From: an uncultured Anaerolineales bacterium | GTDB taxonomy: Bacteria > Chloroflexota > Anaerolineae > B4-G1 | Direction of reading: 5' to 3' | NCBI GenBank assembly: GCA_964575455.1 | Contig: CAZNRX010000001.1 | Location: 112,527 to 176,526 of the forward strand | Length of the DNA stretch: 64,000 nt | Shown: positions 1 to 64,000 of the stretch, one piece after another | How the letters are laid out: each line of letters begins with the position of its first letter | How positions within the stretch are numbered: position 1 is the stretch's first letter | The notes under the pieces: model-generated | Seen by the model: the letters and a program-made list of their open reading frames with translations, nothing else | Database searches by the model: none | Told to the model about the DNA's origin: nothing | Made by a program: the position numbers and the translations under genes

Positions 1-42
1 GTTATGGTCGTTCTGATCGCCTGTGTGCTGTAGTGTGGGACG

Positions 43-981
43 TCAACTGCGCTGCGGGCCCGACTGTCTCTTGCGGCGTCGTGAGAGCATCAGCACGCCA
101 GCCACGACCAGCACAGCCCCGATGGCCTGGTCGATTGTCATGCGCTCGCCCAGCAGCACGTAGGCGTAGACCGCCACGATGGGGATTTCGGCCATGGCCA
201 GGATGGTGGCGACGCTGGCCTGCAGGCGACCCAGCGCGAAGGTGTAGATGGTGAAGCCGCCGATCGTGGAGATGATGATCAGCCCGACGAAGTGGAGCAG
301 CGTGTAGGGGGGAGTGCCTAGGGGCTGCGGTGTGAAGAACTGGATCGGCAGCAGCACCAGCGCCCCGAAGCCGAAGCCGTAGGTCAGCGTGGTGAACGGG
401 TTGTAGCCGTCCCGCACCTTCTTGATGAACAGGTTCCATCCGGCGTAGGTGACCGGCGTGCCCAGGCCCACCATGAAGCCGAACAGCGTCAGGTCTGCCT
501 CTCCCAGTACGTTCACGCCGGAGACCAGCACCGTGCCCACGAACGTCAGCGCGATGGCCAGGATTTTCCGGCCGGTCAGCGGCTCCCCCCAGATCAGCCA
601 GGCGACGATGGCCACGATGGCCGGCATGGCCGCCTGCTGCACCGTCGCCACCGCGGCCCCGTTGAGGAACACGGCCAGGTTCCAGAAGATGTGGAAAACC
701 CCGATGCTGGCCCCCAGCCCCACCAGCCAGAGCAGATCGTCTCGCTTCACCTTTAACCATCTCGGCCGCAGAACCCGCAGCCCGATCAGCAAGACCAGAA
801 ACGTCGATAGATCGCGCCAGAAGGCCAACGCCAGGGCGGAGACCTCTTGATTGGCCAGGATCAGTTTCACGAACAGCGCCGAGGTCCCCCAGCACGCTGT
901 GGCGATTAGCACGGCCAGCGAGCCGAGCAGATCCGGGCTTTCCAGTGCTTTCTCATCGTACGTTGTGGTCGACTGTGACAT
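43..981 (-). CDS. EamA/DMT-family (drug/metabolite exporter) membrane transporter, ~10 TM. Start chosen at MSQSTTTYD with a GGAGGAAAAG RBS; the longer ORF runs to 1020.
   Basis: Two EamA-like hydrophobic halves. Divergent from the MocR regulator, the classic MocR/target arrangement. The strong RBS is the reverse complement of 991-1000. Confidence 0.8.
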   Translation of the reverse strand: MSQSTTTYDEKALESPDLLGSLAVLIATACWGTSALFVKLILANQEVSALALAFWRDLSTFLVLLIGLRVLRPRWLKVKRDDLLWLVGLGASIGVFHIFWNLAVFLNGAAVATVQQAAMPAIVAIVAWLIWGEPLTGRKILAIALTFVGTVLVSGVNVLGEADLTLFGFMVGLGTPVTYAGWNLFIKKVRDGYNPFTTLTYGFGFGALVLLPIQFFTPQPLGTPPYTLLHFVGLIIISTIGGFTIYTFALGRLQASVATILAMAEIPIVAVYAYVLLGERMTIDQAIGAVLVVAGVLMLSRRRKRQSGPQRS

Positions 982-1307
982 GGTCCGCTTTTCCTCCGTT
1001 GATCTGAGATGACTCTCCAAATCTCTTCGACTTCACGACTCTCAATTATACAGGGGATCGTCGCGGAATAACAGGGACAGAACGGAGCATGCGTGACCAT
1101 AACAGTTTGTCGAAGAAAGCTACCAAGCTTCCGGTAGGGCTTTCAGGCCTCCCTATTCTCAAGGTGACCGGCACTTGGGAGCCTCGCCTCAATGCCCAAG
1201 CTGGCTTCAAACTGCGTCTGCGTCGGGCCTTCGATATCTCGGCGGAAGTGCCGGTCACCTCACGGGAAGGTTTGTTGTGGTTGCTGCTGGGTGCTATAAT
1301 AGACTGT

Positions 1308-2807
1308 ATGGGTGAGCCCAAGCGGTACAAGTACGAGCGCATAGCGGACGACATTGATCACCTTATCGCGTGCGGCGCGTTCAAGCCTGGCGATCGCATC
1401 CCCTCCGTGCGGGAGATGAGCCGCCAGCGAGATGTCAGCATCTCCACCGTCCTCAAGGCCTACTACCTGCTGGAGGCGCGCGGCCTCATCCTGGCGCAGC
1501 CACGCTCGGGGTTCTACGTGCGCAGCGACCTGCCCAGCGACCTTCCGGAACCGGAGATATCGTCGCCGGGGCCCGACCCCACCCAGGTCAGCATGCGGGA
1601 GCTGATCTCCATGGTCGTTCACGCCGAGACCCTTCAGCCTGACCTGATTCAGCTTGGCGCCGCGCACCCCAACCCCTCGCTGGCGGCCACGGAGGAGCTC
1701 AACCGGATGCTGACCTCCGTCGCGCGCCGCATGGGCGACGCCGGCGGCCTCTATGACTACCCGCCGGGGTGCGGGCGGCTGCGCATGCAGATCGCACGTC
1801 GGTATCTGGTCAGCGGATGCAGCCTCTCGCCAGACGATATGATCATCACTTCCGGCTGCTCGGAGTCGGTTAACCTCTGCTTGCGGGCGGTCTGCGAGCC
1901 TGGGGACGTGGTGGCCATCGAGTCGCCCATCTGCTTCGACGCCCTTCAGACGCTGGAGGCCATCGGGCTGCAAGCGCTGGAGATCCCGACCCATCCGCGT
2001 GACGGCATTAGCCTGGATGCGCTCCGCTTCGCCATCGAGCACAACGACGTGAGCGCCTGTATGGTGATTTCCAACTTCAACAACCCGCTGGGCAGCTGCA
2101 TCCCGGATGAGAACAAGCGGGCGCTGGTCGAGCTGCTGACCGAGCACGGCATCCCGCTGATCGAGAACGACATCTTTGGCGAGCTCTACTTCGGCGACTC
2201 GCGTCCCTCGGTGGCGAAGGCGTACGATCGCGAGGGGTTAGTGATGCTCTGCTCTTCCTTCTCCAAGAGCCTCTGCCCGGCTTACCGGGTGGGCTGGGTG
2301 GTGCCCGGACGCTATTACGAGACGGTCGAGTGGCTGAAGTACACCTCCAGTCTGGCCGCCCCTACGCTGTCGGAGCACGCCATCGCCGAGTTCACGGCCA
2401 GCGGCGGCTATGATCCCTACCTCCGACGCGTCCGGCGCGCCTACGAGCGCCGCGTGGCGGCGATGTCGCAGGCGGTGCGGCGCTTCTTCCCGGAGGGTGG
2501 GTCGACGCAGTCACCCAGGTCGACGCAGTCATCCGGATCGACACAGTCATCCGGATCCACACAGTCATCGACGAAGATCACTCGGCCCGCGGGTGGCTTC
2601 GTGCTCTGGGTGGAGCTGCCGGCGTCGGTTGACTCGCTGGTGTTGTACAAGCGGGCCTTGGAGGCCGGGATCGCCATCACGCCCGGCTACCTCTTCTCCG
2701 CTACGGATCAGTACCGAAACTTCATCCGCCTCAACGCAGCCAACTGGTCCGACGAGGCCGAAGCGGCCATCAAGCGCCTGGGGTATCACGTCACTAGAAT
2801 GGCTTGA
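1308..2807 (+). CDS. MocR/GabR-family transcriptional regulator: GntR-type wHTH fused to a PLP-dependent aminotransferase-like domain.
   Basis: N-terminal 'IPSVREMSRQRDVSISTVLKAYYLLEARGLI' HTH motif followed by an aminotransferase class I/II fold-type domain ('SFSKSLCPAYRVGW'). The ATG at 1308 sits 8 nt after TATAAT (1295-1300), suggesting a leaderless start. The listed ORF begins at 1089, but that upstream part looks like non-coding leader. Confidence 0.85.
   Translation: MGEPKRYKYERIADDIDHLIACGAFKPGDRIPSVREMSRQRDVSISTVLKAYYLLEARGLILAQPRSGFYVRSDLPSDLPEPEISSPGPDPTQVSMRELISMVVHAETLQPDLIQLGAAHPNPSLAATEELNRMLTSVARRMGDAGGLYDYPPGCGRLRMQIARRYLVSGCSLSPDDMIITSGCSESVNLCLRAVCEPGDVVAIESPICFDALQTLEAIGLQALEIPTHPRDGISLDALRFAIEHNDVSACMVISNFNNPLGSCIPDENKRALVELLTEHGIPLIENDIFGELYFGDSRPSVAKAYDREGLVMLCSSFSKSLCPAYRVGWVVPGRYYETVEWLKYTSSLAAPTLSEHAIAEFTASGGYDPYLRRVRRAYERRVAAMSQAVRRFFPEGGSTQSPRSTQSSGSTQSSGSTQSSTKITRPAGGFVLWVELPASVDSLVLYKRALEAGIAITPGYLFSATDQYRNFIRLNAANWSDEAEAAIKRLGYHVTRMA
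2502..2573 (+). repeat. In-frame 18-bp x4 tandem repeat (tcgacgcagtcaYccRgR) inside the MocR CDS, encoding STQSPRSTQSSGSTQSSGSTQSS.
   Basis: Four near-identical 18-nt units are visible directly. They fall in a loop just before the conserved 'PAGGFVLWVELP' segment. Confidence 0.9.
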
Positions 2808-2863
2808 GCCACCAGGCGACCTTGGTGACCAAAGAGATCGTATCCCTCAACAGATCGCTGCGC

Positions 2864-3706
2864 TCATCCCGCCTTCCGGAAAACCATCACATACTCGTGC
2901 TTGAAGATGTAGAACCCCCCTCGCAGCGCCCGGTAGCGCCACAGGTTACTGTCCCGCCCTTTGCCCCGCTCGTTCCCCTCGATATTCTTCACGATGATGG
3001 CCTTTGTGCGGAAACCGACGCGCTGCATGCGCTCCATACAGTAGAAACCTAGGGGGATCAACTCACCCTGCGTGTACTTGTCGCCGATGACCAGCGCCGC
3101 GAAGCGCCCCGGCTCCAGCAGCGCGAAACCGTGGCGCGCGGCGACCTCGAACGTGTCCAGGAAGCTGTCCAGGTCGTCGGCGTTGGAGAGGTCGTCCGGG
3201 TGCTCCGAGAACTGGATGATGTCGTGGTAGGGCGGGTGGAGGACCAGGAGCTGGGCATGTTCGGCTGCCATGGCGTCCAGTGTCGCGCGCACGCGGTCCG
3301 CCGTCTCCTCGCTTGTTGCGTCCCCCTGCAGTACCCGGATGCGGTCGCCCAATAGCTCCGGCGAGACCTTCTCGCGCACCGCGTCCACCAGCTCCTCCTT
3401 CAGCTCCACTCCGATCAGACGCCGCCTCTGCCGCTCGGCCTCGATGGCGCTCGTCCCCGATCCCAGGAAAGGATCGAGAACCACGTCGTCCTCTTTTGTG
3501 TAGCGTAGGAACATCTGCGTGGCGATCTGCGGCACGAAGTTGCCGTGGTAATCGAGCTTGTGCCCGCCGCTGCGATCCCGGGCCTCGATCAGCCACAGGC
3601 TGTCGGTCCAGACATGCTCGTACTCCCGCCAGCGGTTGAGGTCGATGTCGGAGTAGGGGGGCGTGGTAGGGGATTCTTCTGATCGTGGTTCGTCCTTTTC
3701 GCTCAC
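2864..3706 (-). CDS. SAM-dependent DNA amino-methyltransferase (N6-adenine/N4-cytosine; PF01555-like). No endonuclease partner is apparent.
   Basis: Motif I 'VLDPFLGSGTSAIEAERQRRRLIGVEL' and motif IV 'LVLHPPYHD'. It is convergent with the MocR gene and followed by an unrelated GH57 gene. Confidence 0.8.
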   Translation of the reverse strand: MSEKDEPRSEESPTTPPYSDIDLNRWREYEHVWTDSLWLIEARDRSGGHKLDYHGNFVPQIATQMFLRYTKEDDVVLDPFLGSGTSAIEAERQRRRLIGVELKEELVDAVREKVSPELLGDRIRVLQGDATSEETADRVRATLDAMAAEHAQLLVLHPPYHDIIQFSEHPDDLSNADDLDSFLDTFEVAARHGFALLEPGRFAALVIGDKYTQGELIPLGFYCMERMQRVGFRTKAIIVKNIEGNERGKGRDSNLWRYRALRGGFYIFKHEYVMVFRKAG

Positions 3707-3946
3707 TGCGTGTCTTCCTCAGTCGGTTGGAGTCTCAGCAGATCCAAGATTGCTCCGAGGGGACTGGCGATCCAGGGCAAGCGAATTGGGTGCACTGAGT
3801 CTCTGTTCTTGACAAGTCGCTCCGTGATGGCACTCCGTCTAGGCCGCTTTGGCCCGGCTGCGTGCCTGACTACGAGCGGGCGGTTACCTGTTCGTAGTGC
3901 GCTACGGAGGGACGGAGTAGCGCCGGGACGGCGACCGGGGGCGCGG

Positions 3947-5386
3947 CTAGGGCTGGGGGCGGCCACACACGGGCGGCCCCGGTCTCGCCTCCAGCTTGGC
4001 CCGGCTGACGATCTCGTCGAAGATGTCGGCGCCCGTCAAATCCGTCTTCTCGCTCCTGGCCACGCTCAGGTTGCGCCGGAACCCGTGCGAGAGGTCCTCG
4101 CCCGTGGCGTAGCGCGTCAGGGCCAGGGCGCGCACCGCGTTGGCAATGGCATAGCGCGGCTCGTAGCGGTCCAGATCGCCGAAGAAGAATGTGCAGCTGA
4201 TGTACATCCTCTGGCGATGGAACTGAGCCTCCAACAGATGGAGCAAGCGCTGCGTCTCCTCGCTGGTCAGATGTCCCAGGCCGTTTCCGTTCAGGAAGGC
4301 ATCCTCGGATACCTTCCCCAGCACCACGTCGATGTAGCGGTCCCGCAAGGGCCAGGGCTTGAACCCCAGCTGATTCGCTTCGCGGGCGTAGATCTGGTCC
4401 AGATCGCAGGCCAGATTGTCCAGGGCCCGTCGGAGCGCGCCCTTCCACCGGCTATTGCCAGGGGTGCAGCCGCAGCCCACAACCCAGCGATCCAGCCCGT
4501 GAGCGCAGCTCCAGGCAGTGTTCTCGATCACCCTGATCTCGGCCTCCGGCGGGTGCTGATTGAGATAGAGCCCCAGCGTGGTCAGCTGGTACCCATGACG
4601 CTCTCCGGCGCCCAGGATGTGGCTTAGCACCTGCGCGCCCTGGCGGTGATGGTGGCCGAACGTCTCGCCGTCGGTGGCGACGATGTGCAGGCCATCCCTC
4701 TGGCAGCGCCACGCCACGTGCTCCTTCAGCCAATCTTCAACGTACGCCGAGTCCGGCATGCCGAAGGAGAGGTGGTTCGATAGATGACGATCGCGCACGA
4801 AGATGGCGATCTCACTGCCGTTGGGCAGCGCCACCCGGTAGGGCCCTCCGCCCGTCTCCAGACTGCCGTACACCTGCTCGTCCGAGAGGATGGTGAAGCG
4901 AATGCCCTCTGCGGTCAGCACCTCCAGCGTCTCGTGGTCCACCGCCATCTCCGGGAGCCACATGCCGTCCGGCCGGTGACCAAAGCGATGCTCGAAGCTG
5001 GCGATCCCCCAGCGCACCTGGCAGATCTTGTCGCGCCGGCGGGCCAGCGGCAGGATCGTGTGGTGGACCGATTGGGCCAGCCCGTTGCCCATACCATGGG
5101 CCCCTCGGTACGCCTGGTCGGCCCCGACGATGCGCTCGTAGGTCTGGTGAGCCTCATCGTCGAGCCAGCGGGCCAGCGTCCCTCCCAGGTTGAAGCTGAT
5201 GCGCTCGAAGTTGCCCGCCCTTGCGTTCGGCTCGTAGCACTCCGCGGTGATGCGCTCGTTCCAGTTGGCGTAGGGAGCGGCGCTGGGCTCCCTGGAGATG
5301 CGGCCGGTGAACGGATCCTCCCGCGGGGGCTGGTAGAAATGGCCGTGAATGCAGAGACGGCAGCGTGCGTTGCTTTGACTATCCAT
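3947..5386 (-). CDS. Glycoside hydrolase family 57 protein (GH57 branching-enzyme/alpha-amylase-like).
   Basis: N-terminal 'CIHGHFYQPPRE' GH57 signature. Start taken at MDSQSNARC; the ORF extends 33 codons upstream without GH57 similarity. Confidence 0.8.
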   Translation of the reverse strand: MDSQSNARCRLCIHGHFYQPPREDPFTGRISREPSAAPYANWNERITAECYEPNARAGNFERISFNLGGTLARWLDDEAHQTYERIVGADQAYRGAHGMGNGLAQSVHHTILPLARRRDKICQVRWGIASFEHRFGHRPDGMWLPEMAVDHETLEVLTAEGIRFTILSDEQVYGSLETGGGPYRVALPNGSEIAIFVRDRHLSNHLSFGMPDSAYVEDWLKEHVAWRCQRDGLHIVATDGETFGHHHRQGAQVLSHILGAGERHGYQLTTLGLYLNQHPPEAEIRVIENTAWSCAHGLDRWVVGCGCTPGNSRWKGALRRALDNLACDLDQIYAREANQLGFKPWPLRDRYIDVVLGKVSEDAFLNGNGLGHLTSEETQRLLHLLEAQFHRQRMYISCTFFFGDLDRYEPRYAIANAVRALALTRYATGEDLSHGFRRNLSVARSEKTDLTGADIFDEIVSRAKLEARPGPPVCGRPQP

Positions 5387-5560
5387 AGCGTTGTCTTTTC
5401 GTGCTCCTGGCGCGGCTTCAACCGCGATCATTGACGCTCTATTGTAACACCGCAGCTCCACAGCAGCAACGTGCCGCAGGCACAAAGGACTTTGCGGTTC
5501 TTGGCGGCCGGAGGACGGTGCGGATCCGGATGGTCCCGTCCCGTGAGGGCGACGCGCGGG

Positions 5561-6031
5561 CTACTCGATCGTCTTCAGATCATCCAGCAACCAAGATTGC
5601 GCATCTTCGTCCGGGACGGTCTCTGCTATGCGGTGGGCTTCGTCAAGGTACGAGGCCATCGTCTGGCACTCACCCGCCACGAGCTCAGCTCTGGCCAGCG
5701 CCTCGTATGCGTAGGCCAGGTAAAAGGGCGGCATGTCGTCATCTTGGCTGGCCTCCAAGCATAGGTGGGCGTATCGTCTGGCGTTCTCGGCCTGGCCGAG
5801 CACGGCATAGATCCTCGACGTTTGCCAGTATGCGGCTGAGATGTTGGCCGGCGCGCAGTCCTCGCGCTGCGTCCAATGCCAGTGCGAGGCCAGACTCAGG
5901 CGGATCATCTGCTCGTCATCTTCGGCCGTCCGGTCAGGCTTGTCCAGCAGCTCCCACGCTTCGTTGAAGCAGTGGGCGGAGAAATACCTGTGTGCAGCGT
6001 TCAGGTCGAAGGTGGGCTTTGCCATGGTCAT
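5561..6031 (-). CDS. Hypothetical protein (156 aa), acidic, no recognised domain.
   Basis: Clean ORF with protein-like composition between glucan genes; no motif recognised. Confidence 0.45.
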   Translation of the reverse strand: MTMAKPTFDLNAAHRYFSAHCFNEAWELLDKPDRTAEDDEQMIRLSLASHWHWTQREDCAPANISAAYWQTSRIYAVLGQAENARRYAHLCLEASQDDDMPPFYLAYAYEALARAELVAGECQTMASYLDEAHRIAETVPDEDAQSWLLDDLKTIE

Positions 6032-6156
6032 CTCCTTTGCTTGTGGTCCCGCGGCGGGGCGGGCAATTGCCGGTGTACTGGTCCCAGCGAACCGGGCAAC
6101 TGACGTTCCCTTTGAGGCGCGGTCTCGCTGGCGGTTACTGCCTCACGGGGGTGCGC

Positions 6157-9100
6157 TCAGGTCGCGGCAGCTTCCAGCAATCTCTCCACTCGGTACTCGG
6201 ATGCTGCCTCGGCTGCCTGTAGCGCCTCGATCACCTCGTAGCAGCTCGTGATTCTCTCGGCCGACGCCCGCTCCGGATCTGCGGCGATCGCCACCGTGGC
6301 GACCACCATCATCCACCACAGCAACTGCTCGAATGCCTCCTCATTGAACCAGAGCACGTCCTGGTACCGGTTGACCTGGAGGAAGCGCTGCACCTCGTCG
6401 TCCTCCAGCCATGAGCGAAGCACCTGGAAGGGCCGGTTCTTGGAGCCCTCACCTAGCTCGAACCAGCGCTGGTGCGTGGTCAGCACCTTGATGGTCGTCA
6501 CGGCCCACCAGGACGATCTCTCGTCGAGGCCCAGGTCCTGGATGGCGCCCGCCGTGATCTTGCCCAGGAGCCATTCGTCCTGCCAGCTGCGGCTGATCCC
6601 CGCAAAAGCCCTCGGTGACTGCGTCGCTCCCGCCTCCATCCTGCCCAGCGCGTGGCTGAAAAGCCAGCCCAGCAGCGTGGACCAGGCCCGGGGATCGTCG
6701 TCTAGGCCCACCTCCGGCACCTCCGTTGGTCCGTCCTGGATGTACTCGGCCACGTGGTCCGGCACCGACAGGCGGCTGCCTATGGTGGGCAGATCCCAAA
6801 CCACCTCCAGCTCCCGGCGTATCTGCCGGGCCAGCGACTCCTCATCGTCACCGCCGTCGGCCCGCGACTTGATCTCTTGGAGAAGCCGGAGCGTTTGTGC
6901 CTCCACCTCGTCTGCCAGCTCCTCACGTCCCTCTGCTCCTCTGCCCCTCTGCTCCCCCGCTCCTCCGCTCTCCTGCTTCCTGGCCTCCATCAGCCTCCGG
7001 AACGTCTCGGCGTTAACCAGCTCCCGAAACGGCCCATGCACCGGCTGGAGGAGCACCTCCTTGAGCGCTTCGTCGATGCTGGGGACCCCGCGTCCGTCGA
7101 GGTAGGCGGTCAGCTGGCCGTAGGGGCGCTCCACTGAGTCGCGGACCTGGCGGAAGTCGAGGAAGACGTGGTATTTGTAGGCGCTTAGCTCGGCGTACAG
7201 CCCTTTCCCGTGCAGGTCCTCGTTGCTGCGGATGTACTCAAGCCCGTTGACGTGATCCCGGAAGATGGTGTAGGTCTTAGACCCATTCTCGTCGTCGCGC
7301 AGATCCAACCCCTCGCCCAGCGATCGCTGAACCAGCTGTTTCTCGTCCTCCCCGGTCTTAGCCGCTTCGCTTCCACGGACCGCGTAGGCGACCGACGTGC
7401 GCACCCAGCCCCGCGTCTCGGCGTACCGGTTGTGGTAGAGCACCAGAGCCCGCTCGTCGCCCACGTGGTTGGAGTAGGCGAAGACGTCCTCGTTCACGTG
7501 GCCGTCGGGCGTGAAGAAGTCGTAGAGCAGAAAGTTCTCGACGTCGGCGAAGAGATACCGCTTGTGGAGCAGCGGGAAGATCTCCCGCTCGTGGCGCTCC
7601 ACCAGGTAGGTGTCCGGGGTCTCGTCCCAGTAGGCGCGGCGGTACTCCATGCCGTACTTCTCCGTGTACCCCTCAACCTGGCCATGGCCGAACATGGGCA
7701 GGCCTGGCACGGTGGCCAGCATGGTGCAGATGCCGAAGTACTTGTCGCCCTTGCCGAACTGATCCACGGCCGTGCGCTCGTCGGGGTTGTTCATGAAGTT
7801 GACGTAGCGCTTCATGATGCGCGGATCGAACGCCAGGGTGTTCTTCATCACGCTGCGGTACTTGGCGTTATCCTCGTCGCGCAGCATGTTCATGAAGGCG
7901 CTGTTATAGACGCGGTGCATGCCCAGCGTGCGCACGAAGTAGCCCTCCATCAGCCAGAACGCCTCGGCCAGCAGCAGCGTGTCCGGCACCTCCTCCGCCA
8001 CCCGGTCCACCACCTGGCGCCAGAACTCCTCCGGCATGAGCTCGTCCAGCTGCTGCCTGGTCATCCCGTGCTCCGCTCGCGAGGGGATGTCGCCGCCGGA
8101 ACCAGGCTCCGGGAACCAGAGCCTCTGGTAGTGCTTCTTCGCCAGCGTCATGGCCGCGTCGAAGCGGATGATAGGGAACTTGTGCGCCACGTGGAGGATC
8201 ATCTGAATCACGGCCTCGCGCACCTCCTCCTTCAGGAAGTTGAGCTGCGCCGTGTCGTTCCACGGCATGCTGGTGCCGTCGTTGCCGTGGTAGATGTACC
8301 GCTCGTCACCGGTCCAGTGGTCCACACGTTTGAAGACCACGGCGGCGTCGCTGCGGTCGTAGTAGCCGTCCTCCAGGTAGATCCCCACGCGATCGTCATT
8401 GCACAGATCCTCGCCGGTGAAGGAGTAGGACGGGAATGGACTGTAGTCCAGCGAGATGAAGCGCTCGGGGTGCTCGATCACCCAGCGGGAGTCGATGCCC
8501 ATGTGGTTGGGCACCATATCGCTGGCCAGCCGGATGCCCCGCCGCCAGGCGCGGTCGCGCAGGCTCTGGTACCCCTCTTCGCCGCCCAGATCGTCCGCCA
8601 CGCGGTAGTCGTCCACGGAGTAGGCGGAGGCCACCGCCTCGGGGTTGCCCATGATCTGCTTGATGCGCTGCGAGGCCGAGCTCCGCTCCCACAAGCCGAT
8701 GAGCCATAGGCTGGTGAAGCCCCGCCGGGCCAGGATGTCCAGCTCCTCGTCCGGTATGTCACCCAAACGGGTGATTGAGCGTTCATACTTCTTCGAAAGC
8801 TGATCGAGCCATACGTAGATGTTCTTGGCCAGCAGCACCACCTTCGGCATCCAGTCCTGGTCGGGGCTGAAGCGCTCATACTCTGCCTCCCTGAACTCAT
8901 AGACCCGGCTCGGACCGGGGCCGAGGAAGGTGGCCTTCTCCTCCTCGGCGATCAGGTCCAGGCTGCTGAGCAGACGATAGAGATACTTGCCCAGGAGCGA
9001 GCCCCAGCGCTCCTGCATGAACGCCAGCTGCCCCGAGAGGGAGTGGGGCGATCTGCGGGCGGGGGCGCTCAACATGTCGATCAGGTTCTCGTGGTCGGGA

Positions 9101-9738
9101 CCGAAAGGGGGCTGGGCGTCGAAGAAATCGTACAGCTCCGCCATCACCTCGCGGTAGGCCGTCTCCCTCTCCATCTCGGTGTCGTCGAACAGCTCCACGA
9201 ACGGCGAGAATCCCGGGTTCTCGTTGGCCAGCCAGAGCAGGATCAGCTCCTCAAGCACGACCTGGCGGTGGGGAACCCCGTCGGTCTCCCCCTCCAGGTA
9301 GGCCTCCGCGCTCATCCCCTGCCGGTAGACGGCCATGGGGGGAAAGCGGTTCACAAACCGTCGCAGCGTTTGGTCGAGCTCTTCCTCGCCGACGTTCTCG
9401 TCCAGCCACGCCAGCGCCTCCTCCATCACGCGGGCGTTCTTCTGCTCTCCATACACCTGGAAGATGTAATGGAGGATCTCGTCGATCAGGCCCATGGCGT
9501 TGATCTGCCCTGCCTTCATCGCCCGTTCCGGGTAGCGCACCAGGTCCTGTTTCTGATTGATGCGCTGGGTGAAGACGCGCGCGGCGTGGAAGTTGGCGAA
9601 GATCACGTTGCCGGTCAGCGTGAAGAGTGTCTCGTCGAAGTCGTAGCGCTCGCGCGCCTCGCGCGAGACGTGGAACTCCCTGGGCGCGCCCGTGACCCGG
9701 GGCGTGTCACCGCCTTTGGGTAAAGGGATGATGATCAT
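6157..9738 (-). CDS. Large (~1190 aa) alpha-amylase-family (GH13-like) protein with long N- and C-terminal extensions; specific activity unknown.
   Basis: Central region 'GFTSLWLIGLWERS...DMVPNHMGIDSRW' resembles GH13 conserved regions (DxVxNH). Start set at MIIIPLPKGG with a GGAG RBS; an alternative ATG lies at 9783 (MRITHY...), 4 nt after the upstream stop. A GA-rich low-complexity run sits at 6890-6960. Confidence 0.7.
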   Translation of the reverse strand: MIIIPLPKGGDTPRVTGAPREFHVSREARERYDFDETLFTLTGNVIFANFHAARVFTQRINQKQDLVRYPERAMKAGQINAMGLIDEILHYIFQVYGEQKNARVMEEALAWLDENVGEEELDQTLRRFVNRFPPMAVYRQGMSAEAYLEGETDGVPHRQVVLEELILLWLANENPGFSPFVELFDDTEMERETAYREVMAELYDFFDAQPPFGPDHENLIDMLSAPARRSPHSLSGQLAFMQERWGSLLGKYLYRLLSSLDLIAEEEKATFLGPGPSRVYEFREAEYERFSPDQDWMPKVVLLAKNIYVWLDQLSKKYERSITRLGDIPDEELDILARRGFTSLWLIGLWERSSASQRIKQIMGNPEAVASAYSVDDYRVADDLGGEEGYQSLRDRAWRRGIRLASDMVPNHMGIDSRWVIEHPERFISLDYSPFPSYSFTGEDLCNDDRVGIYLEDGYYDRSDAAVVFKRVDHWTGDERYIYHGNDGTSMPWNDTAQLNFLKEEVREAVIQMILHVAHKFPIIRFDAAMTLAKKHYQRLWFPEPGSGGDIPSRAEHGMTRQQLDELMPEEFWRQVVDRVAEEVPDTLLLAEAFWLMEGYFVRTLGMHRVYNSAFMNMLRDEDNAKYRSVMKNTLAFDPRIMKRYVNFMNNPDERTAVDQFGKGDKYFGICTMLATVPGLPMFGHGQVEGYTEKYGMEYRRAYWDETPDTYLVERHEREIFPLLHKRYLFADVENFLLYDFFTPDGHVNEDVFAYSNHVGDERALVLYHNRYAETRGWVRTSVAYAVRGSEAAKTGEDEKQLVQRSLGEGLDLRDDENGSKTYTIFRDHVNGLEYIRSNEDLHGKGLYAELSAYKYHVFLDFRQVRDSVERPYGQLTAYLDGRGVPSIDEALKEVLLQPVHGPFRELVNAETFRRLMEARKQESGGAGEQRGRGAEGREELADEVEAQTLRLLQEIKSRADGGDDEESLARQIRRELEVVWDLPTIGSRLSVPDHVAEYIQDGPTEVPEVGLDDDPRAWSTLLGWLFSHALGRMEAGATQSPRAFAGISRSWQDEWLLGKITAGAIQDLGLDERSSWWAVTTIKVLTTHQRWFELGEGSKNRPFQVLRSWLEDDEVQRFLQVNRYQDVLWFNEEAFEQLLWWMMVVATVAIAADPERASAERITSCYEVIEALQAAEAASEYRVERLLEAAAT

Positions 9739-9787
9739 AGATGGCTCCATGCGTGATGGTAATGCGTAATGCGTGATGCGCAATGTC

Positions 9788-11920
9788 TCAAGCGTCGAGG
9801 AGGTCGATGGTCAGCTGCACGTCCCAGGGAAGCTGGGGTTGCAGGGGCATCGCCCACCAGAGCAGGGTGCACGTGCCCTGATAGACGCGCTCGTACCCCG
9901 CTTCGGAGTTGGAGATCGCCTCCAGCGGGAAGTGCCACAAGTTTGTCGGTCGGTTGACGGCTACCTTCACCTCGCCCGCCAGGTTGGGCAGCGTGGACCC
10001 GACCCTGAAGCTCGTCATCTCGTCATACCCGGCGAAGTCGCTCAGGCTGCGGCGCTGCGAGCCCACCGTCAGGTGGCCGTAGCGGCTGTCGCCGCCCACG
10101 ATCCCCCAGTTGAACTCCACGCCAAAGCGCAGGTCGGCCGGTATCTCGTTCAGGTTGATCACGCGGTAGCCAACCGCGAGCTGTGATGACCCGGCCTGCA
10201 CCGAGATCCTTTTCTCCACCCGCACGGGGAACGGCACCTCGCCGGCCCACACGGTGCCCTCCCGCGTCAGGGTCAGCCTCGCCTCTCCGTCACATTCCCT
10301 CACCTCGGCCCGGTAGCGTTGATCGACGAAGTCGCCCTGCTCGCCGTAGTGCGCCTGGTAGAAGCTCTCCGGCGTGGTGTCATCCTGGAGGAAGTGGTCG
10401 AGGAGCGCCACCCGGCGGTGCCAGTCGTAGAAGAGGCGCGTGTGGACGTCGGGCTCCTTGACCCTTGCCCCGCGGGGGATCTCCTCCTCACCGGGCAGGA
10501 AGAGGCGGCCGTGCTCCGCCGCCCGACGCAGCGCTTCGTGGTACCCCTCGCGGTGGCGCGTCATCGTGTTGAGCAGGTTGTAGCGGCGGTCTCGCCAGTC
10601 CCACTCCACCAAGGCGCCGCCGTAGGACGGCTTGAACACCAGGACCTGTCGGTCGGTGTTGAGGATGATCTCCTCCTCGGTGTCGGCGTCCAGATCTCCC
10701 CGTTCAACCCGCACCCAGGTCTCGCTCTCGCTCCCGGCGCGATCGGCCAGCTCCTCCGCGGCGATCAGATGGGCGTAGTTCGCGACGCGGATGTGGAAGA
10801 GGTAGATGCCGCCGAACAGGCCGTGCCAGTAGCCGCAGCTGCACTGCGCGGACCAGGTGTGATCCAGCGCCTGGTCCTTCGCCGCCCCCTCCGGCATCTG
10901 GTGGACCTTGCGGCTGACCCAGAGCATCTTCTTATGCATCTGGTTGACCTCGTCGTAGCGGCCCAGGAAGGAGCGCCATACGCCACCTTTGATGAACTGG
11001 AGCACGTCCTCCCGCTCTTCGTCCTTCAGCTCGCGTCGCACCCCGCTGAGGCTGGCAAACGCGTCCGGCGGGAGGGCCCAGTGCATCATCTCCTCGTAGG
11101 ACGCGCAGGGGAGATAGATCCGACCCAGAGGCGGCAGCTTGGCCGTCAGCTCCCCCAGCGGGCGGGTCTGCAGCCAGTCGCTGTTCTCCTCCAGCGCGGT
11201 GAAGAAGCGGTCGACCCAGCCATTCTCGCCCCAGCAGTGCTCCCATGTGCTGGGCCAGAGGCCGAACTTCTCACCGTCGTCGCCGCAGACAGCGACGCCG
11301 CCGGGATGTCGCTCCGCCTGCTCCCGGAGCCAGGCGATCACAAGCCCAACCGGGCGCCATGGGATGGCGTAGCGTAGGTACATCACGTTGCCGAAGACCT
11401 TTAGCGGCAGCCCCTCTTCCTCGGTGACGTAGTAGCCGAACAGGTCATCGTCGCTCAGGCCGGCCATCTTGAAGGGGGTGTCGTCGAGCAGGGTGTACTC
11501 GACCCCGCCCTGGGCGAGCGCCTTGGGAAGGTGGGGTTCCCAGATCCGCTCGGCGATCCACGCGCCCCTCGGCACCACCCCGAAACGTTCCATCAGGTGC
11601 TGGTTCATCTTGCGGAGCTGTCCCAGCTTGTCCCGCTCCGGGATGGCGATGAATATCGGCTCGTAGTAGCCGCCGGTGAGGAGCTCCACCTGCTCCCGCG
11701 TCACTAGATCGCCCAGCCGATCCAGGTGGTCGGGTTGATTGACGTGCAGCCAATCGAGCAGGGGGCCGCTGTAGTGGAGCCCGAGGCGAATGCCCGGATG
11801 GCGCTCCAGGGTCTCCAGCATGGGATCGTAGGCCTTATGTGTGGCCTCGGCAAAGACGTGGTCGAAGTTGCCCACCGGCTGGTGGTTATGAATGACCAGG
11901 GAGAGTGTCAACTTAGACAT
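9788..11920 (-). CDS. Glycoside hydrolase family 57 protein (4-alpha-glucanotransferase/amylopullulanase-like), 711 aa.
   Basis: N-terminal 'LSLVIHNHQPVGNF' GH57 signature. Start at MSKLTL (ATG at 11920). Confidence 0.8.
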   Translation of the reverse strand: MSKLTLSLVIHNHQPVGNFDHVFAEATHKAYDPMLETLERHPGIRLGLHYSGPLLDWLHVNQPDHLDRLGDLVTREQVELLTGGYYEPIFIAIPERDKLGQLRKMNQHLMERFGVVPRGAWIAERIWEPHLPKALAQGGVEYTLLDDTPFKMAGLSDDDLFGYYVTEEEGLPLKVFGNVMYLRYAIPWRPVGLVIAWLREQAERHPGGVAVCGDDGEKFGLWPSTWEHCWGENGWVDRFFTALEENSDWLQTRPLGELTAKLPPLGRIYLPCASYEEMMHWALPPDAFASLSGVRRELKDEEREDVLQFIKGGVWRSFLGRYDEVNQMHKKMLWVSRKVHQMPEGAAKDQALDHTWSAQCSCGYWHGLFGGIYLFHIRVANYAHLIAAEELADRAGSESETWVRVERGDLDADTEEEIILNTDRQVLVFKPSYGGALVEWDWRDRRYNLLNTMTRHREGYHEALRRAAEHGRLFLPGEEEIPRGARVKEPDVHTRLFYDWHRRVALLDHFLQDDTTPESFYQAHYGEQGDFVDQRYRAEVRECDGEARLTLTREGTVWAGEVPFPVRVEKRISVQAGSSQLAVGYRVINLNEIPADLRFGVEFNWGIVGGDSRYGHLTVGSQRRSLSDFAGYDEMTSFRVGSTLPNLAGEVKVAVNRPTNLWHFPLEAISNSEAGYERVYQGTCTLLWWAMPLQPQLPWDVQLTIDLLDA

Positions 11921-12027
11921 AGCTCTGTCGCTTTCTTCTCGTCTGGGGCACCATGGAGCGGCCAGGTTTGGTGCCCTGCCAACCACCGAAGCCGCCCACG
12001 CCCCACCGTGATCCCACTAGCGGGCTG

Positions 12028-12300
12028 TTAGTTCGGGATATTGTCGTTTATTTTCGCATTTTGGTCAAGTGGCGCGCCGCCCCACTGGGCGATCTTCTCT
12101 CCCCCCAGAGCATAGATGCTGACCATGTGAGTCAGCTCACCGACGTAGACCACGTCATGGTGGGTATCGAAGCAGAGCGCGTCGGGGCGCAGCAGACCCA
12201 TCCACTCGGTCCAGAAGTGGCCGTCGAGATCGAATGCCTGGATACTGTTGTTCTCGCCACCAGCCCTCCACGACCTCGTGCCGGTGACCTCCTGCGCCAT
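12028..12300 (-). pseudogene. Possible gene remnant: a 90-aa ORF resembling a beta-propeller/NHL-type fragment, immediately downstream of xylA.
   Basis: 'HHDVVYVGELTHMVSIYALGGEKIAQWGG' looks like a propeller blade. It has no own RBS and starts 6 nt after the xylA stop. Confidence 0.3.
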
Positions 12301-12306
12301 AGACCA

Positions 12307-13476
12307 CTATCGCGCTCCGAGAAGTAGCTCAATCACCAGTTGGTCCAGCCGCTCGTAGGGCTTTCCCCGTTCGCCCATCGCCACCCGGTCAAAGGCGTGA
12401 TCCTTGAGCGCGCCGGCCTTTGCGCTGGTGTAGGGGCCGGTGTAGTGGTCCATCGCCCCATCGTCAGCCCTAATCTCGTCCAGCAGCGCCTGGATCTCGG
12501 GATCGGCGTCGAACTGCTCTGCCTTCTCCTTCAGAATGAGGTAGGTCCGCATGCAGCCCCTGGCGAAGGCCTTCACGTCCTCGGCGTCGGCCGTGCGATA
12601 GGCGTGCGCATCGAAGTGGCGCGGCCCTTCGTATCCTACGTCCTCCAGGAACTTGACCACAAAGAAGGCCTGCTTGACGTTCTGCGAACCGAAGCGCAGA
12701 TCCTGATCGTAGCGGGCGTAGTTCTGATCGTTGAGGTCGATGTGGAAGAGCTTGCCCGCGTCCCACGCCTGGGCCAGCGCGTGCGCGAAGTTGAGGCCCG
12801 CCATGTGCTCGTGGGCCACCTCCGGGTTGACCCCCACCATCTCCGGGTGGTCCAGCGTTTCGATGAAGCCGAGCATCGCCCCCGTCGTCGGCAGGTAGAG
12901 GTCGCTGCGCGGCTCGTTCGGCTTCGCCTCCAGCGCGAACTCATAGCCATAGTCCTGGTCGACGTTGTACTCACACAGGAAGTTGAGCGCTTCGCGGAAC
13001 CACTTGAGCGCCTCCGTCAGGTCCTTGGCTGCGTCGGTCTCCACCCCTTCGCGCCCACCCCAGAAGACGTAATAGTCCGCCCCAAACTCGGCGCCCAGGT
13101 CCATGGCCCGCATCGTCTTCTGCAGGGCGAAGGCGCGCACCTCGGGGTCGTTGCTGGTGAAGGCGCCATCGCGGAAGACCGGGTCGGCGAACAGGTTGGT
13201 CGTCGCCATCGGCACCACGACGCCCGTCTCGTCGAGCGCCTTCCTGAACTCGGTCACGATCCTGTCCCGCTCCGACGGCGTCGCGTCGATGGGTATCAGA
13301 TCGTTATCGTGGAAGTTCACCCCCCACGCGCCGACCTCCGCCAGCATGTGGACGATCTCCGCCGGGGACATGGCGTCGCGCACCGGCTCCCCAAAGGGAT
13401 CTCCCCCCGTATTGCCCACGGTCCACAGCCCGAAGCTGAACTTATGCTCTGGTTTCGGTTGATACAGATCAGACAT
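12307..13476 (-). CDS. xylA: Xylose isomerase, class I (short, actinobacterial/Thermus type, 389 aa).
   Basis: '[17 protein letters not shown]' and 'FHDNDL' signatures over full-length XylA. RBS GGAGGA (reverse complement of 13481-13489). Confidence 0.93.
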
Positions 13477-13491
13477 GATTTCCTCCTCGTG

Positions 13492-13728
13492 TTAGCTTAG
13501 TATGAACGCCACCAGCTCTCGATGCAGATCCTTCACGTAGTCCGCGTACATCTGGGCCGATATCTGGCTGCAGATCGCGTCGCCCATGCCGATCACGTCG
13601 CACCCGGCCTCGATCTGCGCCCGTACGAACGCCTTCGCCGTTGGCATGACCTTCTCCAGAAGCGTCCTGCTGTAAGGCCGGATCCGAGATCAGCCCATTC
13701 GACTAATGATCTCTTCTCTCCTGCTCAT
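13492..13728 (-). pseudogene. Decayed remnant of a uroporphyrinogen-decarboxylase (URO-D/MtaA-like) family gene: N-terminus 'MSRREEIISRMG*' plus a frameshifted 62-aa internal fragment.
   Basis: Reverse-strand translation gives 'LLEKVMPTAKAFVRAQIEAGCDVIGMGDAICSQISAQMYADYVKDL', which matches the conserved URO-D family core. Only ~240 nt remain of a ~1 kb gene, with an in-frame stop and a frame change. Confidence 0.6.
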
Positions 13729-13966
13729 GAGGTGTCCTCAGGTTGCCGCTGTCATAGATGGCGAGACTGGCCTTAGCGACGGTGCTAGGACGAGGCCCGG
13801 CGCCATGATATCAAATATGAGGGCGATGCACAAGCCTTGGGCATCATGTCATCCTTGCCATTCCGCCCCATTCATGCTACACTTTCTGTTTGCCTACATA
13901 ACGGCCTTGTGGGCTGTTTAGCTGTGCGTTCGATCTGAGGTCAGGTTCTTGTGAGGTAGATGATTG

Positions 13967-14713
13967 ATGCATAAACGAGTGCTCTTGGTGGGGCTGCTGC
14001 TCCTGACGGGCTTGCTTGCCCTGGCCCCCGCGGGTCGGGCGGCCCCGCTCTTCCAGGCTCAGGCGATGATCACCTATCCGACGGACGGGACCACCGTCAG
14101 CGGCCAGGTTCAGGTCAAGGGGGTGGCCACGCACCCCAACATGGACTTCTACCAGGTCCGCTATGCATCGGGTGCGCAGCCGGCAGCCGACTCGCAGTGG
14201 CAGGACTTCGTCATCGTCGAGGGGCAGCAGGTGGACGGCGACGTGTTGGGCACCTGGGACACGACGCAGATCCCCGATGGTCAGTACACGCTGGCGTTGG
14301 CCGTCTGGGGTGTGAACGACGCCAATAACCCATACCTCTTCTTCGCCACGAACATCACCGTCAACAACACCAACCCGGTCGCCACGCCGACACCGGAGGA
14401 GGAGCCGACCGAGGTGCCGCCTACGCCCACGCTCGGCCCTAGCCCCACCCCGGCGGCCGTCGAACAGCCCGCCACGTCTACGCCGCGCCCCACGCCGACC
14501 CTGGTGGCCAGTCTTCTGCCCACGCCGACCATCAGCGCCAGTGAGGAGCCCGCTGTCTCCCTGAACGTAGGGCAGATTCGCGACGGTTTCTGCGTGGGAG
14601 GGCTGATCGCGGTGCTCCTGCTCTCACTCTGGGGCCTCTACCTGCTGGCGAAAGCCGGCTTGCGCTGGTTCCTGCGTCAGCGTTCGCAGTCATCCTCGGG
14701 TGCAAGGCACTGA
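13967..14713 (+). CDS. Secreted/cell-surface protein: signal peptide, beta-rich domain, Pro/Thr-rich linker, C-terminal TM anchor.
   Basis: N-terminal 'LLVGLLLLTGLLALAPA' signal, a 'PTPTLGPSPTPAA...PTPT' linker and a C-terminal hydrophobic segment 'GLIAVLLLSLWGLYLLA'. RBS GAGGTA. Confidence 0.6.
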   Translation: MHKRVLLVGLLLLTGLLALAPAGRAAPLFQAQAMITYPTDGTTVSGQVQVKGVATHPNMDFYQVRYASGAQPAADSQWQDFVIVEGQQVDGDVLGTWDTTQIPDGQYTLALAVWGVNDANNPYLFFATNITVNNTNPVATPTPEEEPTEVPPTPTLGPSPTPAAVEQPATSTPRPTPTLVASLLPTPTISASEEPAVSLNVGQIRDGFCVGGLIAVLLLSLWGLYLLAKAGLRWFLRQRSQSSSGARH

Positions 14714-14787
14714 GGACGCGGCTAGCCTCGCTGTGCACCCAGAGACCCGCTCTACGTCGCGTCACTTCTTATGTTGGTACAGGATCT

Positions 14788-15378
14788 ATGAGTCGTCATC
14801 TTATCGTCGGATTGGGTAACCCGGGTCGGAAGTACGCCGACAACCGTCACAATGTGGGCTTCCGCTGCATCGACCACCTGGCTTCGGCGCACGATCTCTC
14901 CTTCAATCGGCGACAGAGGCAGGCCAGCATCGCCCTTGGTCCCATCCTCCGGCGAGCGGTCGTTCTGATCAAGCCTCGCACCTTCATGAACAAGAGTGGA
15001 TATCCGGTCGCGTCGCTGGCCCGCTTCTATCGTGTCCCGTTGGACAGGCTCCTCGTGGTCTACGACGACCTCGACCTCCCTCTTGGCACCACGCGCATGC
15101 GGCCCCAGGGGGGCAGCGGGGGCCATCGGGGCGTGCAGTCCATCATCAACCAGCTCGGGAGTCAGGAGTTCCCGCGTCTGCGCATCGGCATTGGACGCCC
15201 GCCCGGACGCATGGATCCCGCCGACTACGTCCTTCAGGACTTCTCGGACGACGACGAGGTGCTTCTGGGAACGACGTTGGAGCAGGCCACGGCTGCCATC
15301 GAGACTTGGCTGAGCGAGGGGGTCGAGGAGGCGATGGATCAGTATAACAGAAGCGTTCAGCGCGAAGCTGCTGGTTGA
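14788..15378 (+). CDS. pth: Peptidyl-tRNA hydrolase.
   Basis: 'LIVGLGNPG', 'HNVGF' and 'GGHNG-like GGSGGHRG' motifs over full length. Confidence 0.92.
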   Translation: MSRHLIVGLGNPGRKYADNRHNVGFRCIDHLASAHDLSFNRRQRQASIALGPILRRAVVLIKPRTFMNKSGYPVASLARFYRVPLDRLLVVYDDLDLPLGTTRMRPQGGSGGHRGVQSIINQLGSQEFPRLRIGIGRPPGRMDPADYVLQDFSDDDEVLLGTTLEQATAAIETWLSEGVEEAMDQYNRSVQREAAG

Positions 15379-15463
15379 CTTGGCCACGGTGATCAATAGG
15401 CGTCGCCGGGTTACAGACCCGGCTTGAGCGTATGTTAGGAGCGGGTGTAGCAGCAGCTTTGGC

Positions 15464-18400
15464 ATGAACATCTCTGGCCTCCTGACGGCGCTTGAGGCGC
15501 TGGAGCCTTATCACGCCCTGAAAGAGGACCTGAGGCGGGGTGACCTTCCCACCCCCCTGGGCCTGATGCGCGCTGCGCGGGCGCCCTTGCTGGCCGCTCT
15601 CGCTCGCGATCTGGCTGATCGCCCTATTCTGGTCGTCACTGGCACCGTTGGTCGTGCGCAGAAGATCGCTCAGTCCCTACGCGACTGGTCGGGCGACTCG
15701 GCGGCCGTGACTCGCTTCCCGGAGCCGCTCACCCTCTTCTATGATCGCGCGCCCTGGACCGACGAGGTCATCATCGGGCGTCTACGAACGCTCCGCGCGC
15801 TCTCCGCCCTCCACGCTGCCGCCCCTACCCGCCCGCTGGTCGTAGTTGCCTCGGCGCGCGCGCTAATGCAGCGCACGCTTCCCCTCCATCAGTACCGTCT
15901 TTCCGTGCGTGAGATCAAATTGGGCCAGCTGCTCGACCTCGAGCGCACGCTGCGGCGCTGGGCCGGTCTCGGTTACGAGCCTGTGAGCGTCGTCGAGGCC
16001 GCCGGTCAGTTCAGCCATCGGGGCGGGATCATCGACGTCTTCCCCCCGGCCGACGATCTGCCGGTGCGCATTGAGCTTTGGGGGAATCAGATCGATTCCA
16101 TTCGGCGCTTCGACCCCGCCACGCAGCGCTCGCAGAAGCGGGTGCAGAGCGTTACCATCACCCTTGCCAGAGAGGCCCTGCCGCGGCACGGTCCCCGCGT
16201 TGCCGAGCGCCTGGCCGAGGTGCTGGAGCAGGACCTGCCGGACGATCTGCGAGAGGAGCTGGAGGAGCACTACCGCGGGCTGGATGAGGCGATGCCGTTC
16301 CCCGGCCTTGAGTTCTACCTGCCCCTGTTCTACTCCAGCCCGACCACGCTTCTTAGCTACCTCCCGTCCGACGGCTTGCTCGTCGTCGATGACCGTTGGG
16401 AGTTGGCGGACGCCTGGGCCGAGTTGGAGCAGGAAGCGCTCGATCTGAGGAGTGCCGTCGAGGAGGACGGGTGGTCCTCCGCCCGCGGGCTGCCGGCGGA
16501 TTACCCCTTGCCCTATGCCACCTGGGATGAATGGTCCGAGGCCACAACCGACCGATCGGTCCTCACCCTGGGCCACGGTCGGGAGGGGACCTCGTCGGAC
16601 GTTCCTTCGCGCCTGGCCGACTGTTTTATCCCCGGCCCACGCTTTGGCGGTCAACTGAAGCCGCTGCTCGACCACATCGAGATGGCGCGGCTTCAGGGTG
16701 ACTCCGTCGTCGTGGTCAGCCGACAGGCCCGGCGGCTGACCGACCTTTGGAGCAGGGACCATCAATACCAGTCGCCGCTGGAGGATCTGAGCGACCTCCC
16801 TTCCTCCTGGGGGGAGGAGCCCTCCCTTACGTTCGTGCAGGGAGCCCTTGACGAGGGCTGGATGCTTCAGCCTCCCAAAGGCACGGCCACGCTGCTCTTG
16901 ACGGACGGCGAGATCTTTGGCTGGCGCCGTCCGGCCCCGCGGCGGCCTGTCCACCGTCGCCAGGCCGCCCCCGAGTCCGACTTCTCCGACTTCTCGCCTG
17001 GCGATTACGTCGTCCACGTCGAGTATGGCATTGGCATCTTCCGGGGGCTGGTCACCCGACGCGTTGAGGGCGGCGAGCAGGAGTACCTGCTGGTCGAGTA
17101 CGGCGGTCAGGGTGGATCTCCACCGGATCGCCTCTACGTGCCCATCTATCAGACAGATCGCCTGGGCCGCTACGTCGGGAGCAATGATCGCCCACCGAAG
17201 CTTAGCCAGCTGGGCAAGGCGCGCTGGCGGGACGTCAAGGATCGCGTCAAGCGGGCCACCCGGGAGGTCGCCCGTGAGTTGCTGGAGCTCTACGCCACCC
17301 GCGAGCTGGCCACGGGACACGCTTACCGACCTGATACGCCCTGGCAGACTGAGCTTGAGGCTTCCTTTCCCTATTTCGAGACCCGAGGGCAGCGGGAGGC
17401 CATCGTGGACGTCAAGGATGACATGGAGAGCCCCCAGCCTATGGATCGGCTGATCTGCGGTGACGTGGGCTACGGCAAGACCGAGGTGGCGATCCGCGCT
17501 GCGTTCAAGGCGGTGATGGACGGGCGGCAGGTCGCCGTCCTGGTGCCGACGACGGTGCTGGCCCAGCAGCACTTCGCCACGTTCCGGCAGCGCATGGAGC
17601 CCTTCCCGGTCGAGATTGAGATGCTCTCGCGCTTCCGCACCCGGGCCGAACAGGACGAGATACTGGAGAAGCTACTGGCCGGCCAGGTCGACATCGTGAT
17701 TGGCACCCACCGCCTGCTGCAGGATGACGTCGCCTTCGACGATCTGGGTCTGCTCGTCATCGACGAGGAGCAGCGTTTCGGCGTTACGCACAAAGAGAAG
17801 TTCAAGCGCATGCGCACGGAGCTGGACGTGTTGACGATGACGGCCACCCCGATCCCCCGCACGCTCTATATGTCACTGACCGGTGTGCGCGATATCAGCG
17901 TCATCGAGACCCCGCCCGAGGAGCGCTTGCCGGTGTCGACCTACATCGGCACCTACGACAACGCGCTGGTTCGTCGCGCGATCCTCCGGGAGCTTGAGCG
18001 GGGCGGGCAGGTCTTCTACGTGCACAACCGCGTGCAGACCATCCAGGCTGCGCGGCGACGGCTGGAGCGCGTCGTGCCCGAGGCGAGGTTCGGCGTCGCT
18101 CACGGACGGGTGCGGGAGCGGGACCTGGAGCAGACGATGGTCCGCTTCGTCGCCGGTGAGATTGACGTGCTCGTCTGCACCACCATCATCGAGAGCGGCC
18201 TCGACATTCCCAGCGCCAACACCCTGATCGTGGAGCGGGCCGGCCGCTTCGGGCTCGGTCAGCTCTACCAGCTGCGAGGTCGGGTGGGCCGTGCTGCGCA
18301 GCGTGCCTACGCCTATCTCTTCCACGATCGGGAGAGCCGTCTCACCCCGGAGGGCCGCCAGCGACTGGAGACCATTCGCGAGGCAAGTGGCCTTGGGGAC

Positions 18401-19006
18401 GGCTACACCATCGCCATGCGGGACCTTGAGATTCGTGGCGCGGGCGACATTCTTGGTACGCGTCAGTCCGGTCACATCTCGGCCGTCGGCTTCCATCTCT
18501 ACACCCGTCTCCTGGCCCGGGCGGTGGAGGAGCTGAAGGCCGAGCGAGAGGGGAGGCCCCCGCCGCCAGAACCACTGGCGAACATCCGCATCGACCTGCC
18601 CATCGCAGTGCGGCTGCCGGAGGACTACGTTCCCGATACCTGGCTCCGCTTGAAGATGTATCGCCGTCTGGCCGAGCTGAACACCATGGCCGAGATCGAC
18701 GAGATGGAGACGGAGCTGATCGACCGCTTCGGACCGCTGCCCGGACTGGCGGAGAACCTGCTGTTCCAGCTGCGGCTCAAGGCGCTGGCCCGGGACGCCG
18801 GCGTGCGAGCGGTCACCGTCGACAACGGACGTCTGGCCCTGCGGCCGGCGGGCGAGTTCCCCCGGGAGGCGCTGCGTGGCCACCTATCCCGTGTCTTCGA
18901 CGGTCGGGCCAGCGTGAGCCGGCACGGCGTCTGGCTGGCGAAGGAGGCCGACTGGGAGGAAGCGTTGGTGCGGCTGCTGAAGGAGATGGCGCGTGTGGAG
19001 GGTTGA
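15464..19006 (+). CDS. mfd: Transcription-repair coupling factor Mfd.
   Basis: 1180 aa with a UvrB-interaction-like N-terminus, a CarD/TRCF RNAP-interacting region, DEAD/DEAH helicase motifs ('DEEQRFGV', 'TATPIPRTL') and a TRCF C-terminal domain. Conserved pth-mfd synteny. Confidence 0.93.
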
Positions 19007-19108
19007 CGGATACGCCCCAAGAGGTTATACTGGAGGCAGTGAGCTGGAACGGCTTTAGGTGGCCCCTGATGATTCGGGCCGCTCGGCCGGTAGCGCGATG
19101 AGGAGTCG

Positions 19109-19399
19109 ATGACGATGAATGTCCTGCGTGACCTGTCCGTGATCCTTCTGGCGGCGGAGGCCTTTCTCTTCGCCCTGATCCCGTTGGCGCTCTTCGGCGC
19201 GCTGGTCTACGGCGTTTGGTGGCTGAGGAGGCATCGGAATCTACCTACCTGGCTCAGCAAGACCCGGGGCTACCTGACGCTGGGGCTTTCCTACGTCGAG
19301 CGGGTGATGGACGCGTTGGCCAAGCCCGTCATTGCGGCGCATTCTGCTTTCGCGACCCTGGATGGCTGGCTTGGTGCCGTGCGAGAGCGTGAGCGCTGA
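19109..19399 (+). CDS. Small hypothetical membrane protein (96 aa).
   Basis: GAGGAG RBS and two hydrophobic helices; no recognised family. Confidence 0.4.
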   Translation: MTMNVLRDLSVILLAAEAFLFALIPLALFGALVYGVWWLRRHRNLPTWLSKTRGYLTLGLSYVERVMDALAKPVIAAHSAFATLDGWLGAVRERER

Positions 19400-19485
19400 T
19401 CGAGGAGGGCTGCGGCTTCAAGAAGGTGAATGGTTACCGGAGATCACGTGAGCTGCTGAACAGTACGTGGAGAGGAGGCGATTGA

Positions 19486-19704
19486 ATGAATCTGAGAACG
19501 CGCGCGTTGGTGATAGGTGGTTTGGTCGGTGGGCTGGTCGGCGTGCTGGCCGCTCAGCTCTATCTGCGGTCGGTCGACAGTGAGCTGGACGAGGAGGGGC
19601 AGGTTGATCTTCCCTCCTTTGAACCCAGGGATCTGATCAAGCTGACGCTTAGCGTCCTGGGCACCCTCAAGCTGGTCGATAGTCTGAAGAAGCCCGCGGC
19701 ATAG
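19486..19704 (+). CDS. Small hypothetical membrane protein (72 aa).
   Basis: Strong GAGGAGG RBS 7 nt upstream and an N-terminal TM helix. Preferred over the antisense 181-aa ORF (19444-19989), which has implausible composition. Confidence 0.4.
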   Translation: MNLRTRALVIGGLVGGLVGVLAAQLYLRSVDSELDEEGQVDLPSFEPRDLIKLTLSVLGTLKLVDSLKKPAA

Positions 19705-19818
19705 GTCGCGTGCCAGAACATGTCTCGTGCCTGGAGCGTCGAGTGGCTCTGGAGCGAGCGTGGAAACGACGAAGCTGCTCTTGGGCGCTTCGACGGCCCG
19801 GTCGACAGGGGGGTATCG

Positions 19819-20226
19819 ATGGACTTCACATTCCCGTCTGATGCGTGGATCAAGGCGTTGAGCCGTCGGCTCAACCAGAGTGCGTCGTACGAACGCTCTG
19901 CCAAGGATTGGGAGGGCGATTTTATCTTCATTGTGGAGCCAGACGAGGCCTATGAGGAGACAGCCTACCTCTTTTTGGGCCTCCATCACGGCAAGAGCAC
20001 CAATGCAGCGCTCGTGGAGAGCGAGGATGAGCGAGATGCGGCCTTCGTCATCCGCGCCCCCTTCAGCGTCTGGCGCAGGGTCATCGAGGGAGACCTCGAT
20101 CCCATCCGCGGCATGATGACCCGTCGGCTCAAGCTGTCGGGCAACATGATGAAGATTATGCGCTACCCCAAGGCGGCCCAGGAGATCATCTCCTGTTGCG
20201 CGGAGGTGCCGACCGACTGGAGCTAG
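19819..20226 (+). CDS. SCP2 sterol-binding-domain protein.
   Basis: C-terminal 'MTRRLKLSGNMMKIMRYPKAAQE' is the typical SCP2 helix. Start at MDFTFPSD with a GGGGG RBS; the longer ORF from 19720 lacks an RBS. Confidence 0.65.
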   Translation: MDFTFPSDAWIKALSRRLNQSASYERSAKDWEGDFIFIVEPDEAYEETAYLFLGLHHGKSTNAALVESEDERDAAFVIRAPFSVWRRVIEGDLDPIRGMMTRRLKLSGNMMKIMRYPKAAQEIISCCAEVPTDWS

Positions 20227-20228
20227 CC

Positions 20229-21407
20229 ATGTGGCACTTTGTCTCCCCCCAGATCGTGTTTGGCGAAGGCGCGCTGGACGCCCTCGACGAGCTGCCCCGG
20301 TGGGGTCATACCCAGGGGCGCGCCTTGATCGTTACCGATGCCACGCTGATCGAGTTGGGCCTGGTGGATCGGGTCGTGTCCCGTCTCAACAGCGCGGGGG
20401 TTGACGTGCACCTCTTCGACGCCGTCGAGCCCGAGCCCAGCGTCCAGACCGTGCAGCAGGGCGCGGGGATGGCTCGGGACGTGGCGCCGGATTGGATCGT
20501 CGGCCTTGGCGGCGGATCGTCCATGGATGCGGCGAAGGCGGTCTGGGTGCTGTACGAGCGCCCGGACCTGCAGCCTGCCGAGATCAACCCCTTCATCGAC
20601 CTGGGGCTGCGCCAGAAGGCGCGGCTCATCACCATCCCCACCACCAGCGGCACCGGTGCCGAGGTCACCTGGGCCATTGTGCTCACCGACAGCGCCGAGG
20701 ATCGGAAGATGGGGCTCGGCAACCGGGAGAACGTGGCCGACATGGCCATTGTCGACCCGGAGATGGCGGCCGACATGCCTCCCCGCCTGACGGCCAACAC
20801 TGGCCTCGATGCCCTCACGCACGCCATTGAGGGGTACGTCTGCACCTGGCATACGGATCTGACGGATGGCCTCTGTGTGCACGCCGCTCGGGATGTCTTC
20901 CAGTACCTGCCGCGCGCGGTGGAGGACGGGTCCGACATGGAGGCCCGCGAGCGGATGCACCACGCGGCTACCTCCGCTGGCCTCGGCTTCGGCAACGCCA
21001 TGGCCTCCCTGGCCCACGCCATGGGCCACGCGCTGGGCGCCAGCTTCCACATTCCTCACGGCTGCGCCGTGGGGCTCTGTCTCCCCTACACCATCGAGTT
21101 CGCTGCCCGGACGGCCCCAGAGCGGTGTGCCAGGCTAGCGCAGTGGCTCGGGTTCACCGAGGCCGAGGGTAAGGAGGGGGCTCTCGCGCTGGCTGGCGGT
21201 GTGCGTCGTCTGATGAGCGAGGTCGGCAACCCCACCGCCGTCGCGGACCTGGAGATCGACCGCGTGCTGTATGAGGAGCGGGTGGAGAAGCTGATCGACG
21301 ATGCCTTCAGCGACACCCAGATGGTCACCGCCCCGCGCTCGCCCTCCTACGACGATCTGCGTCAGCTCTTCCTCTGCGCCTACGCCGGGGACGCCGTCGA
21401 CTTCTAA
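20229..21407 (+). CDS. Iron-containing (group III) alcohol dehydrogenase.
   Basis: 'GLGGGSSMDAAKA' NAD-binding motif plus the Fe-ADH His cluster ('HAMGHALGASFHIPHG'). Confidence 0.88.
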   Translation: MWHFVSPQIVFGEGALDALDELPRWGHTQGRALIVTDATLIELGLVDRVVSRLNSAGVDVHLFDAVEPEPSVQTVQQGAGMARDVAPDWIVGLGGGSSMDAAKAVWVLYERPDLQPAEINPFIDLGLRQKARLITIPTTSGTGAEVTWAIVLTDSAEDRKMGLGNRENVADMAIVDPEMAADMPPRLTANTGLDALTHAIEGYVCTWHTDLTDGLCVHAARDVFQYLPRAVEDGSDMEARERMHHAATSAGLGFGNAMASLAHAMGHALGASFHIPHGCAVGLCLPYTIEFAARTAPERCARLAQWLGFTEAEGKEGALALAGGVRRLMSEVGNPTAVADLEIDRVLYEERVEKLIDDAFSDTQMVTAPRSPSYDDLRQLFLCAYAGDAVDF

Positions 21408-21611
21408 CCGCGTCCCCGCGCCACGGCTGTTGGTCGTGAGGCACGCAGCGCAGTGGCGTGCCGTCTCGATGCGGTCAGTAGAGCCTATCATGCCGCTGCG
21501 GCGTGTGTCTGATCGGCCCGGCGATACCTCTCAAGGATCCCCTGCAGCAGGAGAGAAGTCCCAGACAACCTTAAAGTTTTCCCCATGACTCCGGAAAAGC
21601 CCATAAAGTAC

Positions 21612-21640
21612 TAGCAAAAGCAGCCCGCATGCTGTATAAT
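21612..21640 (+). promoter_or_regulatory. Candidate sigma70-type promoter of the dcw operon (-10 TATAAT at 21635-21640, extended TG; weak -35 TAGCAA at 21612-21617).
   Basis: 'gcTGTATAAT' lies ~90 nt upstream of the mraZ start; 17-bp spacer to TAGCAA. Confidence 0.6.
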
Positions 21641-21641
21641 A

Positions 21642-21676
21642 GTGGGCGATTGTGGGGAGAAGTGGGGCATAGTGGG
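21642..21676 (+). promoter_or_regulatory. MraZ operator: four direct GTGGG repeats at exactly 10-bp spacing, immediately downstream of the -10 box.
   Basis: GTGGG at 21642, 21652, 21662 and 21672. Known MraZ operators are direct GTGGG repeats separated by 5-nt spacers overlapping the Pmra promoter. Confidence 0.8.
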
Positions 21677-21730
21677 ATATCTGCCCTTCGCTATGCTCCT
21701 CTTTTGCGCTCAGGTGGGGATTACGCCGAC

Positions 21731-22159
21731 ATGTTTCTGGGAGAGTTTGTTCACACCCTCGACAGCAAGGGGCGACTGACCGTTCCTGCCAAGTTCCGTG
21801 CGGATCTGGACACGAGCTTGGTGGTCACCCGGTGGATGGATCGCTGCCTGGCGATGTTCCCCATGGCCGAGTGGGAGCAGCTGGCCGCGCGAGTGAGTGA
21901 CCTGCCCATGACCGATCGGCGGGCACGGGCGCTCAAGCGGTTCCTTTTCTCCAGTGCTTCTCATGTCTCTCCTGACAATCAGGGACGTGTTCTCATTCCT
22001 CCCCGTCTGCGCGAATACGCTGGCCTCGACGGCGAGGTCGTCGTAGCTGGTCTCAACAACTACATAGAGATCTGGGGCACCGATGCTTGGGGGGACGAAC
22101 GGGAGCGTGTTGAAGGGGACGATGTCGAAGCTGAGGGTTGGGCGGCGTTGGGTATTTGA
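21731..22159 (+). CDS. mraZ: Transcriptional regulator MraZ.
   Basis: Duplicated 'DxxGR' modules ('[14 protein letters not shown]', '[13 protein letters not shown]'). Start at MFLGEF; the listed ORF begins 34 codons earlier, inside the operator. Confidence 0.9.
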
Positions 22160-23124
22160 TGGATGACACGCGAAGGGAGACGGCTCACATACCCGTGCTT
22201 CCTGATGAGGTCATCGATGGCCTCCAGGCGGAGCGCGGCGGGCGGTTCATCGACTGCACGGTCGGGGGAGGGGGGCACGCCGGCGCGATTCTGGAGGCCT
22301 CGGCTCCCGATGGCGTCTTGCTTGGCCTGGATCTGGATCCAGCGGCGCTGGAAATGGCCTCGGATCGCTTGGCCCGCTTTGGAGATCGGGCTCAGTTCGT
22401 CCATGCCTCTTTCGCCCGGCTGAAGGAGGTAGTGCGGGCTCACGGTTTCGCAGGGGAGCGATCGTGGGTCGATGGGATTCTGTTTGATCTAGGTCTGTCG
22501 TCGCTGCAGCTGGCGGACGCCGAACGTGGCTTCTCGTTCATGGCCGACGGGCCGCTCGACATGCGCTTTGATCCCACCTCGGGCGATCCGACGGCCGCCG
22601 ATCTGGTCAATAAGCTCTCTGAGGAAGAGCTGGCGGACATCTTCTATCACTATGGCGAGGAGAGACAGTCGCGTCGCATTGCCGGGGCCATCGTCGAAGC
22701 GAGACCGCTCCATACCACCGGCGAGCTGGCCCAGGTCGTGGAGCAGGCGGTGGGGAGGCGGCGCGGAAGGCTCCACCCGGCGACGCTCACGTTTCAGGCC
22801 CTGCGGATCGCGGTCAACGAGGAGTTGAACGCCATAAGGTCCGCTTTGCCCCAGGCCGTCGAGCTTCTGGCGCCCGGCGGTCGGTTGGCCGTGATAGCCT
22901 TCCATTCCCTGGAGGATCGCATCGTTAAGCGCTTCATGCGCCGCGAGAGCAAGGATTGCATCTGCCCGCCCGAGTTGCCAATCTGCACCTGTGATCATCA
23001 AGCGACGCTTAACGTGATCACACGAAAGCCTATCAGGCCGACCGAGGAGGAGGTGGCGGCCAACCCTCGTTCTCGTTCGGCTCGACTCCGAGTGGGGGCA
23101 CGTCGCCCAAGGCAGGGGGAGTGA
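22159..23124 (+). CDS. rsmH: 16S rRNA (cytosine1402-N4)-methyltransferase RsmH (MraW).
   Basis: 'HIPVL', '[10 protein letters not shown]' and 'DLGLSS' motifs. The ATG overlaps the mraZ stop (TGATG). Confidence 0.92.
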
Positions 23125-23127
23125 ACA

Positions 23128-23457
23128 TTGTCTGAGTTCCTGGATTGGGTCAGCCACGGCGTGAAGCGGGGACGGCTGGAGCTGGACTCGCGCCCGCTGA
23201 TGGTGCTATTCGCCATCGGCGTCGTGCTGACGCTGGTAGCGGCTCTCTACCTGGGGCTCGTCAGTCGGACCGCGGCGCAGGGGCGTCGCATCGAGCAGCT
23301 GCAGACGGACGTGTTTTGCATGCAGCGCGAGAACCAGCAGCTGGCGGTGGAGATCGCTGAGGCGAGCGCCATCCCCCAGCTCATGGAGCGGGCAAGGGCG
23401 TTGGGCTTTGTGCCTGCGGAGCGGGTGGAGTTTCTGAACGGCGGGAGTAGGGAATAG
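23128..23457 (+). CDS. ftsL: Cell division protein FtsL-like (small bitopic).
   Basis: Single TM followed by a coiled-coil region, at the conserved position between rsmH and ftsI; TTG start. Confidence 0.6.
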   Translation: MSEFLDWVSHGVKRGRLELDSRPLMVLFAIGVVLTLVAALYLGLVSRTAAQGRRIEQLQTDVFCMQRENQQLAVEIAEASAIPQLMERARALGFVPAERVEFLNGGSRE

Positions 23458-23467
23458 GGAGTGGGCC

Positions 23468-25234
23468 ATGGCTGAGGGACCGAGGCGCAGGCTTTTGCTG
23501 ATGATCGCCTTGCTAGCGCTGGCGGTGGTGATCACCGTGGTGCAGCTGGTCAAGGTTCAGATCGTCGATCATGAGTTCTACACCAACTGGGCCAAGGAGC
23601 AGCGCGTGAGGGCGGTCAAGATGGCCCAGCCTCCACGGGGCGCGATTCACGATCGGGATGGATATCTTTTGGCCGGCAACGGGGTCAGGTACGCCATCGA
23701 AGCAGCCCCGGCCTACGTGATGAAGAAGCAAGAGGCGGCGGAGGCGTTGGCGTCGGTGCTGCATATGCCGGCCTCGCATTTGGAGGCCCAGTTAAGCAAG
23801 CGCGGCGAGAACGGGCACTACAAGATGTGGGTTTCCGTGGCTGGGTCCGTCTCCCGGGAGATGGGCGAGGCGGTCACTGAGCTGGACATCGGCGGTATCA
23901 CGGTCAGACCGCTCTGGCAGCGAGTGTATCCTGAGGACTCGCTGGCGTCTCATACGCTGGGCTTTGTCAGCGTGGTGACGGGCTACTATGGCGTCGAGGG
24001 CTTCTACAACGCGATGCTCCAGCCCGAGCCGATCAGATGGGTGGGGCCGGTGGACGTCGAGAGCGTGCCCATTCCTTGGGAGCCTGTCGAGGGGGAGTTC
24101 CCTCGCCGCGGCGTGAATCTGGAGCTGACGCTGGATCGCACGGTGCAGGCGCTGGTGGAGGCCGAGCTGGCACACGCTCTGGAGACGTATCAGGCTGAGT
24201 CGGGGACGATCATCGTCATGGAGCCGGAGACGTTCGGGATTCTAGGCATGGCCAGCCTGCCCAGCTACGATCCTGAGGACTACGCTCGGTTCGCCAATCA
24301 AGAGCCCCTGTTGTTTGAGGATCCGGCGGTGAGCAGGCAGTACGAGCCCGGTTCCGTGTTCAAGATCGTGACGGTGGCGGCAGCGCTGGACAGTGGGACC
24401 GTGATGCCGGACAGCGTCTATCACGATCGGGGCTGGATCGAGGTGGGCGGGCGCGCGATCCATAACGCCTCGCGCCAGTCCTACGGGGATCAGTCGGTGA
24501 TCGACATCCTCGTCAAGTCTCTCAACGTGGGGGCCGCGTGGCTGAGCACGAAGATGGGACCAGACATCTTCTATCAATACGCGCAGGACTTTGGCTTTGG
24601 TGAGATGACTCACGTCGATCTGAACGGAGAGGTGCGAGGTCAGCTGTGGCTGCCGGAGGATGTTGAGGATTGGTCCCCCTCCCATTTGGGGACGAACGCC
24701 TTTGGGCAGGGCGTGGCGGTGACGCCGCTGCAGATGGTCACCGCGATGGCGACCGTGGCCAACGATGGAGCCCGCCTTCGGCCTCACATCGTGCATCGCC
24801 GCGTGGCCTCCGACGGGACCCCGTCGGTCTTCCATCCGGTCTTCCAGGAGCAGGTGCTGGCCCCAGAGACCGCTCGTACGCTCACGGATATGTTGGTGCA
24901 GGTGGTTGAAGAGGGAGCGACCCAGGCCAGGGTGGAGGGATACCGGGTTGCGGGCAAGACCGGCACGGCTCAGATTCCCATCCCGGGCGGCTATGACCCG
25001 GAGGGCGCCATCGCCACATTTGTGGGCTTTGGGCCTGTGCCGGATGCAGGGTCGACGGGCGATTTCGCCCAGGTACCCGAGTTGGTCGTCCTGGTGAAGC
25101 TGGATCGCCCCCAGAGCTCGCCGTGGGCGTCCCAGACGGCGGCGCCGACGTTCCAGCGGCTGACGGCACGGCTGTTCACCATGTTGGGCATCCCGCCCAG
25201 CAGCGGCGAGTTGATGGCGGAGGTGGGACCGTGA
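23468..25234 (+). CDS. ftsI: Peptidoglycan D,D-transpeptidase FtsI (class B PBP).
   Basis: N-terminal TM, dimerisation domain, and transpeptidase motifs (SxxK 'SVFK', SxN, 'KTGT'). Confidence 0.9.
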   Translation: MAEGPRRRLLLMIALLALAVVITVVQLVKVQIVDHEFYTNWAKEQRVRAVKMAQPPRGAIHDRDGYLLAGNGVRYAIEAAPAYVMKKQEAAEALASVLHMPASHLEAQLSKRGENGHYKMWVSVAGSVSREMGEAVTELDIGGITVRPLWQRVYPEDSLASHTLGFVSVVTGYYGVEGFYNAMLQPEPIRWVGPVDVESVPIPWEPVEGEFPRRGVNLELTLDRTVQALVEAELAHALETYQAESGTIIVMEPETFGILGMASLPSYDPEDYARFANQEPLLFEDPAVSRQYEPGSVFKIVTVAAALDSGTVMPDSVYHDRGWIEVGGRAIHNASRQSYGDQSVIDILVKSLNVGAAWLSTKMGPDIFYQYAQDFGFGEMTHVDLNGEVRGQLWLPEDVEDWSPSHLGTNAFGQGVAVTPLQMVTAMATVANDGARLRPHIVHRRVASDGTPSVFHPVFQEQVLAPETARTLTDMLVQVVEEGATQARVEGYRVAGKTGTAQIPIPGGYDPEGAIATFVGFGPVPDAGSTGDFAQVPELVVLVKLDRPQSSPWASQTAAPTFQRLTARLFTMLGIPPSSGELMAEVGP

Positions 25235-26727
25235 CGGGAAAGCGTCTGACGCTGGCGGACGTCCTGGAGGGCCTACGGGTGTCGTCCACCGCCGTCGACC
25301 AGCGGCCTGAGGCGCTGCGGCAAGAGATAACGACCGTCGTCATCGATTCCCGCAACGCCAGGCCCGGGGCCTTGTTCTTCGCCTTCGAGGGCGAGCACGC
25401 GGACGGGCACGACTACGTGGGAGACGCCTTCTCTCGGGGGGCCGTCGCGGCCGTCGTGCAGCGCGACGTGCCCGGGGTTGACGCTCTCACGCTGGATTTG
25501 ACGACCCGGGACGCGAAGGGCACTCGAAGCGCGCTGTCGGGAGGGCTGGAGGTGCCGCTGGTGCTGAAGGTCGATCAGACGCTGCCAGCGCTGCAGCGTC
25601 TGGCCACCTTCTGGCGGCGATGTCAGGTCGGGCTGCGCGTCGTCGGTATCACGGGGAGCGTCGGGAAGACCACCACGAAGGAGCTAGCGGCGGCGGTACT
25701 CGCCCGTCGCTATGCGACGATCAAGAGCGAGGCCAGTTATAACAACGAGATCGGCCTGCCGCTGACGCTGCTCCACGTGACCGCCGACCACGAGCGTGTT
25801 GTGTTGGAGATGGGGATGTATGACCTGGGCGAGATCGCGGATCTCGCTCGCATCGCTCAGCCCCACATCGGCGTGGTTACCATCGTCCGGCCGGTGCATC
25901 TGGAGCGCGCTGGGTCATTCGAGCGCATCGTGAAGGCCAAGACGGAGTTGGTCAGCGCGCTGCCGCCCGGGCCGGAGGGCGTGGCGATCCTGAACTACGA
26001 TGATGAGAACGTGCGGAACATGGCCGGAGCGACGGAGGCTGACGTCTTCACCTACGGGTTGTCTCCCGAGGCTGATCTCTGGGCTGATCAGATCGAGGGG
26101 TTGGGGTTGGAAGGCGTCCGCTTCCGGCTCCATCACGAGGATGAGACCCTCCACGTGAGGGTGCCGCTCCTGGGGCGGCATTCCGTCCACACCTCGCTGC
26201 GCGCCGCCGCGGTTGGCCTGGTCGAGGGGCTCACCTGGCAGGAGATTGTGGAAGGCCTGCGGGGCGTGGAGCCATCGGATCAGCTGCGGCTGGTGGCCGT
26301 GCGAGGCCCGGCCAGCGCCACGATCCTGGACGATACGTACAACGCCAGTCCGGCCTCAACTATCGCGGCACTGAACTTGTTGGACGAGTTGGAGGGGCGA
26401 AAGATCGCTGTCTTGGGCGACATGCTGGAGCTGGGCGACTACGAGCGTGAGGGACACGAGAAGGTCGGGATGCGCGTGCTGGAGGTGGCCGACGTGCTCG
26501 TCACGCTGGGATCGTTAGGGCGCATCATCGGCGAGACCACGCTCCGTTGGGGGATGTCGCCCGACGCCGTCCACGTGTTGGAGGAGAGGGAGGAGGTCGT
26601 TCGCCTGTTGGAGGATATGTTGGAGGAGGATGGGGCGCCGCGATCCGTCGTCTTGGTGAAGGGCTCGCGAGCCCTGAGGATGGAGGAGATCGTCAACTCC
26701 CTGAGTCGCGACCTTCCCGAAGGCTGA
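25231..26727 (+). CDS. murF: UDP-N-acetylmuramoyl-tripeptide--D-alanyl-D-alanine ligase MurF.
   Basis: 'GITGSVGKTTTKE' and 'NNEIGLPLTLL' MurF signatures. The GTG start overlaps the ftsI stop (GTGA). No murE precedes it. Confidence 0.85.
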   Translation: MTGKRLTLADVLEGLRVSSTAVDQRPEALRQEITTVVIDSRNARPGALFFAFEGEHADGHDYVGDAFSRGAVAAVVQRDVPGVDALTLDLTTRDAKGTRSALSGGLEVPLVLKVDQTLPALQRLATFWRRCQVGLRVVGITGSVGKTTTKELAAAVLARRYATIKSEASYNNEIGLPLTLLHVTADHERVVLEMGMYDLGEIADLARIAQPHIGVVTIVRPVHLERAGSFERIVKAKTELVSALPPGPEGVAILNYDDENVRNMAGATEADVFTYGLSPEADLWADQIEGLGLEGVRFRLHHEDETLHVRVPLLGRHSVHTSLRAAAVGLVEGLTWQEIVEGLRGVEPSDQLRLVAVRGPASATILDDTYNASPASTIAALNLLDELEGRKIAVLGDMLELGDYEREGHEKVGMRVLEVADVLVTLGSLGRIIGETTLRWGMSPDAVHVLEEREEVVRLLEDMLEEDGAPRSVVLVKGSRALRMEEIVNSLSRDLPEG

Positions 26728-26755
26728 ACATAAGCTTCCGGGAGAGGTGTTTGAT

Positions 26756-27760
26756 ATGGACAGAGCGCTTATTCTGGCGAGTATCTCGTTTCTGCTGGCG
26801 GTGGTGTGGGGGCCGCTGTTGATCCGCATCCTCCGCCACTACCAGATCGGCAAGCGCATTCGCATCGACGGTCCCAGTGACCACCAGAGCAAGATGGGGA
26901 CGCCAACCATGGGCGGGCTGATGATCGTGGTGCCGGTGCTCCTCATCACGCTCGTGTTGAACATTTACAATCTGTTGGGGCGCACCTTGATCGGACGCTC
27001 AATTCTGGTGCCGCTGGGCGTGATGGTGGCCTACGCTCTGATCGGCGCGATAGATGACTTGGCCGGGGTCCGCGGCGTCCGGCGTGGCCTGGGGCTGACG
27101 GCAGGGCGCAAGCTTCTCTGGGAGATCCCCCTGACGTTGGGCATTGCCGTGTTCATGCTCGTCTCTGATGTCCAGTTCGCGGGGCAAGTCGGCGTGCCGG
27201 GTGTTGCCGAGATGGTCAACGTAGGCTGGGTGTGGGTGCCGCTTGCCATGTTCATCATCCTGAGCTCCGCCAATGCGATGAATCTGACCGACGGGTTGGA
27301 TGGGCTGGCCGGGATCATCGTCGCCAGCGCCTTTGCTGCCTACGGCATCATCGCCCGGCTGCAGGGTCAGTTCTACCTGATTCGCTTCTGCTTCACCGTG
27401 GTGGGGGCCTCCTTTGCGTTCCTTTGGTACAACGCCCATCCGGCCCAGATGTTCATGGGCGATACCGGCAGCCTGGCCCTCGGCGCGACGCTAGGCACGG
27501 TGGCGTTGATGACGGGGCAGTGGCTGCTGCTGCCTGTCGTCATCCTGATTCCAGTGGCGGAGACGCTGTCGGTCATCATCCAGGTGCTCTATTTCAAGTA
27601 CACCAAGCGCCGGTTCGGCCAGGGGAGGCGGGTCTTCAAGATGAGCCCACTCCACCATCATTTTGAGCTGTTAGGCTGGTCCGAGACGCAGGTTGTGCAG
27701 CGCTTCTGGCTGGTGGAGCTCCTGGCGGCGATGGCCGGTGTCGCGTTGGCGCTGCTGTAG
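26756..27760 (+). CDS. mraY: Phospho-N-acetylmuramoyl-pentapeptide transferase MraY.
   Basis: Polytopic; 'DDLAGV', 'NLTDGLDGLA' and 'MGDTGSLALG' motifs. GGAGAGG RBS. Confidence 0.92.
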   Translation: MDRALILASISFLLAVVWGPLLIRILRHYQIGKRIRIDGPSDHQSKMGTPTMGGLMIVVPVLLITLVLNIYNLLGRTLIGRSILVPLGVMVAYALIGAIDDLAGVRGVRRGLGLTAGRKLLWEIPLTLGIAVFMLVSDVQFAGQVGVPGVAEMVNVGWVWVPLAMFIILSSANAMNLTDGLDGLAGIIVASAFAAYGIIARLQGQFYLIRFCFTVVGASFAFLWYNAHPAQMFMGDTGSLALGATLGTVALMTGQWLLLPVVILIPVAETLSVIIQVLYFKYTKRRFGQGRRVFKMSPLHHHFELLGWSETQVVQRFWLVELLAAMAGVALALL

Positions 27761-27857
27761 TGTGCAAGTGGGCGAGCGCCCAAGTGCCAACCAGCGGCGC
27801 TAGGCCAGCGTCCCAACGTCTAGACGTTACAACGTTCAAACGTTCCAACGAGTTGTT

Positions 27858-29309
27858 ATGGAAGGAGAGAGACTGAAGGACCAACACGTGGTGATCCTCG
27901 GCCTGGCCCGTCAGGGGGTGGCGCTGGCCCGTTACCTGACTCAGGTCGGCGCCGAGGTGACGGTTTCCGATCTACAGGACGAGGATACCCTGGCCGACGA
28001 AATGGAACAGCTGGCGGATCTTTCGATACGTTATGCCCTGGGTGGCCATCCGATCCATCTGCTGGACGACGCTGATCTCCTGTGCCTCAGTGGCGGGGTG
28101 CCGTTGGACATACCCATCGTCGAAGCAGCGCGGGAGCGAGGTGTCCCTCTCAGCAACGACGCGCAGATCTTCCTGGATCGCTGCCCGGCGCCCGTCATCG
28201 GCATCACGGGCTCGGCTGGCAAGACGACGACCACGGCGTTGGTGGGCGAGATGTGCCGCGCCGCCGGGCTGCGTACCTGGGTGGGAGGCAACATCGGCAA
28301 TCCGCTCATCACCGACCTGCTGGGCGCGGGGCGGGCCGCGATAGGGCCTGATGACTGCGTGGTGATGGAGCTATCCAGCTTCCAGCTGGAGCTGATGACC
28401 GCCAGCCCCCATATCGCGGCGGTGCTCAACGTCACGCCTAACCACCTGGATCGGCATAAGACGATGGAGGCCTACGTGGCGGCCAAGCAGAACATCTTGG
28501 CGCATCAAACCGGCGCGGACATAGCGCTGCTCGGGTACGATGACGCCAACGCACGGGCTCTGGCCCTGGAGACGCCGGCGCAGCTGTTCTTCTTCAGCAG
28601 TGGCGCCGAGGTGGAGGCGGGGGCGTTCAAGACCAACGGTGAATTGACGCTCCGGATGGGAGGGGAGGATCGCGAGATCTGCAAGGCCTCGCAGGTGAAG
28701 TTGCTGGGCGAGCATAATCTGCTTAACGTACTGGCGGCGAGCGCCTTGGCCAGCCTGGCCGGGGCCCCCTTGGAGGCAATTAGCGAGGTGGCCACCACGT
28801 TCACGGGTGTGGAGCATCGCTTGGAGCTCGTGCAGGAGGTGGCCGGCCCGGACGGCTCGGGCCGCATCCTCTGGTACGACGATTCCATCGCCACGGCTCC
28901 GGAGCGCGTGTTGGCCGCGATGCGTTCGTTTGAGGATACCGGATCGCAGCGGTCGACCATCGTTCTTCTCGCCGGTGGACGGGACAAGGATCTGCCGTGG
29001 GACGCGTTTGCCGAGGAGACGGTCCGTCGCGTGCGGCAGTTGATCACCTTCGGTGAGGCCGGTCCGATGATCGCTAGAGAGGTGGAGGGGAAGACGGGGA
29101 GAGGGGCAGGGCTCGAGGGCATCACGCGTGTGGAGACGCTGGAGGAGGCTGTGGAGGCTGCCGCCCGCCTGGCCGAACCGGGGGACGTGGTGTTGTTCTC
29201 GCCGGGCGGTACCAGCTTTGACGCCTTCAAGGACTTCGCCGAGCGCGGCGATCGATTCAAGGCGCTCGTACGGGAGATCTGCGGGAGGGAGCGGAATCGC
29301 TATGGATAA
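27858..29309 (+). CDS. murD: UDP-N-acetylmuramoylalanine--D-glutamate ligase MurD.
   Basis: 'ILGLARQG' Rossmann N-terminus and 'GITGSAGKTTT' P-loop; ligase C-terminal domain. Confidence 0.9.
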   Translation: MEGERLKDQHVVILGLARQGVALARYLTQVGAEVTVSDLQDEDTLADEMEQLADLSIRYALGGHPIHLLDDADLLCLSGGVPLDIPIVEAARERGVPLSNDAQIFLDRCPAPVIGITGSAGKTTTTALVGEMCRAAGLRTWVGGNIGNPLITDLLGAGRAAIGPDDCVVMELSSFQLELMTASPHIAAVLNVTPNHLDRHKTMEAYVAAKQNILAHQTGADIALLGYDDANARALALETPAQLFFFSSGAEVEAGAFKTNGELTLRMGGEDREICKASQVKLLGEHNLLNVLAASALASLAGAPLEAISEVATTFTGVEHRLELVQEVAGPDGSGRILWYDDSIATAPERVLAAMRSFEDTGSQRSTIVLLAGGRDKDLPWDAFAEETVRRVRQLITFGEAGPMIAREVEGKTGRGAGLEGITRVETLEEAVEAAARLAEPGDVVLFSPGGTSFDAFKDFAERGDRFKALVREICGRERNRYG

Positions 29310-30543
29310 GAGACGTCGAGCGACTGGCCATCCTGACTATGGCCTCATTCTGGTGGTCACGGGCCTGATCATCGTCGGCCTGATGATGGTCTACAGCGCG
29401 ACCTTCGACTGGTCCTATCAGGAGCACGGTAGCTCCTTTCACATCGCCTTCCGGCAACTCCAGTGGGTGCTCATCGGCGTCGTGGTGCTTGTTGTGCTCA
29501 CGCTCGTCCCGTATGAATGGTGGCAGGAGAAGGCCGTGCCCATTATGGGGGGCACGCTGCTTCTGTTGATACTCGTCCTCATTGTGGGGAAGGAGCGCTT
29601 CGGCGCTAAGCGATCTCTGTGGAATGGCTCCATCCATCCCGGGGAGCTGGCGAAGCTGACCCTGGTCATCTACGTCGCTGCCTGGCTCTCCTCCAAGGGC
29701 GACCAGATCCGTCACGTCTCCTATGGCCTGATACCTTTCGCCGTCCTGATCGGCCTGGTGGCCGGTTTGATCGTGGCGCAGCCGGACCTGGGAACCGCCG
29801 TGCTGATCGCGCTGACGTCTTTTGCCGTTTTCTTCTTCGCCGGGGCTGAGATCCTTCAGCTTGCCGGCGGAGGCGTCGTCGCCGTGATCACGTTTCTGTC
29901 TCTGATCAGCAAGTTCCCGCACGCCGCGGATCGTATCACCGAGTGGATCAAGGCGTGGAGGGATCCGGAGCTGGCCGGCTATCACATCCGACAGACCCTG
30001 ATCGCCCTGGGCAGCGGGGGGCCGCTTGGGGTCGGGCTAGGGCAGGGACAGCAGAAACTCGGCTACCTGCCCACGCACCATACCGACGCGATCTTCGCCG
30101 TGCTCGGTGAGGAGACCGGTCTGTTGGGGTGTCTTCTGGTGATTGGGCTGTTTGTCCTGTTTGCCTATCGAGGTTTCAGGATCACGATCGATGCTCGGGA
30201 CCCCTTTGCCGCGCTCCTGGCGTGTGGGGTCACCTGTTGGATCACGTTCCAGGCGCTGATCAACGTGGGCGTTGTGACGGGGTTGCTCCCCTTTACGGGC
30301 ATGGCGCTGCCGTTTATCAGCTCTGGTGGCTCCGGGATGGTCACCTCACTGGCCGGCGTGGGGTTGTTGCTCAGCGTTTCACGCGGCCGAAGCACCAGCA
30401 GAGTCACGAATGGACGGACGTCAAGGATGTTCGACAGGCGGGAGGAGAGTCGTCAGTATGCGAGTCTGGATCGCCGGTGGGGGAACAGGGGGACACGTGT
30501 ATCCCGGCCTCGCCGTCGTGCAGGCACTTCGCGCCGAGAATGA
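29302..30543 (+). CDS. ftsW: SEDS-family peptidoglycan glycosyltransferase FtsW.
   Basis: ~10 TM and 'GLPFISSGGSG'-type SEDS motifs. The ATG overlaps the murD end. The C-terminal ~28 codons overlap murG in another frame, so the true stop may be earlier. Confidence 0.8.
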   Translation: MDKRRRATGHPDYGLILVVTGLIIVGLMMVYSATFDWSYQEHGSSFHIAFRQLQWVLIGVVVLVVLTLVPYEWWQEKAVPIMGGTLLLLILVLIVGKERFGAKRSLWNGSIHPGELAKLTLVIYVAAWLSSKGDQIRHVSYGLIPFAVLIGLVAGLIVAQPDLGTAVLIALTSFAVFFFAGAEILQLAGGGVVAVITFLSLISKFPHAADRITEWIKAWRDPELAGYHIRQTLIALGSGGPLGVGLGQGQQKLGYLPTHHTDAIFAVLGEETGLLGCLLVIGLFVLFAYRGFRITIDARDPFAALLACGVTCWITFQALINVGVVTGLLPFTGMALPFISSGGSGMVTSLAGVGLLLSVSRGRSTSRVTNGRTSRMFDRREESRQYASLDRRWGNRGTRVSRPRRRAGTSRRE

Positions 30544-31633
30544 TGACGCTGGCGTCGGCGCCCGTCCCCGGGCCGACATAGACGTCACCTACATCGGCGG
30601 AGAAGGAGGCATTGAGGAGACACTGGCCAAGCGGGCGGATGTTCGCTTCGTCGGCATTCCGGCCGGCGGTGTGCACGGTCTGGCGCCGTGGCGGGCGGTA
30701 CAGAACCTTTTCAAGTTGATTCGCGGCTGGTGGGCTGCCTACCGGCTTGGGCGTCGAGCCCCTGTGCGCCCATCGGCGCTCTTCGCCACCGGCGGCTACG
30801 CCAGCGTGCCCGTGGCGCTGGCGGCCTGGATGCTGCGCGTGCCCATTCTCGTCTACCTGCCCGACGTGGAGCCAGGGCTCGCCGTTCGCTTCATCGCCCG
30901 GCTGGCGTCGAAGGTTGCGGTCACGGTGGAGGACTCGCGGGCCTACTTCCCTGACCACAAGGTTGTGGTGAGCGGGTACCCGGTGCGGGCGGCCTTCCGG
31001 CGCATCCAGAGTGACGTGGGGCAGGTGGAGGCGCGGCGAACGCTGGGGCTGGCATCCCTGGCTCTGCAGGGGTCTGTGACCCCTGACGAGGATCCTGTCC
31101 TTCTCGTCATGGGCGGGAGCCGTGGGGCGCGCAGCATCAATCGCGCCTTGAGTGAGATTCTGGAGCAGGTACTGGAGATGGCGCAGGTGATACATTTGAC
31201 TGGCGAGCTGGATTGGGACTGGGCCTCCGAGCAGCGGGACGCGCTGCCCGCACGGCTGCGGGAGCGCTATGCTGCCTTTCCCTACCTGCACGAGATGGGG
31301 TATGCGCTGACCACTGCGGATCTCGCGCTCTGTCGGGCGGGAGCCTCGACCCTGGGGGAGCTTCCCTTCTTCGGGCTGCCCGCCATTCTGGTGCCGTACC
31401 CGCACGCATGGCGCTATCAGCGGGTGAACGCGGCATGGTTGACGGAGCGAAGGGCGGCGGTCACGTTGAGGGATGAGCGCTTGGAGGACGACTTGCTTTC
31501 GACACTGCGGAATCTCTTGACGGACGAAGAACGGCTGGCGCAGATGGGGGATCGGGCTCGGGCGCTCTCTCGGCCCGATGCAGCGGCTCGTCTGGCGGAG
31601 GCCTTCCTTAACACGAAGATCACGAAACCCTAG
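30458..31633 (+). CDS. murG: Undecaprenyldiphospho-muramoylpentapeptide beta-N-acetylglucosaminyltransferase MurG.
   Basis: 'WIAGGGTGGHVYPGLAV' GT28 N-terminus. GGAGGAGAG RBS at 30441-30449. Confidence 0.9.
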   Translation: MRVWIAGGGTGGHVYPGLAVVQALRAENDDAGVGARPRADIDVTYIGGEGGIEETLAKRADVRFVGIPAGGVHGLAPWRAVQNLFKLIRGWWAAYRLGRRAPVRPSALFATGGYASVPVALAAWMLRVPILVYLPDVEPGLAVRFIARLASKVAVTVEDSRAYFPDHKVVVSGYPVRAAFRRIQSDVGQVEARRTLGLASLALQGSVTPDEDPVLLVMGGSRGARSINRALSEILEQVLEMAQVIHLTGELDWDWASEQRDALPARLRERYAAFPYLHEMGYALTTADLALCRAGASTLGELPFFGLPAILVPYPHAWRYQRVNAAWLTERRAAVTLRDERLEDDLLSTLRNLLTDEERLAQMGDRARALSRPDAAARLAEAFLNTKITKP

Positions 31634-31643
31634 GTGGTGTGAC

Positions 31644-32168
31644 ATGATGCCCTTGGACACAGCTTTGTTCACCTTCGTCTTGCTCTTCGGCCTGATGGGT
31701 GCTTTGCGAGGATGGTCAAAGGAGATGCTTGTGCTTTTCAGCGTCATCCTGGCGCTGGCCGTGCGCCTCATCTTCAGCCAGTACGTTCCCATTGCCAGGG
31801 AGTTCTTCGATCGTCCCCCGGTGGAGCAGTTCTATCTCTACTCCGGGTTGATTATCCTCATGGCCATCGCCGGCTACGCCGGCCCCGCGGTCTCGGGGCG
31901 ACTGGCCGGTGTCTCCGCGCGCGAGACGCTTCAGGACATCATGTTGGGATTCATCATCGGTGCGCTCAACGGCTTTCTGATCGTCGGCTCGATCTGGTAC
32001 TTCTTGGACGCCGCTGGCTACGGCGTCTTGGGGATCGCCGAGCCGGCACCGGGTTCACTGGCCGCGGCGATAGCCATCAAGTACCTGCCGCCTTTGTGGC
32101 TGTCCGACGCCGTCTTGTTGACCGTTTTCTCTTTCGCATCGGTCTTCGTCATCATTGTGCTCGTTTAG
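31644..32168 (+). CDS. CvpA-family (colicin V production-like) membrane protein inserted in the dcw cluster.
   Basis: 4-TM protein; 'FGLMGALRGWSKEMLVLFSV' resembles the CvpA N-terminal motif. Confidence 0.5.
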   Translation: MMPLDTALFTFVLLFGLMGALRGWSKEMLVLFSVILALAVRLIFSQYVPIAREFFDRPPVEQFYLYSGLIILMAIAGYAGPAVSGRLAGVSARETLQDIMLGFIIGALNGFLIVGSIWYFLDAAGYGVLGIAEPAPGSLAAAIAIKYLPPLWLSDAVLLTVFSFASVFVIIVLV

Positions 32169-32181
32169 CAGTGGAAGAGGC

Positions 32182-33672
32182 ATGTCCGATATCTCTGACA
32201 AGCACGTTCATTTGATAGGCATCGGCGGAGCGGGCCTTTCGGCAATCGCGCGCGTGCTGTTGGAGCAGGGCGCCGCGGTCTCTGGATCTGATCTGGTCGT
32301 CTCGCCGGTAGCGCAGGCTTTGGCGCGCGATGGCGCCTTGGTCTGCGAGGGGCACGATGCCGAGAACGTCACACGCTGGCGGCACGCTGTCGACGTGGTC
32401 GTCGCCTCCTCGGCCGTCCCGGAGGACAACGTGGAGATTCAGGCAGCGCGTGCCTACAGTATCCCCGTCTTTAGGCGGCCTGCCTTTCTTGGCCAGATGA
32501 TGGAGGGGAAGCAAGGCGTGGCGGTGGCCGGCACGCACGGCAAGACGACCACGACGGCCATGGTCGCCGTTATCCTGTTGGAGGCTGGCTGCGATCCCAC
32601 CTTCATCGTCGGTGGTGTGCTGGCCGACCTGAAGACGAACGCCCGGGCTGGCGACGGCCCACTGTTCTTGATAGAGGCCGATGAGTATGACCGCACGTTT
32701 CTCAGCTTGAAGCCCGACCTGGCCGTGATCACCAACGTGGAGCACGACCATCCGGACTGCTATCCCACGTTCGACGACTTTCGGTCGGCGTTCGAGTCGT
32801 TTGCGGCCCTGGTACCAGGCGGAGGCCTGCTGGCCGTCTGTGTGGACGATCCCGTGGCGCGCGCCATCGGACAGGGTCGCGCCCAGCTCGCGGAGTCTCG
32901 CCCAGCTCGTGGCGCGTCTCGCAACGACGAGCTCGCAGAGCCGGAGGGCCCCCCGTCGGTCAGGTTCTTTGGGCTGGGCGAGGGGGCGACCTGGCGGGCG
33001 GAGGAGATCCATGCCAACTTTGCCGGTGGCGTCGATTTCCTGGCTGTCCACCGCGACGAGACGCTGGGCCTGGTGCGGCTTCGCGTGCCCGGGGGCCATA
33101 ACGCCTCCAATGCGATGGCGGCTTTGGCGGTGACGGATTTCCTGGGCGTTCCCTTTCGTGTAGCACGAGAGGCGTTAACTGGCTTCCGGGGGGTTGCGCG
33201 CCGCTTCGAGGTCAAGGGAATGGTGGATGGCGTGGTGGTGATCGATGATTATGCTCATCATCCCACCGAGATTCGAGCCACCCTGCGGGCCGCCAAGGAG
33301 CGTTTCCCGGAGCGGCGGATCTGGGCAGTATGGCAGCCGCACACGTACAGCCGCACCAAGGAGCTGCTGGATGGGTTTGCGTCGTCGTTTGACGATGCTG
33401 ATCGCGTCGTCGTGCTCCCCATCTACCCAGCTCGCGAGACCGATACGCTGGGGGTCAGTGCTGGCGACGTCGTGGACGCTATGGATCATGCGGCGTCGGC
33501 GCCGGTCGATGCGCGTGTTGCGGGGTCGATGGACGCGGCGATGGACGAGCTGCGGGCCGCCGTGCAGTCGGGCGACGTGGTGCTGACGCTTGGCGCGGGC
33601 GATGGCGATCAGGTTGGCGAACGGTTGCTGGCTTGGCTGGGAGGGAAGCGTGATGTTCTGGAAGATGGGTGA
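32182..33672 (+). CDS. murC: UDP-N-acetylmuramate--L-alanine ligase MurC.
   Basis: 'HLIGIGGAGLSAIA' and 'GTHGKTTTT' motifs. Has a ~25-aa low-complexity insertion ('AQLAESRPARGASRNDELAEPEGPP'). Confidence 0.9.
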   Translation: MSDISDKHVHLIGIGGAGLSAIARVLLEQGAAVSGSDLVVSPVAQALARDGALVCEGHDAENVTRWRHAVDVVVASSAVPEDNVEIQAARAYSIPVFRRPAFLGQMMEGKQGVAVAGTHGKTTTTAMVAVILLEAGCDPTFIVGGVLADLKTNARAGDGPLFLIEADEYDRTFLSLKPDLAVITNVEHDHPDCYPTFDDFRSAFESFAALVPGGGLLAVCVDDPVARAIGQGRAQLAESRPARGASRNDELAEPEGPPSVRFFGLGEGATWRAEEIHANFAGGVDFLAVHRDETLGLVRLRVPGGHNASNAMAALAVTDFLGVPFRVAREALTGFRGVARRFEVKGMVDGVVVIDDYAHHPTEIRATLRAAKERFPERRIWAVWQPHTYSRTKELLDGFASSFDDADRVVVLPIYPARETDTLGVSAGDVVDAMDHAASAPVDARVAGSMDAAMDELRAAVQSGDVVLTLGAGDGDQVGERLLAWLGGKRDVLEDG

Positions 33673-33888
33673 GGATCATCAGGAGGGCGGATCACTGATA
33701 GGGCGCTTGAGGGGGGTGCGCAAGCGGAAGCGGAGCCGGTCGGCGGGTGACCGTGACCCGGGTGGCGGTGTCGATCCCTATGCCTGCAGCGTGGTGGCGT
33801 CCAAGATGAAGCTGGTGAAGGCTGGGCGGAGGCGCGATGCCGGCCGGCGGCGGGATCTCCGTGGCTGACCAGCGACAGCGCCTCGGCG

Positions 33889-34854
33889 ATGAGGGGGCGT
33901 TCAGTGGATGACGCAGTGACCGCCTCGGCGGGTGCAGCGCAGCACGTCCCCGAACCGGCCGCACTGGATGCCCTGGCCGAAGCGCTGGGGCCGCGCGTGC
34001 AGCGGGGGGTGCGGCTGGCGCGTTTCATCGCGATGGGCGTCGGCGGGCCGGCCGATCTCTTGACGGTCGTCGAGAGCTCGGATGGTCTGGCTCGCGCGGT
34101 TGGAGCGGCCCGGCGACACGCCGTCCCCTTCCGGGTGCTGGGCGGCGGCTGCAACGTGCTGGTCGCCGATCAAGGCGTGCGAGGGTTGGTGATTGTCAAT
34201 CGGGCGGCGTCCGTCTCGTTCGAGGACGGTGTGGTACACGCGGAGTCTGGGATGAAGCTGGCCTTTCTGGCGCGAAAGGCGGTCGATAGCGGTCTGGGCG
34301 GTTTGGCCTGGGCTGCTGGCCTGCCGGGTACCGTCGGTGGGGCTGTCGTGGGGAACGCGGGTGCCTTCGATGGCGACATTGCGGGCACGCTGCGCAGCGG
34401 TGCGGTGCTGGAGCCCAATGGCGAGGTTGTGGAGAGGGAGAACGCGTGGTTTGACTTCGCCTATCGCAGCAGTCGGCTCAAGGGGGACGCCGTCACCCGG
34501 CACGTGGTGCTGGCGGCTGCGTTTGAGCTGGAGCCGGGCGAGAGGGCCGCGTTGAGGGCGCGAGCCGACGAGGTGTTGGCATGGCGCAGGGCACACCATC
34601 CCTCGGGCGCTACGATGGGCTCGACGTTCAAGAACTCACCGGATCACTACGCCGGACAGCTCGTCGAACAGGCGGGCCTGAAGGGTTATCGCGTTGGTGG
34701 GGCCAGGATCTCGGAGCAGCACGCCAATTTTCTGATCAACGATGGGGACGCCACGGCCAGCGATGTGTTGGCTCTCATCGAGCACGCTCAGGCAGAGGTG
34801 GCGCGGCAGTTTGGCGTGGAGCTTGCGCTGGAGATCGAGTTGCTGGGCTGGTGA
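33889..34854 (+). CDS. murB: UDP-N-acetylenolpyruvoylglucosamine reductase MurB.
   Basis: FAD-binding 'MGVGGPADLL' and 'LGGGCNVLV' motifs. The start is uncertain because the reading frame stays open upstream. Confidence 0.85.
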   Translation: MRGRSVDDAVTASAGAAQHVPEPAALDALAEALGPRVQRGVRLARFIAMGVGGPADLLTVVESSDGLARAVGAARRHAVPFRVLGGGCNVLVADQGVRGLVIVNRAASVSFEDGVVHAESGMKLAFLARKAVDSGLGGLAWAAGLPGTVGGAVVGNAGAFDGDIAGTLRSGAVLEPNGEVVERENAWFDFAYRSSRLKGDAVTRHVVLAAAFELEPGERAALRARADEVLAWRRAHHPSGATMGSTFKNSPDHYAGQLVEQAGLKGYRVGGARISEQHANFLINDGDATASDVLALIEHAQAEVARQFGVELALEIELLGW

Positions 34855-34913
34855 ACACGAAGTGTACGAAACATGACACGAAGTGCGCGAATGCGGGGAG
34901 GGAGGATCTGTTG

Positions 34914-36086
34914 ATGCGCAGGATCCGTGTGGGGGTTATCTTCGGTGGGTGTTCAGGGGAGCATGAGGTGTCGCTTCAGTCTGCCCGGTCCGTTATGGAC
35001 GCCATGGACAAGGAGAAGTATGAGGTCGTGCCCGTCGGTATCACCAAAGATGGCCGCTGGATCGCGTCAGGCGACCCGATGCGAGCTCTGAGGACCGGAG
35101 ATTTCAGCGCCAGCCAGCCCGCCGCGCTGCTGAGCGATCCCGGGTCGACGGGCGATCTCGCCCAGGTAGCCGGTTCAACGCAGTCCCCGCGGCAGAGATT
35201 GATGCGTCTTGATGAGAGAGGCCAGGCGATAGAAGCGACCCCGCTGGCGCAGCTCGACGTCGTCTTCCCGGTCCTTCATGGACCCTATGGCGAGGACGGC
35301 ACCGTCCAGGGCCTGCTTGAGTTGGCCGGGCTTCCCTACGTCGGCGCCCCGGTGACCGCCTCTGCGGTGGCGATGGATAAGGTGATCTTCAAGGACGTGA
35401 TGCGCGCGCACGGGTTGCCCATTGTGGAGCACGTGATGGTGAAGCGCAAGACGTGGGAGGCCGATCCCGAGAGCATCCTGGCCCAGGTCGAGGAGCGGTT
35501 TGCGTATCCGGTCTTCACCAAGCCAGCCAATCTTGGGTCGAGCGTCGGCATCTCCAAGTGTCACGAACGGGCCGGGTTAGGGGCTGGCCTGCGGGAGGCG
35601 GCCCGCTACGACCGGAAGCTGCTCGTCGAGCCGGCTGTGCCAGCGGCACGAGAGATTGAGGTCAGCGTCCTGGGCAATGATGATCTGGTCGCTTCCGTTC
35701 CTGGGGAGATCGTCCCCAGCCGCGAGTTCTACAGCTACGAGGCCAAGTACATGGACGTCGGCGAGGAGGCCTCCGATCTGTTGATCCCCGCCCCCCTCTC
35801 TCCAGAGATGACCCGGCGCGTGCAGGATATCGCGGTGCAGACCTACCGCGCTATCGACTGCGCCGGTATGGCGCGCGTCGATTTCCTGCTCTCGGGCGAG
35901 ACAGAGGCGTTGTACGTGAACGAGGTTAATACCATCCCTGGCTTCACCAGCATCAGCATGTACCCTAAGCTGTGGGAGGCCAGCGGTCTGCCCTACCCGG
36001 AGCTGATCGATCGCTTGATTGAGCTGGCGCTCGAGCGCCAGCGCGATAAGGCCCGCATAGAGATATCGTATCGAACCGGGGAGTGA
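34914..36086 (+). CDS. ddl: D-alanine--D-alanine ligase.
   Basis: 'IRVGVIFGGCSGEHEVSLQSA' N-terminus and ATP-grasp motifs. GGGAGGGAGGA RBS at 34896-34906. The listed ORF's first 111 codons overlap murB and the repeat array and are not coding. Confidence 0.88.
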   Translation: MRRIRVGVIFGGCSGEHEVSLQSARSVMDAMDKEKYEVVPVGITKDGRWIASGDPMRALRTGDFSASQPAALLSDPGSTGDLAQVAGSTQSPRQRLMRLDERGQAIEATPLAQLDVVFPVLHGPYGEDGTVQGLLELAGLPYVGAPVTASAVAMDKVIFKDVMRAHGLPIVEHVMVKRKTWEADPESILAQVEERFAYPVFTKPANLGSSVGISKCHERAGLGAGLREAARYDRKLLVEPAVPAAREIEVSVLGNDDLVASVPGEIVPSREFYSYEAKYMDVGEEASDLLIPAPLSPEMTRRVQDIAVQTYRAIDCAGMARVDFLLSGETEALYVNEVNTIPGFTSISMYPKLWEASGLPYPELIDRLIELALERQRDKARIEISYRTGE

Positions 36087-36090
36087 GTCC

Positions 36091-36981
36091 ATGACCAAGT
36101 CTTGGAGTCCCAACACGAAGCGCAGCCGCAGGCGGAGCGATAGACGCTACGACAGAGGTGGAGCGGTGGTCCTGAATCGCGTGAAGCTCGGTCAGGCGCC
36201 GGTCTCTCTGCACAGAATCCGCTGGACGCAGCGAGGGCTTTGGATGCTCCTGGCCTTGGCCATCCTGGGGGGCGCGTTGGGGCTATGGCTCACCGTGGAC
36301 GCTCGCTTCTACATCTACGATGCGGAGATCGTCGGCAACCGTCGTCTGTCGCACCAGGAGGTCTTCGAGGCCAGTGGGCTATGGGGGCTGCACATTCTCT
36401 GGGCTCGATCCGCGACCATCGAGTCACGAATCCTGGAAGCGTTGCCCTCGCTGGAGAGCGTCACGACCAGCTGCAGCTTGCCCTCGGCGTGCACCATCTC
36501 CGTCGTGGAGCGCCGGCCTCGCGTCCTGTGGGATGAGCGGTCTGGGGCCTCGGGTGGGCTTTGGTGGATCGACGAGGAGGGTGCCATCTTCCCCGGGACG
36601 GCGTCTGTTCCCGTCCAGGATGATGGGGCCGGTACGGGCGGCCTGGAGGGCGCTGCCGGGGGATGGATGGTGACTGGCCCCCTGCCGCGCGAGGAGGGGC
36701 AGGTCCAGGACCATCTTGACGAACAGGTGCGCGTGGCGTTGACCGAGTTGTGGGAGAGCGGGAGAGATCTGTCAACGGCGTTTCAGTACTCCCCCGAGCA
36801 CGGATTGAGCTTCGTTGATGAACACGGATGGCGCATCATTGTGGGACGAGGACCTGGGATGGCTCGTCGTCTACAGGCCTTGGAGCTCTTGGTGGCGCAT
36901 CTCGAATCGCGCGACGTGACGCCTCGCTTTGTGGATGTGCGGTTTGCAGAAGCGCCCTACTACGTGCCTGCAGCGGAGTAA
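36091..36981 (+). CDS. ftsQ: Cell division protein FtsQ/DivIB (POTRA domain).
   Basis: Basic cytoplasmic N-terminus, single TM 'LWMLLALAILGGALGLWL', then a POTRA-like domain; conserved position before ftsA. Confidence 0.75.
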   Translation: MTKSWSPNTKRSRRRSDRRYDRGGAVVLNRVKLGQAPVSLHRIRWTQRGLWMLLALAILGGALGLWLTVDARFYIYDAEIVGNRRLSHQEVFEASGLWGLHILWARSATIESRILEALPSLESVTTSCSLPSACTISVVERRPRVLWDERSGASGGLWWIDEEGAIFPGTASVPVQDDGAGTGGLEGAAGGWMVTGPLPREEGQVQDHLDEQVRVALTELWESGRDLSTAFQYSPEHGLSFVDEHGWRIIVGRGPGMARRLQALELLVAHLESRDVTPRFVDVRFAEAPYYVPAAE

Positions 36982-37075
36982 AACGGGACACGAAAGGCGC
37001 GAAGAACGACACGAAAGGCGCAAAGCACGACGCGAAGGACGCGAAGGATGAAGGGCACGAATGGGGTGCAGACCG
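36982..37075 (+). repeat. Phased CACGAA-type direct-repeat array (21-bp units 'gacacgaaaggcgcgaagaac' x2 plus degenerate copies) in the ftsQ-ftsA gap.
   Basis: Units at 36988-37008 and 37009-37029 differ by 2 nt, then 'gacgcgaaggacgcgaaggatgaagggcacgaatgg'. CGAA cores recur every 10-11 bp. Confidence 0.85.
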
Positions 37076-37116
37076 CAGAGGTGAAGCGCCTTTTCTGAAG
37101 TGGGGAGTGTAGAGCC

Positions 37117-38337
37117 GTGGAACGAACGGTAGTCGGTATCGATGTCGGCTCCAGCAAAATATGCACGATGGTGGGAGAGGTCCGTGATAACGGCGACCTG
37201 CGTGTCGTCGGCGTTGGCCTGGTCACGGCGCGTGGCCTGCGCAAGGGCGTGGTGGTCAACGTGGATGAGGCCACGGAGGCACTCGCCGCCTCGGTCGCTG
37301 AGGCCGAGCGCTCCTCCGGGTACAAGCTTGAGCGGGCCTATGTGAGCGTCAGCGGCGAGCACATCTCATCGCTAAACAGCCAGGGTGTGGTCGGTGTCTC
37401 CCATCGCCGTTCAGGCATCACCATCGATGACGTGGAGAGGGCGCTGGACGCCGCTTGTGCCATCACGGTGTCGCACAACCAGGAGGTCATCCACGTGATC
37501 CCGCGTGGCTACGTGGTCGACGGGCAGGGCGGCGTGCAGGATCCCATCGGCATGCACGGCTTCCGCCTGGAGGTTGAGGCTCACCTCGTCACGGCCTCCT
37601 CCACGGCGATCCAGAATCTGTTGAAGTGCGTACGTCAGGCCGGCCTGGAGGCCGACGAGGTCGTCTCGGCGGGGATAGCCGCTGGCGACGCCGTCCTGGC
37701 GGAGACGGAGCGTGAGATGGGGGTGGTGCTAGCCGATATCGGCGCTGGTACCACCGACGTGGCTATCTTCATCGATGGCACTGTGTGGCACACGGTCACG
37801 CTGGGCATCGGTGGCGCCTACGTCACACAGGACATCGCCATCGGGCTTCGTCTGCCTCCGTCTGTCGCTGAGGAGATCAAGGTGAAGCACGGACATGCCC
37901 TTCCGACTCAGGTGGACAACGACGAGGTGTTCACCGTCTCCTCCTTCGGCGACGAGTTCAGCCAGGAGGTGCCGCGGTGGAAGCTGGCCAGCATCGTTCA
38001 GGCGCGGGCTGAGGAGATTCTCTCCATGATCAACAAGGAGATCAAGCGCTCGGGGTACGACGGCCTGCTGCCGGCCGGCGTGGTGCTCTCCGGTGGCACA
38101 GCGCAGCTCCTCGGCATGCGAACCCTGGGGCGGCAAGTGCTCGGCCTGCCTGTGCGCCTGGGCAGCCCCAGGAACCTCCATGGCCTGGTCGATGCCGTCA
38201 GCAACCCGGCGCACGCCGTGGGGGCGGGATTGTTGACCTGGGGGAGCACGGAGGAGGCCCGTCCACAGCTCAAGGTCCGGCCCGGGCCTGGCGGCGGGGC
38301 GCGCATCCTCAAATGGCTGCGGACGTTGCTTCCGTAA
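37117..38337 (+). CDS. ftsA: Cell division protein FtsA.
   Basis: 'VVGIDVGSSKI' actin-fold phosphate-1 motif and 'DIGAGTTDVAIF' phosphate-2 motif. Confidence 0.92.
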   Translation: MERTVVGIDVGSSKICTMVGEVRDNGDLRVVGVGLVTARGLRKGVVVNVDEATEALAASVAEAERSSGYKLERAYVSVSGEHISSLNSQGVVGVSHRRSGITIDDVERALDAACAITVSHNQEVIHVIPRGYVVDGQGGVQDPIGMHGFRLEVEAHLVTASSTAIQNLLKCVRQAGLEADEVVSAGIAAGDAVLAETEREMGVVLADIGAGTTDVAIFIDGTVWHTVTLGIGGAYVTQDIAIGLRLPPSVAEEIKVKHGHALPTQVDNDEVFTVSSFGDEFSQEVPRWKLASIVQARAEEILSMINKEIKRSGYDGLLPAGVVLSGGTAQLLGMRTLGRQVLGLPVRLGSPRNLHGLVDAVSNPAHAVGAGLLTWGSTEEARPQLKVRPGPGGGARILKWLRTLLP

Positions 38338-38430
38338 CGCGAAGGGCACGAAACAGAAGACGAAGAGCGTGAAATAGAGCACGAAGGGCACGAAGCACGA
38401 AACACACGAAACACTATGGGCACGAGATAG
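38338..38430 (+). repeat. Second phased CACGAA/CGAAG repeat array (ftsA-ftsZ intergenic region).
   Basis: 'cgcgaagggcacgaaacagaagacgaagagcgtgaaatagagcacgaagggcacgaagcacgaaacacacgaaacac' with cores spaced ~10 bp. Confidence 0.85.
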
Positions 38431-38508
38431 GGGAGCAAGCAGAGCAACACATCGAGCTGAAAAGGGGACAGAATGGCACTCTCGCATCACGACATTGGAG
38501 GAGGAACA

Positions 38509-39585
<1,077 letters not shown>

Positions 39586-39812
39586 CGTCTCTGCGCTTCA
39601 CTGGCGCGCAGGCACGAGAAGAGTGCGCGGGGAGCGCGGGTCCGGTCTTCTGGCGGTGCGTCACTTTCCGCGCGCAGCGGATCTGCCACGGGCCATCGGC
39701 CCGTCCGCCGTCGCGGCCCGCTGTTGCGACGCCTGTCTCAGACTTGTCGGTCGTGTGCTGAGAGCTGTTCTATATCTTGCGTAGGCTTGTGCTCGATAGT
39801 GGGGCCTGGCGG

Positions 39813-39844
39813 TATGGCGCGTGGTTCTGGCCGACCACGCGCCA
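39813..39844. terminator. Strong GC hairpin (12-bp perfect stem ATGGCGCGTGGT/ACCACGCGCCAT, 8-nt loop), a candidate factor-independent terminator for the convergent ftsZ and aminotransferase transcripts; no U-tract.
   Basis: Perfect inverted repeat seen directly, located between two convergent genes. Confidence 0.45.
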
Positions 39845-39948
39845 TATCGGCCTGTGCCTGATCTCCTGGTCAGATGGGGGCTGGTGCGTGGCCGCGAGAT
39901 CGGGTGCAGCAAAAGCGACGGGGCGCGGGCTGACTCTGCCCGGGCTCC

Positions 39949-41121
39949 TCAAGGCTCGCCCGTAATGTTGAGGGCTGCCAACGCCTTCCGCATCCTCTCC
40001 AGCGCTTCGATCAGCATCGAGCGTGGACATCCGAAGTTCAGCCGTGCGAATCCCTCTCCCGCCTCACCAAAGACCGCGCCGTCGACCAGGGCCACCCTGG
40101 CTTCTTCCAGGAAGAACGTATAGGGATTGCCTGGGATACCAGACTGGTGGCAGCTCAGCCAGGCCAGATAGGTCCCCTCCGGCTTGCCCATCGTGATGCC
40201 GGGTAGCTCCCGATCCACGTAGTCCAGCAGAAAATCGCGATTCCCCTCCAGGTAACGCAGCACCGCGTCCAGCCAGGGCTGACCGTCGCGATAGGCCGCT
40301 AGAGCGGCCGTATACCCCAGCACGTTCACGCCTGACATCAGGCCGCCGTGTGTAGCCTTGAGGCTATCCCGGAGCTCCTGGTTCTCGACGATGGCCACCG
40401 CGCACTTGAGCCCGGCGATGTTGTACGTCTTGCTTGGTGCCATCAACGTGATCGACTGCTGCCCCACCTCCGGGGCCAGCGCTGCGATCGGCGTGTGCAC
40501 GTTGTCGTCGAGCAGCAGGTCGCAGTGAATCTCATCTGAACAGATGATGATCTCGTGTCGCAGACAGATCTCAGCCATCCTCTGCAGCTCATCGCGCCGG
40601 AAGACGCGTCCCACAGGGTTGTGGGGATTGCACAGGATGAAGATGCGGGTCCGGTCGCTGATGGTCCTCTCGAACAGGTCGAAGTCGATCTCGTAGGCTC
40701 CGTCCGACCGCCGGGTGAGTTCCATCTCATCGTTGATCAATCCGGCGTCGGCCGGGGCCTCCAGAATGGGCCGGTAGACCGGCGTTTGGACCAGCACACC
40801 CTCCCCAGGAGAGGCAATGGCGTGGCATGCCAGGTTGAAGCCAGGCACGACCCCCGACAGAAAGATCAGATCCTCTGGCGAGACGTGCCAATCGTAGCGT
40901 TCATGCAGCCGGCCGACGATCACCTCTCGAAGCCCGTCCGGCGCCGTGCCGTAGCCAAAGATGCCATGCTCGACCCGTTCCTGCAGGGCGCGTATGACAG
41001 GCTCCGGCGCCGGGAAGTCCATATCCGCCACCCACATGGGCAGGACATCCTCACCGTAGCGGTGCCATTTGATGCTTTCGAACCGTCGTCTGTCAATGCG
41101 TCTGTCGAAGTCGTAGATCAT
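39949..41121 (-). CDS. PLP-dependent aminotransferase class I/II, MalY/PatB-type C-S lyase (cystathionine beta-lyase-like).
   Basis: 'SKTYNIAGLKCA' PLP-lysine region and 'FILCNPHNPVGRVF'; MalY/PatB-like overall. Start at MIYDFD; the ORF extends 22 codons further upstream. Confidence 0.8.
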   Translation of the reverse strand: MIYDFDRRIDRRRFESIKWHRYGEDVLPMWVADMDFPAPEPVIRALQERVEHGIFGYGTAPDGLREVIVGRLHERYDWHVSPEDLIFLSGVVPGFNLACHAIASPGEGVLVQTPVYRPILEAPADAGLINDEMELTRRSDGAYEIDFDLFERTISDRTRIFILCNPHNPVGRVFRRDELQRMAEICLRHEIIICSDEIHCDLLLDDNVHTPIAALAPEVGQQSITLMAPSKTYNIAGLKCAVAIVENQELRDSLKATHGGLMSGVNVLGYTAALAAYRDGQPWLDAVLRYLEGNRDFLLDYVDRELPGITMGKPEGTYLAWLSCHQSGIPGNPYTFFLEEARVALVDGAVFGEAGEGFARLNFGCPRSMLIEALERMRKALAALNITGEP

Positions 41122-41287
41122 CGTGATGCTCAAATCCCCTTTTCCACGCGCCGAGGACGGCGACCGAGTCGCCATCCCTGCCTTCACCCATTCTATATCG
41201 GATGGGGCGGCTCGTCAACGCCAAACCCTTGTGCTCTGCTGGTACAGCCTTGCGCTTGAACTTTAAGATTATCTGTGCCATGCGGGC

Positions 41288-41374
41288 TTGCCCGCTGTCC
41301 CCGCCTATGGTATAATGGGGCCATACTATCCCCAACATATGGGGTTCACTACCCCACAAGACCCCATATGTGGG
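41288..41374 (+). promoter_or_regulatory. nrdR promoter (-35 TTGCCC at 41288-41293, 17-bp spacer, extended -10 TGgTATAAT at 41308-41316) followed by two NrdR-box-like palindromes (CCCAACATATGGGG at 41331-41344; CCCCATATGTGGG at 41362-41374).
   Basis: Two imperfect palindromes centred on CATATG, 29 bp centre-to-centre, downstream of the -10 box. This resembles tandem NrdR boxes (consensus roughly acaCwAtATaTwGtgt) and would imply autoregulation. Confidence 0.6.
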
Positions 41375-41486
41375 CACTCTGTCTCTTCAATGCATAATAG
41401 CAGTGAGCTCAGCGCATTGAGGCGCCAATGCGCTCAACATCTGCCCTCGGGCGGAGTATTCTCTGTTCAGCGTAGGAGAAAGGTTT

Positions 41487-41939
41487 ATGAGATGTCCATA
41501 TTGTGGCAGCAAACGCACTAGGGTCGTCGACACCGCGCGCAAGGAGCATAGCATCCGCCGTCGTCGAGAATGCAAGGAATGTGAGAAGCGCTTCTCGACC
41601 ATGGAGCGGGCCATTCTCACGACGCCACTGGTGGTCAAGCGTGACGGCCGCCGTGAGGCCTTCGACCGGGAGAAAGTTCTCTCTGGCCTGCGGGTCGCGT
41701 GCGCTCGGCGGCCCGTGTCGGCCGGCGATCTGGAGCGCGTGGTCGACCGGGTTGAGAGCCATATCCGCGAGTTGGGCAAGACCGAGATTCCCACCCGCGC
41801 CATCGGTGACGTCGTGATTGAGGAGCTGAAGTCCCTGGATCCTGTCTCCTACATTCGCTATGCCATCATCTACCTCGGGCTGGAGGATTTGGAGGCGGTG
41901 CGGACAGAGGTCAACCGCTTGCTGGAGGAACAGGAGTAG
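41487..41939 (+). CDS. nrdR: Transcriptional repressor NrdR (zinc ribbon + ATP-cone).
   Basis: 'MRCPYCGSKRTRVVDT...RRRECKECEKRFST' zinc ribbon and an ATP-cone domain; 150 aa. Confidence 0.93.
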   Translation: MRCPYCGSKRTRVVDTARKEHSIRRRRECKECEKRFSTMERAILTTPLVVKRDGRREAFDREKVLSGLRVACARRPVSAGDLERVVDRVESHIRELGKTEIPTRAIGDVVIEELKSLDPVSYIRYAIIYLGLEDLEAVRTEVNRLLEEQE

Positions 41940-42049
41940 CGTGGAGGGGCCGAGATGGAGCCGGGCCATAGCGTCGCACCCGCGATGCCGGTTGCCTGAT
42001 GGGGTGGCCGCAGGTTGATCGCGAGGGCGACGGAAGGAGTGAGGGTTCG

Positions 42050-42685
42050 ATGGCAGAGACACCAGATCTGAGCGGTGTGCCCCTGCGCCTGAACAAGCAC
42101 GTCTATGAGTATTATCAGTTTCAAGGATATGATACGAATGACTGCGGGCCTACCAGCGTGGCGATCGCGGTGAACGCCTTGTTGGGGGGCTGGGTGCTGG
42201 AGGGTCCGGTCGTGGCCGAGGAGATGAGCCACGTCGCCTTCGAGTGGAAGCCCCTGCCCCACCTGGTGGTGCCCCGCATTCCGAACTGGGCCACCTTCCC
42301 ATGGGGGATCGCCCACTACCTGCGGAAGCAGGGGTTCCGCGCCCGCTGGCGCCTGTTTGGGACGCTGGAGAGACTAGAGCGCAACCTGCGCGCTGATCTG
42401 CTGACGATGGTCATAGTAGGCGAGCCTTGGAAATGGGCTAGGGACGATCCAGATCAGTCCGGGCGGGAGCGATGGGTCTATGATGGATGGGGGCACGTCA
42501 AGATCCTCTATGGTCAGCTGCCGGGGCGCAGGTTGTACTTCGTCGATCCCGGCTGGAACGCCGAGAACAGAGAGGATCCCTTGGAGCGGTTTGGCATCTT
42601 TTCGCAGGAGGAGGACCAATTCCTTCGTGAGTGGCGGAACTTGCTGCGTATCTTCATTGAGGTGGAGGAGAATCCGCGAGCCTAA
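42050..42685 (+). CDS. Papain-like cysteine peptidase, C39-like domain protein (hypothetical).
   Basis: 'QFQGYDTNDCGPTSVAIAVNAL' fits the C39/C39-like Cys motif (Q...xDCGxxxLxM), with a downstream 'GHVKILYG' His. GAGGG RBS before MAETPD. Confidence 0.5.
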   Translation: MAETPDLSGVPLRLNKHVYEYYQFQGYDTNDCGPTSVAIAVNALLGGWVLEGPVVAEEMSHVAFEWKPLPHLVVPRIPNWATFPWGIAHYLRKQGFRARWRLFGTLERLERNLRADLLTMVIVGEPWKWARDDPDQSGRERWVYDGWGHVKILYGQLPGRRLYFVDPGWNAENREDPLERFGIFSQEEDQFLREWRNLLRIFIEVEENPRA

Positions 42686-42761
42686 GACCGGATGACGAAG
42701 GTGGGTGAGGTGCTCCCTGAGCCTGCCTGTTGAGTATGTTGCATAGCATGAGGAGAACAGC

Positions 42762-43139
42762 ATGTCAGATCGCAATGCCGCGTCGCCTAAGATGACTGCG
42801 CCCATCCATGAGCTTCTCATCGTTTGGACCAGCGGCGACCGGGACGTCGCGCTGAAGATGGTCTTCATGTACGCCGCCAACGCCAAACGACATGATTGGT
42901 GGGATGAGGTCAATCTACTCGTCTGGGGCTCCTCGCAGAAGCTGCTGGCGGAGGACTCGGAGCTCCAGGCCGAGCTGACCACGATGATCGAGCTGGGTGT
43001 GCACGTGGGCGCGTGCAAGGCCTGCGCCGACGGCTACTCGGTCACCGAGCAGCTCGAGGAGCTGGGCGTGGAGGTCTTCTACAGCGGCGAGTACCTGACC
43101 GACTGGATCAAGTCGGGCCGGGCCGTGATCACATTCTAG
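42762..43139 (+). CDS. DsrE/DsrF/TusD-like sulfur-relay family protein.
   Basis: ~125 aa with 'LIVWTSGD' and 'GACKACADGY' characteristic of the DsrE fold. Confidence 0.6.
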   Translation: MSDRNAASPKMTAPIHELLIVWTSGDRDVALKMVFMYAANAKRHDWWDEVNLLVWGSSQKLLAEDSELQAELTTMIELGVHVGACKACADGYSVTEQLEELGVEVFYSGEYLTDWIKSGRAVITF

Positions 43140-43149
43140 GCCCAGCCCC

Positions 43150-43272
43150 GGTGCGTTGGTGCATTGCACGTGCCGTGCGTGCGGGCCACCTGGCGGAGTA
43201 CGGTGCGTTGCACGTGCTGTGCGTGCGGGCCACCTGGCGGAGTACGGTGCGTTGCACGTGCCGTGCGTGCGA
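43150..43272 (+). repeat. Tandem repeat, ~44-bp unit x2.7 (ggtgcgttgcacgtgcYgtgcgtgcgggccacctggcggagtac), each copy carrying the palindrome GCACGTGC.
   Basis: Copies at 43150-43201 (with an 8-bp internal duplication), 43202-43245 and 43246-43272 (partial). GCACGTGC at 43166, 43210 and 43254, exactly 44 bp apart. Confidence 0.9.
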
Positions 43273-43313
43273 CGCATCTGGAGCAGAGCAGCGAGCTGCA
43301 CGTTTGGAGATAC

Positions 43314-43559
43314 ATGGACGAGGAACACACAGACATATCGGACGATGCCAACCAGCGCGAGCTGGAGGAGGCCCCCAACGGGCCGCTCAAGATCGTGATG
43401 GACGCGCGGGATCTGGAGTTCCTCGATGGGGCGTTTGGAGCGGTCACGGCGTTCTTCATGCTGATGTACGTCGACCAGGCCGACTTCCTCGGAAGAGGTG
43501 GAGACAGGATACGGGGTTCTCTGGCCCGAGAGGCCATTGGACGTCCGTCGCTACGTTGA
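43314..43559 (+). CDS. Small acidic hypothetical protein (81 aa).
   Basis: GGAGA RBS before the ATG at 43314. The longer listed ORF starts inside the tandem repeat and is unlikely to be coding there. Confidence 0.35.
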   Translation: MDEEHTDISDDANQRELEEAPNGPLKIVMDARDLEFLDGAFGAVTAFFMLMYVDQADFLGRGGDRIRGSLAREAIGRPSLR

Positions 43560-43700
43560 GCTGGCGCGGCAGGTGGGATTCGACATAGAGGAGCGATGGG
43601 AGAGTGATCGGGTTTTTCGTCTCTCACTGCGCAAAGCGTGAGATGGGTCGACAGAGGGCGTGCCGATGATGGAAGCAATTTCAGTGAAGGAGGATAGACG

Positions 43701-44477
43701 GTGGAGGAGATGACGACGATGGCGTCGCTGCGAGAGGTTTTTACGTTTCCTTTTCGCGGTCCCGACTGGAAGCAGCCCTTCATCATCGGGTCCGTGCTAC
43801 TGATCGTGAGCTTCTTCATCCCGATCCTGCCGCTGATCTTCGTCTGCGGCTACGTGCTCGTGGTGATGCGTCAGGCCATCCGGGGGAATGAGCTCACCCT
43901 GCCGCGTTGGGACGACTGGGGCAAGCTGGCGGGGGACGGCCTGCGCGCCATGCTGGTTGGCTTCATCTACCTGCTGCCGGGGCTGTTGGTCGCGTCTGGC
44001 GGCTTTGCGCTATACCTTGCGACCACGTTTGCTATGCCCTTCGCCATCGAGGCTGGAGACGAAACCCTCTGGCCGCTCCTCTTCTTCGGCAGCTTCGCCA
44101 TTATGTTCCTCTCGATGTTTCTCGGGACCCTGCTCACGCTGTTAGGGGCGATTCCACTGCCGATAGCCACTGCGCACTTCATTGACGAGGACGACCTGTC
44201 GGCCGCTTTTCGATTCCGTCAGTGGTGGCGGCTGCTGCGCGCGAACCCGATGGGCGTCTTCATCGCCTGGGTGATGGTGGCTGGGCTGATGGCCATCGTC
44301 TATCTGGTCGTCTTGCTGGCCTACTACACACTTGTGCTGTGCTGCGCGGTCCCGTTCCTGGCGAGTCCCATCGGCTTCTACGTCCTGCTGGTGAGCGCCG
44401 CCATCTTTGGGCGCACCTATCGGGAGAGCTGGCGGATGGTGGCGGACAGCCGTGTTGCAGAGAAAAACGGGCCGTGA
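43701..44477 (+). CDS. Polytopic membrane protein (DUF4013-like), 258 aa.
   Basis: 6-7 TM helices with the conserved-looking '[10 protein letters not shown]' and '[11 protein letters not shown]' segments. GGAGGAG RBS. Immediately upstream of nrdJ. Confidence 0.55.
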
Positions 44478-44572
44478 AAGAAGCTTGCGCTTCAGCTTTC
44501 GCATCGGAACCGCGCAACTTTGGCCCGATACGTTACTTGACCCCTTCGGCCCATACCGAGATTGGAGAGAAT

Positions 44573-47023
44573 ATGACGATACAGGAAACAATGGAGATTG
44601 ACGCACCTAATCAGGAGGCATCCATTGAAGACAGGCTTTCCGAGAACGCCCTGAAGGTCTTCCAGCGCCGTTACGTGCGCAAAGGACCGGACGGACAGCC
44701 CGTGGAAACGGTAGCGGGTGTCTTTCGTCGTGTCGCCTCCCATGTCGCCGCTGCCGAGGAGGGCCTCAACGGCGACGCTCAGCGGGCGGAGAAGATCTTC
44801 TTCGACCTTATGACCCGGCTCCACTTCCTGCCCAACTCGCCGACCTTCACCGGCGCGGGCACGCCTCTCTCACAGCTGGCGGCCTGCTTCGTCCTACCTA
44901 TCTCCGACGACATGGGGCGTCGGGATGATGGCATCTTCGAGACGCTGCGGGACATGGCGCTGATTCAACAGACCGGTGGCGGTACCGGCTTCTCGTTCTC
45001 CCGTCTGCGGCCTAAGAGCGCCGTCGTTCATTCCAGCGGCGGCGAGGCCACCGGCCCAGTCGGCTTCATGCAGGTCTACGACACCGCCTCCGAGATCATC
45101 AGCCAGGGCGGAGCGCGGCGCGGCGCGAACATGGCGGTCCTCCACGTCAACCATCCCGACATCCGCGACTTCATTCACTGCAAGTCGAGTGAGTACGCCA
45201 TCACCAACTTCAACATCTCCGTCGGCATCACGGATGACTTCATGCGGGCCGTCGCCCAGGACGAGAACGTCGACCTGGTCAACCCTCAGGATGGGGAGGT
45301 ATGGGAGACCGTCGCCGCCCGGGAGCTGTTCGACGAGATGGTGAAAGCGGCCCATCGGAACGGCGAGCCAGGCTTGCTCTTCTTGGACACGGCCAATCGG
45401 GACAATCCCACGCCCCATCTGGGCGACTATGAGGCGACCAATCCGTGCGGAGAGCAGCCCTTGCTCCCCTATGAGAACTGCTGCCTGGGATCCATCAACC
45501 TGGCGCGTCACGTGAGGCCGGCCAGCAACGACGGCAGGCGCGCGGTCAGGGTGGTCGACTGGGAGAAGCTTGAGGAGACGATCCGACAGGCGGTCCGCTT
45601 CCTCGACGATGTCGTCGGCGCCAACGGATACGTGCCGGCCGTGCCCGAGCTGCGCGAGGCTGCTCGGCGCACGCGCCGCATCGGCCTGGGCATCACCGGG
45701 CTGGGCGACGTGCTCTATCAACTCCGCGTGCGCTACGGCAGCCAGGAGGCGCGAGATCTGGCCGGCCAGTTGATGGCCTTCATCCGCTACCACGCTATGC
45801 GCACCAGCGTCGACCTGGCGCGCGAGCGAGGCCCCTTCCCGGCCATCGAGGGCAGCGTCTACGATCCTGCGGACGTGCGCTGGGAGCCACCCCAGCCCGT
45901 CGAGCCCTTCGACCCGTCGAACCATTGGGGTCGGCCCTCGCTCCATTGGGACGCCCTCGTGGCCGATATCGAGCGTCACGGCATCCGGAACGCGGCCCAG
46001 ACGACCATCGCGCCGACGGGCACCCGCTCGACCATCGCCGGCATAGAGGCCTACGGCTGCGAGCCGGTCTTCGCTCTTGCCTACGTGCGTCACATGAACG
46101 ACAACGGTCAGGACGTGGAACTCGAGTACACCAGCCCTCTCTTCCTGCAGGCCCTGACGGAGGCCGGGTTGGACGAGGCGTCGCGCCAGCAGATCATCGA
46201 GCAGGTAGCGGTCTCTGGGAGCTGTCAGGACGTGGAGCAGGTTCCCGAGGCCATCCGCGAGGTCTTTGTCGTGGCCCAGGACGTTCCCGCGGAAGAGCAT
46301 GTCCGCATGCAGGCCGCGCTTCAGGCCTTCGTGGATGCCTCCATCAGCAAGACCATCAACTTCCCGGGCGACGCAGAGCCTGAGGAGGTGGCTCGCGCGT
46401 TTGAGCTGGCCTGGAAGCTGGGATGCAAGGGCCTCACTGTCTACGTGACGGGCTCGCGCGAGAAAGTGGTGCTGGAGACGAAGGAGACGAGGCAGGCCAA
46501 GCAGCGGCCCACGGCCGGCATGATGTCCACCGATGTGCGGCCGCGCCCTCACACGCTGGAGGGCAAGACCTACAGAGTGCAGACCCCCCTGGGCACAGCC
46601 TACACCACGGTCAACGTCAACGGCGACGGCGAGCCGTTCGAGGTGTTTCTCAACGTGGGCAAGGCCGGGTCGGACACAGCGGCGGTGGCGGAGGCTATCG
46701 GGCGCCTGGTCTCGTTGGTTCTGCGTTTGCCCTCACCCCTCTCGTCCAGGCGGAGGCTGAACCAGGTGGTTCGACAGCTGCGGGGCATCGGCAGTGGTCG
46801 CTCGTTGGGCTTTGGACGTGACCGGGTGCGCAGCCTCCCGGACGGCGTGGCGCAGGTGCTGGCCGAGCACCTGGGCCTTGCGGAGCCCGTGGAGGGCGCC
46901 AAGAGGAGCGAGCAGCTCCCACTCTTCCCGGAGGGCGATCTCTGTCCCGAGTGTGGTCAGGCTTCACTCGTCTTCGAGGAGGGCTGTCGCCACTGCTACA
47001 ACTGCGGCTACAGCGAATGCTAG
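44573..47023 (+). CDS. nrdJ: Adenosylcobalamin-dependent (class II) ribonucleoside-diphosphate/triphosphate reductase NrdJ.
   Basis: 816 aa with '[12 protein letters not shown]', '[11 protein letters not shown]' and '[21 protein letters not shown]' active-site regions, and a C-terminal CxxC...CxxC zinc ribbon. GGAGAGA RBS. The listed ORF starts 117 codons too early. Confidence 0.92.
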
Positions 47024-47041
47024 GTGTTTCTGGAGGGGGGA

Positions 47042-48058
47042 CTACACCACCTCCACGTTCAGCGCGGAGAGGACCGCGTCGATCGGGTTGAGGATCGTCG
47101 CGGCCGGTGACCCCGCGAAGAGCAGGCCCACCACGCGCTTCTCCATGTCCAGCACCGCCGATCCGGAGTCCCCACCCTCGCTCATGGGGCTGGCGATCAA
47201 CTGCCCCGTGAAGAGCGCCTTCGGGCCGTAGTAGTCGATGCGCACCGTGGCGTCGACCTGGGTGATGGTCCCCTTGGTGTAGCCCGTGGTCCGGCCTGAC
47301 TTCTGCACCTCGGTCCCCAGCGACGCTGTGCCGACGCCCACCGGCGTGCCAATGCCCAGGATCTCGTTGGTCACCTGATTCGGCGAGAGCGGTCGCGCCA
47401 GAGCGGCGTCCACTCGATTGGCCGCCTCGCTCCTCTTCACCGCCTCGAGCTCGTGGCGCGACCCCAGGGCCCCTGCGATGACGTTCATGAGCTTCGCCGT
47501 CCAGTCGGCGATGTCGCACTCGGACGGCTCCGAGTCGAAGATCAGAGGCACGTACTCCGCCAGCCTGGCGATCCGGTCCTCCGGCCCGCCACCGTCCGCG
47601 GATCCGGGCTGGAGGATCGGGTCCCAGATCTCGCACGTGTTGGTGTTGGCGAGCACATGGTTGTTGGAGAGGATGAACAGCTCTTCGTCGCGGTGTACCA
47701 GGCAGCCGAACGTGCCGGCGGTGATCAGGTAGTGTCCCACAGAGACGCCGGGTGGGATGACCGGTCGCCAGCGGTCTTGCGGCCCCAGCTCCTCCCCTCC
47801 GGAGGGGAGGGCGCGCAGCAGCCCCGTCTCGACCACATCTGTCTTGACGTTCTCCACCTTCGGGGGCACCAGATCTCGTGCCGTCAGCGCGGCGGCTGGC
47901 TCCTTGTGCGTCACCGAAACCACGACGCTCAGCTCCCCGGTGTTCTCCCCTTGGCTTACCTTGTAGCCCAGGCCAACGCCCACCACGTTGCGCTTCCCCA
48001 GTAGATCGACGGCATGCGTCTCCTTGGCGCTTTTCGCCTGAGCGAGTCCATGCACCAT
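47042..48058 (-). CDS. Chymotrypsin-fold (S1-like) serine peptidase with an N-terminal ~90-aa accessory domain.
   Basis: Candidate triad His 'GHYLITAGTFGC', Asp, and Ser 'GDSGSAVLD'. AGGAGGTGA RBS. The N-domain 'NVVGVGLGYK...ELSVVVSVTHKEP' is paralogous to the upstream small ORF. Confidence 0.7.
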   Translation of the reverse strand: MVHGLAQAKSAKETHAVDLLGKRNVVGVGLGYKVSQGENTGELSVVVSVTHKEPAAALTARDLVPPKVENVKTDVVETGLLRALPSGGEELGPQDRWRPVIPPGVSVGHYLITAGTFGCLVHRDEELFILSNNHVLANTNTCEIWDPILQPGSADGGGPEDRIARLAEYVPLIFDSEPSECDIADWTAKLMNVIAGALGSRHELEAVKRSEAANRVDAALARPLSPNQVTNEILGIGTPVGVGTASLGTEVQKSGRTTGYTKGTITQVDATVRIDYYGPKALFTGQLIASPMSEGGDSGSAVLDMEKRVVGLLFAGSPAATILNPIDAVLSALNVEVV

Positions 48059-48099
48059 CGCGTCACCTCCTAAACACGAAAACCACGAACTACGCTGCT

Positions 48100-48366
48100 C
48101 TATGTGAGTGCCCGGAACTGGCCCACAGCCTCGATGTCCACAGGCACGCCATCCAACTCATGCGGTACGATGTCCTTTGCCTTGAGCTTCGAACGGGGTA
48201 CCTTGTGCGTCACCGAGACGACGATGGCTGGTTCGTCCGTTAGCCTCCCACGCCGTCTGCGAAACCCGATGCCTACGCCAACCACGTTAGCCTTCCGCAT
48301 CAGCCTACCCTCGTGCTTCGTCTTGACGCGTCGGAGCCGCTTCATCTGTTCCTTCGATACTGGCAT
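48100..48366 (-). CDS. Stand-alone 88-aa protein homologous to the N-terminal domain of the adjacent S1-like peptidase.
   Basis: 'NVVGVGIGFRRRRGRLTDEPAIVVSVTHKVPRSKLKAKDIVPHELDGVPVDIEAVG' aligns with the protease N-domain. GGAGGAG RBS 7 nt before the ATG at 48366. The longer 317-aa listed ORF upstream of this Met is GC-rich antisense. Confidence 0.6.
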   Translation of the reverse strand: MPVSKEQMKRLRRVKTKHEGRLMRKANVVGVGIGFRRRRGRLTDEPAIVVSVTHKVPRSKLKAKDIVPHELDGVPVDIEAVGQFRALT

Positions 48367-48416
48367 GTCTCTCTCCTCCGTCCCGGTCGGTGGCCGGACC
48401 CTTCCTCCACGCTCGC

Positions 48417-49406
48417 CTACTCTGATGTGGAGATGAGGCGCATCTGCATCAACTGGGCCTGCTGCGTCGCGGCCAAGGCCTGGAGCCTCCTGTCGCCGCT
48501 CTGATCGGCTAGCTCGGCCGCTCGCTCTAGGTCGGCCAGAGCAGCGTCGTAGTCCTTCTCCGCGGCGGCCACTCCGGCTCGCATATAGTATCCCCAACCT
48601 GACGTCGGATCCAGGTCGATGGCCTTGTTGGCGTCGGCCCTCGACTTCGCCACGTCGCCCGCCTGCAGGTAGATTGGGGCCCGGTTGAGGACGAAATCGA
48701 ACCGCGTCTCGTAGAGGGGCTCGGCGGCAGCGAAGGCTTCCTCGGCCTGGGTCGATGCCCCAAGCTGGCCGTGCAGCACCCCTTTCCAGAGCCACGGTTC
48801 GGGATCGTCTGGGGTGAGCTCCGTCGCGGCGTTGAACGCCGCGAGCGCCGCTCGCAGGTCCCCCTCCGCAACCTGATATCTGCCTGCTTCCATGTGCCGT
48901 AACGCCTCGCCCACCTCCGGAGGGGGGGCGAGGAATCGCTCGTAGGCCAGCCACGCGCCCGCCAGAAGGACGATGACGGCCAGCGCGCCCGCCGCCAACC
49001 GCATTAGCCTGCGGCGCCGTTGCCTGGCGGCCGCTTCGTCCAGGTGCCACCACCAGTTGTCGGATAGGGAATCCCGACTGCTGCGCCTAGCTTCTTCGAG
49101 GGCCCAGCCTGCCTGTTTCAGGAAGCGCTCCTTGCGGTGCTGCAGCTGCCGCTGAAGGGTCTCGAACCTCGTCTGCTCGATGCGCACGTCCACGTCCTGC
49201 TGCCCGAGATCGTGCAGCTCGTGGTCGATGCGGTCCAGGAGGTGGAGCAGCTCCAGTGGATTCGACAAGGTGGATCGGTCTCCCACCTCAGACGCCCGCG
49301 AGCCGGCGTCGCTCAGGGCAGAGATCGCGCGCTCGGCCTGATCCAGCGCTTCGCGTACGCGGTCGATCGTCGTGCGGCTCTTGGATGGGACGTAGAGCTT
49401 ACCCAT
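48417..49406 (-). CDS. TPR-repeat protein with one TM helix.
   Basis: TM 'LAAGALAVIVLLAGAWLAY' followed by several TPR-like helical pairs. Start uncertain (MGKLYV at 49406 or upstream at 49538). Confidence 0.55.
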   Translation of the reverse strand: MGKLYVPSKSRTTIDRVREALDQAERAISALSDAGSRASEVGDRSTLSNPLELLHLLDRIDHELHDLGQQDVDVRIEQTRFETLQRQLQHRKERFLKQAGWALEEARRSSRDSLSDNWWWHLDEAAARQRRRRLMRLAAGALAVIVLLAGAWLAYERFLAPPPEVGEALRHMEAGRYQVAEGDLRAALAAFNAATELTPDDPEPWLWKGVLHGQLGASTQAEEAFAAAEPLYETRFDFVLNRAPIYLQAGDVAKSRADANKAIDLDPTSGWGYYMRAGVAAAEKDYDAALADLERAAELADQSGDRRLQALAATQQAQLMQMRLISTSE

Positions 49407-50256
49407 TGTCCTGATCGGGTGCAAGCTCGTCGTAGACCTGCTTGAGCCCGTTTCGCGCCCGACGCCGGAAGCGCGAGCGCTGGTCGTCGGCGAGAGGGAA
49501 GACGGAGAGCAGCTCATCCACGAAGTCGACCACGTCATCGCGTGCTTTGCCGCGCCTGTGGAGCGAGCGCACCCGCCGGCGCGCCAGACGTACGTATTCG
49601 CTCAACGGCTCCGTCGTCAAATGACCGTCTATCGGACCTCGCCCTGGCACGAACGTGACGTCGGACAGGTAAGGGCGTCGCAGCTGGCTCAGCGTGTGCA
49701 GCCAGGCTCGGGTGTCCGGGCATTCGTCCATAAACGGTGGCTTGCCTACGACCAGCGTGTCGCCCAGGAATATGACGTCTGCGTCCTTCAGCTTGACACA
49801 GCCGCTTCCCGGGGCGGCGCCATCGATCCGCTCCAGCACCACGTCTGTGCCCCCCTTGTGCAGCGTCAGCGTTTCGCTGAACAACAGGCTGGGCAGCGGG
49901 GGATCGAGGCTCTTGAGAGCCTCCTCTTGCTCTGGGTGATCGCGCTTCAGCCGCCTGATTGCGTTGCGCCAAAACCCCCGGCTGTAGTTGACCGCTTGCT
50001 CGTAAGCCCCTTCTGAGGCGACGATGGGGGCCTCCAGCAGGGATGCGCAGAGCAACCGATGGGGGTGCGCATCCGTTAGGGCCGTGTAGACGATGGGCTG
50101 CTCGGTCAGCTCTGAGATCTGCTGACGCCACCTCAAGACGTCCTCAGGCAGCGTCGGCACGTCCACAGCGACGACGCCCGTCGGTCCGAGGATGCAGCCG
50201 ACGTTGACGTAGGCATACTCGGTTGAGACGTAGACGTTGGGTGCGATCTGTTTCAT
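49399..50256 (-). CDS. MBL-fold metallo-hydrolase.
   Basis: Beta-lactamase-like fold with His/Asp-containing segments ('TDAHPHRL', 'FLGDTLV'). Confidence 0.65.
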   Translation of the reverse strand: MKQIAPNVYVSTEYAYVNVGCILGPTGVVAVDVPTLPEDVLRWRQQISELTEQPIVYTALTDAHPHRLLCASLLEAPIVASEGAYEQAVNYSRGFWRNAIRRLKRDHPEQEEALKSLDPPLPSLLFSETLTLHKGGTDVVLERIDGAAPGSGCVKLKDADVIFLGDTLVVGKPPFMDECPDTRAWLHTLSQLRRPYLSDVTFVPGRGPIDGHLTTEPLSEYVRLARRRVRSLHRRGKARDDVVDFVDELLSVFPLADDQRSRFRRRARNGLKQVYDELAPDQDNG

Positions 50257-50266
50257 GGTGTTTTCC

Positions 50267-51529
50267 TTAATCCTTTGGCTTCAATGTCTCCTCTAGATCG
50301 CGAAGGACGCTCTCGACCTGGTCCACGCTGGTGCCGGGTGCGCTCCCTTGGGCGACTTGAGGCCTCCCCCCACCCTTACCATCCAGTTGAGCGCACGCCT
50401 CCTGAAGAAGCCGGTTCACGTCCAGGTCTAGGGTCTCTGCCCGTGCGAAGCAGAAGTGAACCCGCTCATTGACGCTGAACAACAAGGCGACGACGTCGCT
50501 ATGCTCCGCCAGCTTGCGGGCCAGGGTTTGCAGCTCACCGGCGCTCCGCTGTTGCCACACCGCTCCGACGATCCGATAGGTCCCGTAAATGGCTGCTTTC
50601 TCTACTAGCTGGGCGCTCTCCATATCCAGCAGCCGCTCTCGAAGCTCCCGCTCGGCGCGTTGCAGCTGCTTGTTCTCTTCCTGTAGACGATCAACAGCTT
50701 CATCCAGCTCCTGAGTCCCGACGGTCAGCGTTTTACCCAGCGTGGCCGTCATGCTCCGCCTGGCCTCGTAGTCCCGCAGCGCGCGCTCCCCGCACAGGAA
50801 CTCGACGCGGGTCTTGTCGCCGCGATGCTCCAGCCCGACGATCTTGATCATCCCCACCTCGCCCGTGCGGGCGACGTGCGTCCCCCCACAGGGGTTGACG
50901 TCGAAGGAGGGTTCGTCTGCCTTCGAAGATTCGGGGATCTTGATCAGGCGGATGGGCCCCTCTACGTCCGGCGGCAGGTCTGCAGGTGGCAGGTCCGGCG
51001 CAGCGTTGCTGTCCACGAAGCGAACGCTGATCGGGCGATCATCCCAGACCACGTCGTTGGCCGCTACCTCGACCGGCAGGACGTCCTTCCACTGGAGATC
51101 CGCGATGCCTATGTCGATTGTGCTCGACGTCGCTCCCAGGTGGAAGCCGACTGTTGCCGCATTGGGATGACCGGCGTCCCCGAGCACGTGCTCGAAGGCC
51201 GCTGAGAGGATGTGTTGGCCCGTGTGCTGCTGCATGTGATCGAAGCGGCGCTGCCAGTCTATCTTCCCCACGACCTCATCCGTTGCGATGGCGCCCGAGA
51301 GAACGTGCACGATGGGCCTTCGACCGGAATCGTCGGCCTCACCTTCGACCACGTCCAGCACGGTCGCCCTCCCCAGCGTGCCTCGATCTGCTGGCTGTCC
51401 GCCCGACGTGGGATAGAACGCCGTGCGATCCAGGATCACCGCGGGATGATCCTGCCAGGTCAGCTCCTCGACCATGCGAGCGGTGAAACGCGTCTGATAG
51501 GGTTCGGTGTAGTAGAGCCGTTCTGTCAT
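50267..51529 (-). CDS. Alanyl-tRNA editing protein AlaX-L (AlaRS editing-domain homologue).
   Basis: 'HTGQHILSAA' and 'CGGTHV' zinc-binding editing motifs plus an AlaRS-like C-terminal domain. Confidence 0.85.
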   Translation of the reverse strand: MTERLYYTEPYQTRFTARMVEELTWQDHPAVILDRTAFYPTSGGQPADRGTLGRATVLDVVEGEADDSGRRPIVHVLSGAIATDEVVGKIDWQRRFDHMQQHTGQHILSAAFEHVLGDAGHPNAATVGFHLGATSSTIDIGIADLQWKDVLPVEVAANDVVWDDRPISVRFVDSNAAPDLPPADLPPDVEGPIRLIKIPESSKADEPSFDVNPCGGTHVARTGEVGMIKIVGLEHRGDKTRVEFLCGERALRDYEARRSMTATLGKTLTVGTQELDEAVDRLQEENKQLQRAERELRERLLDMESAQLVEKAAIYGTYRIVGAVWQQRSAGELQTLARKLAEHSDVVALLFSVNERVHFCFARAETLDLDVNRLLQEACAQLDGKGGGRPQVAQGSAPGTSVDQVESVLRDLEETLKPKD

Positions 51530-53229
51530 TCTACCTCCAGGGGCAATCTGAACGTGAACCGGCTGCCCTCTCCGGGCGTGCTGTCCACCCAGATGTCGCC
51601 GCCGTGAGCCTCCACGGCCAGCTTGCAGAAAGGGAGCCCAAGGCCCGTGCCCTTCGTTCCTCGGGCGCTCTCCAGGCGCGTGAAGCGCTCGAAGATGTGG
51701 CTCTTTGCTTCTGGGGATATGCCCAGCCCGTTGTCGGAGACGGTGAACGATAGGCTTACCTCTCCCTGCTCAACCGTGAGGGCGATCTCGCCTTCCGCTG
51801 GGGTGAACTTCGCCGCGTTGTCCAACAGGTTCGTCAGGACGCGGGTGATCATGTCGCGGTCGACGCTCACCGGAGGGAGGCCAGTTGGGACGTCGACGGT
51901 GAGCGCCTGCTTCTTCTTCTCAATCACCGGTCGCACCAGGTCGACCGCCTCTCGGGCCAATAGCCTGGGCGGCACCAGGATTCTGTTCAGGTCCGCCTTC
52001 CCCTCCTCCAGCTGCCGCAGATCGAGAAGGGAGTCGATGAGACGCCGCAGTCTCTTGCTGCTGCGCATCGCTACTTGTAGTACGTCCATGATGGGGAAGG
52101 TGCTGTCCTCCTCCCGGAGCGCCTGCTGCATCATCTGTAGGCTGCCCACAATGTTGCTCAATGGATTCTGCAGGTCGTGGACGATCATATGCATCAGATC
52201 ATCCCTCATGCGCTCGAGTTCCGTCAGTTCTGTGATGTCGTGTCCGATCCACTGGATGGCCCTCTGTCTCCCGTAGTCGATAGTCGTCATATGCACACTC
52301 AAGGTGCGTGGGCCGCTGGGGGACGGTATTCTCATCTCAGCGCTCTTCTCCCCATTCTCGGGCAGGGTCTCGAACAGCGTCTCAGCTGTAGCTGCCGTAG
52401 GGCTCAGGGCTGTCGCGGAGCGTATGGCCGTCGCGGAGCCTGCTCCTTGCTTCCCACCGAGCAGATCGCCCCAGCGCGATCCGATGAGTTCGCCCGCTGG
52501 CCGTCCCATCAACTCGACTGCCTTCTGGTTGACGTCAAGGATCTCCGTGTTGAAGTCCATAACGATCACTGGCACGGGGCTGCCGTGGAACAGCCTCTCG
52601 TAGCGGCGTTCAGCTCGGCCCGCGCGCTCGTAGAGCTCCGCGTTGTGGATGGCCAGCGCGGCCTGATCCGCGATCTGGTTCAGTACCTCCAGCGCGTGCT
52701 CGTCGAGCGTGCCGGCGGTGGGGTTGAGGGCCTCAATCGCACCGATGGTCTCCTGCTCTACCTTGATAGGGGCTGCCAGCACGGTCTGGGTTTGGAAGCC
52801 CGTCTTCTCGTCGATGCCGAAGTAGAAACGCTTGTCGCTATAAGCGTCCGAGATGAGGATCGACTTACCCTCTCGCGTAACCCAGCCGGCGATGCCTTCA
52901 TCCAGCGGAAGGCGGAGGCCGGTGATGGCCTCGGGTGTCCCACCGACGGCGACTCGGAACGTGAGGGTAGGGGAGCCCTTGCCATCCATGCTCTCCTGGT
53001 CGAGGAGGGCGACAGACACCGCTTCCACCTGGAAGTAGTCGCGCACCTGAGTCATTAGGGAGTGGAGCACGCTGTCCAGGTCCAGTGTAGCCGTCAGCAG
53101 CTGGTTTGTCTCGCGGAGGAAGGATAGCTCACGCACCTTGGACTCGAGGCGCCGAATCCGTTCAAGGTTGTTGGAGGGGACAGACGCCATCCCGGGGATA
53201 GACGCCATCCCTGACTCATTCTCTGTCAT
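51526..53229 (-). CDS. GAF/PAS sensor histidine kinase.
   Basis: A GAF domain, then PAS, HisKA ('MIVHDLQNPLSNI') and HATPase_c ('GTGLGLPFCKLAVEAHGG'). Confidence 0.85.
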   Translation of the reverse strand: MTENESGMASIPGMASVPSNNLERIRRLESKVRELSFLRETNQLLTATLDLDSVLHSLMTQVRDYFQVEAVSVALLDQESMDGKGSPTLTFRVAVGGTPEAITGLRLPLDEGIAGWVTREGKSILISDAYSDKRFYFGIDEKTGFQTQTVLAAPIKVEQETIGAIEALNPTAGTLDEHALEVLNQIADQAALAIHNAELYERAGRAERRYERLFHGSPVPVIVMDFNTEILDVNQKAVELMGRPAGELIGSRWGDLLGGKQGAGSATAIRSATALSPTAATAETLFETLPENGEKSAEMRIPSPSGPRTLSVHMTTIDYGRQRAIQWIGHDITELTELERMRDDLMHMIVHDLQNPLSNIVGSLQMMQQALREEDSTFPIMDVLQVAMRSSKRLRRLIDSLLDLRQLEEGKADLNRILVPPRLLAREAVDLVRPVIEKKKQALTVDVPTGLPPVSVDRDMITRVLTNLLDNAAKFTPAEGEIALTVEQGEVSLSFTVSDNGLGISPEAKSHIFERFTRLESARGTKGTGLGLPFCKLAVEAHGGDIWVDSTPGEGSRFTFRLPLEVE

Positions 53230-53867
53230 AGGCTCTCAAATACCACTTCCTCCCGCCCATGAAGCTTCTCGAGTACTTTCTCCGTGATCATGTCCAGGTG
53301 GTCGTGGTTCGTCACGAAGTCCAAGGCATCGGAGGGCACGGTCAGCACCGGACAGAGTGAGAAGCTGCTGATCCATCCCTCATACAGCCTGTTCAACTGG
53401 TCGAGGTAGGTTGTCGAGATCTTCTGTTCGTAGGAGCGGCCGCGTCTCTGGATCCGCTGCTTCAGCGTGGCCACCGAAGCCCGCAGGTAGATGATCAGGT
53501 CTGGAGGAGGGAGCACCGTGGTCACCACCTCGTAGAGCTCGCAGTAGCTCCGGTAGTCCCGTTCTTCCATCGACCCCTGCCGATAGAGATTGCACGCGAA
53601 GATCTCGGCGTCCTCGTAAACCGTTCGGTCTTGCACCACGGAGTTCGCGCGTTGGAGAAGCTGCCAATGATGGCGCAGACGGCGCGATAGGAAGTAGATC
53701 TGTGAGTGGAAGCTCCACCGCTCCATGTCCTCGTAGAAGTCAGATAGATAGGGGTTGTCATTGACGGCCTCGAAGAAAGGCTCCCAATCCAGCCGCTTGC
53801 TCAGCAGTTCCGTCAACGTGGATTTCCCGACGCCTATGTTGCCGGCGATGGCGACAAAACGTTTCAT
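53226..53867 (-). CDS. Deoxynucleoside kinase (dAK/dCK/dGK family).
   Basis: 'IAGNIGVGKSTL' P-loop and dNK-family ERS-like core. Very strong GGAGGGAGAGGGGAGG RBS; ATG at 53867 overlaps the upstream stop. Confidence 0.85.
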   Translation of the reverse strand: MKRFVAIAGNIGVGKSTLTELLSKRLDWEPFFEAVNDNPYLSDFYEDMERWSFHSQIYFLSRRLRHHWQLLQRANSVVQDRTVYEDAEIFACNLYRQGSMEERDYRSYCELYEVVTTVLPPPDLIIYLRASVATLKQRIQRRGRSYEQKISTTYLDQLNRLYEGWISSFSLCPVLTVPSDALDFVTNHDHLDMITEKVLEKLHGREEVVFESL

Positions 53868-56800
53868 ACCTCCCCTCTCCCTCCACCTTCCCGAAAGCTT
53901 CCGTCGGCTTTCGGCGAGGTTGCCTGCGGCAGAGAGACGATGAAGGTGCTTCCTGCCTGCGGTGAGCTTCTGACGGTCACGTGGCCCCCGTACACCTCCA
54001 CGATTTCCCATACCAGAGCCAGTCCAATGCCCATCCCCTCGAAGCGTCGTTTGATGCTGCCATCAACCTGGTAGAATCGCTCGAAGATGCGATCCAGGTG
54101 CTCTTGCTTGATCCCGATACCTTCGTCCTTGACCGCGACACACGAGGAGCCGTCATCTTCCCAGGCCTGGAGCGTGATGGTGCCACCGTCGGGGCTGAAC
54201 TTGATGGCGTTTTCGATCAAATGGGTGAAGGCCTGCGTCAGGTGCTCTCTGTTTGCCATCACCGGGGGGAGGGCATCGGGAAGCGCCTTGTACAAGCGGA
54301 CCCCCGCGCTGCACGCTCGTGCCTTGAGCTCCAGCGCCGCGTGTTCTACGGCCTCCAGCAGGCAGACCGGTCTCGACATTGGCTTCTCTCGGGATAGGCT
54401 GTCGAGCGTCGTCAGGTCCCGGGTGCGACGCTGAAGGGCGTCGATGCGCTTGCGAATGATCATCAGCGCTTCCTGCTGCTTCGCCGACAAGGACCCCAGG
54501 TCTCCGGCCATCAAGAGCTCGATGTAACCCTGTACCAGCGTGAACGGGGTTCGCAGCTCGTGGCTTACATTCTGCACCAGCTCGGTGCGCAGTCGGTCTA
54601 TTTCCTTCAGCTCGTCGTAAGCCTGGCTCAGCTTGTCCCGCTGCTCTTGCAGCCTCTGGTAGAGTCGGGCGTTCTCCAGCACGATACCAAGCTGGGCAGC
54701 GACAGCTTGGAACAGGCGCAGATCGTCTTCGTCGAATGCGTTCGTCTTGGGGCTCTCAGCGTTGAGGACCGCGATCACGCGTCCAGCGACCCTGACCGGC
54801 ACGTTCAGTTCCGAGAGCACCTCGGGCGCTCCCTCGAAATAGCCTGGCGTCTCGCGCACGTCGTCGATGATCTGGGCTTCTCCGGTCAGGTAGGCCCGCC
54901 CCGCCACACTCCGATCCAGCGGTATCCTCACCTTGGTCATCTCCGGCGCATAGCCGATCTGAGAGGGATGCAGCTTGAGGGCCGTGGCGTGGTGCCTGCC
55001 ATCTGCGGAGGATGCCTCTTGGTGGCCGAACACCTCCGATTCCAAATCCGGAAGGGCAAACGAGAGGTGCTCGATGCCGAGCATGTGATGTAGCGCGTCG
55101 ATGGTTCGTTCCAGCACCTTGTCGAAATCGAGCGTGATGGCTCCGGCTTGCATCACCTGCTGCAGCAAGCGCATCTCCCTCAGCCGCCGCTTAAGCTCTT
55201 CGAACAGCCGGGCCTTTTCCACCGCGATAGCAACTTGGTTGGAGATGCCGGAGAAGATGCGGCGGTGCTCCTCGTCGAAGGCGTGGGGCTCATACGATTG
55301 CGCGGAGATGACACCGATCAGCTCATCTCTGGCCAGGAGTGGCAGAACCATCAGAGATCGCGTCGGCGTGCCTCGGGCGATGCCTTCCACAGGCAAGGTC
55401 TCCTGGTCCCGCTCCCAGTCGTCGATCCATAGCGGCTCCTTGTTGCGCACCACCCATCCCGCAAATCCCCCGTCCTCTTCAAGATCCAGCGCGACGGGGT
55501 CCAGACGGCGTCCTCGGTCGACGATGAGCGAGATGTAGAGCTTTCCGTTTCCAGATGACCCGGCGATATCGCCCGTTGACGTATCTTGGTAGAGCCCGAT
55601 GTAGAACGTGGTGATGTCCATCAGTCTGCTCAACTGCTCATAGACCCGTTCCAACACCTCGTCCAGGCTGAGTGTCGAGTTGATGGCCAGGTCGATGTTG
55701 CGGAGCGCAGTGAGCACCTCGACGTGGTGCTGCTCCTCCTCATGCAGGCGAGCGTTCTGCAGGGCGATGGCTATCTGCTCTGCCAGCGTGGATGCTGTGG
55801 CGACATCCAGCTCGTCGAAGCGTCTCCTCTCTTGGCACTGCAGATCAAGCACCCCGATGACCTCGCTTTCAATCCTGAGAGGCAATGCCAGCTCTGACCC
55901 GGCCTGATACCTGTCCGGGAAGGGGGCGAAGTACCTCTCCTCCTGGCGAGCATCGTTGCTTGCCAGACACTGGCCGTGGCGCGCAACCCAACCGATGATG
56001 CCCTGGTCCAGCGGCTGGCGGTAGTCGTCCGGCACCGCGTCTGCTCCGATCCCCGCCTTGCCTCCGATGATCAAGTCCCCGGCCTTCGCATCCATCAGCA
56101 TGATAATCACGCTGTCGTAGCGAAAGTGTTCATGGATGGTCTCGGCCACGGCCGGAAGCAGGCGCTCAGGCTCGAGGATGGTGTTGGCCTGCCGGGCCAC
56201 CAGGCTGAGCAGGGCGCCGTACCTGGCCTGACGACGGGCCTGCTGGTAGAGCCTGGCGTTCTCGATTGCGAGCGTCGCCTGCGCAGCGACCCACGTAGCC
56301 ACGTCGATCTGTCTGGCCGTGAAACGGCGTCCCTCCTCGACGTGATCCAGCGCCATCAGGCCCACGACCCACTTCTTGCTGATCAGGGGAACGAGGAGCA
56401 CGCTCTTGATGCCGAAGGGCTCGATCAGGCGCTTGGGCAGCGACGAGGCCTCCGCATCGGCGATGAACAACGGGCTCTGCTCGCGAATCACCCGCTGCGC
56501 CTCTGGGATCTCAGTCAGCGGCACAGGATAGCTTGCTTCCCTGAACAAGCGCCACATCTCATGGTCCTTGTGGCCGTTGCTGAACGCGGACATAGCCGGT
56601 CTCGACATCTCTCCATCGTCGCCGATCAAGACGATGGTGCAGCGATGCGCCCCACAGACGTCGGCCGCGAGCTGGCTCACCCGTTTCAGCACCTGGGTCA
56701 TGTCCAGCGTCGCGGACACCTCGCGTCCGATCTCGACCAGTGTCCTCAGTTCCTTGTTGCTCTCCTCAAGATCAGCGGTGCGCGGCCAGTAGGTCGAGGG

Positions 56801-57145
56801 GCGATCTCGCTCGGGCACCGTCGCTGCACTTGGTTGTGCGGCATCTCCTTCCACGCCTTCCTGGTAGGCCCGCTTATCCGCTCTCAGGCGCTGTACCTCG
56901 TCCAACAGGCTCGAATCCAGCGGTTCTAGTTCATCTGCAGGCAGCAGGCTGGCGTCGACCACCACCACGTCCGGTGAGGCCGTGGCCTCGCAGGCGTGCT
57001 TGGTCAGCATCTCATCGACCTCGTTGAGGTCGGCCACAGCGTAGACTGTATGTCCGCTCTGCTCCAGCAGCGCCTGGAGCGCCTCGCGGACGCTCGGCTC
57101 GTCGGCTGCAATCAGGATCTTGATCACGTCAGCTTTTGGTGACAT
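53864..57145 (-). CDS. Hybrid multi-GAF sensor histidine kinase with an N-terminal receiver (REC) domain.
   Basis: N-terminal REC ('IKILIAADEPSVREAL...VVVVDASL'), at least four GAF domains, HisKA ('VSHELRTPFT') and HATPase_c ('GMGIGLALV'). Confidence 0.85.
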   Translation of the reverse strand: MSPKADVIKILIAADEPSVREALQALLEQSGHTVYAVADLNEVDEMLTKHACEATASPDVVVVDASLLPADELEPLDSSLLDEVQRLRADKRAYQEGVEGDAAQPSAATVPERDRPSTYWPRTADLEESNKELRTLVEIGREVSATLDMTQVLKRVSQLAADVCGAHRCTIVLIGDDGEMSRPAMSAFSNGHKDHEMWRLFREASYPVPLTEIPEAQRVIREQSPLFIADAEASSLPKRLIEPFGIKSVLLVPLISKKWVVGLMALDHVEEGRRFTARQIDVATWVAAQATLAIENARLYQQARRQARYGALLSLVARQANTILEPERLLPAVAETIHEHFRYDSVIIMLMDAKAGDLIIGGKAGIGADAVPDDYRQPLDQGIIGWVARHGQCLASNDARQEERYFAPFPDRYQAGSELALPLRIESEVIGVLDLQCQERRRFDELDVATASTLAEQIAIALQNARLHEEEQHHVEVLTALRNIDLAINSTLSLDEVLERVYEQLSRLMDITTFYIGLYQDTSTGDIAGSSGNGKLYISLIVDRGRRLDPVALDLEEDGGFAGWVVRNKEPLWIDDWERDQETLPVEGIARGTPTRSLMVLPLLARDELIGVISAQSYEPHAFDEEHRRIFSGISNQVAIAVEKARLFEELKRRLREMRLLQQVMQAGAITLDFDKVLERTIDALHHMLGIEHLSFALPDLESEVFGHQEASSADGRHHATALKLHPSQIGYAPEMTKVRIPLDRSVAGRAYLTGEAQIIDDVRETPGYFEGAPEVLSELNVPVRVAGRVIAVLNAESPKTNAFDEDDLRLFQAVAAQLGIVLENARLYQRLQEQRDKLSQAYDELKEIDRLRTELVQNVSHELRTPFTLVQGYIELLMAGDLGSLSAKQQEALMIIRKRIDALQRRTRDLTTLDSLSREKPMSRPVCLLEAVEHAALELKARACSAGVRLYKALPDALPPVMANREHLTQAFTHLIENAIKFSPDGGTITLQAWEDDGSSCVAVKDEGIGIKQEHLDRIFERFYQVDGSIKRRFEGMGIGLALVWEIVEVYGGHVTVRSSPQAGSTFIVSLPQATSPKADGSFREGGGRGEV

Positions 57146-57186
57146 CTTCCGTTAGATACGAAGAGCGCGAAACACGGAGGCACGAA

Positions 57187-58161
57187 TCATGAAGGCCTCG
57201 AATCGTAGGGGGGCGAGGGCTCTACCCCGATCGAATCCGCCAATTCCTTCAGCTGTGCCATGGCTTGTTGCAGCGTCGCTTTCATCTGGGAGGCCCGCAC
57301 CTCAGAACGCTCCGCTCCCTGCTGGGCGAGGAATGCCCCTACGCGGCCCAGGGCCTCATTCGCCGCCAGAAACTCGCCCAGGCCCGGGGGACCGACCTGT
57401 CCTGGCTGCAATTGATAGGCCGCTCGCTGCGGGACATCCCACATCTGCGCCTCGCCTGCCGAGTGCGGGCTCGACCACCCGCTTGCCACAGATTCTCCCA
57501 ACTGTGGCAGCGACTGCTGATAGGCGCCGATCCCCAATGACCTCCTGACCTTCTCCTCGACGAACGCAAGAGCGCTGTTATCCCGGACGTAGTTCAAGTC
57601 GTTGGTGTCGATGACCAGCAGAGCCTTCGTGCCCTTCGCGTCCCTTTTCGCGCCTTTCGTGTTCTTGCTGGCGAAGTGGGCCTCGTAAGCCTCTCTCACC
57701 ATAGCGATATAGTCGCGATCCATCTCCCGCTCGTATGGGCGGTCGCGCGCCGCGATGCGCGCCATCAGCGTGTCTGTGTCGGCCTTGAGATAGATCACCA
57801 GATCGGGAACGGCGATGCGATCCGCGAGCAGAGCATATAGCCTTCGGTACATCTCTAGCTCATCGCCCTCCAGGTTCAGACGGGCGAAGAGGGCGTCCTT
57901 GCCGAACGTGTAGTCGCCAATCAGGGGTTTGTTCGCCGTCAGCGACGGTATCTCCTGTTGCTGGCGGTAGCGGCTCAGGAGGAAGAACAACTGCGTCTGG
58001 AAGGCGTAGCGGGCGCGATCGCCGTAGAAGCTTGAGAGGAATGGGTTCTCCTCAAAGGCCTCCAAAAGTAGCTCTGCCTCGAAGCGCGGCTGCAGGAGGC
58101 GGGCCAGCGTCGTCTTGCCCACTCCGATCGGCCCTTCGATGGCCAGGAAAAAGGGTCTCAT
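57187..58161 (-). CDS. Deoxynucleoside kinase paralogue with a ~130-aa C-terminal extension and a repeat-derived internal insertion.
   Basis: 'IEGPIGVGKTTLA' P-loop. An 11-aa insertion 'KNTKGAKRDAKGT', encoded by CACGAA-family repeat DNA, is absent from the paralogue at 53226-53867. Confidence 0.8.
   Translation of the reverse strand: MRPFFLAIEGPIGVGKTTLARLLQPRFEAELLLEAFEENPFLSSFYGDRARYAFQTQLFFLLSRYRQQQEIPSLTANKPLIGDYTFGKDALFARLNLEGDELEMYRRLYALLADRIAVPDLVIYLKADTDTLMARIAARDRPYEREMDRDYIAMVREAYEAHFASKNTKGAKRDAKGTKALLVIDTNDLNYVRDNSALAFVEEKVRRSLGIGAYQQSLPQLGESVASGWSSPHSAGEAQMWDVPQRAAYQLQPGQVGPPGLGEFLAANEALGRVGAFLAQQGAERSEVRASQMKATLQQAMAQLKELADSIGVEPSPPYDSRPS
57623..57662 (-). repeat. CACGAA-family repeat copy embedded in-frame inside the deoxynucleoside kinase CDS.
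   Basis: Reverse complement 'aacacgaaaggcgcgaaaagggacgcgaagggcacgaagg' matches the ftsQ-ftsA unit 'gacacgaaaggcgcgaag'. Confidence 0.8.
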
Positions 58162-59576
58162 GCTACCCGCTCACCGTAGGAAAGAAGCGTATCCACCATC
58201 CCTGAGTCCCGCCCCTCGGCGTAGACCCGCAGCACCGGCTCGGTGCCCGATGGGCGAATCAGGAGCCACGAGTCGTCGGCCAACAGATACTTGACGCCGT
58301 CCAGCGTGTTCACGTCGATGACCGTCTCTCCGGCCAGAGCGTCGGGCGCCTCGTTCAGCAGTCGCTCCACCATCTTCCGCTTGGTGACTGGCGTGCGCAG
58401 GGGCATGTCGCGGCGCGCGTAGCAAGCCGGCCCGACATCGCTCTGGACGGACGCCACCAGCTCGTGCAGGGGGCACTCCGCGCTCGCCACAATCTCCAGG
58501 AGCAGGAGGCCCATCAGCACCCCGTCGCCCTCCGGAATGTGGCCCTTGATGCTCAGGCCGCCGGATTCCTCGCCGCCGATCAGGACATCGTCGTTCAAAA
58601 TCTGGTCGGCGATGTGATTGAATCCCACCGGCGTCTCCACCAACGGCAGGTCGTACTGCGCGGCCAGGCGATCCACCATGCGAGTGGTGGAGATGCTCTT
58701 GACCACCGTGCCGCGCCAGCCTCGTTCCTCGACCAGGTGCCGCAGCGCCAGGCAGAAGATGTGATGGGGGTCGACGAAGTTCCCCAGCCCGTCCATAGCG
58801 CCGAGCCGGTCGCCATCCCCGTCCGTGGCCAGCCCAATGTCGGCGTGGTGGGCCTGGATGGCTGCCGCAAGGGCGCTCAGGTAGTGTCCTACCGGTTCCG
58901 GGTGGATGCCTCCAAAACCGGGGTTCATCTCGCCGCGGATCTCCACCACGCGGCAGCGCGTGCGGGCGAGCATATCCGCGATGCACTTCCGGCCCGATCC
59001 GAACATGGCGTCGGCGACCACGCGCAGCTCGCTGGCGGAGATCAGATCGAGGTCGACCAGGCCGCCCAGGTGCTCGTAGTAGGCCCAGGCGGGGTCAAAG
59101 CGCTGGATGAGGTCCTGGTCGATGGCGGTCTCGTAGTCCATTACGTTGGGCCAGCGGGCGCGCTCCTGGTTGCGGTTCAGATAGGCCTCGACGTGCTCCG
59201 CCTGTTCCGGCAGCGCTGCGCCGCCAAAATCGGCCTTCAGCTTCAGCCCATTGTAGCGGGGGGCGTTGTGGCTGGCGGTGATCATCACGCCGGCGGCCGC
59301 CTCCTTGTGCAGGACCGCATATGAGATGGCCGGGGAGGGCGCGTCGGCCCGGGTCAAGTGGGCGACGACCCCGTTGCCAGCCAGCACGCGGGCCACCTCG
59401 GCGGCGTAGCGGTCGGAGAGGAAGCGGGTGTCGAACCCGATCACCACCTCCGGCCTGGCGCTCGCTTCCTCCAGGACGTAGTCGGCGATGGCCTGAGCGA
59501 CCAGGCGCAGGTTGGCGAAGGTGAACGTGTCCGATATGACGGCGCGCCAGCCGTCCGTTCCGAATCTGATCGTCAA
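58158..59576 (-). CDS. Phosphoglucomutase/phosphomannomutase-family alpha-D-phosphohexomutase.
   Basis: 'FGTDGWRAVI' N-terminus and 'TASHNAPRYNGLK' phosphoserine loop. TTG start with an AAGGAG RBS. Confidence 0.85.
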   Translation of the reverse strand: MTIRFGTDGWRAVISDTFTFANLRLVAQAIADYVLEEASARPEVVIGFDTRFLSDRYAAEVARVLAGNGVVAHLTRADAPSPAISYAVLHKEAAAGVMITASHNAPRYNGLKLKADFGGAALPEQAEHVEAYLNRNQERARWPNVMDYETAIDQDLIQRFDPAWAYYEHLGGLVDLDLISASELRVVADAMFGSGRKCIADMLARTRCRVVEIRGEMNPGFGGIHPEPVGHYLSALAAAIQAHHADIGLATDGDGDRLGAMDGLGNFVDPHHIFCLALRHLVEERGWRGTVVKSISTTRMVDRLAAQYDLPLVETPVGFNHIADQILNDDVLIGGEESGGLSIKGHIPEGDGVLMGLLLLEIVASAECPLHELVASVQSDVGPACYARRDMPLRTPVTKRKMVERLLNEAPDALAGETVIDVNTLDGVKYLLADDSWLLIRPSGTEPVLRVYAEGRDSGMVDTLLSYGERVA

Positions 59577-59698
59577 AGCAAACTCCTTTCGTCAGCCAGG
59601 TTTGCAGGCTGCAGACGCTCGGGGTGGATTGTCGTAAGCAGTGACCACATCTGCCCCTCCGGATCCGCGACCCGGAGCGTGCACCAGCACTGTATCTG

Positions 59699-59727
59699 AT
59701 TATAGTCCCAGAGAGGCCTCATGTCAA
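59699..59727 (-). promoter_or_regulatory. Consensus sigma70 promoter on the minus strand (TTGACA-17 bp-TATAAT) upstream of the PGM/PMM gene.
   Basis: Reverse complement of 59699-59727 is TTGACAtgaggcctctctgggacTATAAT. Confidence 0.7.
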
Positions 59728-59742
59728 AGCTCAAATCGCCCC

Positions 59743-61164
59743 CTAGGCATCGAAGTAGAGCTCCATCTCGTAGGGATGGGGGCGGTTACGGACCTGATAA
59801 TACTCCTCGTCCATCTTGAACGCGGTCCACCGCTTGATGAGATCCTCTGTGAAGACCTCATCGACCAGCAGGAAGTCGTGGTCCTCCTCCAGCGCCTCCA
59901 GTGACTCCTTCAGGGAGCTGGGCAGCGGCTTGATCTCCGCTCGTCTCCTTTCCGACCACGAGAAGATGTCCGCATCGATTGGCCCAAAGCCCGCCTCGCT
60001 CGGGTCAATCTGGCGGCGCACCCCGTCCAGGCCCGCCAGGAGCTGCCCCGCCAGCGTCAGGTAGACGTTGCACGTGGCGTCTGGGGGACGGAACTCGATG
60101 CGCGCCTCGTCAGGCTGCGTGGCGTAGCGCGGGATGCGCACCGCGGCGCTCCGGTTGCCGATGGAGAAGAACGCGTTGACCGGCGCCTCGTAGCCGGGCA
60201 CCAGCCGCCGGTAGGAGTTTGTGCTCGGGCTCGTCAGGCCCAGCAGTGCAGGGCCGTGGTGGAGCAGCCCGCCGATGTAGTAGAGGGCCGTCTCGCTCAT
60301 CAGCCCGTAGCCATCCGGATCGTAGAAGACGTTATGGCCGTCCTTGAACAGGTGCTGATGAAAGTGCATGCCGGAGCCCGCCTCGCCGTAGATCGGCTTG
60401 GGCATGAACGTGGCCGTCTGGCCGTGGTGGTGCGCCGTCATCTTCGTGACGTACTTGACGATCATGGTGGCGTCGCCAGCCTGCAGGAGGCCCATCAGCG
60501 GCGTCTCGATCTCGCACTGTCCCGGCCCGCCTACCTCGTGATGGTGGTACTTCACCGGGACGCCCATCGACTGCAGCTGGAGGCTCATCTCGCTGCGCAC
60601 GTTGTGGAGTGCATCCTTGGGGGGTATGGCGTGATAACCGCCGTGCAGCGGGATGTAGTGCCCGTGGCCCGCCACGCCGCTGCGCCACGTGGCCTCGCTC
60701 GACTCGACCCTGTAGCCTGCGCGGTTCATCTCATTCTCGTAGGCCACTGTGTCGAAGACGTAGAACTCAAACTCCGGCCCCCACAGGCTGCGGTCGGCGA
60801 TGCCGCTCTCCACCAGGTGCTTCTCCGCGCGGCGGGCCACGTTGCGCGGATCGTTGTCGAAGATCGCCTTCGTGTCTGCCTCCAACGTCGTACAGATGAA
60901 GCTGACCGTCGGCGCGTCGCAGAAGGGGTCTGCGAACCCGGTGGAGAGGTCCGGCACCAGAACCATGTCGCCGGCCTTGACGGACTTGAGACCGACCGCG
61001 GACCCGTCGAACCCCACTCCAGCCTCCATCAGCGCCGGCGTGAAACGTTCTCTCGGCACCGTGAGGTGGTGCCAGCGCCCCCACAGATCCGTGAACTTGA
61101 GATCGACCATCTGGATATCATTCGTCTCCACGTAGTTCCGAGCCTCTTCAAATGAACTGAACAT
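59743..61164 (-). CDS. glnA: Glutamine synthetase (type I-like).
   Basis: GS beta-grasp and catalytic domain motifs ('FDGSA', 'GPEFEFYVFD', 'KPIYGEAGSGMHFHQ', 'NVYLTLAG'). AAGGGGG RBS before MFSSFEE. Confidence 0.9.
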   Translation of the reverse strand: MFSSFEEARNYVETNDIQMVDLKFTDLWGRWHHLTVPRERFTPALMEAGVGFDGSAVGLKSVKAGDMVLVPDLSTGFADPFCDAPTVSFICTTLEADTKAIFDNDPRNVARRAEKHLVESGIADRSLWGPEFEFYVFDTVAYENEMNRAGYRVESSEATWRSGVAGHGHYIPLHGGYHAIPPKDALHNVRSEMSLQLQSMGVPVKYHHHEVGGPGQCEIETPLMGLLQAGDATMIVKYVTKMTAHHHGQTATFMPKPIYGEAGSGMHFHQHLFKDGHNVFYDPDGYGLMSETALYYIGGLLHHGPALLGLTSPSTNSYRRLVPGYEAPVNAFFSIGNRSAAVRIPRYATQPDEARIEFRPPDATCNVYLTLAGQLLAGLDGVRRQIDPSEAGFGPIDADIFSWSERRRAEIKPLPSSLKESLEALEEDHDFLLVDEVFTEDLIKRWTAFKMDEEYYQVRNRPHPYEMELYFDA

Positions 61165-61380
61165 CTCTGCCCCCTTTTCGTGCCCGTCATTTCGTGGGTG
61201 GTCCCCCTCTTGCATGTTGTTGGCTCATTTTCGCTCATGAGGGATCGTGGGTCGACGCAGTCACCCGAGATCCCGTCCAGAGCGCCGGATAGCCATATCC
61301 GGCGCGAGCAGAGTGGCAAATGTGGCGCGCTGCAACCCAGCAACACGCTACAGGGGGACCACCATTTCGTGAGCTTCGTC

Positions 61381-62544
61381 TCAATTCGTATCCTTCGTGT
61401 TGAGAATCTGACGATACACAGCCACGGTCCTGGCCGCTACGCTTTCCTGCGTGAACTGGCGCAGCACTCTCTCTCGTCCCCGTCTCGCCAGGCGGCGTGC
61501 GATCTCGGGTTCGTGCATCAACCGGACCAGATGGGCCTTGAGCGCTGCGACGTCGCCCTCCGGGAACACCAGACCGGCATCCCCGATGACGTGGGGAATC
61601 TCTCCGCAGTCGGAGCCGATGACCGGAACGCCACACGCCATCGCCTCGATCAGCACCCGCCCGAACTGCTCCACCCAGTTCGGTTGGGAGCGCGAGGGCA
61701 AGACGAGCGCGTCCAACTGCCGGTAGAACGCCGGCATGCGCAGCGACGGCAGCCACCCCTCGAATGTGACGTTGCCGGTCAACCCCAGGTGACGGGTCTG
61801 GGCCTCCAGTGCCTCCCTTTCGCTGCCGTCACCCAGGATGCGCAGGCGCCACGGCCCGGCTTCGAGCGCTGGGCCCTTCAAGTCCCCCACCGCTTCCAGC
61901 AGCAGATCGACACCCTTCTCCGGCACCAGACGGCCCACGTACCCGATGGCAAAGGGCGATCCCGGCGTGGCGCCTCGCACCGGAGACTCCTCTGAAGGCG
62001 ATGAGTTGGAGGGCGTGAAGATGGTGGGATCGACCCCAAACTGGGGGATGATGGCCATCGGCCCTTCGTAGCCCTTGTCCCGCCAAACCTCCGCTGCCCC
62101 CTCGCTGCCCACGATGGCGTAGTTGGTGTTCTGGAGGTTGTAGGACTCGATCAGTCGGAAGGGCAGTGGATACCGTCGGTTGAGGTTCTGCCAGGAGAAC
62201 CAGAGAGCTCGGGCGCTAGCTCGCTTGGCCATCCAGAGGGCGTGGGCCGTGCCGAGGTTGTAGGGTTCCTCATCAATGTGTACCACGTCGGGGGCGAACG
62301 ACCGCAAGCGTCGCCCCAGCCGGGGGTAGATGTGGAGGTGGAAGCTGCCGCTGAACGTGATGGGCTCCACCACCAACTCGTACCCGTCTGTGTGTGCGCG
62401 TTCCAGGTGGAGCACCCGGCTGGCCTCGCGCCAGGAGGGGGGGACGGCGACCATCAGGTCGACGTCGGGAAAGCGAGCGATCTCCTCAAGCTTCCGCTGG
62501 TAGGCGCCCACCAGACAGGCCTTGGAGACCATCAGAACGCGCAT
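61381..62544 (-). CDS. GT4-family glycosyltransferase (GT-B fold).
   Basis: 'EQFGRVLIEAMACGVPVIGSDCGEIPHVIGD' EX7E-type GT4 motif. The last codons (ILNTKDTN*) are encoded by CACGAA-repeat DNA. Confidence 0.85.
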   Translation of the reverse strand: MRVLMVSKACLVGAYQRKLEEIARFPDVDLMVAVPPSWREASRVLHLERAHTDGYELVVEPITFSGSFHLHIYPRLGRRLRSFAPDVVHIDEEPYNLGTAHALWMAKRASARALWFSWQNLNRRYPLPFRLIESYNLQNTNYAIVGSEGAAEVWRDKGYEGPMAIIPQFGVDPTIFTPSNSSPSEESPVRGATPGSPFAIGYVGRLVPEKGVDLLLEAVGDLKGPALEAGPWRLRILGDGSEREALEAQTRHLGLTGNVTFEGWLPSLRMPAFYRQLDALVLPSRSQPNWVEQFGRVLIEAMACGVPVIGSDCGEIPHVIGDAGLVFPEGDVAALKAHLVRLMHEPEIARRLARRGRERVLRQFTQESVAARTVAVYRQILNTKDTN

Positions 62545-62737
62545 AGGGGCACCTTGCTCATATCACAGCGGCATCAGGCAGTATCTGTTGGACGGTTCTG
62601 CTTGGTCAGAGGGCCGCATATCGTGTCACAGAAAACGGAGCGCGGCCACTCTTCACCCACCCTGGTCATGCGACGCCAGGGCCTGGCATTATAGCATGCC
62701 CTGCCGGGTGAGCAATCATCTGGGGCAGGCTAGCCAC

Positions 62738-62765
62738 TTGTCATAGCTAGCACATCGAGTACAAT
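62738..62765 (+). promoter_or_regulatory. Candidate promoter (TTGTCA-16 bp-TACAAT) for the downstream Mrp-like operon.
   Basis: Hexamers at 62738-62743 and 62760-62765, ~115 nt upstream of the first operon gene. Confidence 0.5.
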
Positions 62766-62878
62766 CTCCGTGTACGAAGCAAGCTGCATCATACAGTGAC
62801 AAATAGATAGACACTCTGTACGCCTAATTCCTGGAGGCTTCGTGTTGGTCTTCGGCAAGCGGAGGAGCCAAGTTTGGG

Positions 62879-63172
62879 GTGTATCTCACCGGTGGTGAGA
62901 AGGGAGGACAGCAGATTAACCTATTGTTCGCTCTTGCCTTGATTGTGGCGGTTCTCGCTGCAGGGGCAGCAGCGATAATGGCGAAGAACATGCTGCGCGC
63001 GGCTGTGGCAGTGGGTACCGGCAGCCTTGCGTTGGCTGCGCTGTTCTTCCTCTTGGGCGCACCGTATGCCGGCGCCTTCGAGCTGAGCGTGGGAGCCGGG
63101 CTGATCAGCGTGCTGTTCATCATAGCTATCAGCCTGACGGAATCGATAGGGGGGCAAAGCGATGGCTCGTAG
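62879..63172 (+). CDS. Small membrane subunit of an Mrp/Mnh-type Na+/H+ antiporter (MnhB/DUF4040-like).
   Basis: Three TM helices; placed immediately before the MnhB/C/D-like genes. Confidence 0.5.
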   Translation: MYLTGGEKGGQQINLLFALALIVAVLAAGAAAIMAKNMLRAAVAVGTGSLALAALFFLLGAPYAGAFELSVGAGLISVLFIIAISLTESIGGQSDGS

Positions 63173-63386
63173 GCTCACGTCCTGGATACTCCTGCTCGCC
63201 CTTCTGGTGGTGACGGGACTGGTCGTCGGCCGCTGGGTCTGGGGCCACTCACAAGTGCCCGCAGCAACCTCGTTCCGCGCCTGGTGGTGGGAGCGGAGAG
63301 AGGCCGACGTGGCCGTCCAGGTGGGACTCGTATTCGCCGGGTCCTTGGGCATCGCTGCCCTAATGCCGCCAGAGGAGGAGGGCTGA
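63162..63386 (+). CDS. MnhB-like small membrane subunit (74 aa).
   Basis: Two TM helices; overlaps the previous gene by 11 nt, suggesting operon coupling. Confidence 0.45.
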   Translation: MARRLTSWILLLALLVVTGLVVGRWVWGHSQVPAATSFRAWWWERREADVAVQVGLVFAGSLGIAALMPPEEEG

Positions 63387-63710
63387 ATGAACTGGGGAGC
63401 GGCACATCTTCAGGATTTGGTGTTCTTATCCGGGAGCGGACTGCTATTCCTGTTGGGGTTGGCGTGTCTGATCACCCAGCGCCAGGCCATCAAGCAGGTG
63501 ATCGGTCTGAAGATCATGCTCCAGGGGGTGACGCTGGGCTTAATCTACCAAGGTCACGTGAGCGGGGATCTTCATACCGTACAGAGCATGGTCATCTCTG
63601 CCCTCGTGGTCGAGACGATCCTGATCGCCGTGGCGTTGGCGCTGATCATCAACATCTACGAGTACCACCCCTCAGGAGACGTGGACGAACTGGACATGCT
63701 GCGCGGTTAG
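63387..63710 (+). CDS. MrpC/NuoK-like antiporter subunit.
   Basis: Three-TM NuoK-like fold ('LKIMLQGVTLGLIY'). Confidence 0.6.
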   Translation: MNWGAAHLQDLVFLSGSGLLFLLGLACLITQRQAIKQVIGLKIMLQGVTLGLIYQGHVSGDLHTVQSMVISALVVETILIAVALALIINIYEYHPSGDVDELDMLRG

Positions 63711-63712
63711 CA

Positions 63713-64000
63713 TGACGAACGGACTCCTTATCGCCCTGTTCAGCGCTCCATTCCTGGCGAGTGTGGTCGTCGCCGTCCTCCTGCGCCACTCCTCGACCGG
63801 CGCCCGTCGAGTGGCTCTAGTCGCGAGCGGCGCGACGGCGCTGTGCGCAACGGCGCTCCTCAGCCGGGTGGGGGACGACCCGACCCTCGTCATCCGGTGG
63901 CTGCCTGGCACCGGACCCATGACCTTCGGCCTGGGTGCCACGGGCCTCTATGCGGCCCTGGTTACCACCTGGGTCGCATTTCTGATCCTGCTCGCCACCG
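63713..64000 (+). CDS. MrpD/NuoL/NuoN-like proton-pumping antiporter subunit, 5' partial (runs off the window).
   Basis: N-terminal TM helices typical of the NuoL/MrpD family; no stop within the window. Confidence 0.5.

Follow-up and report, generated by a model that had tools for sequence, protein, structure and literature searches.

[quoted passage not shown] The locus described here resembles an operon of the nrdRJ type in that nrdR is followed by nrdJ on the same strand, in that its NrdR is made up of a Zn-ribbon and an ATP-cone, and in that a pair of partially palindromic 16-bp boxes, 15 bp apart, is present at the nrdR promoter. It differs in that 2.6 kb of inserted genes, pseudogene, and repeat part nrdR from nrdJ, and its boxes are GC-rich at the flanks (CCCCaATATaTgGGGt), unlike the known nrdRJ boxes. 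We consider it likely that unrelated passengers were inserted into an nrdRJ operon in a single ancestral event, that they have since been differentially lost, and that they are transcribed by read-through while having activities independent of the reductase. The features of this part of the window, by which is meant the whole 64-kb stretch of DNA that was analysed, are these:

41288..41316, + strand: predicted σ70-like promoter of the nrdR transcription unit (TTGCCC, 17 nt, TG-TATAAT)
41330..41376, no strand assigned: predicted NrdR box pair, CCCCAACATATGGGGT at 41330-41345 and ACCCCATATGTGGGCA at 41361-41376, 15-bp linker
41487-41939, + strand: nrdR, repressor with Zn-ribbon and ATP-cone (TIGR00244, PF22811, PF03477)
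42050-42685, + strand: stand-alone cytoplasmic C39-like (papain-fold) Cys peptidase of 211 aa (homologues, motif, AF2 model)
42762-43139, + strand: small DsrE/DsrF-family protein with an invariant CxxC, C85 and C88 (PF02635)
43158-43271, no strand assigned: 44-nt tandem repeat, 2.6 copies, in the spacer between the DsrE-like gene and the methyltransferase remnant (TRF)
43314..43641, + strand: class-I SAM methyltransferase pseudogene remnant (an earlier 'small ORF', 43314-43559, and an overlapping second frame)
43701 (GTG) or 43710 (ATG) to 44477, + strand: DUF4013 polytopic membrane protein (PF13197)
44573-47023, + strand: nrdJ, class II (B12-dependent) ribonucleotide reductase, RNR (TIGR02504, PF02867, PF00317, PF12637)

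In profile searches, NrdR scores 151.7 bits against TIGR00244, above the equivalog cut-off of 124.65, and has both the Zn_ribbon_NrdR (PF22811) and ATP-cone (PF03477) domains. NrdJ scores 669.3 bits against TIGR02504 (equivalog cut-off 399.95) and 442 bits against PF02867; the RNR barrel and all-alpha domains are present, and its C-terminal features are a TSCPD domain and a Cys-rich tail. The spacer between the two genes holds three intact genes, one pseudogene, and the repeat, with intergenic gaps in the block of 59–174 nt. A sequence-only reading of this DNA had described the genes of the block as co-oriented with nrdR and nrdJ, which is correct, all being on the + strand. Its features are all at or very near the positions that it gave for them; one correction is needed, the 'small ORF' being a pseudogene fragment rather than an independent gene. 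Alternative ORFs within the block, on the minus strand (42374-43018, 43136-43819, 41870-42316, 44142-44606) and in another frame of the plus strand (43013-43588), have no Pfam match and were treated as high-GC artefacts.

The promoter candidate 5' of nrdR agrees with the consensus at 10 of 12 positions and has an extended -10 TG, the consensus being of the E. coli type, which may not suit the Chloroflexota. Directly 3' of the -10 TATAAT is the NrdR box pair, which contains the only matches within the 64-kb window and is seen also as an inverted repeat whose arms stand 15 nt apart. The pair is present 5' of nrdR in 10 of 12 relatives, with a start-to-start distance of 30–32 bp (mostly 31 bp), and in 7 loci that had been left out of matrix building; in the window and 17 related loci it is found only 5' of nrdR. 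L006, L013, L014, and L095 have a single scoring box 5' of nrdR. No in-clade locus has a scoring box anywhere else, and in outgroup L094 there is a second, weak match (13.1 bits) 114 bp from the first. Before nrdJ there is no NrdR box in any locus scanned. In the 140 nt 5' of nrdJ nothing is conserved across 16 loci except a ribosome-binding site, the gene that precedes nrdJ varying among them. A scan between nrdR and nrdJ found no promoter-like site and no intrinsic terminator, using an E. coli-type consensus that may miss Chloroflexota signals. A search of the whole window against Rfam gave no match at gathering thresholds, and so the region before nrdJ has no cobalamin riboswitch and no other RNA of a known family.

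In an operon of the nrdRJ type, nrdR and the RNR gene share one transcription unit, which is repressed by NrdR carrying dATP and ATP. Since nrdJ has neither an operator nor a conserved promoter of its own, all of the genes are co-oriented, and the gaps are short, the passengers are probably co-transcribed by read-through from the NrdR-repressed promoter, which would mean that they are expressed when dNTP demand is high. Alternatively, the block may not be one operon, with passengers and nrdJ each served by promoters of their own that escaped recognition; the passengers would then be outside NrdR control and nrdJ would be uncoupled from NrdR or otherwise regulated. Gaps of 59–174 nt are roomy enough for promoters, the scan was limited to σ70 sites of the E. 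coli type, and the hairpin-containing repeat 3' of the DsrE-like gene might be a transcription terminator. Separate promoters are nevertheless unlikely, given that the scan found no promoter-like site within the block, that only the ribosome-binding site is conserved 5' of nrdJ in the 16 loci despite their differing upstream genes, and that no locus has an NrdR box before nrdJ, though nrdJ is the expected NrdR target. The spacer genes are, moreover, strictly co-oriented in all loci.

The linkage of the passengers to the nrd genes was counted from tblastn and called genes in 19 contigs, the window included and mostly from MAGs, that have an NrdR of at least 79% identity and whose sequence spans the nrdR-nrdJ spacer. 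A metagenome scan with NrdR as the query returned mostly other phyla, its useful contigs being L087-L098. A C39-like gene is in the spacer of all 19 contigs, accompanied by a DsrE-like gene in 13, an AlkD-like gene in 11, a PHP gene in 9 (2 as remnants), a methyltransferase in 7 (2 as remnants), and a DUF4013 gene in 4, to which a JGI contig without DNA adds one more. An SDR, a CN_hydrolase, an SLFN_AlbA_2 protein, and a DUF7309/DUF6930 protein are each present in a single spacer. In the fullest spacers the order is nrdR, PHP, C39-like, (AlkD-like), DsrE-like, methyltransferase, DUF4013, nrdJ. The PHP and AlkD genes are absent from the window and the DsrE-like gene is missing from four complete spacers (L004, L010, L013, L014). 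Genes are also decaying in the relatives: L002 and L090 retain remnants of the PHP gene, L001 a remnant of the methyltransferase gene, and in L007 the AlkD gene is split.

The nrd-linked contigs form one clade with wider conserved synteny, within which the C39-like proteins are 47–91% identical, and the 17 nrd-linked C39 sequences of a neighbour-joining tree of 88, drawn with no support values, fall into one cluster. In the outgroups, whose NrdR and NrdJ rank next in similarity (NrdR identity 72–75% in L091, L094, and L095, 48–51% in L096 and L098), nrdJ starts approximately 50–270 nt after nrdR, and in three of these contigs ftsZ is just 5'. Neither nrdR nor nrdJ is present in the flanks available, of up to 8 kb, around approximately 65 distant C39-like genes (L008, L012, L015-L080), the contexts of which include Asparaginase_2/PMT_2, a luciferase-like monooxygenase, Tmk/ParB, FtsK/RsmG, and acyl-CoA genes. 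Three DsrE-like homologues examined in other phyla likewise have no nrd genes nearby, being isolated genes in unrelated contexts.

This restriction to one clade and a single C39 cluster, together with outgroups in which nrdR abuts nrdJ and distant homologues that are unlinked, indicates that the linkage has a single origin and has been conserved by descent, with differential loss of the partners. The sequence-only reading had named a linkage unique to this genome as its refuting outcome. The linkage is not confined to this genome: in 19 contigs the C39-like gene is nrd-linked, usually together with the DsrE-like gene, and the recurrence does not extend beyond the one clade. Of the two readings offered there, an accessory redox or thiol-related module or simply an insertion, conservation by descent supports the insertion, and there is no independent support for an RNR, redox, or thiol module.

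Loss has also affected the window itself. In L081, a relative with 91% identity, an intact gene for a 206-aa Methyltransf_11/25 protein is at the position of the remnant, of which frame A corresponds to residues 52–101 of that protein (78% identity) and frame B, at 43489-43641, to residues 157–206 (88% identity). A 44-codon deletion has removed residues ~11–54, taking with it the SAM-binding motif I (LDLGGGGEG in L081), and a second deletion of ~160 nt has removed residues 102–156 and shifted the frame. The remnant scores 20.0 against the Pfam methyltransferase profile, below the cut-off of 21.2, and does not retain an intact Rossmann fold. By comparison with L081, the 'small ORF' is a decayed methyltransferase pseudogene, although MAG assembly error could in principle mimic both deletions. 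The DUF4013 protein that follows is a clear member of PF13197, a polytopic membrane protein of ~255 aa that scores 110.4 bits (cut-off 26.9) and covers profile positions 2–165 of 168, and its gene is directly 5' of nrdJ also in L081, L171, L172, and the one JGI contig. The earlier statement that none of these proteins is assignable beyond fold level stands for the peptidase and the DUF4013 protein, and overlooked what the small ORF had been.

The tandem repeat 5' of the remnant (TRF score 214, 95% matches) contains an imperfect palindrome around GCACGTGC. Its unit aligns with a single copy in L081 and is absent elsewhere in the window and from the other loci, and on this alignment the repeat is a lineage-specific expansion of the sequence that is single-copy in L081. 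A dispersed REP-like element was considered and rejected, as the unit recurs nowhere in the window or loci but for the one L081 copy. The RNA fold of the region (z = -0.91) is no better than that of shuffled sequences, which gives no evidence for a selected structure.

The start of the C39-like gene was placed at 42050 to match P0001, a homologue of 211 aa, within a longer ORF that begins at 41999. All 82 homologues of the family are from Anaerolineae or Chloroflexota MAGs. Q25, D31-C32, and H149 are invariant and D166 is kept in at least 90%, such that the Gln of the oxyanion hole, Cys, His, and Asp follow in the order of a papain-like fold. Structure prediction, which had been proposed as a check, gave a confident AF2 model (pLDDT 93.7). 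Against PF13529 (Peptidase_C39_2) the window protein scores 13.1 bits (E 0.15; cut-off 24), and 33 of 39 aligned members of the family match this profile at E<=0.1, the best at 6.5e-9. Unlike Peptidase_C39_2 proteins such as PDB 3ERV from Bacillus anthracis, the window protein is thus below the Pfam threshold; it also has no signal peptide, and its family has an invariant RIPNWATFPWG loop of its own and was found here only in the Chloroflexota.

It had been claimed that this is a C39-type peptidase free of an ABC-transporter fusion, and it is indeed a single domain of 211 aa, with no ABC transporter gene between 39000 and 49000. The C39 domains of the PCAT/AMS bacteriocin exporters (PCAT1, ComA, LahT150) differ in this respect, and there is no gene for a double-glycine precursor nearby. 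The absence of both transporter and precursor puts the protein outside the PCAT functional class, and a PCAT/bacteriocin role was ruled out. Just 5' of the distant homologues L170, L042, and L028 there are 1–3 tandem genes for a 38-aa peptide, and the GC content drops slightly, to 0.57–0.59, at 42400-43000 and 43400-43800 of the window, both of which could be taken to favour either a RiPP or bacteriocin maturation locus with leader cleavage by the C39-like protein or a recent mobile element or horizontal island. An HMM built from six such peptides, however, matches neither the window nor any of the nrd-linked loci, and there is no ABC transporter as fusion or neighbour. Nor is there an integrase, transposase, or tRNA (30000-56000) or a flanking direct repeat, and the block has been inherited across a clade in which C39-like identity is just 47–91%. 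Overall GC is 0.57–0.66 in the block and 0.60–0.70 in its flanks, and the block does not have the marks of a mobile element or island. An origin of this kind is largely refuted and we regard it as highly improbable.

The DsrE-like protein scores 26.9 bits against PF02635, above the cut-off of 22.7, and has ~790 homologues, including some in the Bacteroidota, with PF02635 pre-annotated in most of those listed. The motif A84-C85-x-x-C88-x-D90 is invariant in the family. The closest solved structure is 2fb6_A (E 2.7e-26, aligned over residues 16–124), PDB 2FB6 being a 117-aa 'conserved hypothetical protein'. Similarity to the DsrE/DsrF/TusD sulfur-relay family is seen in the Pfam score, the length of ~115 aa, and the conserved Cys in an ACxxC segment. 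In those systems, unlike here, there are DsrF/H or TusB/C partners, this being a single gene with a CxxC motif. Neither the block nor the 19 related loci contain a DsrE paralogue or dsr/tus genes, and no sulfur-oxidation genes are near the DsrE-like gene. Membership of a DsrEFH or TusBCD sulfur relay was rejected because the partner subunits are absent.

A class II RNR requires a dithiol reductant, and given this the invariant CxxC of the DsrE-like family speaks against passengers that have nothing to do with the reductase. The C39-like and CxxC DsrE-fold proteins, perhaps with the PHP and AlkD-like proteins, might instead be an accessory module of the NrdR regulon, the possible roles of which are dedicated thiol reduction or persulfide handling at the Cys-rich C-terminal tail of NrdJ, or the proteolytic maturation or turnover of a factor for replication or for the RNR. 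The C39-like gene is in 19 of 19 spacers and the DsrE-like gene in 13, the sole NrdR operator stands 5' of the whole block, and members of the C39-like family elsewhere are in Tmk-C39-ParB and FtsK-C39-RsmG contexts. That the C39-like gene is kept throughout the clade while its neighbours vary could reflect selection for its position, and AlkD-like and PHP proteins, being proteins of DNA metabolism, would fit an NrdR regulon.

Against this, the linkage is limited to one monophyletic clade, L004, L010, L013, and L014 have complete spacers with no DsrE-like gene, and nrd genes are absent from the neighbourhood of approximately 65 other C39-like loci and of the DsrE-like genes that were looked at in other phyla. 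Several Bacteroidota members of the DsrE-like family begin, as judged by eye from the alignment, with a hydrophobic segment resembling a signal peptide, a poor match to a cytoplasmic RNR partner, and the outgroup nrdR-nrdJ operons manage without any of these genes. We consider an accessory module decidedly improbable. There is as little probability in the wider suggestion that the NrdR regulon has been extended in this Anaerolineae clade, such that the peptidase and CxxC protein are co-expressed with the RNR and act on it or on replication, joined in sister lineages by DNA-repair proteins of the PHP and AlkD-like kinds; reduction of the Cys-rich NrdJ tail by the CxxC protein, as its dedicated reductant, or processing of a factor for replication or division by the peptidase would be examples. 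Most likely, the passengers have no direct role in the RNR. Nothing links them to the reductase beyond the probable shared transcription, which makes this a case of ordinary operon growth.

Under the preferred explanation of a single insertion, the starting point would have been an operon of the nrdRJ type, with the repressor gene followed by that of the class II reductase and autoregulated through the NrdR box pair. Unrelated genes would have entered the gap once, in an ancestor shared by one Anaerolineae clade; its descendants would have kept the C39-like gene and shed different subsets of the others. In the lineage of the window, the methyltransferase would be decaying through its two deletions, while the 44-nt spacer element would have grown by slippage. 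The remaining passengers, reached by read-through from the promoter that NrdR represses and hence expressed at high dNTP demand, would have activities apart from the reductase, as a cytoplasmic papain-fold peptidase with a Gln/Cys/His/Asp active site, a DsrE-fold CxxC protein, and a membrane protein.

The comparison brings out a family of well-conserved, stand-alone C39-like peptidases, here confined to the Chloroflexota, for which there is a confident structural model, and draws attention to a DsrE subfamily with an invariant CxxC, the structure of which has been solved (2FB6) and which is otherwise uncharacterised. A tight, autoregulated nrdR-nrdJ operon can gain unrelated passengers and then shed them, and adjacency to the nrd genes in this clade is therefore not evidence of function. 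If the read-through is true, the peptidase, the CxxC DsrE-fold protein, and the membrane protein would all come under NrdR control, and the NrdR regulon of the Chloroflexota would be broadened.

Between 41.3 and 47.0 kb there is a row of ORFs, all on the + strand, in which the repressor gene nrdR and the class II ribonucleotide reductase gene nrdJ are separated by a set of passenger genes:

41487-41939, +, nrdR, a clear equivalog (TIGR00244 151.7 bits, cut-off 124.65; Zn_ribbon_NrdR and ATP-cone)
42050-42685, +, C39-like ORF, 211 aa, its start agreeing with the 211-aa homologue P0001
42762-43139, +, DsrE-like ORF, 125 aa (Pfam DsrE 26.9 bits, above the threshold of 22.7)
43158-43271, tandem repeat, 44-nt unit, 2.6 copies, 95% matches, an imperfect palindrome around GCACGTGC
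43314 (ATG)-43559, +, 'small ORF' with a weak, partial Methyltransf_11 match (E 1e-3)
43701/43710-44477, +, DUF4013 membrane protein, 255-258 aa (110 bits)
44573 (ATG)-47023, +, nrdJ, equally clear (TIGR02504 669 bits; RNR barrel, all-alpha domain, TSCPD)

The spacing between features of this block is 59-174 nt, its long antisense ORFs are without Pfam matches, and an Rfam search of the window returned no match. The ORFs, profile scores, gaps and scans therefore confirm the co-oriented features that the sequence-only reading had listed between nrdR and nrdJ.

The window proteins were searched by tblastn against 80 genome loci fetched via the C39 alignment, further loci fetched via NrdR, and contigs with exact protein matches. 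In every spacer-covering contig with an NrdR at least 79% identical, a C39-like gene is present between nrdR and nrdJ. There are 19 of these Anaerolineae contigs, here called the clade (the window, L001-L007, L009-L011, L013, L014, L081, L087, L088, L090, L171, and L172), and the linkage is therefore not unique to this genome, which the sequence-only reading had named as the result that would refute it. The partners in the spacer are a DsrE-like gene (13 loci), an AlkD-like DNA_alkylation protein (11 loci, 1 split), a PHP/PHP_C protein (9 loci, 2 remnants), a methyltransferase (7 loci, 2 remnants), and DUF4013 (4 loci and one JGI contig without DNA), with an SDR, a CN_hydrolase, an SLFN_AlbA_2 protein, and a DUF7309/DUF6930 protein at one locus each. 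The wider synteny of ftsZ, aminotransferase, nrd block, and then Trypsin_2-like peptidase is kept across the clade.

In the outgroups, the next contigs by NrdR similarity, the nrdR-to-nrdJ gap is about 50-270 nt (L091, L094, and L095, with NrdR 72-75% identical; L096 and L098, 48-51%), and this compact arrangement is taken here to be the ancestral state. In three of these five (L091, L096, and L098) ftsZ is directly 5' of nrdR, so nrdR has gained genes on both sides in this lineage; the Aminotran_1_2 gene that separates nrdR from ftsZ in the window (39949-41187, -) is clade-specific too. Short tandem repeats are clustered just 5' of ftsZ (36987-37046, 37210-37252, and 38378-38425), with periods of 21, 18, and 16 nt; one of them is GACACGAAAGGCGCGAAGAAC in 2.9 copies. 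On the other flank, directly 3' of nrdJ and on the opposite strand, is the Trypsin_2-like peptidase gene (47042-48058, -), with a short, paralogous N-terminal fragment after it (48100-49053, -; NAL1_N in relatives), a pair found in nearly all clade members with downstream sequence and conserved as tightly as the nrd block. In L011, a clade contig, about 1.1 kb (4614-5707) interrupts nrdJ at the position aligning to window NrdJ residue 292, which could be an intein or other insertion.

The 17 nrd-linked C39-like sequences form a single cluster in a neighbour-joining tree of 88, drawn without support values, and neither nrdR nor nrdJ is seen near the distant C39-like genes of L008, L012, and L015-L080 within the available flank of up to 8 kb. 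About a dozen of the distant loci have Asparaginase_2 and a secreted protein upstream and a PMT_2 glycosyltransferase downstream; elsewhere the context is a luciferase-like monooxygenase, Tmk-C39-ParB, FtsK-C39-RsmG, acyl-CoA genes, or a methyltransferase and epimerase. At L168:6576-8501 (-; GCA_054920995.1), an RVT_1 reverse transcriptase and bAvd, the hallmark pair of diversity-generating retroelements, lie about 1 kb (one gene) 3' of a C39-like homologue, probably by coincidence. Three DsrE-like genes from other phyla (one source-named Bacteroidetes) are isolated, in unrelated contexts. A functional inference needs recurrent, independent linkage of the C39-like and DsrE-like genes to nrd genes, and what is found is of single origin; the neighbourhood is conserved, but by descent only.

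That the passengers are a dedicated RNR or thiol module is quite improbable. Such a module would fit the retention of the C39-like gene in every spacer of the clade, the CxxC of the DsrE-like protein, and the place of AlkD and PHP in DNA metabolism, but the linkage arose once, four complete spacers are without DsrE, both families occur elsewhere without nrd genes, and the genes are absent from the outgroup operons. The single origin and the compact outgroup pairs favour the other option of the sequence-only reading, simply an insertion. A mobile island is not supported: the block is inherited throughout the clade, it comes with no integrase or transposase gene, no tRNA, and no flanking repeats, and its composition is just mildly lower.

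The C39-like protein has 82 homologues, which where named are all from Anaerolineae or Chloroflexota MAGs. Genome loci encoding a relative number 119, and the record titles of the 80 listed all point to Chloroflexota. Across 39 aligned members, Q25, D31-C32, and H149 never vary and D166 is kept in at least 90%, the same Gln, Cys, His, Asp order as in clan CA/C39 enzymes; the RIPNWATFPWG loop is also invariant. The window protein falls below the threshold of PF13529, which 33 of the 39 match, and its AlphaFold model is confident (pLDDT 93.7, pTM 0.90). By inspection of its sequence, it has no hydrophobic segment at the N-terminus, so it is probably cytoplasmic, and the earlier description of a C39-type peptidase lacking an ABC-transporter fusion holds, with no ABC transporter fused or adjoining.

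In three different MAGs, the genes of distant C39-like homologues, which share 35-37% identity with the window protein, are directly preceded by one to three tandem genes for peptides of about 38 aa:

L170: 3338-3454, 4357-4473, 4713-4829
L042: 7334-7435, 7661-7768
L028: 116-208

Their consensus is ..YEAPxI(V/I)EEGxLEI(Q/R)AGSPLGFPEDPFELD, and a luciferase-like monooxygenase is often 3' of these loci. The YxxPxLxxxG segment and Gly-initial core with Glu8/Asp9 are reminiscent of precursors of lasso peptides or other RiPPs, but a lasso cyclase gene was not seen. These putative precursor peptides are the most interesting by-product of the analysis. They would favour a bacteriocin or RiPP maturation locus, which is not supported for the nrd-linked clade, where neither a transporter nor a precursor gene is present; an HMM of the six peptides had no match in the window or the clade.

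The DsrE-like subfamily is large and highly conserved (about 790 matches), with identity to Bacteroidota proteins of up to about 60%. Its A-C-x-x-C-x-D motif (C85, C88) is invariant in the subfamily alignment, which is noteworthy for this 2FB6-like group; 2FB6 itself (E 2.7e-26) is solved but uncharacterised, annotated merely as 'conserved hypothetical protein'. No DsrF/H or Tus partner genes are near the window gene. By eye, several Bacteroidota members have an N-terminal hydrophobic, signal-peptide-like extension that is absent from Chloroflexota members. For DUF4013 we know of no function.

Candidate regulatory sites are present 5' of nrdR:

41288-41316, promoter-like site, TTGCCC, 17 nt, TG-TATAAT (by an E. 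coli-type consensus, which may not be the host's)
41330-41345, putative NrdR box 1, CCCCAACATATGGGGT, 3' of the promoter-like site
41361-41376, putative NrdR box 2, ACCCCATATGTGGGCA, near reverse complement of box 1, after a 15 bp linker

The published NrdR operator consists of a pair of partially palindromic 16-bp boxes, spaced by a linker of 15-16 bp, that overlap the transcription start region (PMC13584703, PMC9110341), and the architecture of the window pair agrees. A position weight matrix trained on boxes 5' of nrdR in the clade places the pair there in the window and 10 relatives (start-to-start 30-32 bp, mostly 31 bp), with no scoring boxes elsewhere in the in-clade loci and none before nrdJ in any locus; this was repeated in seven loci outside the training set, including outgroups L091 and L093. 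In the 140 nt 5' of nrdJ, aligned from 16 loci, only the ribosome-binding site is conserved, though the upstream gene varies, and the same type of consensus scan, again perhaps not the host's, finds no terminator-like or promoter-like sites between nrdR and nrdJ. The simplest reading would be a single NrdR-repressed transcription unit from nrdR through nrdJ, comparable to the nrdRJ operon of S. coelicolor; the passengers would be carried along in the transcript. The predicted nrdR leader contains, 3' of the boxes and ahead of the start codon, a terminator-like hairpin (41440-41455, TCTGCC-CTCG-GGCGGA, then a T-rich tail); it may serve as an attenuator or match by chance.

The JGI contig L081, with a C39-like protein 91% identical to that of the window, has the order nrdR, C39-like, DsrE, a 206-aa Methyltransf_11/25 gene, DUF4013, nrdJ. 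DNA and protein alignment finds residues 1-10 and 52-101 of this methyltransferase kept in the window in a single frame and residues 157-206 in a different one. About 44 codons have been deleted in frame, taking out SAM-binding motif I (LDLGGGGEG), and a further deletion, of about 160 nt, has caused a frameshift; the 'small ORF', previously listed as a gene, is thus a methyltransferase pseudogene. The 44-nt unit is present in one copy in L081 against 2.6 in the window, so the repeat has expanded in the window lineage, in the DsrE-methyltransferase spacer. In a MAG, such deletions and copy numbers may be products of misassembly. No further copy of the unit was found in the window or the fetched loci, its predicted RNA fold is not better than shuffled controls (z = -0.91), and we read it as a slipped-strand duplication without demonstrated function. 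The block is a lineage-specific growth of a known operon type through unrelated passenger genes, and the passenger set is partly decaying in this genome.

Follow-up and report, generated by a model that had tools for sequence, protein, structure and literature searches.

The 44-bp tandem repeat that separates a DsrE-like gene from the remains of a methyltransferase gene is most probably a copy-number expansion private to this lineage, a minisatellite or VNTR that grew from the DsrE-like/SAM-methyltransferase spacer. The ancestral spacer would have looked like the one still found in the closest relative: 78 nt long, with one 44-nt unit and a second GCACGT 44 nt further on, and rich in short direct and inverted repeats. 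Short direct repeats in this GTGC-rich, hairpin-forming DNA may then have mediated replication slippage (slipped-strand mispairing) or unequal recombination and so produced the present arrangement, in which the orthologous unit, now copy 3, is accompanied by two more units and an 8-bp duplication. The expansion would have been tolerated since the leader no longer serves a working gene, and the leader of a decaying gene should be little constrained. The three palindromes spaced at 44 bp, which give the array its regulatory look, would be an automatic by-product of copying a unit with one 8-bp palindrome, as the copying of one unit yields phased palindromes without any regulatory array.

Tandem Repeats Finder places the array at 43158-43271 of the window (the whole stretch of DNA that was analysed, 64 kb in length), with period 44, 2.6 copies, 95% matches and a score of 214, by far the strongest tandem repeat in the window. 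An earlier note on this DNA, made from the letters alone, had described a 44-bp tandem repeat, three GCACGTGC palindromes at exactly 44-bp spacing and an 8-bp duplication inside the first copy. Each of these observations was borne out. The palindromes stand at 43166, 43210 and 43254, exactly 44 bp apart, and the consensus 44-mer matches at 43158 and 43202 with one mismatch each (shuffled sequence gave 0 matches), while the 26-nt head of the unit matches again at 43246. The array continues past 43272, where the note had ended it, to 43303. As now delimited, the region 43150-43303 holds three 44-bp units, the 8-bp duplication and the degenerate beginning of a fourth, all described here on the + strand, and fills most of the 174 nt that separate the DsrE-like stop (43139) from the next ATG (43314).

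The 8-bp duplication is the first copy, at 43150-43157, of a pair that reads GGTGCGTT and then GGTGCATT (43158-43165) across 43150-43165. Unit 1 (43158-43201, palindrome at 43166-43173) and unit 2 (43202-43245, palindrome at 43210-43217) are the extra copies and differ from each other at two positions. Unit 3 (43246-43289, palindrome at 43254-43261) is the orthologue of the single unit in the closest relative, as alignment shows. The units abut head to tail with no spacers between them. Beyond unit 3, the letters at 43272-43303 remain in register with the unit at 20 of 32 positions (P about 5e-5 per placement), and the array ends in a fourth, degraded or partial GCACGT within the degenerate unit start AGCGAGCTGCACGT (43290-43303). 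A ribosome-binding segment and the methyltransferase start, TTGGAGATAC followed by ATG, occupy 43304-43316. Within the unit, a GTGC-rich stretch (GGTGC GTTGCAC GTGC C GTGC GTGC G) has several overlapping self-complementary readings, of which GCACGTGC is one, and the long inverted repeat is centred on unit position 17, not on the centre of GCACGTGC. Two other classes of repeat were considered and rejected. Coding repeats are out because 44 is not a multiple of 3 and the frame would change from unit to unit, and a CRISPR array is out because the units abut without unique spacers.

The comparison with relatives carries the main finding. The closest relative, L013, is a 64.8-kb JGI contig bearing P0121, a DsrE-like homologue that is 93% identical to the window protein; these two proteins are the only members of the DsrE-like 90% cluster. 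L013 shares gene order and about 91% nucleotide identity with the window over 37.0-48.8 kb. After its DsrE stop comes a spacer of 78 nt (6379-6456) with one unit, followed by an intact gene for a SAM-dependent methyltransferase of 206 aa. This spacer reads GCCCGGTCCC GGTGCGTTGCACGTGCCGTGCGTGCG ATGCACCTGGGGCCGCGC ACTGTGCCGCACGT TTGGAGATAC up to the GTG start. It contains a second GCACGT 44 nt after the unit's own, within ACTGTGCCGCACGT, the counterpart of AGCGAGCTGCACGT in the window, and the last 16 nt before the window's start codon, GCACGTTTGGAGATAC (43298-43313), are the same in L013. Since L013 already has the degenerate fourth start, GCACGT stood twice in the ancestral spacer, at a distance of 44 nt. 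In a blastn comparison, positions 43245-43346, which run from unit 3 through the tail into the ORF, match L013 6388-6489 at 88%. Window positions 43140-43193 align to the same L013 segment with an 8-nt gap, where L013 has no duplication. Since both alignments fall on one L013 segment, the window has gained 8 bp and 88 bp (two extra units) relative to L013.

A second contig from the same metagenome as L013, L014, encodes a methyltransferase 72% identical and has a spacer of 45 nt that ends GGTGCGTTGCGCG-TTTGGAGATTC before ATG. The 13-nt unit head here abuts the ribosome-binding segment directly, and there is no 44-nt unit. The corresponding spacers of L007, L005/L006, L015/L016, L017 and L018 contain no unit, core or CACGTG. 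The available genomes therefore give a copy series of 0 (L014), 1 (L013) and 3 (window) at a single locus. Three taxa fit either a loss of 44 nt in L014 or their gain in the clade of L013 and the window, so the direction is ambiguous. Copy number varies between related genomes at an orthologous locus, as in a VNTR, and the close comparator is L013 alone, about 9% diverged. The next methyltransferase homologue is 73% identical, and the intermediate relatives L017 and L018 lack the unit. It is possible that the single unit of L013 is itself a collapsed repeat in a metagenome contig. The head-to-tail unit with period 44, 2.6 copies at 95% and a degenerate continuation also has the form of a VNTR, whose units are roughly 10-100 bp long.

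By the source names of its homologues, the DNA comes from a member of the Anaerolineae (Chloroflexota). The genes around the array, from nrdR to an nrdJ-like gene, all lie on the + strand. nrdR (41487-41939; Pfam Zn_ribbon_NrdR and ATP-cone) is the sole recognisable regulator gene nearby. It is followed by an ORF of 228 aa of unknown kind (41999-42685) and by the intact DsrE-like gene (42762-43139, 125 aa, Pfam DsrE E=5.7e-6), whose stop lies 10 nt before the repeat region. Downstream of the array and the methyltransferase remains are an intact DUF4013 membrane protein gene (about 43713-44477, Pfam E=1.1e-31), of the same length as its L013 counterpart, and an intact class II-type ribonucleotide reductase gene (nrdJ-like, 44576-47023; Pfam Ribonuc_red_lgC E=2e-132 and TSCPD).

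The ORF that directly follows the array appears in the earlier note as a small ORF. Profile search, tblastn, blastn and alignment identify it as a remnant of the L013-type methyltransferase. The ORF (43314-43559) has 81 aa and covers only profile positions 24-78 of 95 of Pfam Methyltransf_11, below the cut-off. The best 120 homologues of the L013 methyltransferase are all 191-259 aa long, so the 81-aa ORF of the window is a remnant. Its N-terminal piece (43314-43484, + strand) joins codons 1-11 to codons 56-101 of the L013 class I SAM methyltransferase, the result of an in-frame deletion of 132 nt (L013 6490-6621, junction 43343-43346) that removed the SAM-binding glycine-rich motif I (ILDLGGGGEG). 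A second deletion of about 161 nt (L013 6760-6920, junction about 43484/43485) shifted the frame, and the last 47 codons survive in a different frame as a C-terminal piece (43498-43641, codons to 43638, + strand). Both deletions are bordered by short direct repeats, those around the 161-nt deletion being two imperfect copies of about 20 nt. This homology evidence makes the small ORF a class I SAM methyltransferase pseudogene and corrects the annotation: 43314-43641 should not be annotated as a small-protein gene.

The methyltransferase remains and the array share one short stretch rich in indels. Four indel events relative to L013 (+8, +88, -132 and -161 nt) fall within about 350 nt, against 0-19 gapped positions per 1.2-3.5 kb in the flanking genes. 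Omega against L013 is 0.10-0.22 in the neighbouring genes (DsrE-like 0.22, DUF4013 0.19, nrdJ-like 0.10), 0.60 in the N-terminal remnant and 0.11 in the C-terminal remnant. This pattern may fit a fairly recent inactivation, with a C-terminal piece that still looks selected. A similar collapse has taken place independently in another relative, where the methyltransferase is reduced to an ORF of 58 aa made of the first 7 and last ~50 codons (L005 2143-2319, also L006; GCA_964421785.1). The two collapses retain the same C-terminal ~47-50 codons. The retained piece may contain a cis element for the downstream gene or encode a micro-protein, or it may reflect nothing beyond recent inactivation.

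What lies between DsrE and nrdJ is variable among relatives: methyltransferase and DUF4013, methyltransferase and CN_hydrolase, the 58-aa mini-ORF and a short-chain dehydrogenase, an unrelated ORF of 65 aa, or nothing. L017 and L004 have no methyltransferase, and in L005 it is down to 58 aa. Around this variable cargo, the order nrdR, (PHP), a ~220-aa unknown protein, DsrE-like gene, cargo and nrdJ is kept in the Anaerolineae relatives L004, L005, L007 and L013-L018. The DsrE-like protein is constantly paired with NrdR and NrdJ.

The differences among units are unevenly spread. L013 and unit 3 share the first 26 nt (GGTGCGTTGCACGTGCCGTGCGTGCG) without a difference, and units 1 and 2 each depart from them at one position. 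In the last 18 nt, unit 3 differs from L013 at 5 of 18 positions (Fisher p 0.008); against units 1 and 2 the count is 8 of 18 (Fisher p 0.0017). Units 1 and 2 differ from each other at two positions only, both in the core. With a synonymous p-distance of 0.213, 26 nt would stay unchanged with a probability of 0.002. Because the differences are so uneven across the unit, constraint on the core is possible, and units 1 and 2 cannot be read as plain new copies of unit 3. Read from these alignments, the history of the array is at least two-step. The slippage duplication that the earlier note offered as its alternative is supported, with the qualification that a single, very recent event does not fit the last 18 positions, 8 of which separate units 1 and 2 from unit 3. 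Three histories would fit: constraint on the core, gene conversion that kept the core uniform, or a 3′ half of units 1 and 2 that never matched the one in unit 3, having come from a complex event or from recombination with a diverged strain. A template for this odd 3′ half (GGGCCACCTGGCGGAGTACGG) was not found in the window.

A genuine cis function of the lone ancestral core is therefore possible and, if real, would give a first handle on the regulation of the widely conserved Anaerolineae nrdR-DsrE-nrdJ neighbourhood. A stronger version of this idea is that the 26-nt core is a cis-regulatory element of the nrdR-DsrE-methyltransferase-DUF4013-nrdJ cluster, either a protein site or the nucleating half of an RNA hairpin, and that its amplification from one copy to three was adaptive, re-tuning transcription or mRNA processing towards DUF4013 and nrdJ after the loss of the methyltransferase. 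It would account for a core that stays identical while the rest of the unit drifts. We consider it improbable.

The unit also has a strong predicted fold. Its first 33 nt form a 14-bp stem-loop, at -23.7 kcal/mol in L013 and -22.9 kcal/mol in unit 3. The entire 78-nt spacer of L013 folds into one long hairpin from the first base after the DsrE stop (-44 kcal/mol, z=-3.0, with 2 of 200 shuffles as good). Two changes within the stem between unit 3 and L013 keep the pairing through G-U wobbles that are valid on the + strand only. With lower confidence, we take the single ancestral unit to be the centre of a strong intercistronic stem-loop, one that probably works in the transcript as an mRNA 3′-end or leader element. 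From there it is a further step to read the array itself as a functional RNA element, with units serving as terminators, attenuators or mRNA-stabilising hairpins and with the triplication strengthening insulation or processing between the DsrE-like gene and DUF4013/nrdJ. Such a role agrees with the conserved 26-nt core, with the canonical terminator-like hairpin that L005 has at this position, and with the folds and wobble pairs of L013 and unit 3. The added units point the other way. The stems of units 1 and 2 are weakened by two mismatched pairs, to about -17.7 kcal/mol in unit 1 (with the 8-bp duplication included) and to -15.8 kcal/mol in unit 2, which has an internal loop, and the triplicated spacer as a whole folds no better than its shuffles (z=0.1). 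The 5′ arm alone is invariant while the 3′ arm varies, no pair shows a change in both partners, and in the covariation test 377 of 500 shuffles do as well. The hairpin is present in the predicted folds, and the covariation test gives no sign of selection on it.

Known RNA classes were also searched. Like an intrinsic (Rho-independent) terminator, the locus has a strong G+C-rich hairpin 0-11 nt past the stop codon; unlike one, it has no U-tract or T-run after the hairpin, and scans for intrinsic terminators and for sigma-70 promoters were empty at the locus and in L013. Rfam gave no match at gathering score in the whole window, and at E<1 around the locus it gave only an unrelated snoRNA model at 43680-43735, below threshold; the scan for tRNA and tmRNA genes found none. 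Taken together with the weakened stems, these results make it unlikely that the triplicated array works as an RNA element.

The origin of the ancestral hairpin can be approached separately from its function. In L013 the 3′ arm of the hairpin (CGTGCGATGCACCTGGGGCCGCGC) agrees at about 80% with the reverse complement of the 23 nt ahead of the loop, and the 44 nt that hold this arm are precisely those missing from L014. It is tempting to speculate that the hairpin arose by inverted duplication or template switching. Short-range template switching during replication has been described as a route to hairpin stems (PMC8794818). The likeness to the hairpins described there lies in the complementary arm and in its absence from L014. 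Unlike them, our case has three taxa and an ambiguous direction (gain in L013 and the window or loss in L014), and its arms have already diverged.

The earlier note had preferred a different interpretation, a multi-site operator for a dimeric regulator. On this view the three GCACGTGC palindromes would be bound cooperatively by a dimeric transcription factor that controls the downstream genes. The array does resemble multi-site operators and iteron-like arrays in having identical palindromes at fixed spacing upstream of co-oriented genes, and the palindrome is perfect and sits inside the invariant 26-nt core. Unlike those systems, the array is not kept in relatives, has no cognate regulator and no other sites, owes its spacing to the repeat period, and stands in front of an inactivated target gene. 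The site arrangement falls to one copy in L013 and to none in L014, L007, L005, L015/16, L017 and L018, even though the further relatives have the same gene order. The gene directly downstream, on which an operator might be expected to act, is the broken methyltransferase.

Palindrome statistics offer no help to this proposal. GCACGTGC occurs at 5 sites in the window against 2.1 expected, a number reached by 8 of 100 shuffles. Three of the five sites are the array itself, and the 2 sites outside it compare with about 2 expected in 64 kb. Perfect 8-bp palindromes are common in this DNA: the window has 283, and 14.9% of its 44-nt tiles carry at least one. The tandem repeat exceeds chance; the palindrome does not. 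Nor is the spacing of about four helical turns, to which the earlier note had drawn attention, a sign of design. Whatever a 44-bp tandem unit contains comes back once per period, and phasing therefore carries no information. A period of 44 bp is moreover 4.19 helical turns, a non-integer value that rotates successive sites by about 70 degrees.

A regulator and a regulon were sought with the same outcome. No second site was found in the 64 kb or in the syntenic loci, and matches to the extended motif at ≤2 mismatches are at chance level, with no enrichment that would suggest a regulon. The only regulator encoded nearby is NrdR. Its classical box, reportedly the AT-rich consensus of Rodionov and Gelfand in 2005, is unlike the motif. 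The consensus (ACACWATATATWGTGT, ≤3 mismatches) has no match anywhere in the 64-kb window, though both nrdR and nrdJ are present, and the NrdR operator of this lineage may differ from the classical form. Among the 15 top-ranked of 485 full-text matches in the literature there was no bacterial operator with GCACGTGC; those relevant to the sequence were eukaryotic bHLH E-box studies. The array fails as an operator on every point that could be tested, and we regard this function as very unlikely. A possible cis role for the single core does not rescue an operator of three sites.

Further copies of the unit, for which the earlier note had suggested a search, did not appear. At ≤3 mismatches the 44-mer has no further copy in the 64-kb window. 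The 44-mer, the 26-nt core, the 21-nt 3′ part and the 13-nt head have no good match in the window or the syntenic loci beyond the orthologous position. Exact scans with a 20-nt core returned 2 hits in GTDB species representatives and 5 in the JGI metagenome collection, all of them chance matches with unrelated flanks; neither the source genome nor L013 was recovered, so that the coverage of these scans is incomplete. With these 7 chance 20-mers as the sole hits in scans of incomplete coverage, a dispersed element was rejected.

The repeat is also real. The source is evidently a metagenome-assembled genome, and assemblers can mis-join tandem repeats. An independent Logan contig (L001, SRR7048227) covers the 8-bp duplication, unit 1 and the step from unit 1 into unit 2, and is identical to the window in this part. 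The contig breaks off at the last unique 31-mer; the 31-mer that comes next is present at both 43175 and 43219. The bases that precede this shared 31-mer are C (43175) and T (43219), and the contig ends there because a k=31 graph must branch where a 31-mer has two preceding bases; the branch is the one expected if both variants are present in the reads. The agreement of L001 and its end at the predicted branch, together with variants that distinguish the copies (A/G at unit position 6, C/T at position 17) and with an array of ~150 nt that spans roughly one read length, therefore make an assembly artefact extremely unlikely.

Among known repeat families, the mycobacterial MIRU-VNTRs come closest. 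MIRUs are units of 40-100 bp between operon genes with G+C-rich internal inverted repeats (PMC3184786). The unit described here falls in the same length range, has co-oriented genes of an operon-like cluster on either side, is rich in G+C, contains inverted repeats, and varies in copy number (0, 1, 3) among relatives. In contrast, a genome has about 40-50 dispersed MIRU loci, with ORFs that overlap the genes next to them; our array has no second locus found, a length of 44 nt that is not a multiple of three, and a pseudogene behind it. The size and stem-loop properties of REP sequences (PMC3184786) invite a similar comparison. Like REP/BIME elements, which sometimes occur in tandem clusters, the unit has a G+C-rich stem-loop of ~33 nt in an intercistronic spacer. 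Unlike REPs, which have many dispersed copies, it has none elsewhere in the 64 kb, in the loci of relatives or in the incomplete collection scans.

The significance of the array beyond this locus is small, as it is an ordinary further instance of a VNTR. It is nevertheless a clear case of tandem duplication mimicking regulatory "phased palindromes", and one close relative can settle such a question.

Two minor observations concern the surroundings. The nrdJ of L004 (5806-10351) encodes more than 1700 aa and carries Intein_splicing, LAGLIDADG_3 and NUMOD3 domains, none of which is present in the nrdJ of the window. Finally, the window contains other short tandem repeats: 18 nt x3.8 at 2502-2569, 21 nt x2.9 at 36987-37046 and 16 nt x3.0 at 38378-38425. 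The repeat near 37.0 kb gives shifted self-matches against L013 1648-1742 as well.

Follow-up and report, generated by a model that had tools for sequence, protein, structure and literature searches.

In cyanobacteria, short tandemly repeated repetitive (STRR) sequences are exact heptamers; within one lineage, tandem amplification has placed them at many dispersed sites, most of them non-coding. In-frame coding minisatellites, such as the VNTRs of surface and contingency genes, are usually gene-specific and of local origin, and the lengths of their units are multiples of three. The accounts in PMC10969869 and PMC3184786 describe the Rickettsia palindromic element (RPE), which is known from Rickettsia, is palindromic, extends over ~100–150 bp, and encodes a conserved peptide at each location (Ogata et al. 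2000, 2002). MIRU/VNTR elements are described in PMC3184786 as units of 40–100 bp that contain small internal inverted repeats and lie in the spacers of polycistronic operons (Supply et al. 1997). According to these two sources (PMC10969869, PMC3184786), RPE, BRE, BOX/RUP/SPRITE, and MIRU elements all overlap or enter genes.

Here, we describe a family of short arrays in a 64-kb stretch of Chloroflexota DNA (hereafter the window, meaning the whole stretch that was analyzed) and a member that lies in frame within a gene for a deoxynucleoside kinase (dNK). Like RPEs, these arrays are interspersed between genes and also found in frame in unrelated housekeeping genes, where they add a peptide compatible with the fold and leave the host gene intact. 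Unlike RPEs, they are 20–90 nt in length and non-palindromic, consist of 9-nt units in variable number, and occur in Chloroflexota. They share with MIRUs the tandem arrangement of units in operon spacers, ends that overlap flanking stop or start codons, and variation in the number of units; they differ in that the unit is 9 nt in length with a conserved core of 6–7 nt, and the account of MIRUs cited above does not report them as internal loops of enzymes. As in STRRs, one very short unit is repeated in tandem at many dispersed loci, whereas the cores studied here are separated by variable fillers of 2–6 nt, arrays have a preferred start, and coding sequence is entered. Gain or loss of a unit alters protein length without a frameshift, as it does in coding minisatellites. 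In contrast to the latter, the array family found in dNK also occupies many spacers, and the host gene encodes a housekeeping enzyme of the cytoplasm.

Results

The repeat unit in the window has a CRCGAA(R) core; of 35 intervals from one core to the next, 22 measure 9 nt, five 12 nt, and four 7 nt. The window contains six clusters of three or more CRCGAA units (0.03 expected by chance) and 11 clusters of two or more cores (1.2 expected). Most arrays open with AACACGAAR, and one of their strands is devoid of T. They normally occupy short operon spacers and lie in either orientation relative to transcription (Table 1). Tandem Repeats Finder (TRF) reported periods of 21, 9, and 16 at 36987–37048 and 38378–38425. 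The window matched no Rfam covariance model at gathering thresholds, and the arrays matched none at permissive thresholds; a match to Acido-Lenti-1 on a metagenome locus (L135) is unrelated to the arrays.

Table 1 Positions of the repeat arrays and dNK genes in the window.
Feature	Position	Strand	Remarks
Two-unit array forming the last seven codons and stop of murG (NTKITKP-stop), murG-cvpA junction	31610..31633	+	
murB-ddl spacer array, four units	34856..34900	+	Ddl start MRRIRVG downstream
ftsQ-ftsA spacer array	36988..37065	+	Block 37005–37047 is the closest counterpart of the dNK insert
ftsA-ftsZ spacer array	38338..38425	+	Unit content far diverged from relative, flanks conserved
Two-unit spacer array, antisense to flanking genes	48073..48096	+	Conserved in relative
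Short dNK paralog, 213 amino acids, without insert	53226..53867	-	Pfam dNK
Spacer array directly 3' of dNK, on the strand opposite to the dNK copy	57157..57190	+	Orthologous copy in relative
Long dNK gene	57187..58161	-	324 amino acids; kinase domain 1–210 and conserved C-terminal extension
In-frame CRCGAAR array in dNK, four units, core spacing 9-12-9	57624..57663	-	Residues 167–179
Two-unit array immediately upstream of glnA	61177..61205	-	
Array start forming the last six codons and stop of a GT4 glycosyltransferase (NTKDTN-stop)	61381..61401	-	Runs on to ~61366

Two other repetitive features of the window deserve mention. The spacer between the GT4 glycosyltransferase gene and glnA (61197–61363, minus strand) contains an element of ~165 nt upstream of glnA with 27-nt inverted arms that are 85% complementary; a CRCGAA array lies on each side of the element, which has no Rfam match, permissive thresholds included. 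A 44-nt tandem repeat of 2.6 copies (95% identity) occupies positions 43158–43271, and a diverged fourth match is found at 60066.

The long dNK open reading frame matches the Pfam dNK family (PF01712) with E = 8e-32 and the short paralog with E = 5e-58; the P-loop GPIGVGKTT is kept among the aligned dNK orthologs. A first-pass annotation, made from the letters of the window, had proposed that a repeat was inserted in frame in the long gene and was missing from the paralog, and both points are confirmed. The coding strand at 57624–57663 reads AACACGAAAGGCGCGAAAAGGGACGCGAAGGGCACGAAGG, a 40-mer without T that encodes the 13-residue loop NTKGAKRDAKGTK (residues 167–179), and the BLASTP alignment of the two paralogs (32% identity) has a gap of 10 residues exactly at this point. 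T is absent from the coding strand across 51 nt (57623–57673). The annotation had already remarked on the lack of T and of stop codons, but had limited the latter to one orientation; since a strand without T has a complement without A, the stretch is free of stops in all six frames. The kinase domain has a dN/dS of 0.10 (dS = 0.33) between the window gene and that of its closest relative, both of which bear the insert, so the kinase has been kept under purifying selection with the insert in place. Chance resemblance or an assembly artifact as the source of the insert is ruled out by the presence of the same insert in an independent metagenome assembly.

Residues ~215–324 of the long dNK (window 57187–57530) form a C-terminal extension that is conserved among orthologs, carries the motif FLAANEAxGRVG, and is predicted to contain two helices (261–279 and 287–311) that follow a disordered linker. 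This extension has no match in Pfam and is absent from the short paralog.

A repeat search of the whole window identified the ftsQ-ftsA and ftsA-ftsZ spacers as the best reverse-complement partners of the dNK stretch, with identities of 76% over 50 nt and 82% over 38 nt for the former and 78% over 41 nt for the latter. The four units of the dNK insert are colinear with 37005–37047 without gaps (~82% identity), and the CGAA cores have equal 9-12-9 spacing. An exact 16-mer, ACACGAAAGGCGCGAA, runs across two unlike units and occurs both at 36988 and within dNK, with none expected from shuffles. The dNK array also begins with the AACACGAAR opening that is typical of the family. Together, these similarities place the dNK stretch in one repeat family with the ftsQ-ftsA and ftsA-ftsZ arrays. 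The earlier description of the insert as nearly identical to the ftsQ-ftsA unit is therefore right as to family and colinearity and overstated as to degree, the identity being only ~82%.

The position of the insert in the protein was examined in an AlphaFold model that was built from the ortholog alignment (mean pLDDT 75.7). In this model, residues 149–168 form a helix, residues 169–179 form coil, and residues 180–185 form a strand, with pLDDT falling below 50 at residues 170–175. Foldseek matched the model to 8puu, 2jaq, and dCK/dGK with a probability of 1.00, and comparison with solved dNK, dCK, and dGK structures gave target-normalized TM scores of 0.68–0.87 over ~210 columns; sequence alignments to the solved kinases end just short of the insert. 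As modeled, the insert is the loop that joins the last long helix and the last β-strand of the kinase fold. We infer from secondary structure and pLDDT, rather than from coordinates, that this loop is exposed on the surface. The length of the loop differs from ortholog to ortholog. The first-pass annotation had looked for the indel in a surface loop; the alignment and the model identify it as a lineage-specific in-frame addition to a variable loop between helix 149–168 and strand 180–185.

A search of 5.8 billion proteins yielded many dNK orthologs, and those named belong to Anaerolineae or Chloroflexota. The NTKG...DAKG segment is present in two of the 38 orthologs aligned, that of the window and that of its closest relative (P0002 on L001, an independent JGI assembly), which are 89% identical. 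In the remaining orthologs, the loop is minimal (FAN-YTxxP-LLTID) or carries an unrelated extension of 5–6 residues. The next clade (65–72% identity) conserves the gene order PGM, dNK, GAF kinase, short dNK, and the DNA of its dNK loop is unrelated to the insert (e.g., EGMCPAPYAASS). In the next clade, arrays are missing from the ~80 kb that surround dNK and from the ftsQ-ftsA-ftsZ spacers; one genome of this clade has two copies of the array family at other sites. The closest relative, by comparison, carries arrays at all seven comparable sites, each orthologous to that of the window. The 80 loci that are more distant yielded one clear array, a related one with a 7-nt period (L018), and a weak cluster of three cores (L023); the distant dNK relatives from the contig scan (identity of 59% or less among the matches listed) served only as a negative control. 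By these comparisons, the insert is derived and limited to the lineage whose spacers hold arrays. The same insertion in repeat-free relatives would have marked it as ancestral, as the first-pass annotation had pointed out; relatives without arrays in the sampled spacers lack it.

The array of L018 (positions 61–103), which comes from an Anaerolinea thermophila metagenome-assembled genome, consists of six to seven TGCGAAR units. It suggests that lineage-specific versions of CGAA arrays exist within Anaerolineae.

The window and its closest relative (L001/L087) also allow the arrays to be compared over a short distance. Exactly one 9-nt unit, GCGCGAAAA, separates the two dNK copies; it encodes three residues and is missing in the relative. 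The ftsQ-ftsA array is 33 nt longer in the window; the ftsA-ftsZ arrays differ by indels of 12 and 4 nt, the murB-ddl array by one of 5 nt, and the spacer array 3' of dNK by one of 1 nt. Differences between arrays of the two genomes are thus mainly small indels of 1–33 nt, most clearly of 9, 12, and 33 nt. Spacer arrays have also accumulated more substitutions than their flanks, which are well conserved. No whole array has been gained or lost at the seven comparable arrays of the two genomes.

Array sequence is found in other coding regions as well, although the census of coding versus spacer copies is small, covering 64 kb from the source genome and ~34 kb from its relative. MurG ends in ...AFLNTKITKP in the window and its relative and in ...LLILP or ...LLRLT in the next clade (L088, L089). 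The GT4 glycosyltransferase upstream of glnA ends in ...ILNTKDTN in the window and in ...INTKKKKRGHEEPE in GCA_964421785.1, and the array encodes the tail in both genomes. Ddl of GCA_964421785.1 (L088 8655–8708), known from a single metagenome-assembled genome, contains a 54-nt in-frame insert that opens with ACACGAAGGGCACGAAAGGGGGGTGCAG and has two CACGAA units at its start. The insert adds 18 residues in the turn of a β-hairpin, where the protein segment now reads ETRRARKGGAGDQVAQGTRA, and is absent from the window, its close relative, and 16 other orthologs. The MurG and GT4 tails in the window and the Ddl insert in the related genome bear out the proposal that the repeat can colonize coding sequences. 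In five of five coding overlaps, the sense strand is the purine-rich strand. Sense frames of the arrays give residues of the T/K/N, T/R/R, or H/E/G type, whereas antisense frames would give L/R/V, F/V, or S/C. The encoded peptides are unlike from site to site (NTKGAKRDAKGTK, NTKITKP, NTKDTN, and ETRRARKGG).

Several further observations concern these coding copies. The Ddl insert of L088 continues with GGGGGGTGCAGGCG, which resembles the 3' end of the ftsQ-ftsA array of the window (CACGAATGGGGTGCAGACCG); the ftsQ-ftsA spacer of GCA_964421785.1 itself has no array, despite this resemblance. We considered CGAAWGGGGTGCAG as a common 3' end of arrays and did not find it established, inasmuch as only the ftsQ-ftsA spacer of the window and the Ddl insert of L088 have it. 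The ftsQ-ftsA spacer of GCA_964421785.1 (L088 9898–10000) holds a different element with long runs of C and of G (CCCCCCCCCTCAGTCCCCCCCAGTGGGGGGGG) that could pair. The one plausible further case is on a contig of 49% GC, where a ACACGAAA array (L121 3374–3403) lies inside a cysteine desulfurase gene and encodes ARKHENTKTRKH; this segment is only two residues longer than in solved homologs.

Features of transposable elements were sought at the arrays. The dNK, ftsQ-ftsA, and ftsA-ftsZ arrays are predicted to fold no better than shuffled sequences do (z of -0.2 to -1.2), with no terminal inverted repeats or hairpin, and a search within 150 nt of 20 arrays found an inverted 9-mer at none of them. 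The first-pass annotation took the repeat to be a mobile, miniature repeat rather than only a binding site, and looked to target-site duplications for support. Repeated entry of the family into coding sequences is supported. Mobility of the transposon type is not: terminal inverted repeats, hairpins, and duplications are lacking, and no direct repeat flanks either the dNK array or the Ddl insert of L088. The spacer copies may also serve as binding sites. At dNK and at Ddl, one lineage carries the insert and others lack it; the loops differ in sequence, so that there is no clean empty site, and the two closest genomes have all seven sites in common. A 6-nt inverted repeat (CCAGCA/TGCTGG) that flanks the dNK array was taken as chance; it is weaker in the relative, and its right arm corresponds to conserved Leu-Leu codons.

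The ddl gene of the window contains a second, unrelated in-frame insert at 35151–35180 (30 nt, encoding the 10 residues GDLAQVAGST), which is absent from the closest relative. It copies a segment of an ftsI-like penicillin-binding protein gene at 25043–25079 (encoding GSTGDFAQV), with 33 of 37 positions identical (89%). The insert starts immediately after the 9-mer GGGTCGACG, which is common with ftsI, and ends in an imperfect repeat of this 9-mer. A weaker copy lies at 56792–56815. The core, GGGCGATCTCGCCC, is a perfect palindrome. Judged by these sequence features, the 30-nt insert looks like a microhomology-mediated templated insertion.

A scan of metagenome contigs for three such units returned at least 120 stretches, and 80 loci were fetched (L090–L169). 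The CACGAAG-type arrays in these 80 loci are found at GC contents of 34–71%, and their cores are mostly spaced by 8–9 nt. A perfect inverted match of at least 12 nt lies close by in ~18 of 117 metagenome arrays, and such pairs form hairpins of the type CCACGAAGACACGAAGGACACGAAG-loop-CTTCGTGTCCTTCGTGTCTTCGTGG. Stop-free spans do not separate coding from non-coding arrays on these contigs because the arrays themselves lack stops and GC-rich contigs have long open frames. Rfam had no match on the arrays of 20 metagenome loci, and a search for the array strings among the papers that could be searched gave a single, irrelevant match. Inverted pairs of arrays on these contigs would form hairpins of 25–35 bp (e.g., L090 430–545, L124, L159, L127, and L167); some contigs hold more than 50 units, and the array copies of L127 have a common leader, AAATCTCACCACGAAG.

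Discussion

Taken together, our results make it probable that the dNK stretch belongs, as one copy, to a lineage-specific family of interspersed arrays with short units. A block of four units would have entered dNK before the two genomes split, in their common ancestor, and may have replaced whatever loop stood there; the two copies have since diverged by one whole 9-nt unit under continued purifying selection. Several properties may have allowed the enzyme to tolerate such a block: freedom from stops in six frames, steps of 9 and 12 nt that keep the reading frame, sense frames that give small hydrophilic residues (T, K, N, G, A, D, and R), and a target loop that was already variable in length across the dNK family. 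The peptide is most likely a neutral passenger. The Lys-rich loop, or the DNA motif within the gene, may also have a function.

How the block was copied is the weakest step of this proposal. We suggest that, rather than by a transposase, copies arise by template switching or ectopic repair, either from one array to another or where there is microhomology. Template switching is plausible in this genome because of the ftsI-derived insert in ddl. Transposition is disfavored by the absence of inverted ends, of target duplications, and of differences in copy sites between close genomes. Purely local slippage fits poorly because the four units, which are unlike one another, are ordered and spaced as in a block of a different array.

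It is tempting to speculate that the arrays are one face of a widely distributed, undescribed class of bacterial interspersed elements with defined ends, present as single arms in this Anaerolineae lineage and as hairpin-forming inverted pairs on many other metagenome contigs (34–71% GC), which would spread by some copying mechanism and, being free of stops in all six frames, would regularly seed peptides in essential enzymes. We offer this broader view as a tentative possibility.

An origin within dNK itself appears unlikely. In such a scheme, replication slippage from a chance CACGAAG-like seed would have produced a coding minisatellite, and its likeness to the spacer arrays would reflect the same mutational process. 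The difference of exactly one 9-nt unit between the dNK copies of the two genomes, the similar change of spacer arrays by small indels, and the naturally indel-prone character of the loop are all consistent with slippage. However, the four units are mutually different and bear no trace of recent duplication, the outgroup loops have no seed-like sequence, and the stretch carries the AACACGAAR opening of the family. Moreover, the order of units and the 9-12-9 spacing copy the ftsQ-ftsA block, including an exact 16-mer across unlike units.

The arrays could instead be functional cis-elements that bind a DNA or RNA factor, for example in the cell-division operon, and the dNK copy would be retained because it regulates the downstream kinase genes from within dNK. 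In operon spacers, arrays immediately precede ftsA, ftsZ, ddl, glnA, and a sensor kinase gene; they have kept their positions in both genomes, and a conserved core with variable sequence between cores is what a repeated site would look like. Against a regulatory role are the occurrence of arrays in both orientations relative to transcription, the turnover of unit content at a faster rate than that of the flanking spacer, the absence of arrays from the same essential genes in the next clade, and the lack of an Rfam family or predicted structure. We consider this explanation improbable as well. Least likely is movement in trans by a transposase, as for a classical non-autonomous element (MITE, REP, or RPE-like). 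In its favor, dispersed copies have a common 5' end, two different genes in two lineages acquired insertions independently, and metagenome contigs carry many similar arrays, often as inverted pairs. Against it, the arrays lack terminal inverted repeats and hairpins, neither dNK nor Ddl has a target-site duplication, no whole copy was gained or lost between two close genomes, and 40 nt is below the usual size of a MITE.

The dNK array lies in frame within a housekeeping gene that is intact, at a site the fold can accommodate (dN/dS 0.10, low-pLDDT loop), as expected of an RPE, but at 40 nt and without a palindrome it departs from the ~100–150-bp palindrome with a conserved peptide. The arrays share with STRRs and MIRUs the short head-to-tail units at dispersed loci and the variation in unit number between relatives. 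The palindromes of REP/REPIN elements are absent in this lineage, with inverted doublets of similar units occurring on other metagenome contigs, and the dNK array has neither the inverted repeats nor the target duplications of MITEs. The dNK array thus resembles RPEs in outcome and MIRUs and STRRs in architecture and dynamics.

It is already known that repeats turn into protein sequence; what is new here is an example with an unusual type of repeat. The dNK insert provides a dated and polarized case showing that non-coding repeat DNA can join essential enzymes outside Rickettsia. It also suggests a rule for repeats that enter proteins, namely that one strand lacks T, the unit length is divisible by three, and the sense frames are hydrophilic. 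For the annotation and alignment of Chloroflexota proteins, Lys/Thr/Gly-rich loops and C-terminal tails of this kind should be attributed to repeats and not taken for functional motifs. The wider class of arrays in metagenomes, if real, would constitute an unannotated genomic feature that deserves a systematic survey, including a search for the protein that binds or copies it.

Follow-up and report, generated by a model that had tools for sequence, protein, structure and literature searches.

Degenerate CACGAA-core tandem repeats dispersed through an Anaerolineae genome and a MITE-like insertion that splits one array upstream of glnA

CACGAA-family repeats are short, degenerate tandem arrays scattered through a 64-kb stretch of DNA from an Anaerolineae (Chloroflexota) genome, referred to here as the window. 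The reading that best accounts for them, with a probability of roughly 0.6, is that they are lineage-specific, dispersed short tandem repeats comparable to the STRRs of cyanobacteria, and that they are mainly neutral or selfish. Nothing in the analysed data points to a specific regulatory role. The arrays occupy tolerant sites, namely the stop-proximal part of short intra-operon spacers, the final codons of genes, and loops on protein surfaces. They constitute a new lineage-specific family in Anaerolineae, of a repeat kind for which cyanobacteria and other filamentous bacteria provide earlier examples.

The CACGAA core occurs 51 times in the window, compared with 26.9 +/- 5.2 occurrences expected from dinucleotide shuffles, and none of 100 shuffles reached 51. 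With an array cluster defined as at least three [ACG]CGAA cores within 16 nt, eight clusters are found in the 64 kb versus 0.51 expected from Markov shuffles (maximum 3). The density of CACGAA is 2.36 per kb over approximately 7.2 kb of intergenic DNA and 0.60 per kb in genes. This roughly 4-fold difference rules out a uniform distribution across coding sequence and bears out the first-pass annotation in describing a dispersed family with a positional bias. Each unit combines a conserved core of 5-6 nt, with the array consensus (C/T/G)(A/G)CGAA(A/G), and a variable spacer of 3-6 nt, giving periods of 9, 12 or 21 nt. Core-to-core intervals measure 9 nt in 17 of 30 cases, 12 nt in five and 21 nt in two, and 25 of the 30 are divisible by 3. 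The tandem arrays are T-poor and degenerate: 39 units hold 20 different 3-nt spacers, and A or G alternates in the position before CGAA. TRF found periods of 21, 16 and 9 and picked up just three of the eight array loci. The arrays are free of stop codons in both orientations, and they always begin 0-10 nt past an upstream stop codon, with no fixed distance to the following start codon.

Eight array loci are present in the 64 kb when the two groups at the GT4-glnA junction are counted as one. The earlier estimate of at least eight did not list the arrays of the dcw cluster, the largest in the window. Four loci belong to that cluster, all on the plus strand. Array A (31610-31630) consists of two units (AACACGAAGATCACGAAACCC) that form the final seven codons of murG, ending in NTKITKP and the stop. 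Array B (34854-34895) has four units in the murB-ddl spacer, in sense orientation and 1 nt past the murB stop. Array C (36987-37065) comprises about eight units, including decayed ones, in sense orientation in the ftsQ-ftsA spacer, and shows a higher-order period of 21 nt (9+12; TRF period 21, 2.9 copies). Array D (38338-38425), with about nine units in sense orientation, lies in the ftsA-ftsZ spacer directly past the ftsA stop. Two further spacer arrays are located on the plus strand and are antisense to mRNA because the genes on either side are read from the minus strand. Array E (48072-48090) places two units in the 41 nt that separate a small ORF from the S1/trypsin-like protease gene, and Array F (57157-57186) has three units that fill the 41-nt spacer between the stop of the deoxynucleoside kinase (dNK) gene and the start of the hybrid histidine kinase gene. 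The first-pass annotation had located both correctly, but as plus-strand arrays they are antisense to these genes. Its statement that all copies are intergenic or gene-terminal holds as a strong bias, with one exception: Array G (57624-57664, minus strand) lies inside the dNK coding sequence, where four in-frame units encode the loop KNTKGAKRDAKGTKA. The eighth locus is the GT4-glnA junction. Sense loci outnumber antisense loci by 6 to 2, a lean that is not significant. A further candidate array at 43560-44221 was dropped as ordinary coding sequence.

At the GT4-glnA junction, the two groups of copies are halves of a single array. A MITE-like insertion parts them and has duplicated the unit CACGAAAT. 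The GT4 gene, on the minus strand at 61381-62544 (Pfam Glycos_transf_1), ends in NTKDTN, and glnA starts at 61164 on the same strand. The repeat strings quoted in the first-pass annotation are present where it placed them, and its observation that repeat units supply the terminal GT4 codons can be read directly in the sequence. The 5' half of the array, designated H/I (61364-61404, minus strand), contributes these codons, the stop and two further units. The 3' half (61171-61196, minus strand) carries the second CACGAAAT copy and the last unit, CACGAAAAGGGGG, which runs into the glnA Shine-Dalgarno sequence. Both groups are thus located upstream of glnA, and the apparent bracketing of this gene arises because an inserted element cut one array in two. 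The element (61197-61363, minus strand) is 167 nt long and is flanked by an 8-bp target-site duplication, with one CACGAAAT copy at 61364-61371, as the final unit of the 5' half, and the other at 61189-61196. Its terminal inverted repeats (GGTGGTCCCCCT...) are imperfect, 27 nt long and 85% complementary, and it folds with an MFE of -92.6 kcal/mol (z = -6.2). In the close relative L082, the array at this junction is uninterrupted and represents the empty insertion site. Terminal inverted repeats, a target-site duplication, an empty orthologous site and the lack of coding capacity are all shared with MITEs. Within the 64-kb window and a set of relative loci compared with it, a single copy is present, and neither a parent IS nor a transposase gene was found there; no plasmid matched it. 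An Rfam search of 61100-61450 in E-value mode returned a sole match with E = 0.99.

Comparison with relatives shows rapid turnover of the arrays, in which units are gained, lost and mutated. Locus L563, with 90-93% DNA identity to the window, carries arrays in all four of these dcw positions as well, although the unit numbers differ and CACGAA has decayed to CATGAA. No arrays are present in the same dcw spacers of L564 (FtsA 91%) and L565 (FtsA 88%), in which the RBS-proximal parts of the spacers are conserved. Correspondingly, MurG ends in NTKITKP in the window and L563, and in ...LLILP or ...LLRLP in L564 and L565. Arrays are also missing from both the GT4-glnA and the dNK-histidine kinase spacers of L568 and L569, and from the orthologous dNK-histidine kinase spacer of L081. 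A search of the genome collection with FtsZ recovered distant species only (at most 73% identity), which lack arrays. The CACGAA-family arrays arose recently, in the lineage of the window and its closest relatives.

The arrays could be understood as cis-acting RNA sites in operon mRNAs, acting as platforms for RNA-binding proteins or as unstructured ribosome 'standby' sites that tune ddl, ftsA, ftsZ and glnA. This appears unlikely, even though several observations are consistent with it. Six of the eight loci are in sense orientation in transcribed spacers, the core is retained despite variation in the 3 nt that follow it, and the last unit often merges with a Shine-Dalgarno sequence (CACGAAAAGGGGG in the window, TACGAAAGGAGGG in L082). 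Array segments fold weakly, at -0.08 to -0.19 kcal/mol/nt versus -0.27 to -0.40 kcal/mol/nt in array-less orthologous spacers, so that spacers with arrays are about half as structured. SD-like 5-mers occur at 4% of positions versus 0.9% expected. An array also persists at the GT4-glnA junction in distant clades, and an analogous role has been proposed in print for the TAACTGA repeats of Beggiatoaceae (PMC4679880). Against these points, two arrays are antisense and one is translated, the anchor is the upstream stop codon rather than the start codon, and SD-like 5-mers are entirely absent from the two large Arrays B and D, which led to the rejection of the arrays as additional Shine-Dalgarno sites. 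Folding does not differ from that of shuffled sequences (z from -1.5 to +1.2, about 0), and the arrays were accordingly rejected as structured RNA. At the gathering level, Rfam 15, including its glnA and glutamine leaders, gave no match in the whole window, nor did Rfam match any of 20 metagenomic array loci; a conserved fold is likewise lacking. Targets of TRAP-, CsrA- or Hfq-like proteins are expected on the transcribed strand and at a conserved leader position, but two of eight arrays are antisense and the spacers of L564, L565, L568 and L569 are array-less. The decay of cores in L563 and the absence of arrays in L564 and L565, in front of genes that are essential and conserved, argue in the same direction. 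The specific 5'-UTR function at the RNA level that had been suggested earlier is therefore not upheld, given the antisense, translated and stop-anchored arrays and the turnover of units at about 92% identity. No tRNA or tmRNA genes are present in the window.

The presence of both orientations fits a feature of DNA better than one of RNA. In such a case, the arrays would be iterated sites for a DNA-binding protein of the nucleoid or operator type, or footprints of the targeting and duplication activity of a transposon with 8-9-bp duplications. The sole inserted element observed has landed precisely within a unit, with duplication of CACGAAAT, the prevailing period of 9 nt is near a typical duplication length, and metagenomic CACGAA arrays show no preferred orientation relative to flanking genes (17 '+/+' vs 16 '-/-' among the matches listed). 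This explanation is nevertheless considered quite improbable. Spacing ranges between 7 and 16 nt without a fit to helical phasing, an 8-bp duplication predicts a period of 8 rather than 9 or 12, and the MITE-like element is a single copy accompanied by no transposase in the window and fetched loci. Moreover, the arrays are not conserved at orthologous positions, and no neighbouring gene family recurs among the 120 metagenomic loci listed, apart from 4-5 GxxExxY-type genes. CRISPR arrays, iterons, parS and rut sites were also rejected on anatomy, since units of this size are too small, their irregular spacing shows no helical phasing, and G exceeds C on the sense strand.

A third possibility is that the arrays are protein-coding, low-complexity modules that provide Thr-Lys-rich tails and linkers, with intergenic copies as decayed remnants or unannotated small ORFs. 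The divisibility of 25 of the 30 intervals by 3 would be expected in this case, and each of the window's four coding overlaps is read in the ACG-AAG (Thr-Lys) frame (NTKITKP in murG, NTKDTN in GT4, NTKGAKRDAKGTK in dNK). However, most array DNA lies past stop codons in conserved dcw operon spacers, two arrays are antisense, and other frames are used in L081 and L564, where the arrays read HEE and RRARK. Repeat-derived tails are missing in orthologues and differ in length between near-identical genes: GT4 ends in NTKDTN in the window and in NTKGTKRDTKGTN in P0121/L082, each followed by a stop. Taken together, a coding origin is highly improbable.

In the favoured reading, protein loops are among the sites that tolerate the arrays, helped by spacing in multiples of three and by reading frames that stay open on both strands. 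The loops of dNK orthologues that correspond to Array G (EGMCPAPYAASS, KDMGPAPRTSS and EATGPASRTSS) are unrelated to it, and L564 contains an in-frame repeat insertion into ddl, which encodes a conserved enzyme.

Short dispersed tandem repeats, described as STRRs, LSSRs or 'satellites', have been known in bacteria for more than 30 years. The CACGAA family resembles them in its head-to-tail unit, its recurrence at eight loci in 64 kb and its variation among close relatives. It is an atypical member because its units are degenerate, whereas the units of these repeats are near-identical. As far as the account in PMC4679880 covers them, STRRs are heptamers of filamentous cyanobacteria, and LSSR units measure 5-11 nt (Mrazek et al. 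2007, as summarised there). Within the same account, the features held in common with the CACGAA arrays are short head-to-tail units, many dispersed and mostly intergenic loci, a lineage-specific unit, sporadic taxon distribution, variable copy number, and the tolerance inside genes of units with a length divisible by 3. The differences from the repeats so described are the combination of a core with variable spacers (9, 12 and 21 nt) instead of a near-perfect heptamer, and the host, an Anaerolineae genome. TAACTGA heptamer direct repeats, for which a function in translational regulation has been proposed, are found in marine Beggiatoaceae, some cyanobacteria and Bacteroidetes (MacGregor 2015, PMC4679880). 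They too are grouped, with 2-6 copies or more per set, in operon intergenic regions, including those of ribosomal and other essential genes, with some copies within ORFs, and their hosts are likewise filamentous (PMC4679880). These sets mostly lie in forward orientation directly before start codons (PMC4679880), whereas the CACGAA arrays are stop-anchored, are found in either orientation and consist of degenerate units. Within the same phylum, (GATAGRA)n and other satellites of Chloroflexus aurantiacus, interpreted as evidence of satellite 'transposition' (Subirana & Messeguer 2019, PMC6749651), also form many dispersed intergenic arrays from one short unit. They differ in unit, period and class (Chloroflexia versus Anaerolineae), and the comparison of turnover between relatives has no counterpart in PMC6749651. 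REP/BIME elements share with the CACGAA arrays their short length, lineage specificity, both orientations and location in intra-operon spacers just past stop codons. REPs, however, are hairpin-forming imperfect palindromes that depend on RAYT transposases for their mobility, whereas the arrays described here are direct repeats without excess folding (z about 0), and their low energy per nucleotide sets them apart from such stable hairpins.

For a dispersed and largely neutral or selfish family, array growth and shrinkage would probably proceed through replication slippage or unequal recombination, and spread to new loci through copying, for example by ectopic template switching or gene conversion. 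Pure local slippage leaves unexplained both the occurrence of one unit at eight separate loci in 64 kb and the 9+12-nt opening shared by several arrays, and this recurrent architecture hints at copying between loci. The 12-16-mers common to different arrays exceed a unit-shuffled model about 2-fold, an excess that is not significant (P 0.07-0.2) and leaves block copying between arrays a conjecture. The main physical consequence of an array may be a purine-rich, U-poor spacer RNA with the reduced structure described above, which could incidentally favour translation initiation of the downstream gene.

Other short repeats follow the same pattern. Families of 7-8 nt (TACGCAT, GCAAGT and AACGTT) behave in the same way in the window genome and its relatives, as does AATGAAC in the more distant Anaerolineae L566 and L567, where heptamers of this sequence occupy the same GT4-glnA junction. 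Persistence of an array at this site over the deep divergence between the CACGAAR and AATGAAC clades could mean selection on the site. It has also been considered that the arrays are active, with each Anaerolineae lineage writing or homogenising its own unit, either by transposon insertion and excision, in which a duplication becomes a unit, or through a co-evolving binding protein. This is rather improbable; if true, it would amount to a lineage-specific post-transcriptional layer over the cell-division and nitrogen-assimilation operons of filamentous bacteria.

The loci compared form an unusually clean comparative series, which consists of an array-rich genome, a relative at about 92% identity with altered arrays, array-less relatives with 88-91% FtsA identity and a deeper clade with another unit. 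The series shows that such arrays are able to colonise spacers of the essential dcw operon, rewrite the C-termini of conserved enzymes, enter enzyme loops in frame and serve as landing sites for a MITE. For annotation, this means that repeat-derived tails, NTKDTN or MNNE... for example, do not count as conserved features, that ORF callers will over-extend genes through stop-free arrays, and that regulatory boxes should not be read into this genome's 'motifs upstream of glnA'.

Literature searches for the exact array strings gave no match. In viral contigs, the real core and two permuted cores each gave at least 120 matches, counts that provide no measure of enrichment and allow the three to be compared in qualitative terms. 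Among the 120 metagenomic loci listed, the biggest cluster of flanking proteins has 4 members and is GxxExxY/PDDEXK_3-like. Arrays of the CACGAA core are widespread in metagenomes and are often paired with an inverted array, which results in long hairpins. Such hairpin-forming pairs could mirror a broader, so far undescribed class of elements.

The CACGAA motif occurs 51 times in the window, a count never reached in 100 dinucleotide-preserving shuffles (26.9 ± 5.2). Its copies are also clustered: if a run is taken as three or more [ACG]CGAA cores on the same strand with neighbors up to 16 nt apart, the window has eight runs, where Markov shuffles average 0.51 and never exceed 3. On a rough gene map built from third-position GC content and Pfam matches, intergenic DNA (about 7.2 kb in total) carries 2.36 copies of CACGAA per kb and genes carry 0.60, and several genic copies are terminal codons of genes or part of a loop insertion in the deoxynucleoside kinase gene (dNK). 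Excess, clustering and intergenic density together mark the repeats as a real feature of this DNA, which has a G+C content of 64% and whose FtsZ, FtsA and glycosyltransferase (GT4) proteins are nearest to proteins from MAGs labelled Anaerolineae or Chloroflexota.

Eight array loci are found in the window once the two halves at the GT4–glnA junction are merged. Four sense arrays lie in the cell-division (dcw) cluster: array A (31610-31630) forms the last seven codons of murG (NTKITKP*), while B (34854-34895), C (36987-37065) and D (38338-38425) occupy the murB|ddl, ftsQ|ftsA and ftsA|ftsZ spacers, respectively. Two arrays are antisense, so that the mRNA reads UUCGUG: E (48072-48090), in the 41-nt spacer that precedes a trypsin-like protease gene, and F (57157-57186), which accounts for the whole 41-nt spacer from dNK to a GAF hybrid histidine kinase gene. 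The remaining sense arrays are G (57624-57664), in frame inside dNK, and H/I (61171-61196 and 61364-61404), between GT4 and glnA, where the strings quoted in the first-pass annotation were recovered on the minus strand (61162-61200 and 61362-61401). The proposal that all copies are intergenic or at gene termini thus describes most loci and fails for array G.

The repeat unit consists of a (C/T/G)(A/G)CGAA core followed by a variable 3-6 nt. CGAA is preceded by CA in 24 units, CG in 8, TA in 4 and GA in 3, and 20 different triplets follow the core among 39 units. Cores are 9 nt apart in 17 of 30 intervals, 12 nt in five and 21 nt in two (TRF reports a 21-nt period in array C), and 25 of the 30 distances are multiples of three. 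Arrays B, C, D and G, L082 (a contig from a close relative) and the ftsA|ftsZ array of L563 (another close relative) share a 9+12-nt opening pair; the rare 12-nt interval takes second place in four of six window arrays, for which a rough binomial estimate would put chance at about 0.01. Read from the sequence, every intergenic array starts 0-10 nt past the upstream stop codon in either orientation, with a variable distance to the downstream start codon. The arrays are poor in T, as in array D (A46 C25 G37 T6).

The copies near glnA had been taken to bracket that gene. They do not, because a 167-nt insert (61197-61363) splits a single array that is continuous in L082, where the junction reads AACACGAAGGG CACGAAAAGGGA CACGAAAGG CACGAATTGA GACGAAGAG TACGAAAGGAGGG caaagATG and the GT4 stop lies 27 nt from the glnA start. 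The L082 GT4 protein (P0121) belongs to the same 90%-identity cluster as that of the window and ends in NTKGTKRDTKGTN versus NTKDTN, and repeat units do supply the terminal GT4 codons, as had been claimed. Imperfect terminal inverted repeats of 27 nt bound the insert, which has a strong predicted fold (-92.6 kcal/mol, z = -6.2) and is flanked on both sides by the 8-bp CACGAAAT (61364-61371 and 61189-61196). Inverted-repeat termini, duplication of an 8-bp target site and an orthologous site that lacks the element together characterize MITE-type insertions, so the element appears to be of this type. One copy of the family at this junction owes its existence solely to duplication of a unit by the insertion. 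No second copy of the element was found in the window or the first set of comparison loci, and its region has neither an Rfam nor a plasmid match.

Array content changes rapidly among relatives. L563, a 65-kb contig from the same JGI sample as L082 (3300035158), is 97% identical to the window in FtsA and 90-93% in DNA, and carries arrays of different content at the four dcw positions occupied in the window: its ftsQ|ftsA array has about 4 units versus about 8, unit order differs in the ftsA|ftsZ array, and two murB|ddl cores have decayed to CATGAA. Further away, in L564 (GCA_964421785.1, FtsA 91%) and L565 (JGI 3300027962, FtsA 88%), unrelated sequence of similar length fills the dcw spacers at the array positions, and murG ends in LLILP* or LLRLP* versus NTKITKP* in the window. 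The RBS-proximal 30-70 nt of these spacers is conserved in all four genomes. The dNK loop reads KNTKGAKRDAKGTKA in the window, and relatives have EGMCPAPYAASS, KDMGPAPRTSS or EATGPASRTSS instead. Traces of the family persist in GCA_964421785.1: the GT4 tail NTKKKKRGHEEPE in its locus L081 is built of CACGAAG units, and ddl in L564 has an 18-codon insertion opening with two CACGAA units. L568 and L569 (GT4 79%) lack an array between GT4 and glnA, and their gene end ...ATCAACGAAACGTAA is a plausible seed for one. Variable loops of ddl, the D-Ala-D-Ala ligase gene, hold short insertions in the window (35151-35166), L564 (8661-8720) and L565 (8145-8190); GGCGATC(N0-3)TCGCCCAGG is present in the window and in L564, each time in a different loop, and L565 carries an 18-nt repeat encoding STKVTESTKVTES.

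An unlikely alternative is that the arrays act in cis on translation. SD-like 5-mers take up 4% of array positions overall versus 0.9% expected, but none occurs in array B or D. Predicted RNA folds of the arrays are no more stable than those of shuffled sequences (z -1.5 to +1.2); the arrays have no Rfam matches and are weakly structured in absolute terms because of their U-poor composition; the ftsA|ftsZ spacer folds at -0.12 kcal/mol/nt in the window and -0.15 in L563, versus -0.29 in L564 and -0.28 in L565. Low structure in the spacer may bring a mild benefit. An indispensable sequence-specific regulatory role is argued against by the occurrence of both orientations, stop-codon anchoring, core decay in L563 and orthologous spacers of essential operons that lack arrays.

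Other short repeats in the window and its relatives behave alike, so the CACGAA family is an example of rapid repeat turnover that is general in this clade. In L566 and L567, from more distant Anaerolineae (GT4 about 68%), AATGAAC heptamers (7092-7178 in L566) sit exactly at the GT4|glnA junction, followed by AACTGCT-type heptamers, and MNNE... tails matching AATGAAC heptamers occur in many database GT4 homologues. Within 21 kb of L567, AATGAAC arrays recur at four loci (11155-11215, 5289-5376, 7830-7859 and 14249-14274), and GCGAATT and CTCCTGC heptamers are present as well. On the minus strand of the window, about five copies of TACGCAT-type heptamers (9751-9787) fill the entire gap from the stop codon of one gene to the Shine-Dalgarno sequence of the next, co-directional one. 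The mraY|murD spacer (27761-27857) contains decayed GTGCAAGT octamers and NNAACGTT octamers; in L563, the relative at about 92% identity, the same spacer (743-799) contains seven clean octamers of the GCAAGT type, and GCAAGT octamers occur in another spacer of L565 (21028-21056). In all three genomes, the octamer arrays open directly after a TAG stop codon.

The nearest known systems are the STRR heptamers of cyanobacteria together with the LSSR (5-11-nt units) of Mrazek et al., both as reviewed in PMC4679880; the TAACTGA heptamer sets of Beggiatoaceae, for which translational regulation is a proposal, not demonstrated (PMC4679880); and a (GATAGRA)n satellite family in Chloroflexus aurantiacus (PMC6749651). 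The CACGAA family resembles all of these in dispersal, lineage specificity, intergenic bias and copy-number variability, but differs in its degenerate units, 9/12/21-nt periodicity and stop-codon anchoring. REP elements are palindromic whereas the CACGAA arrays are not, which rules out a REP-like identity. In an incomplete coverage of the literature, no description of such repeats in Anaerolineae was found. We favor, with a probability of roughly 0.6, an STRR/LSSR-like family in which units would be gained and lost through slippage, a putative copying step would carry them between loci, and arrays would be tolerated in spacers, gene tails and protein loops. A DNA-level or transposon-linked origin seems quite improbable.

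A JGI metagenome scan with the pattern ACGAANNNCACGAAN{1,7}ACGAAN{1,7}ACGAA returned at least 120 matches (L083-L202) on contigs of 33-70% G+C, a count that, like those of permuted-core controls in viral contigs, is a lower bound and no measure of CACGAA enrichment. Most matches combine the core with a variable spacer, and identical units occur in 11 of the 120 listed. The listed arrays are intergenic, in all gene-orientation contexts, and the 20 compared with Rfam have no match. In 42 of the 120 listed matches, two or more inverted TTCGT cores lie within 110 nt; many of these consist of a direct array and, 15-35 nt further on, an inverted (TTCGTG) one, which together form a long hairpin. No recurrent neighbor gene was found among the listed arrays beyond 4-5 GxxExxY/PDDEXK_3-like small genes. 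Contigs picked for a CACGAA array (576 kb) contain 8 secondary arrays of that family and 43 built on different cores, versus 2.6 arrays per 100 kb in unrelated genomes by the same criterion. This suggests that repeat-rich genomes exist, with CACGAA one of many possible units.

The window also holds an intergenic 44-nt tandem repeat at 43158-43271 (2.6 copies, 95% identity; GGTGCGTTGCACGTGCCGTGCGTGCGGGCCACCTGGCGGAGTAC). Among neighboring genes, dNK encodes a protein extended at its C terminus by about 120 residues (57187-57560, minus strand), a stretch that lacks a Pfam match and is conserved in L081, L568, L569 and L567. Immediately upstream of the trypsin-like protease gene, with nothing but antisense array E in between, is a small ORF of about 88 codons (48100-48365, minus strand), which may encode a pro-peptide-like partner.
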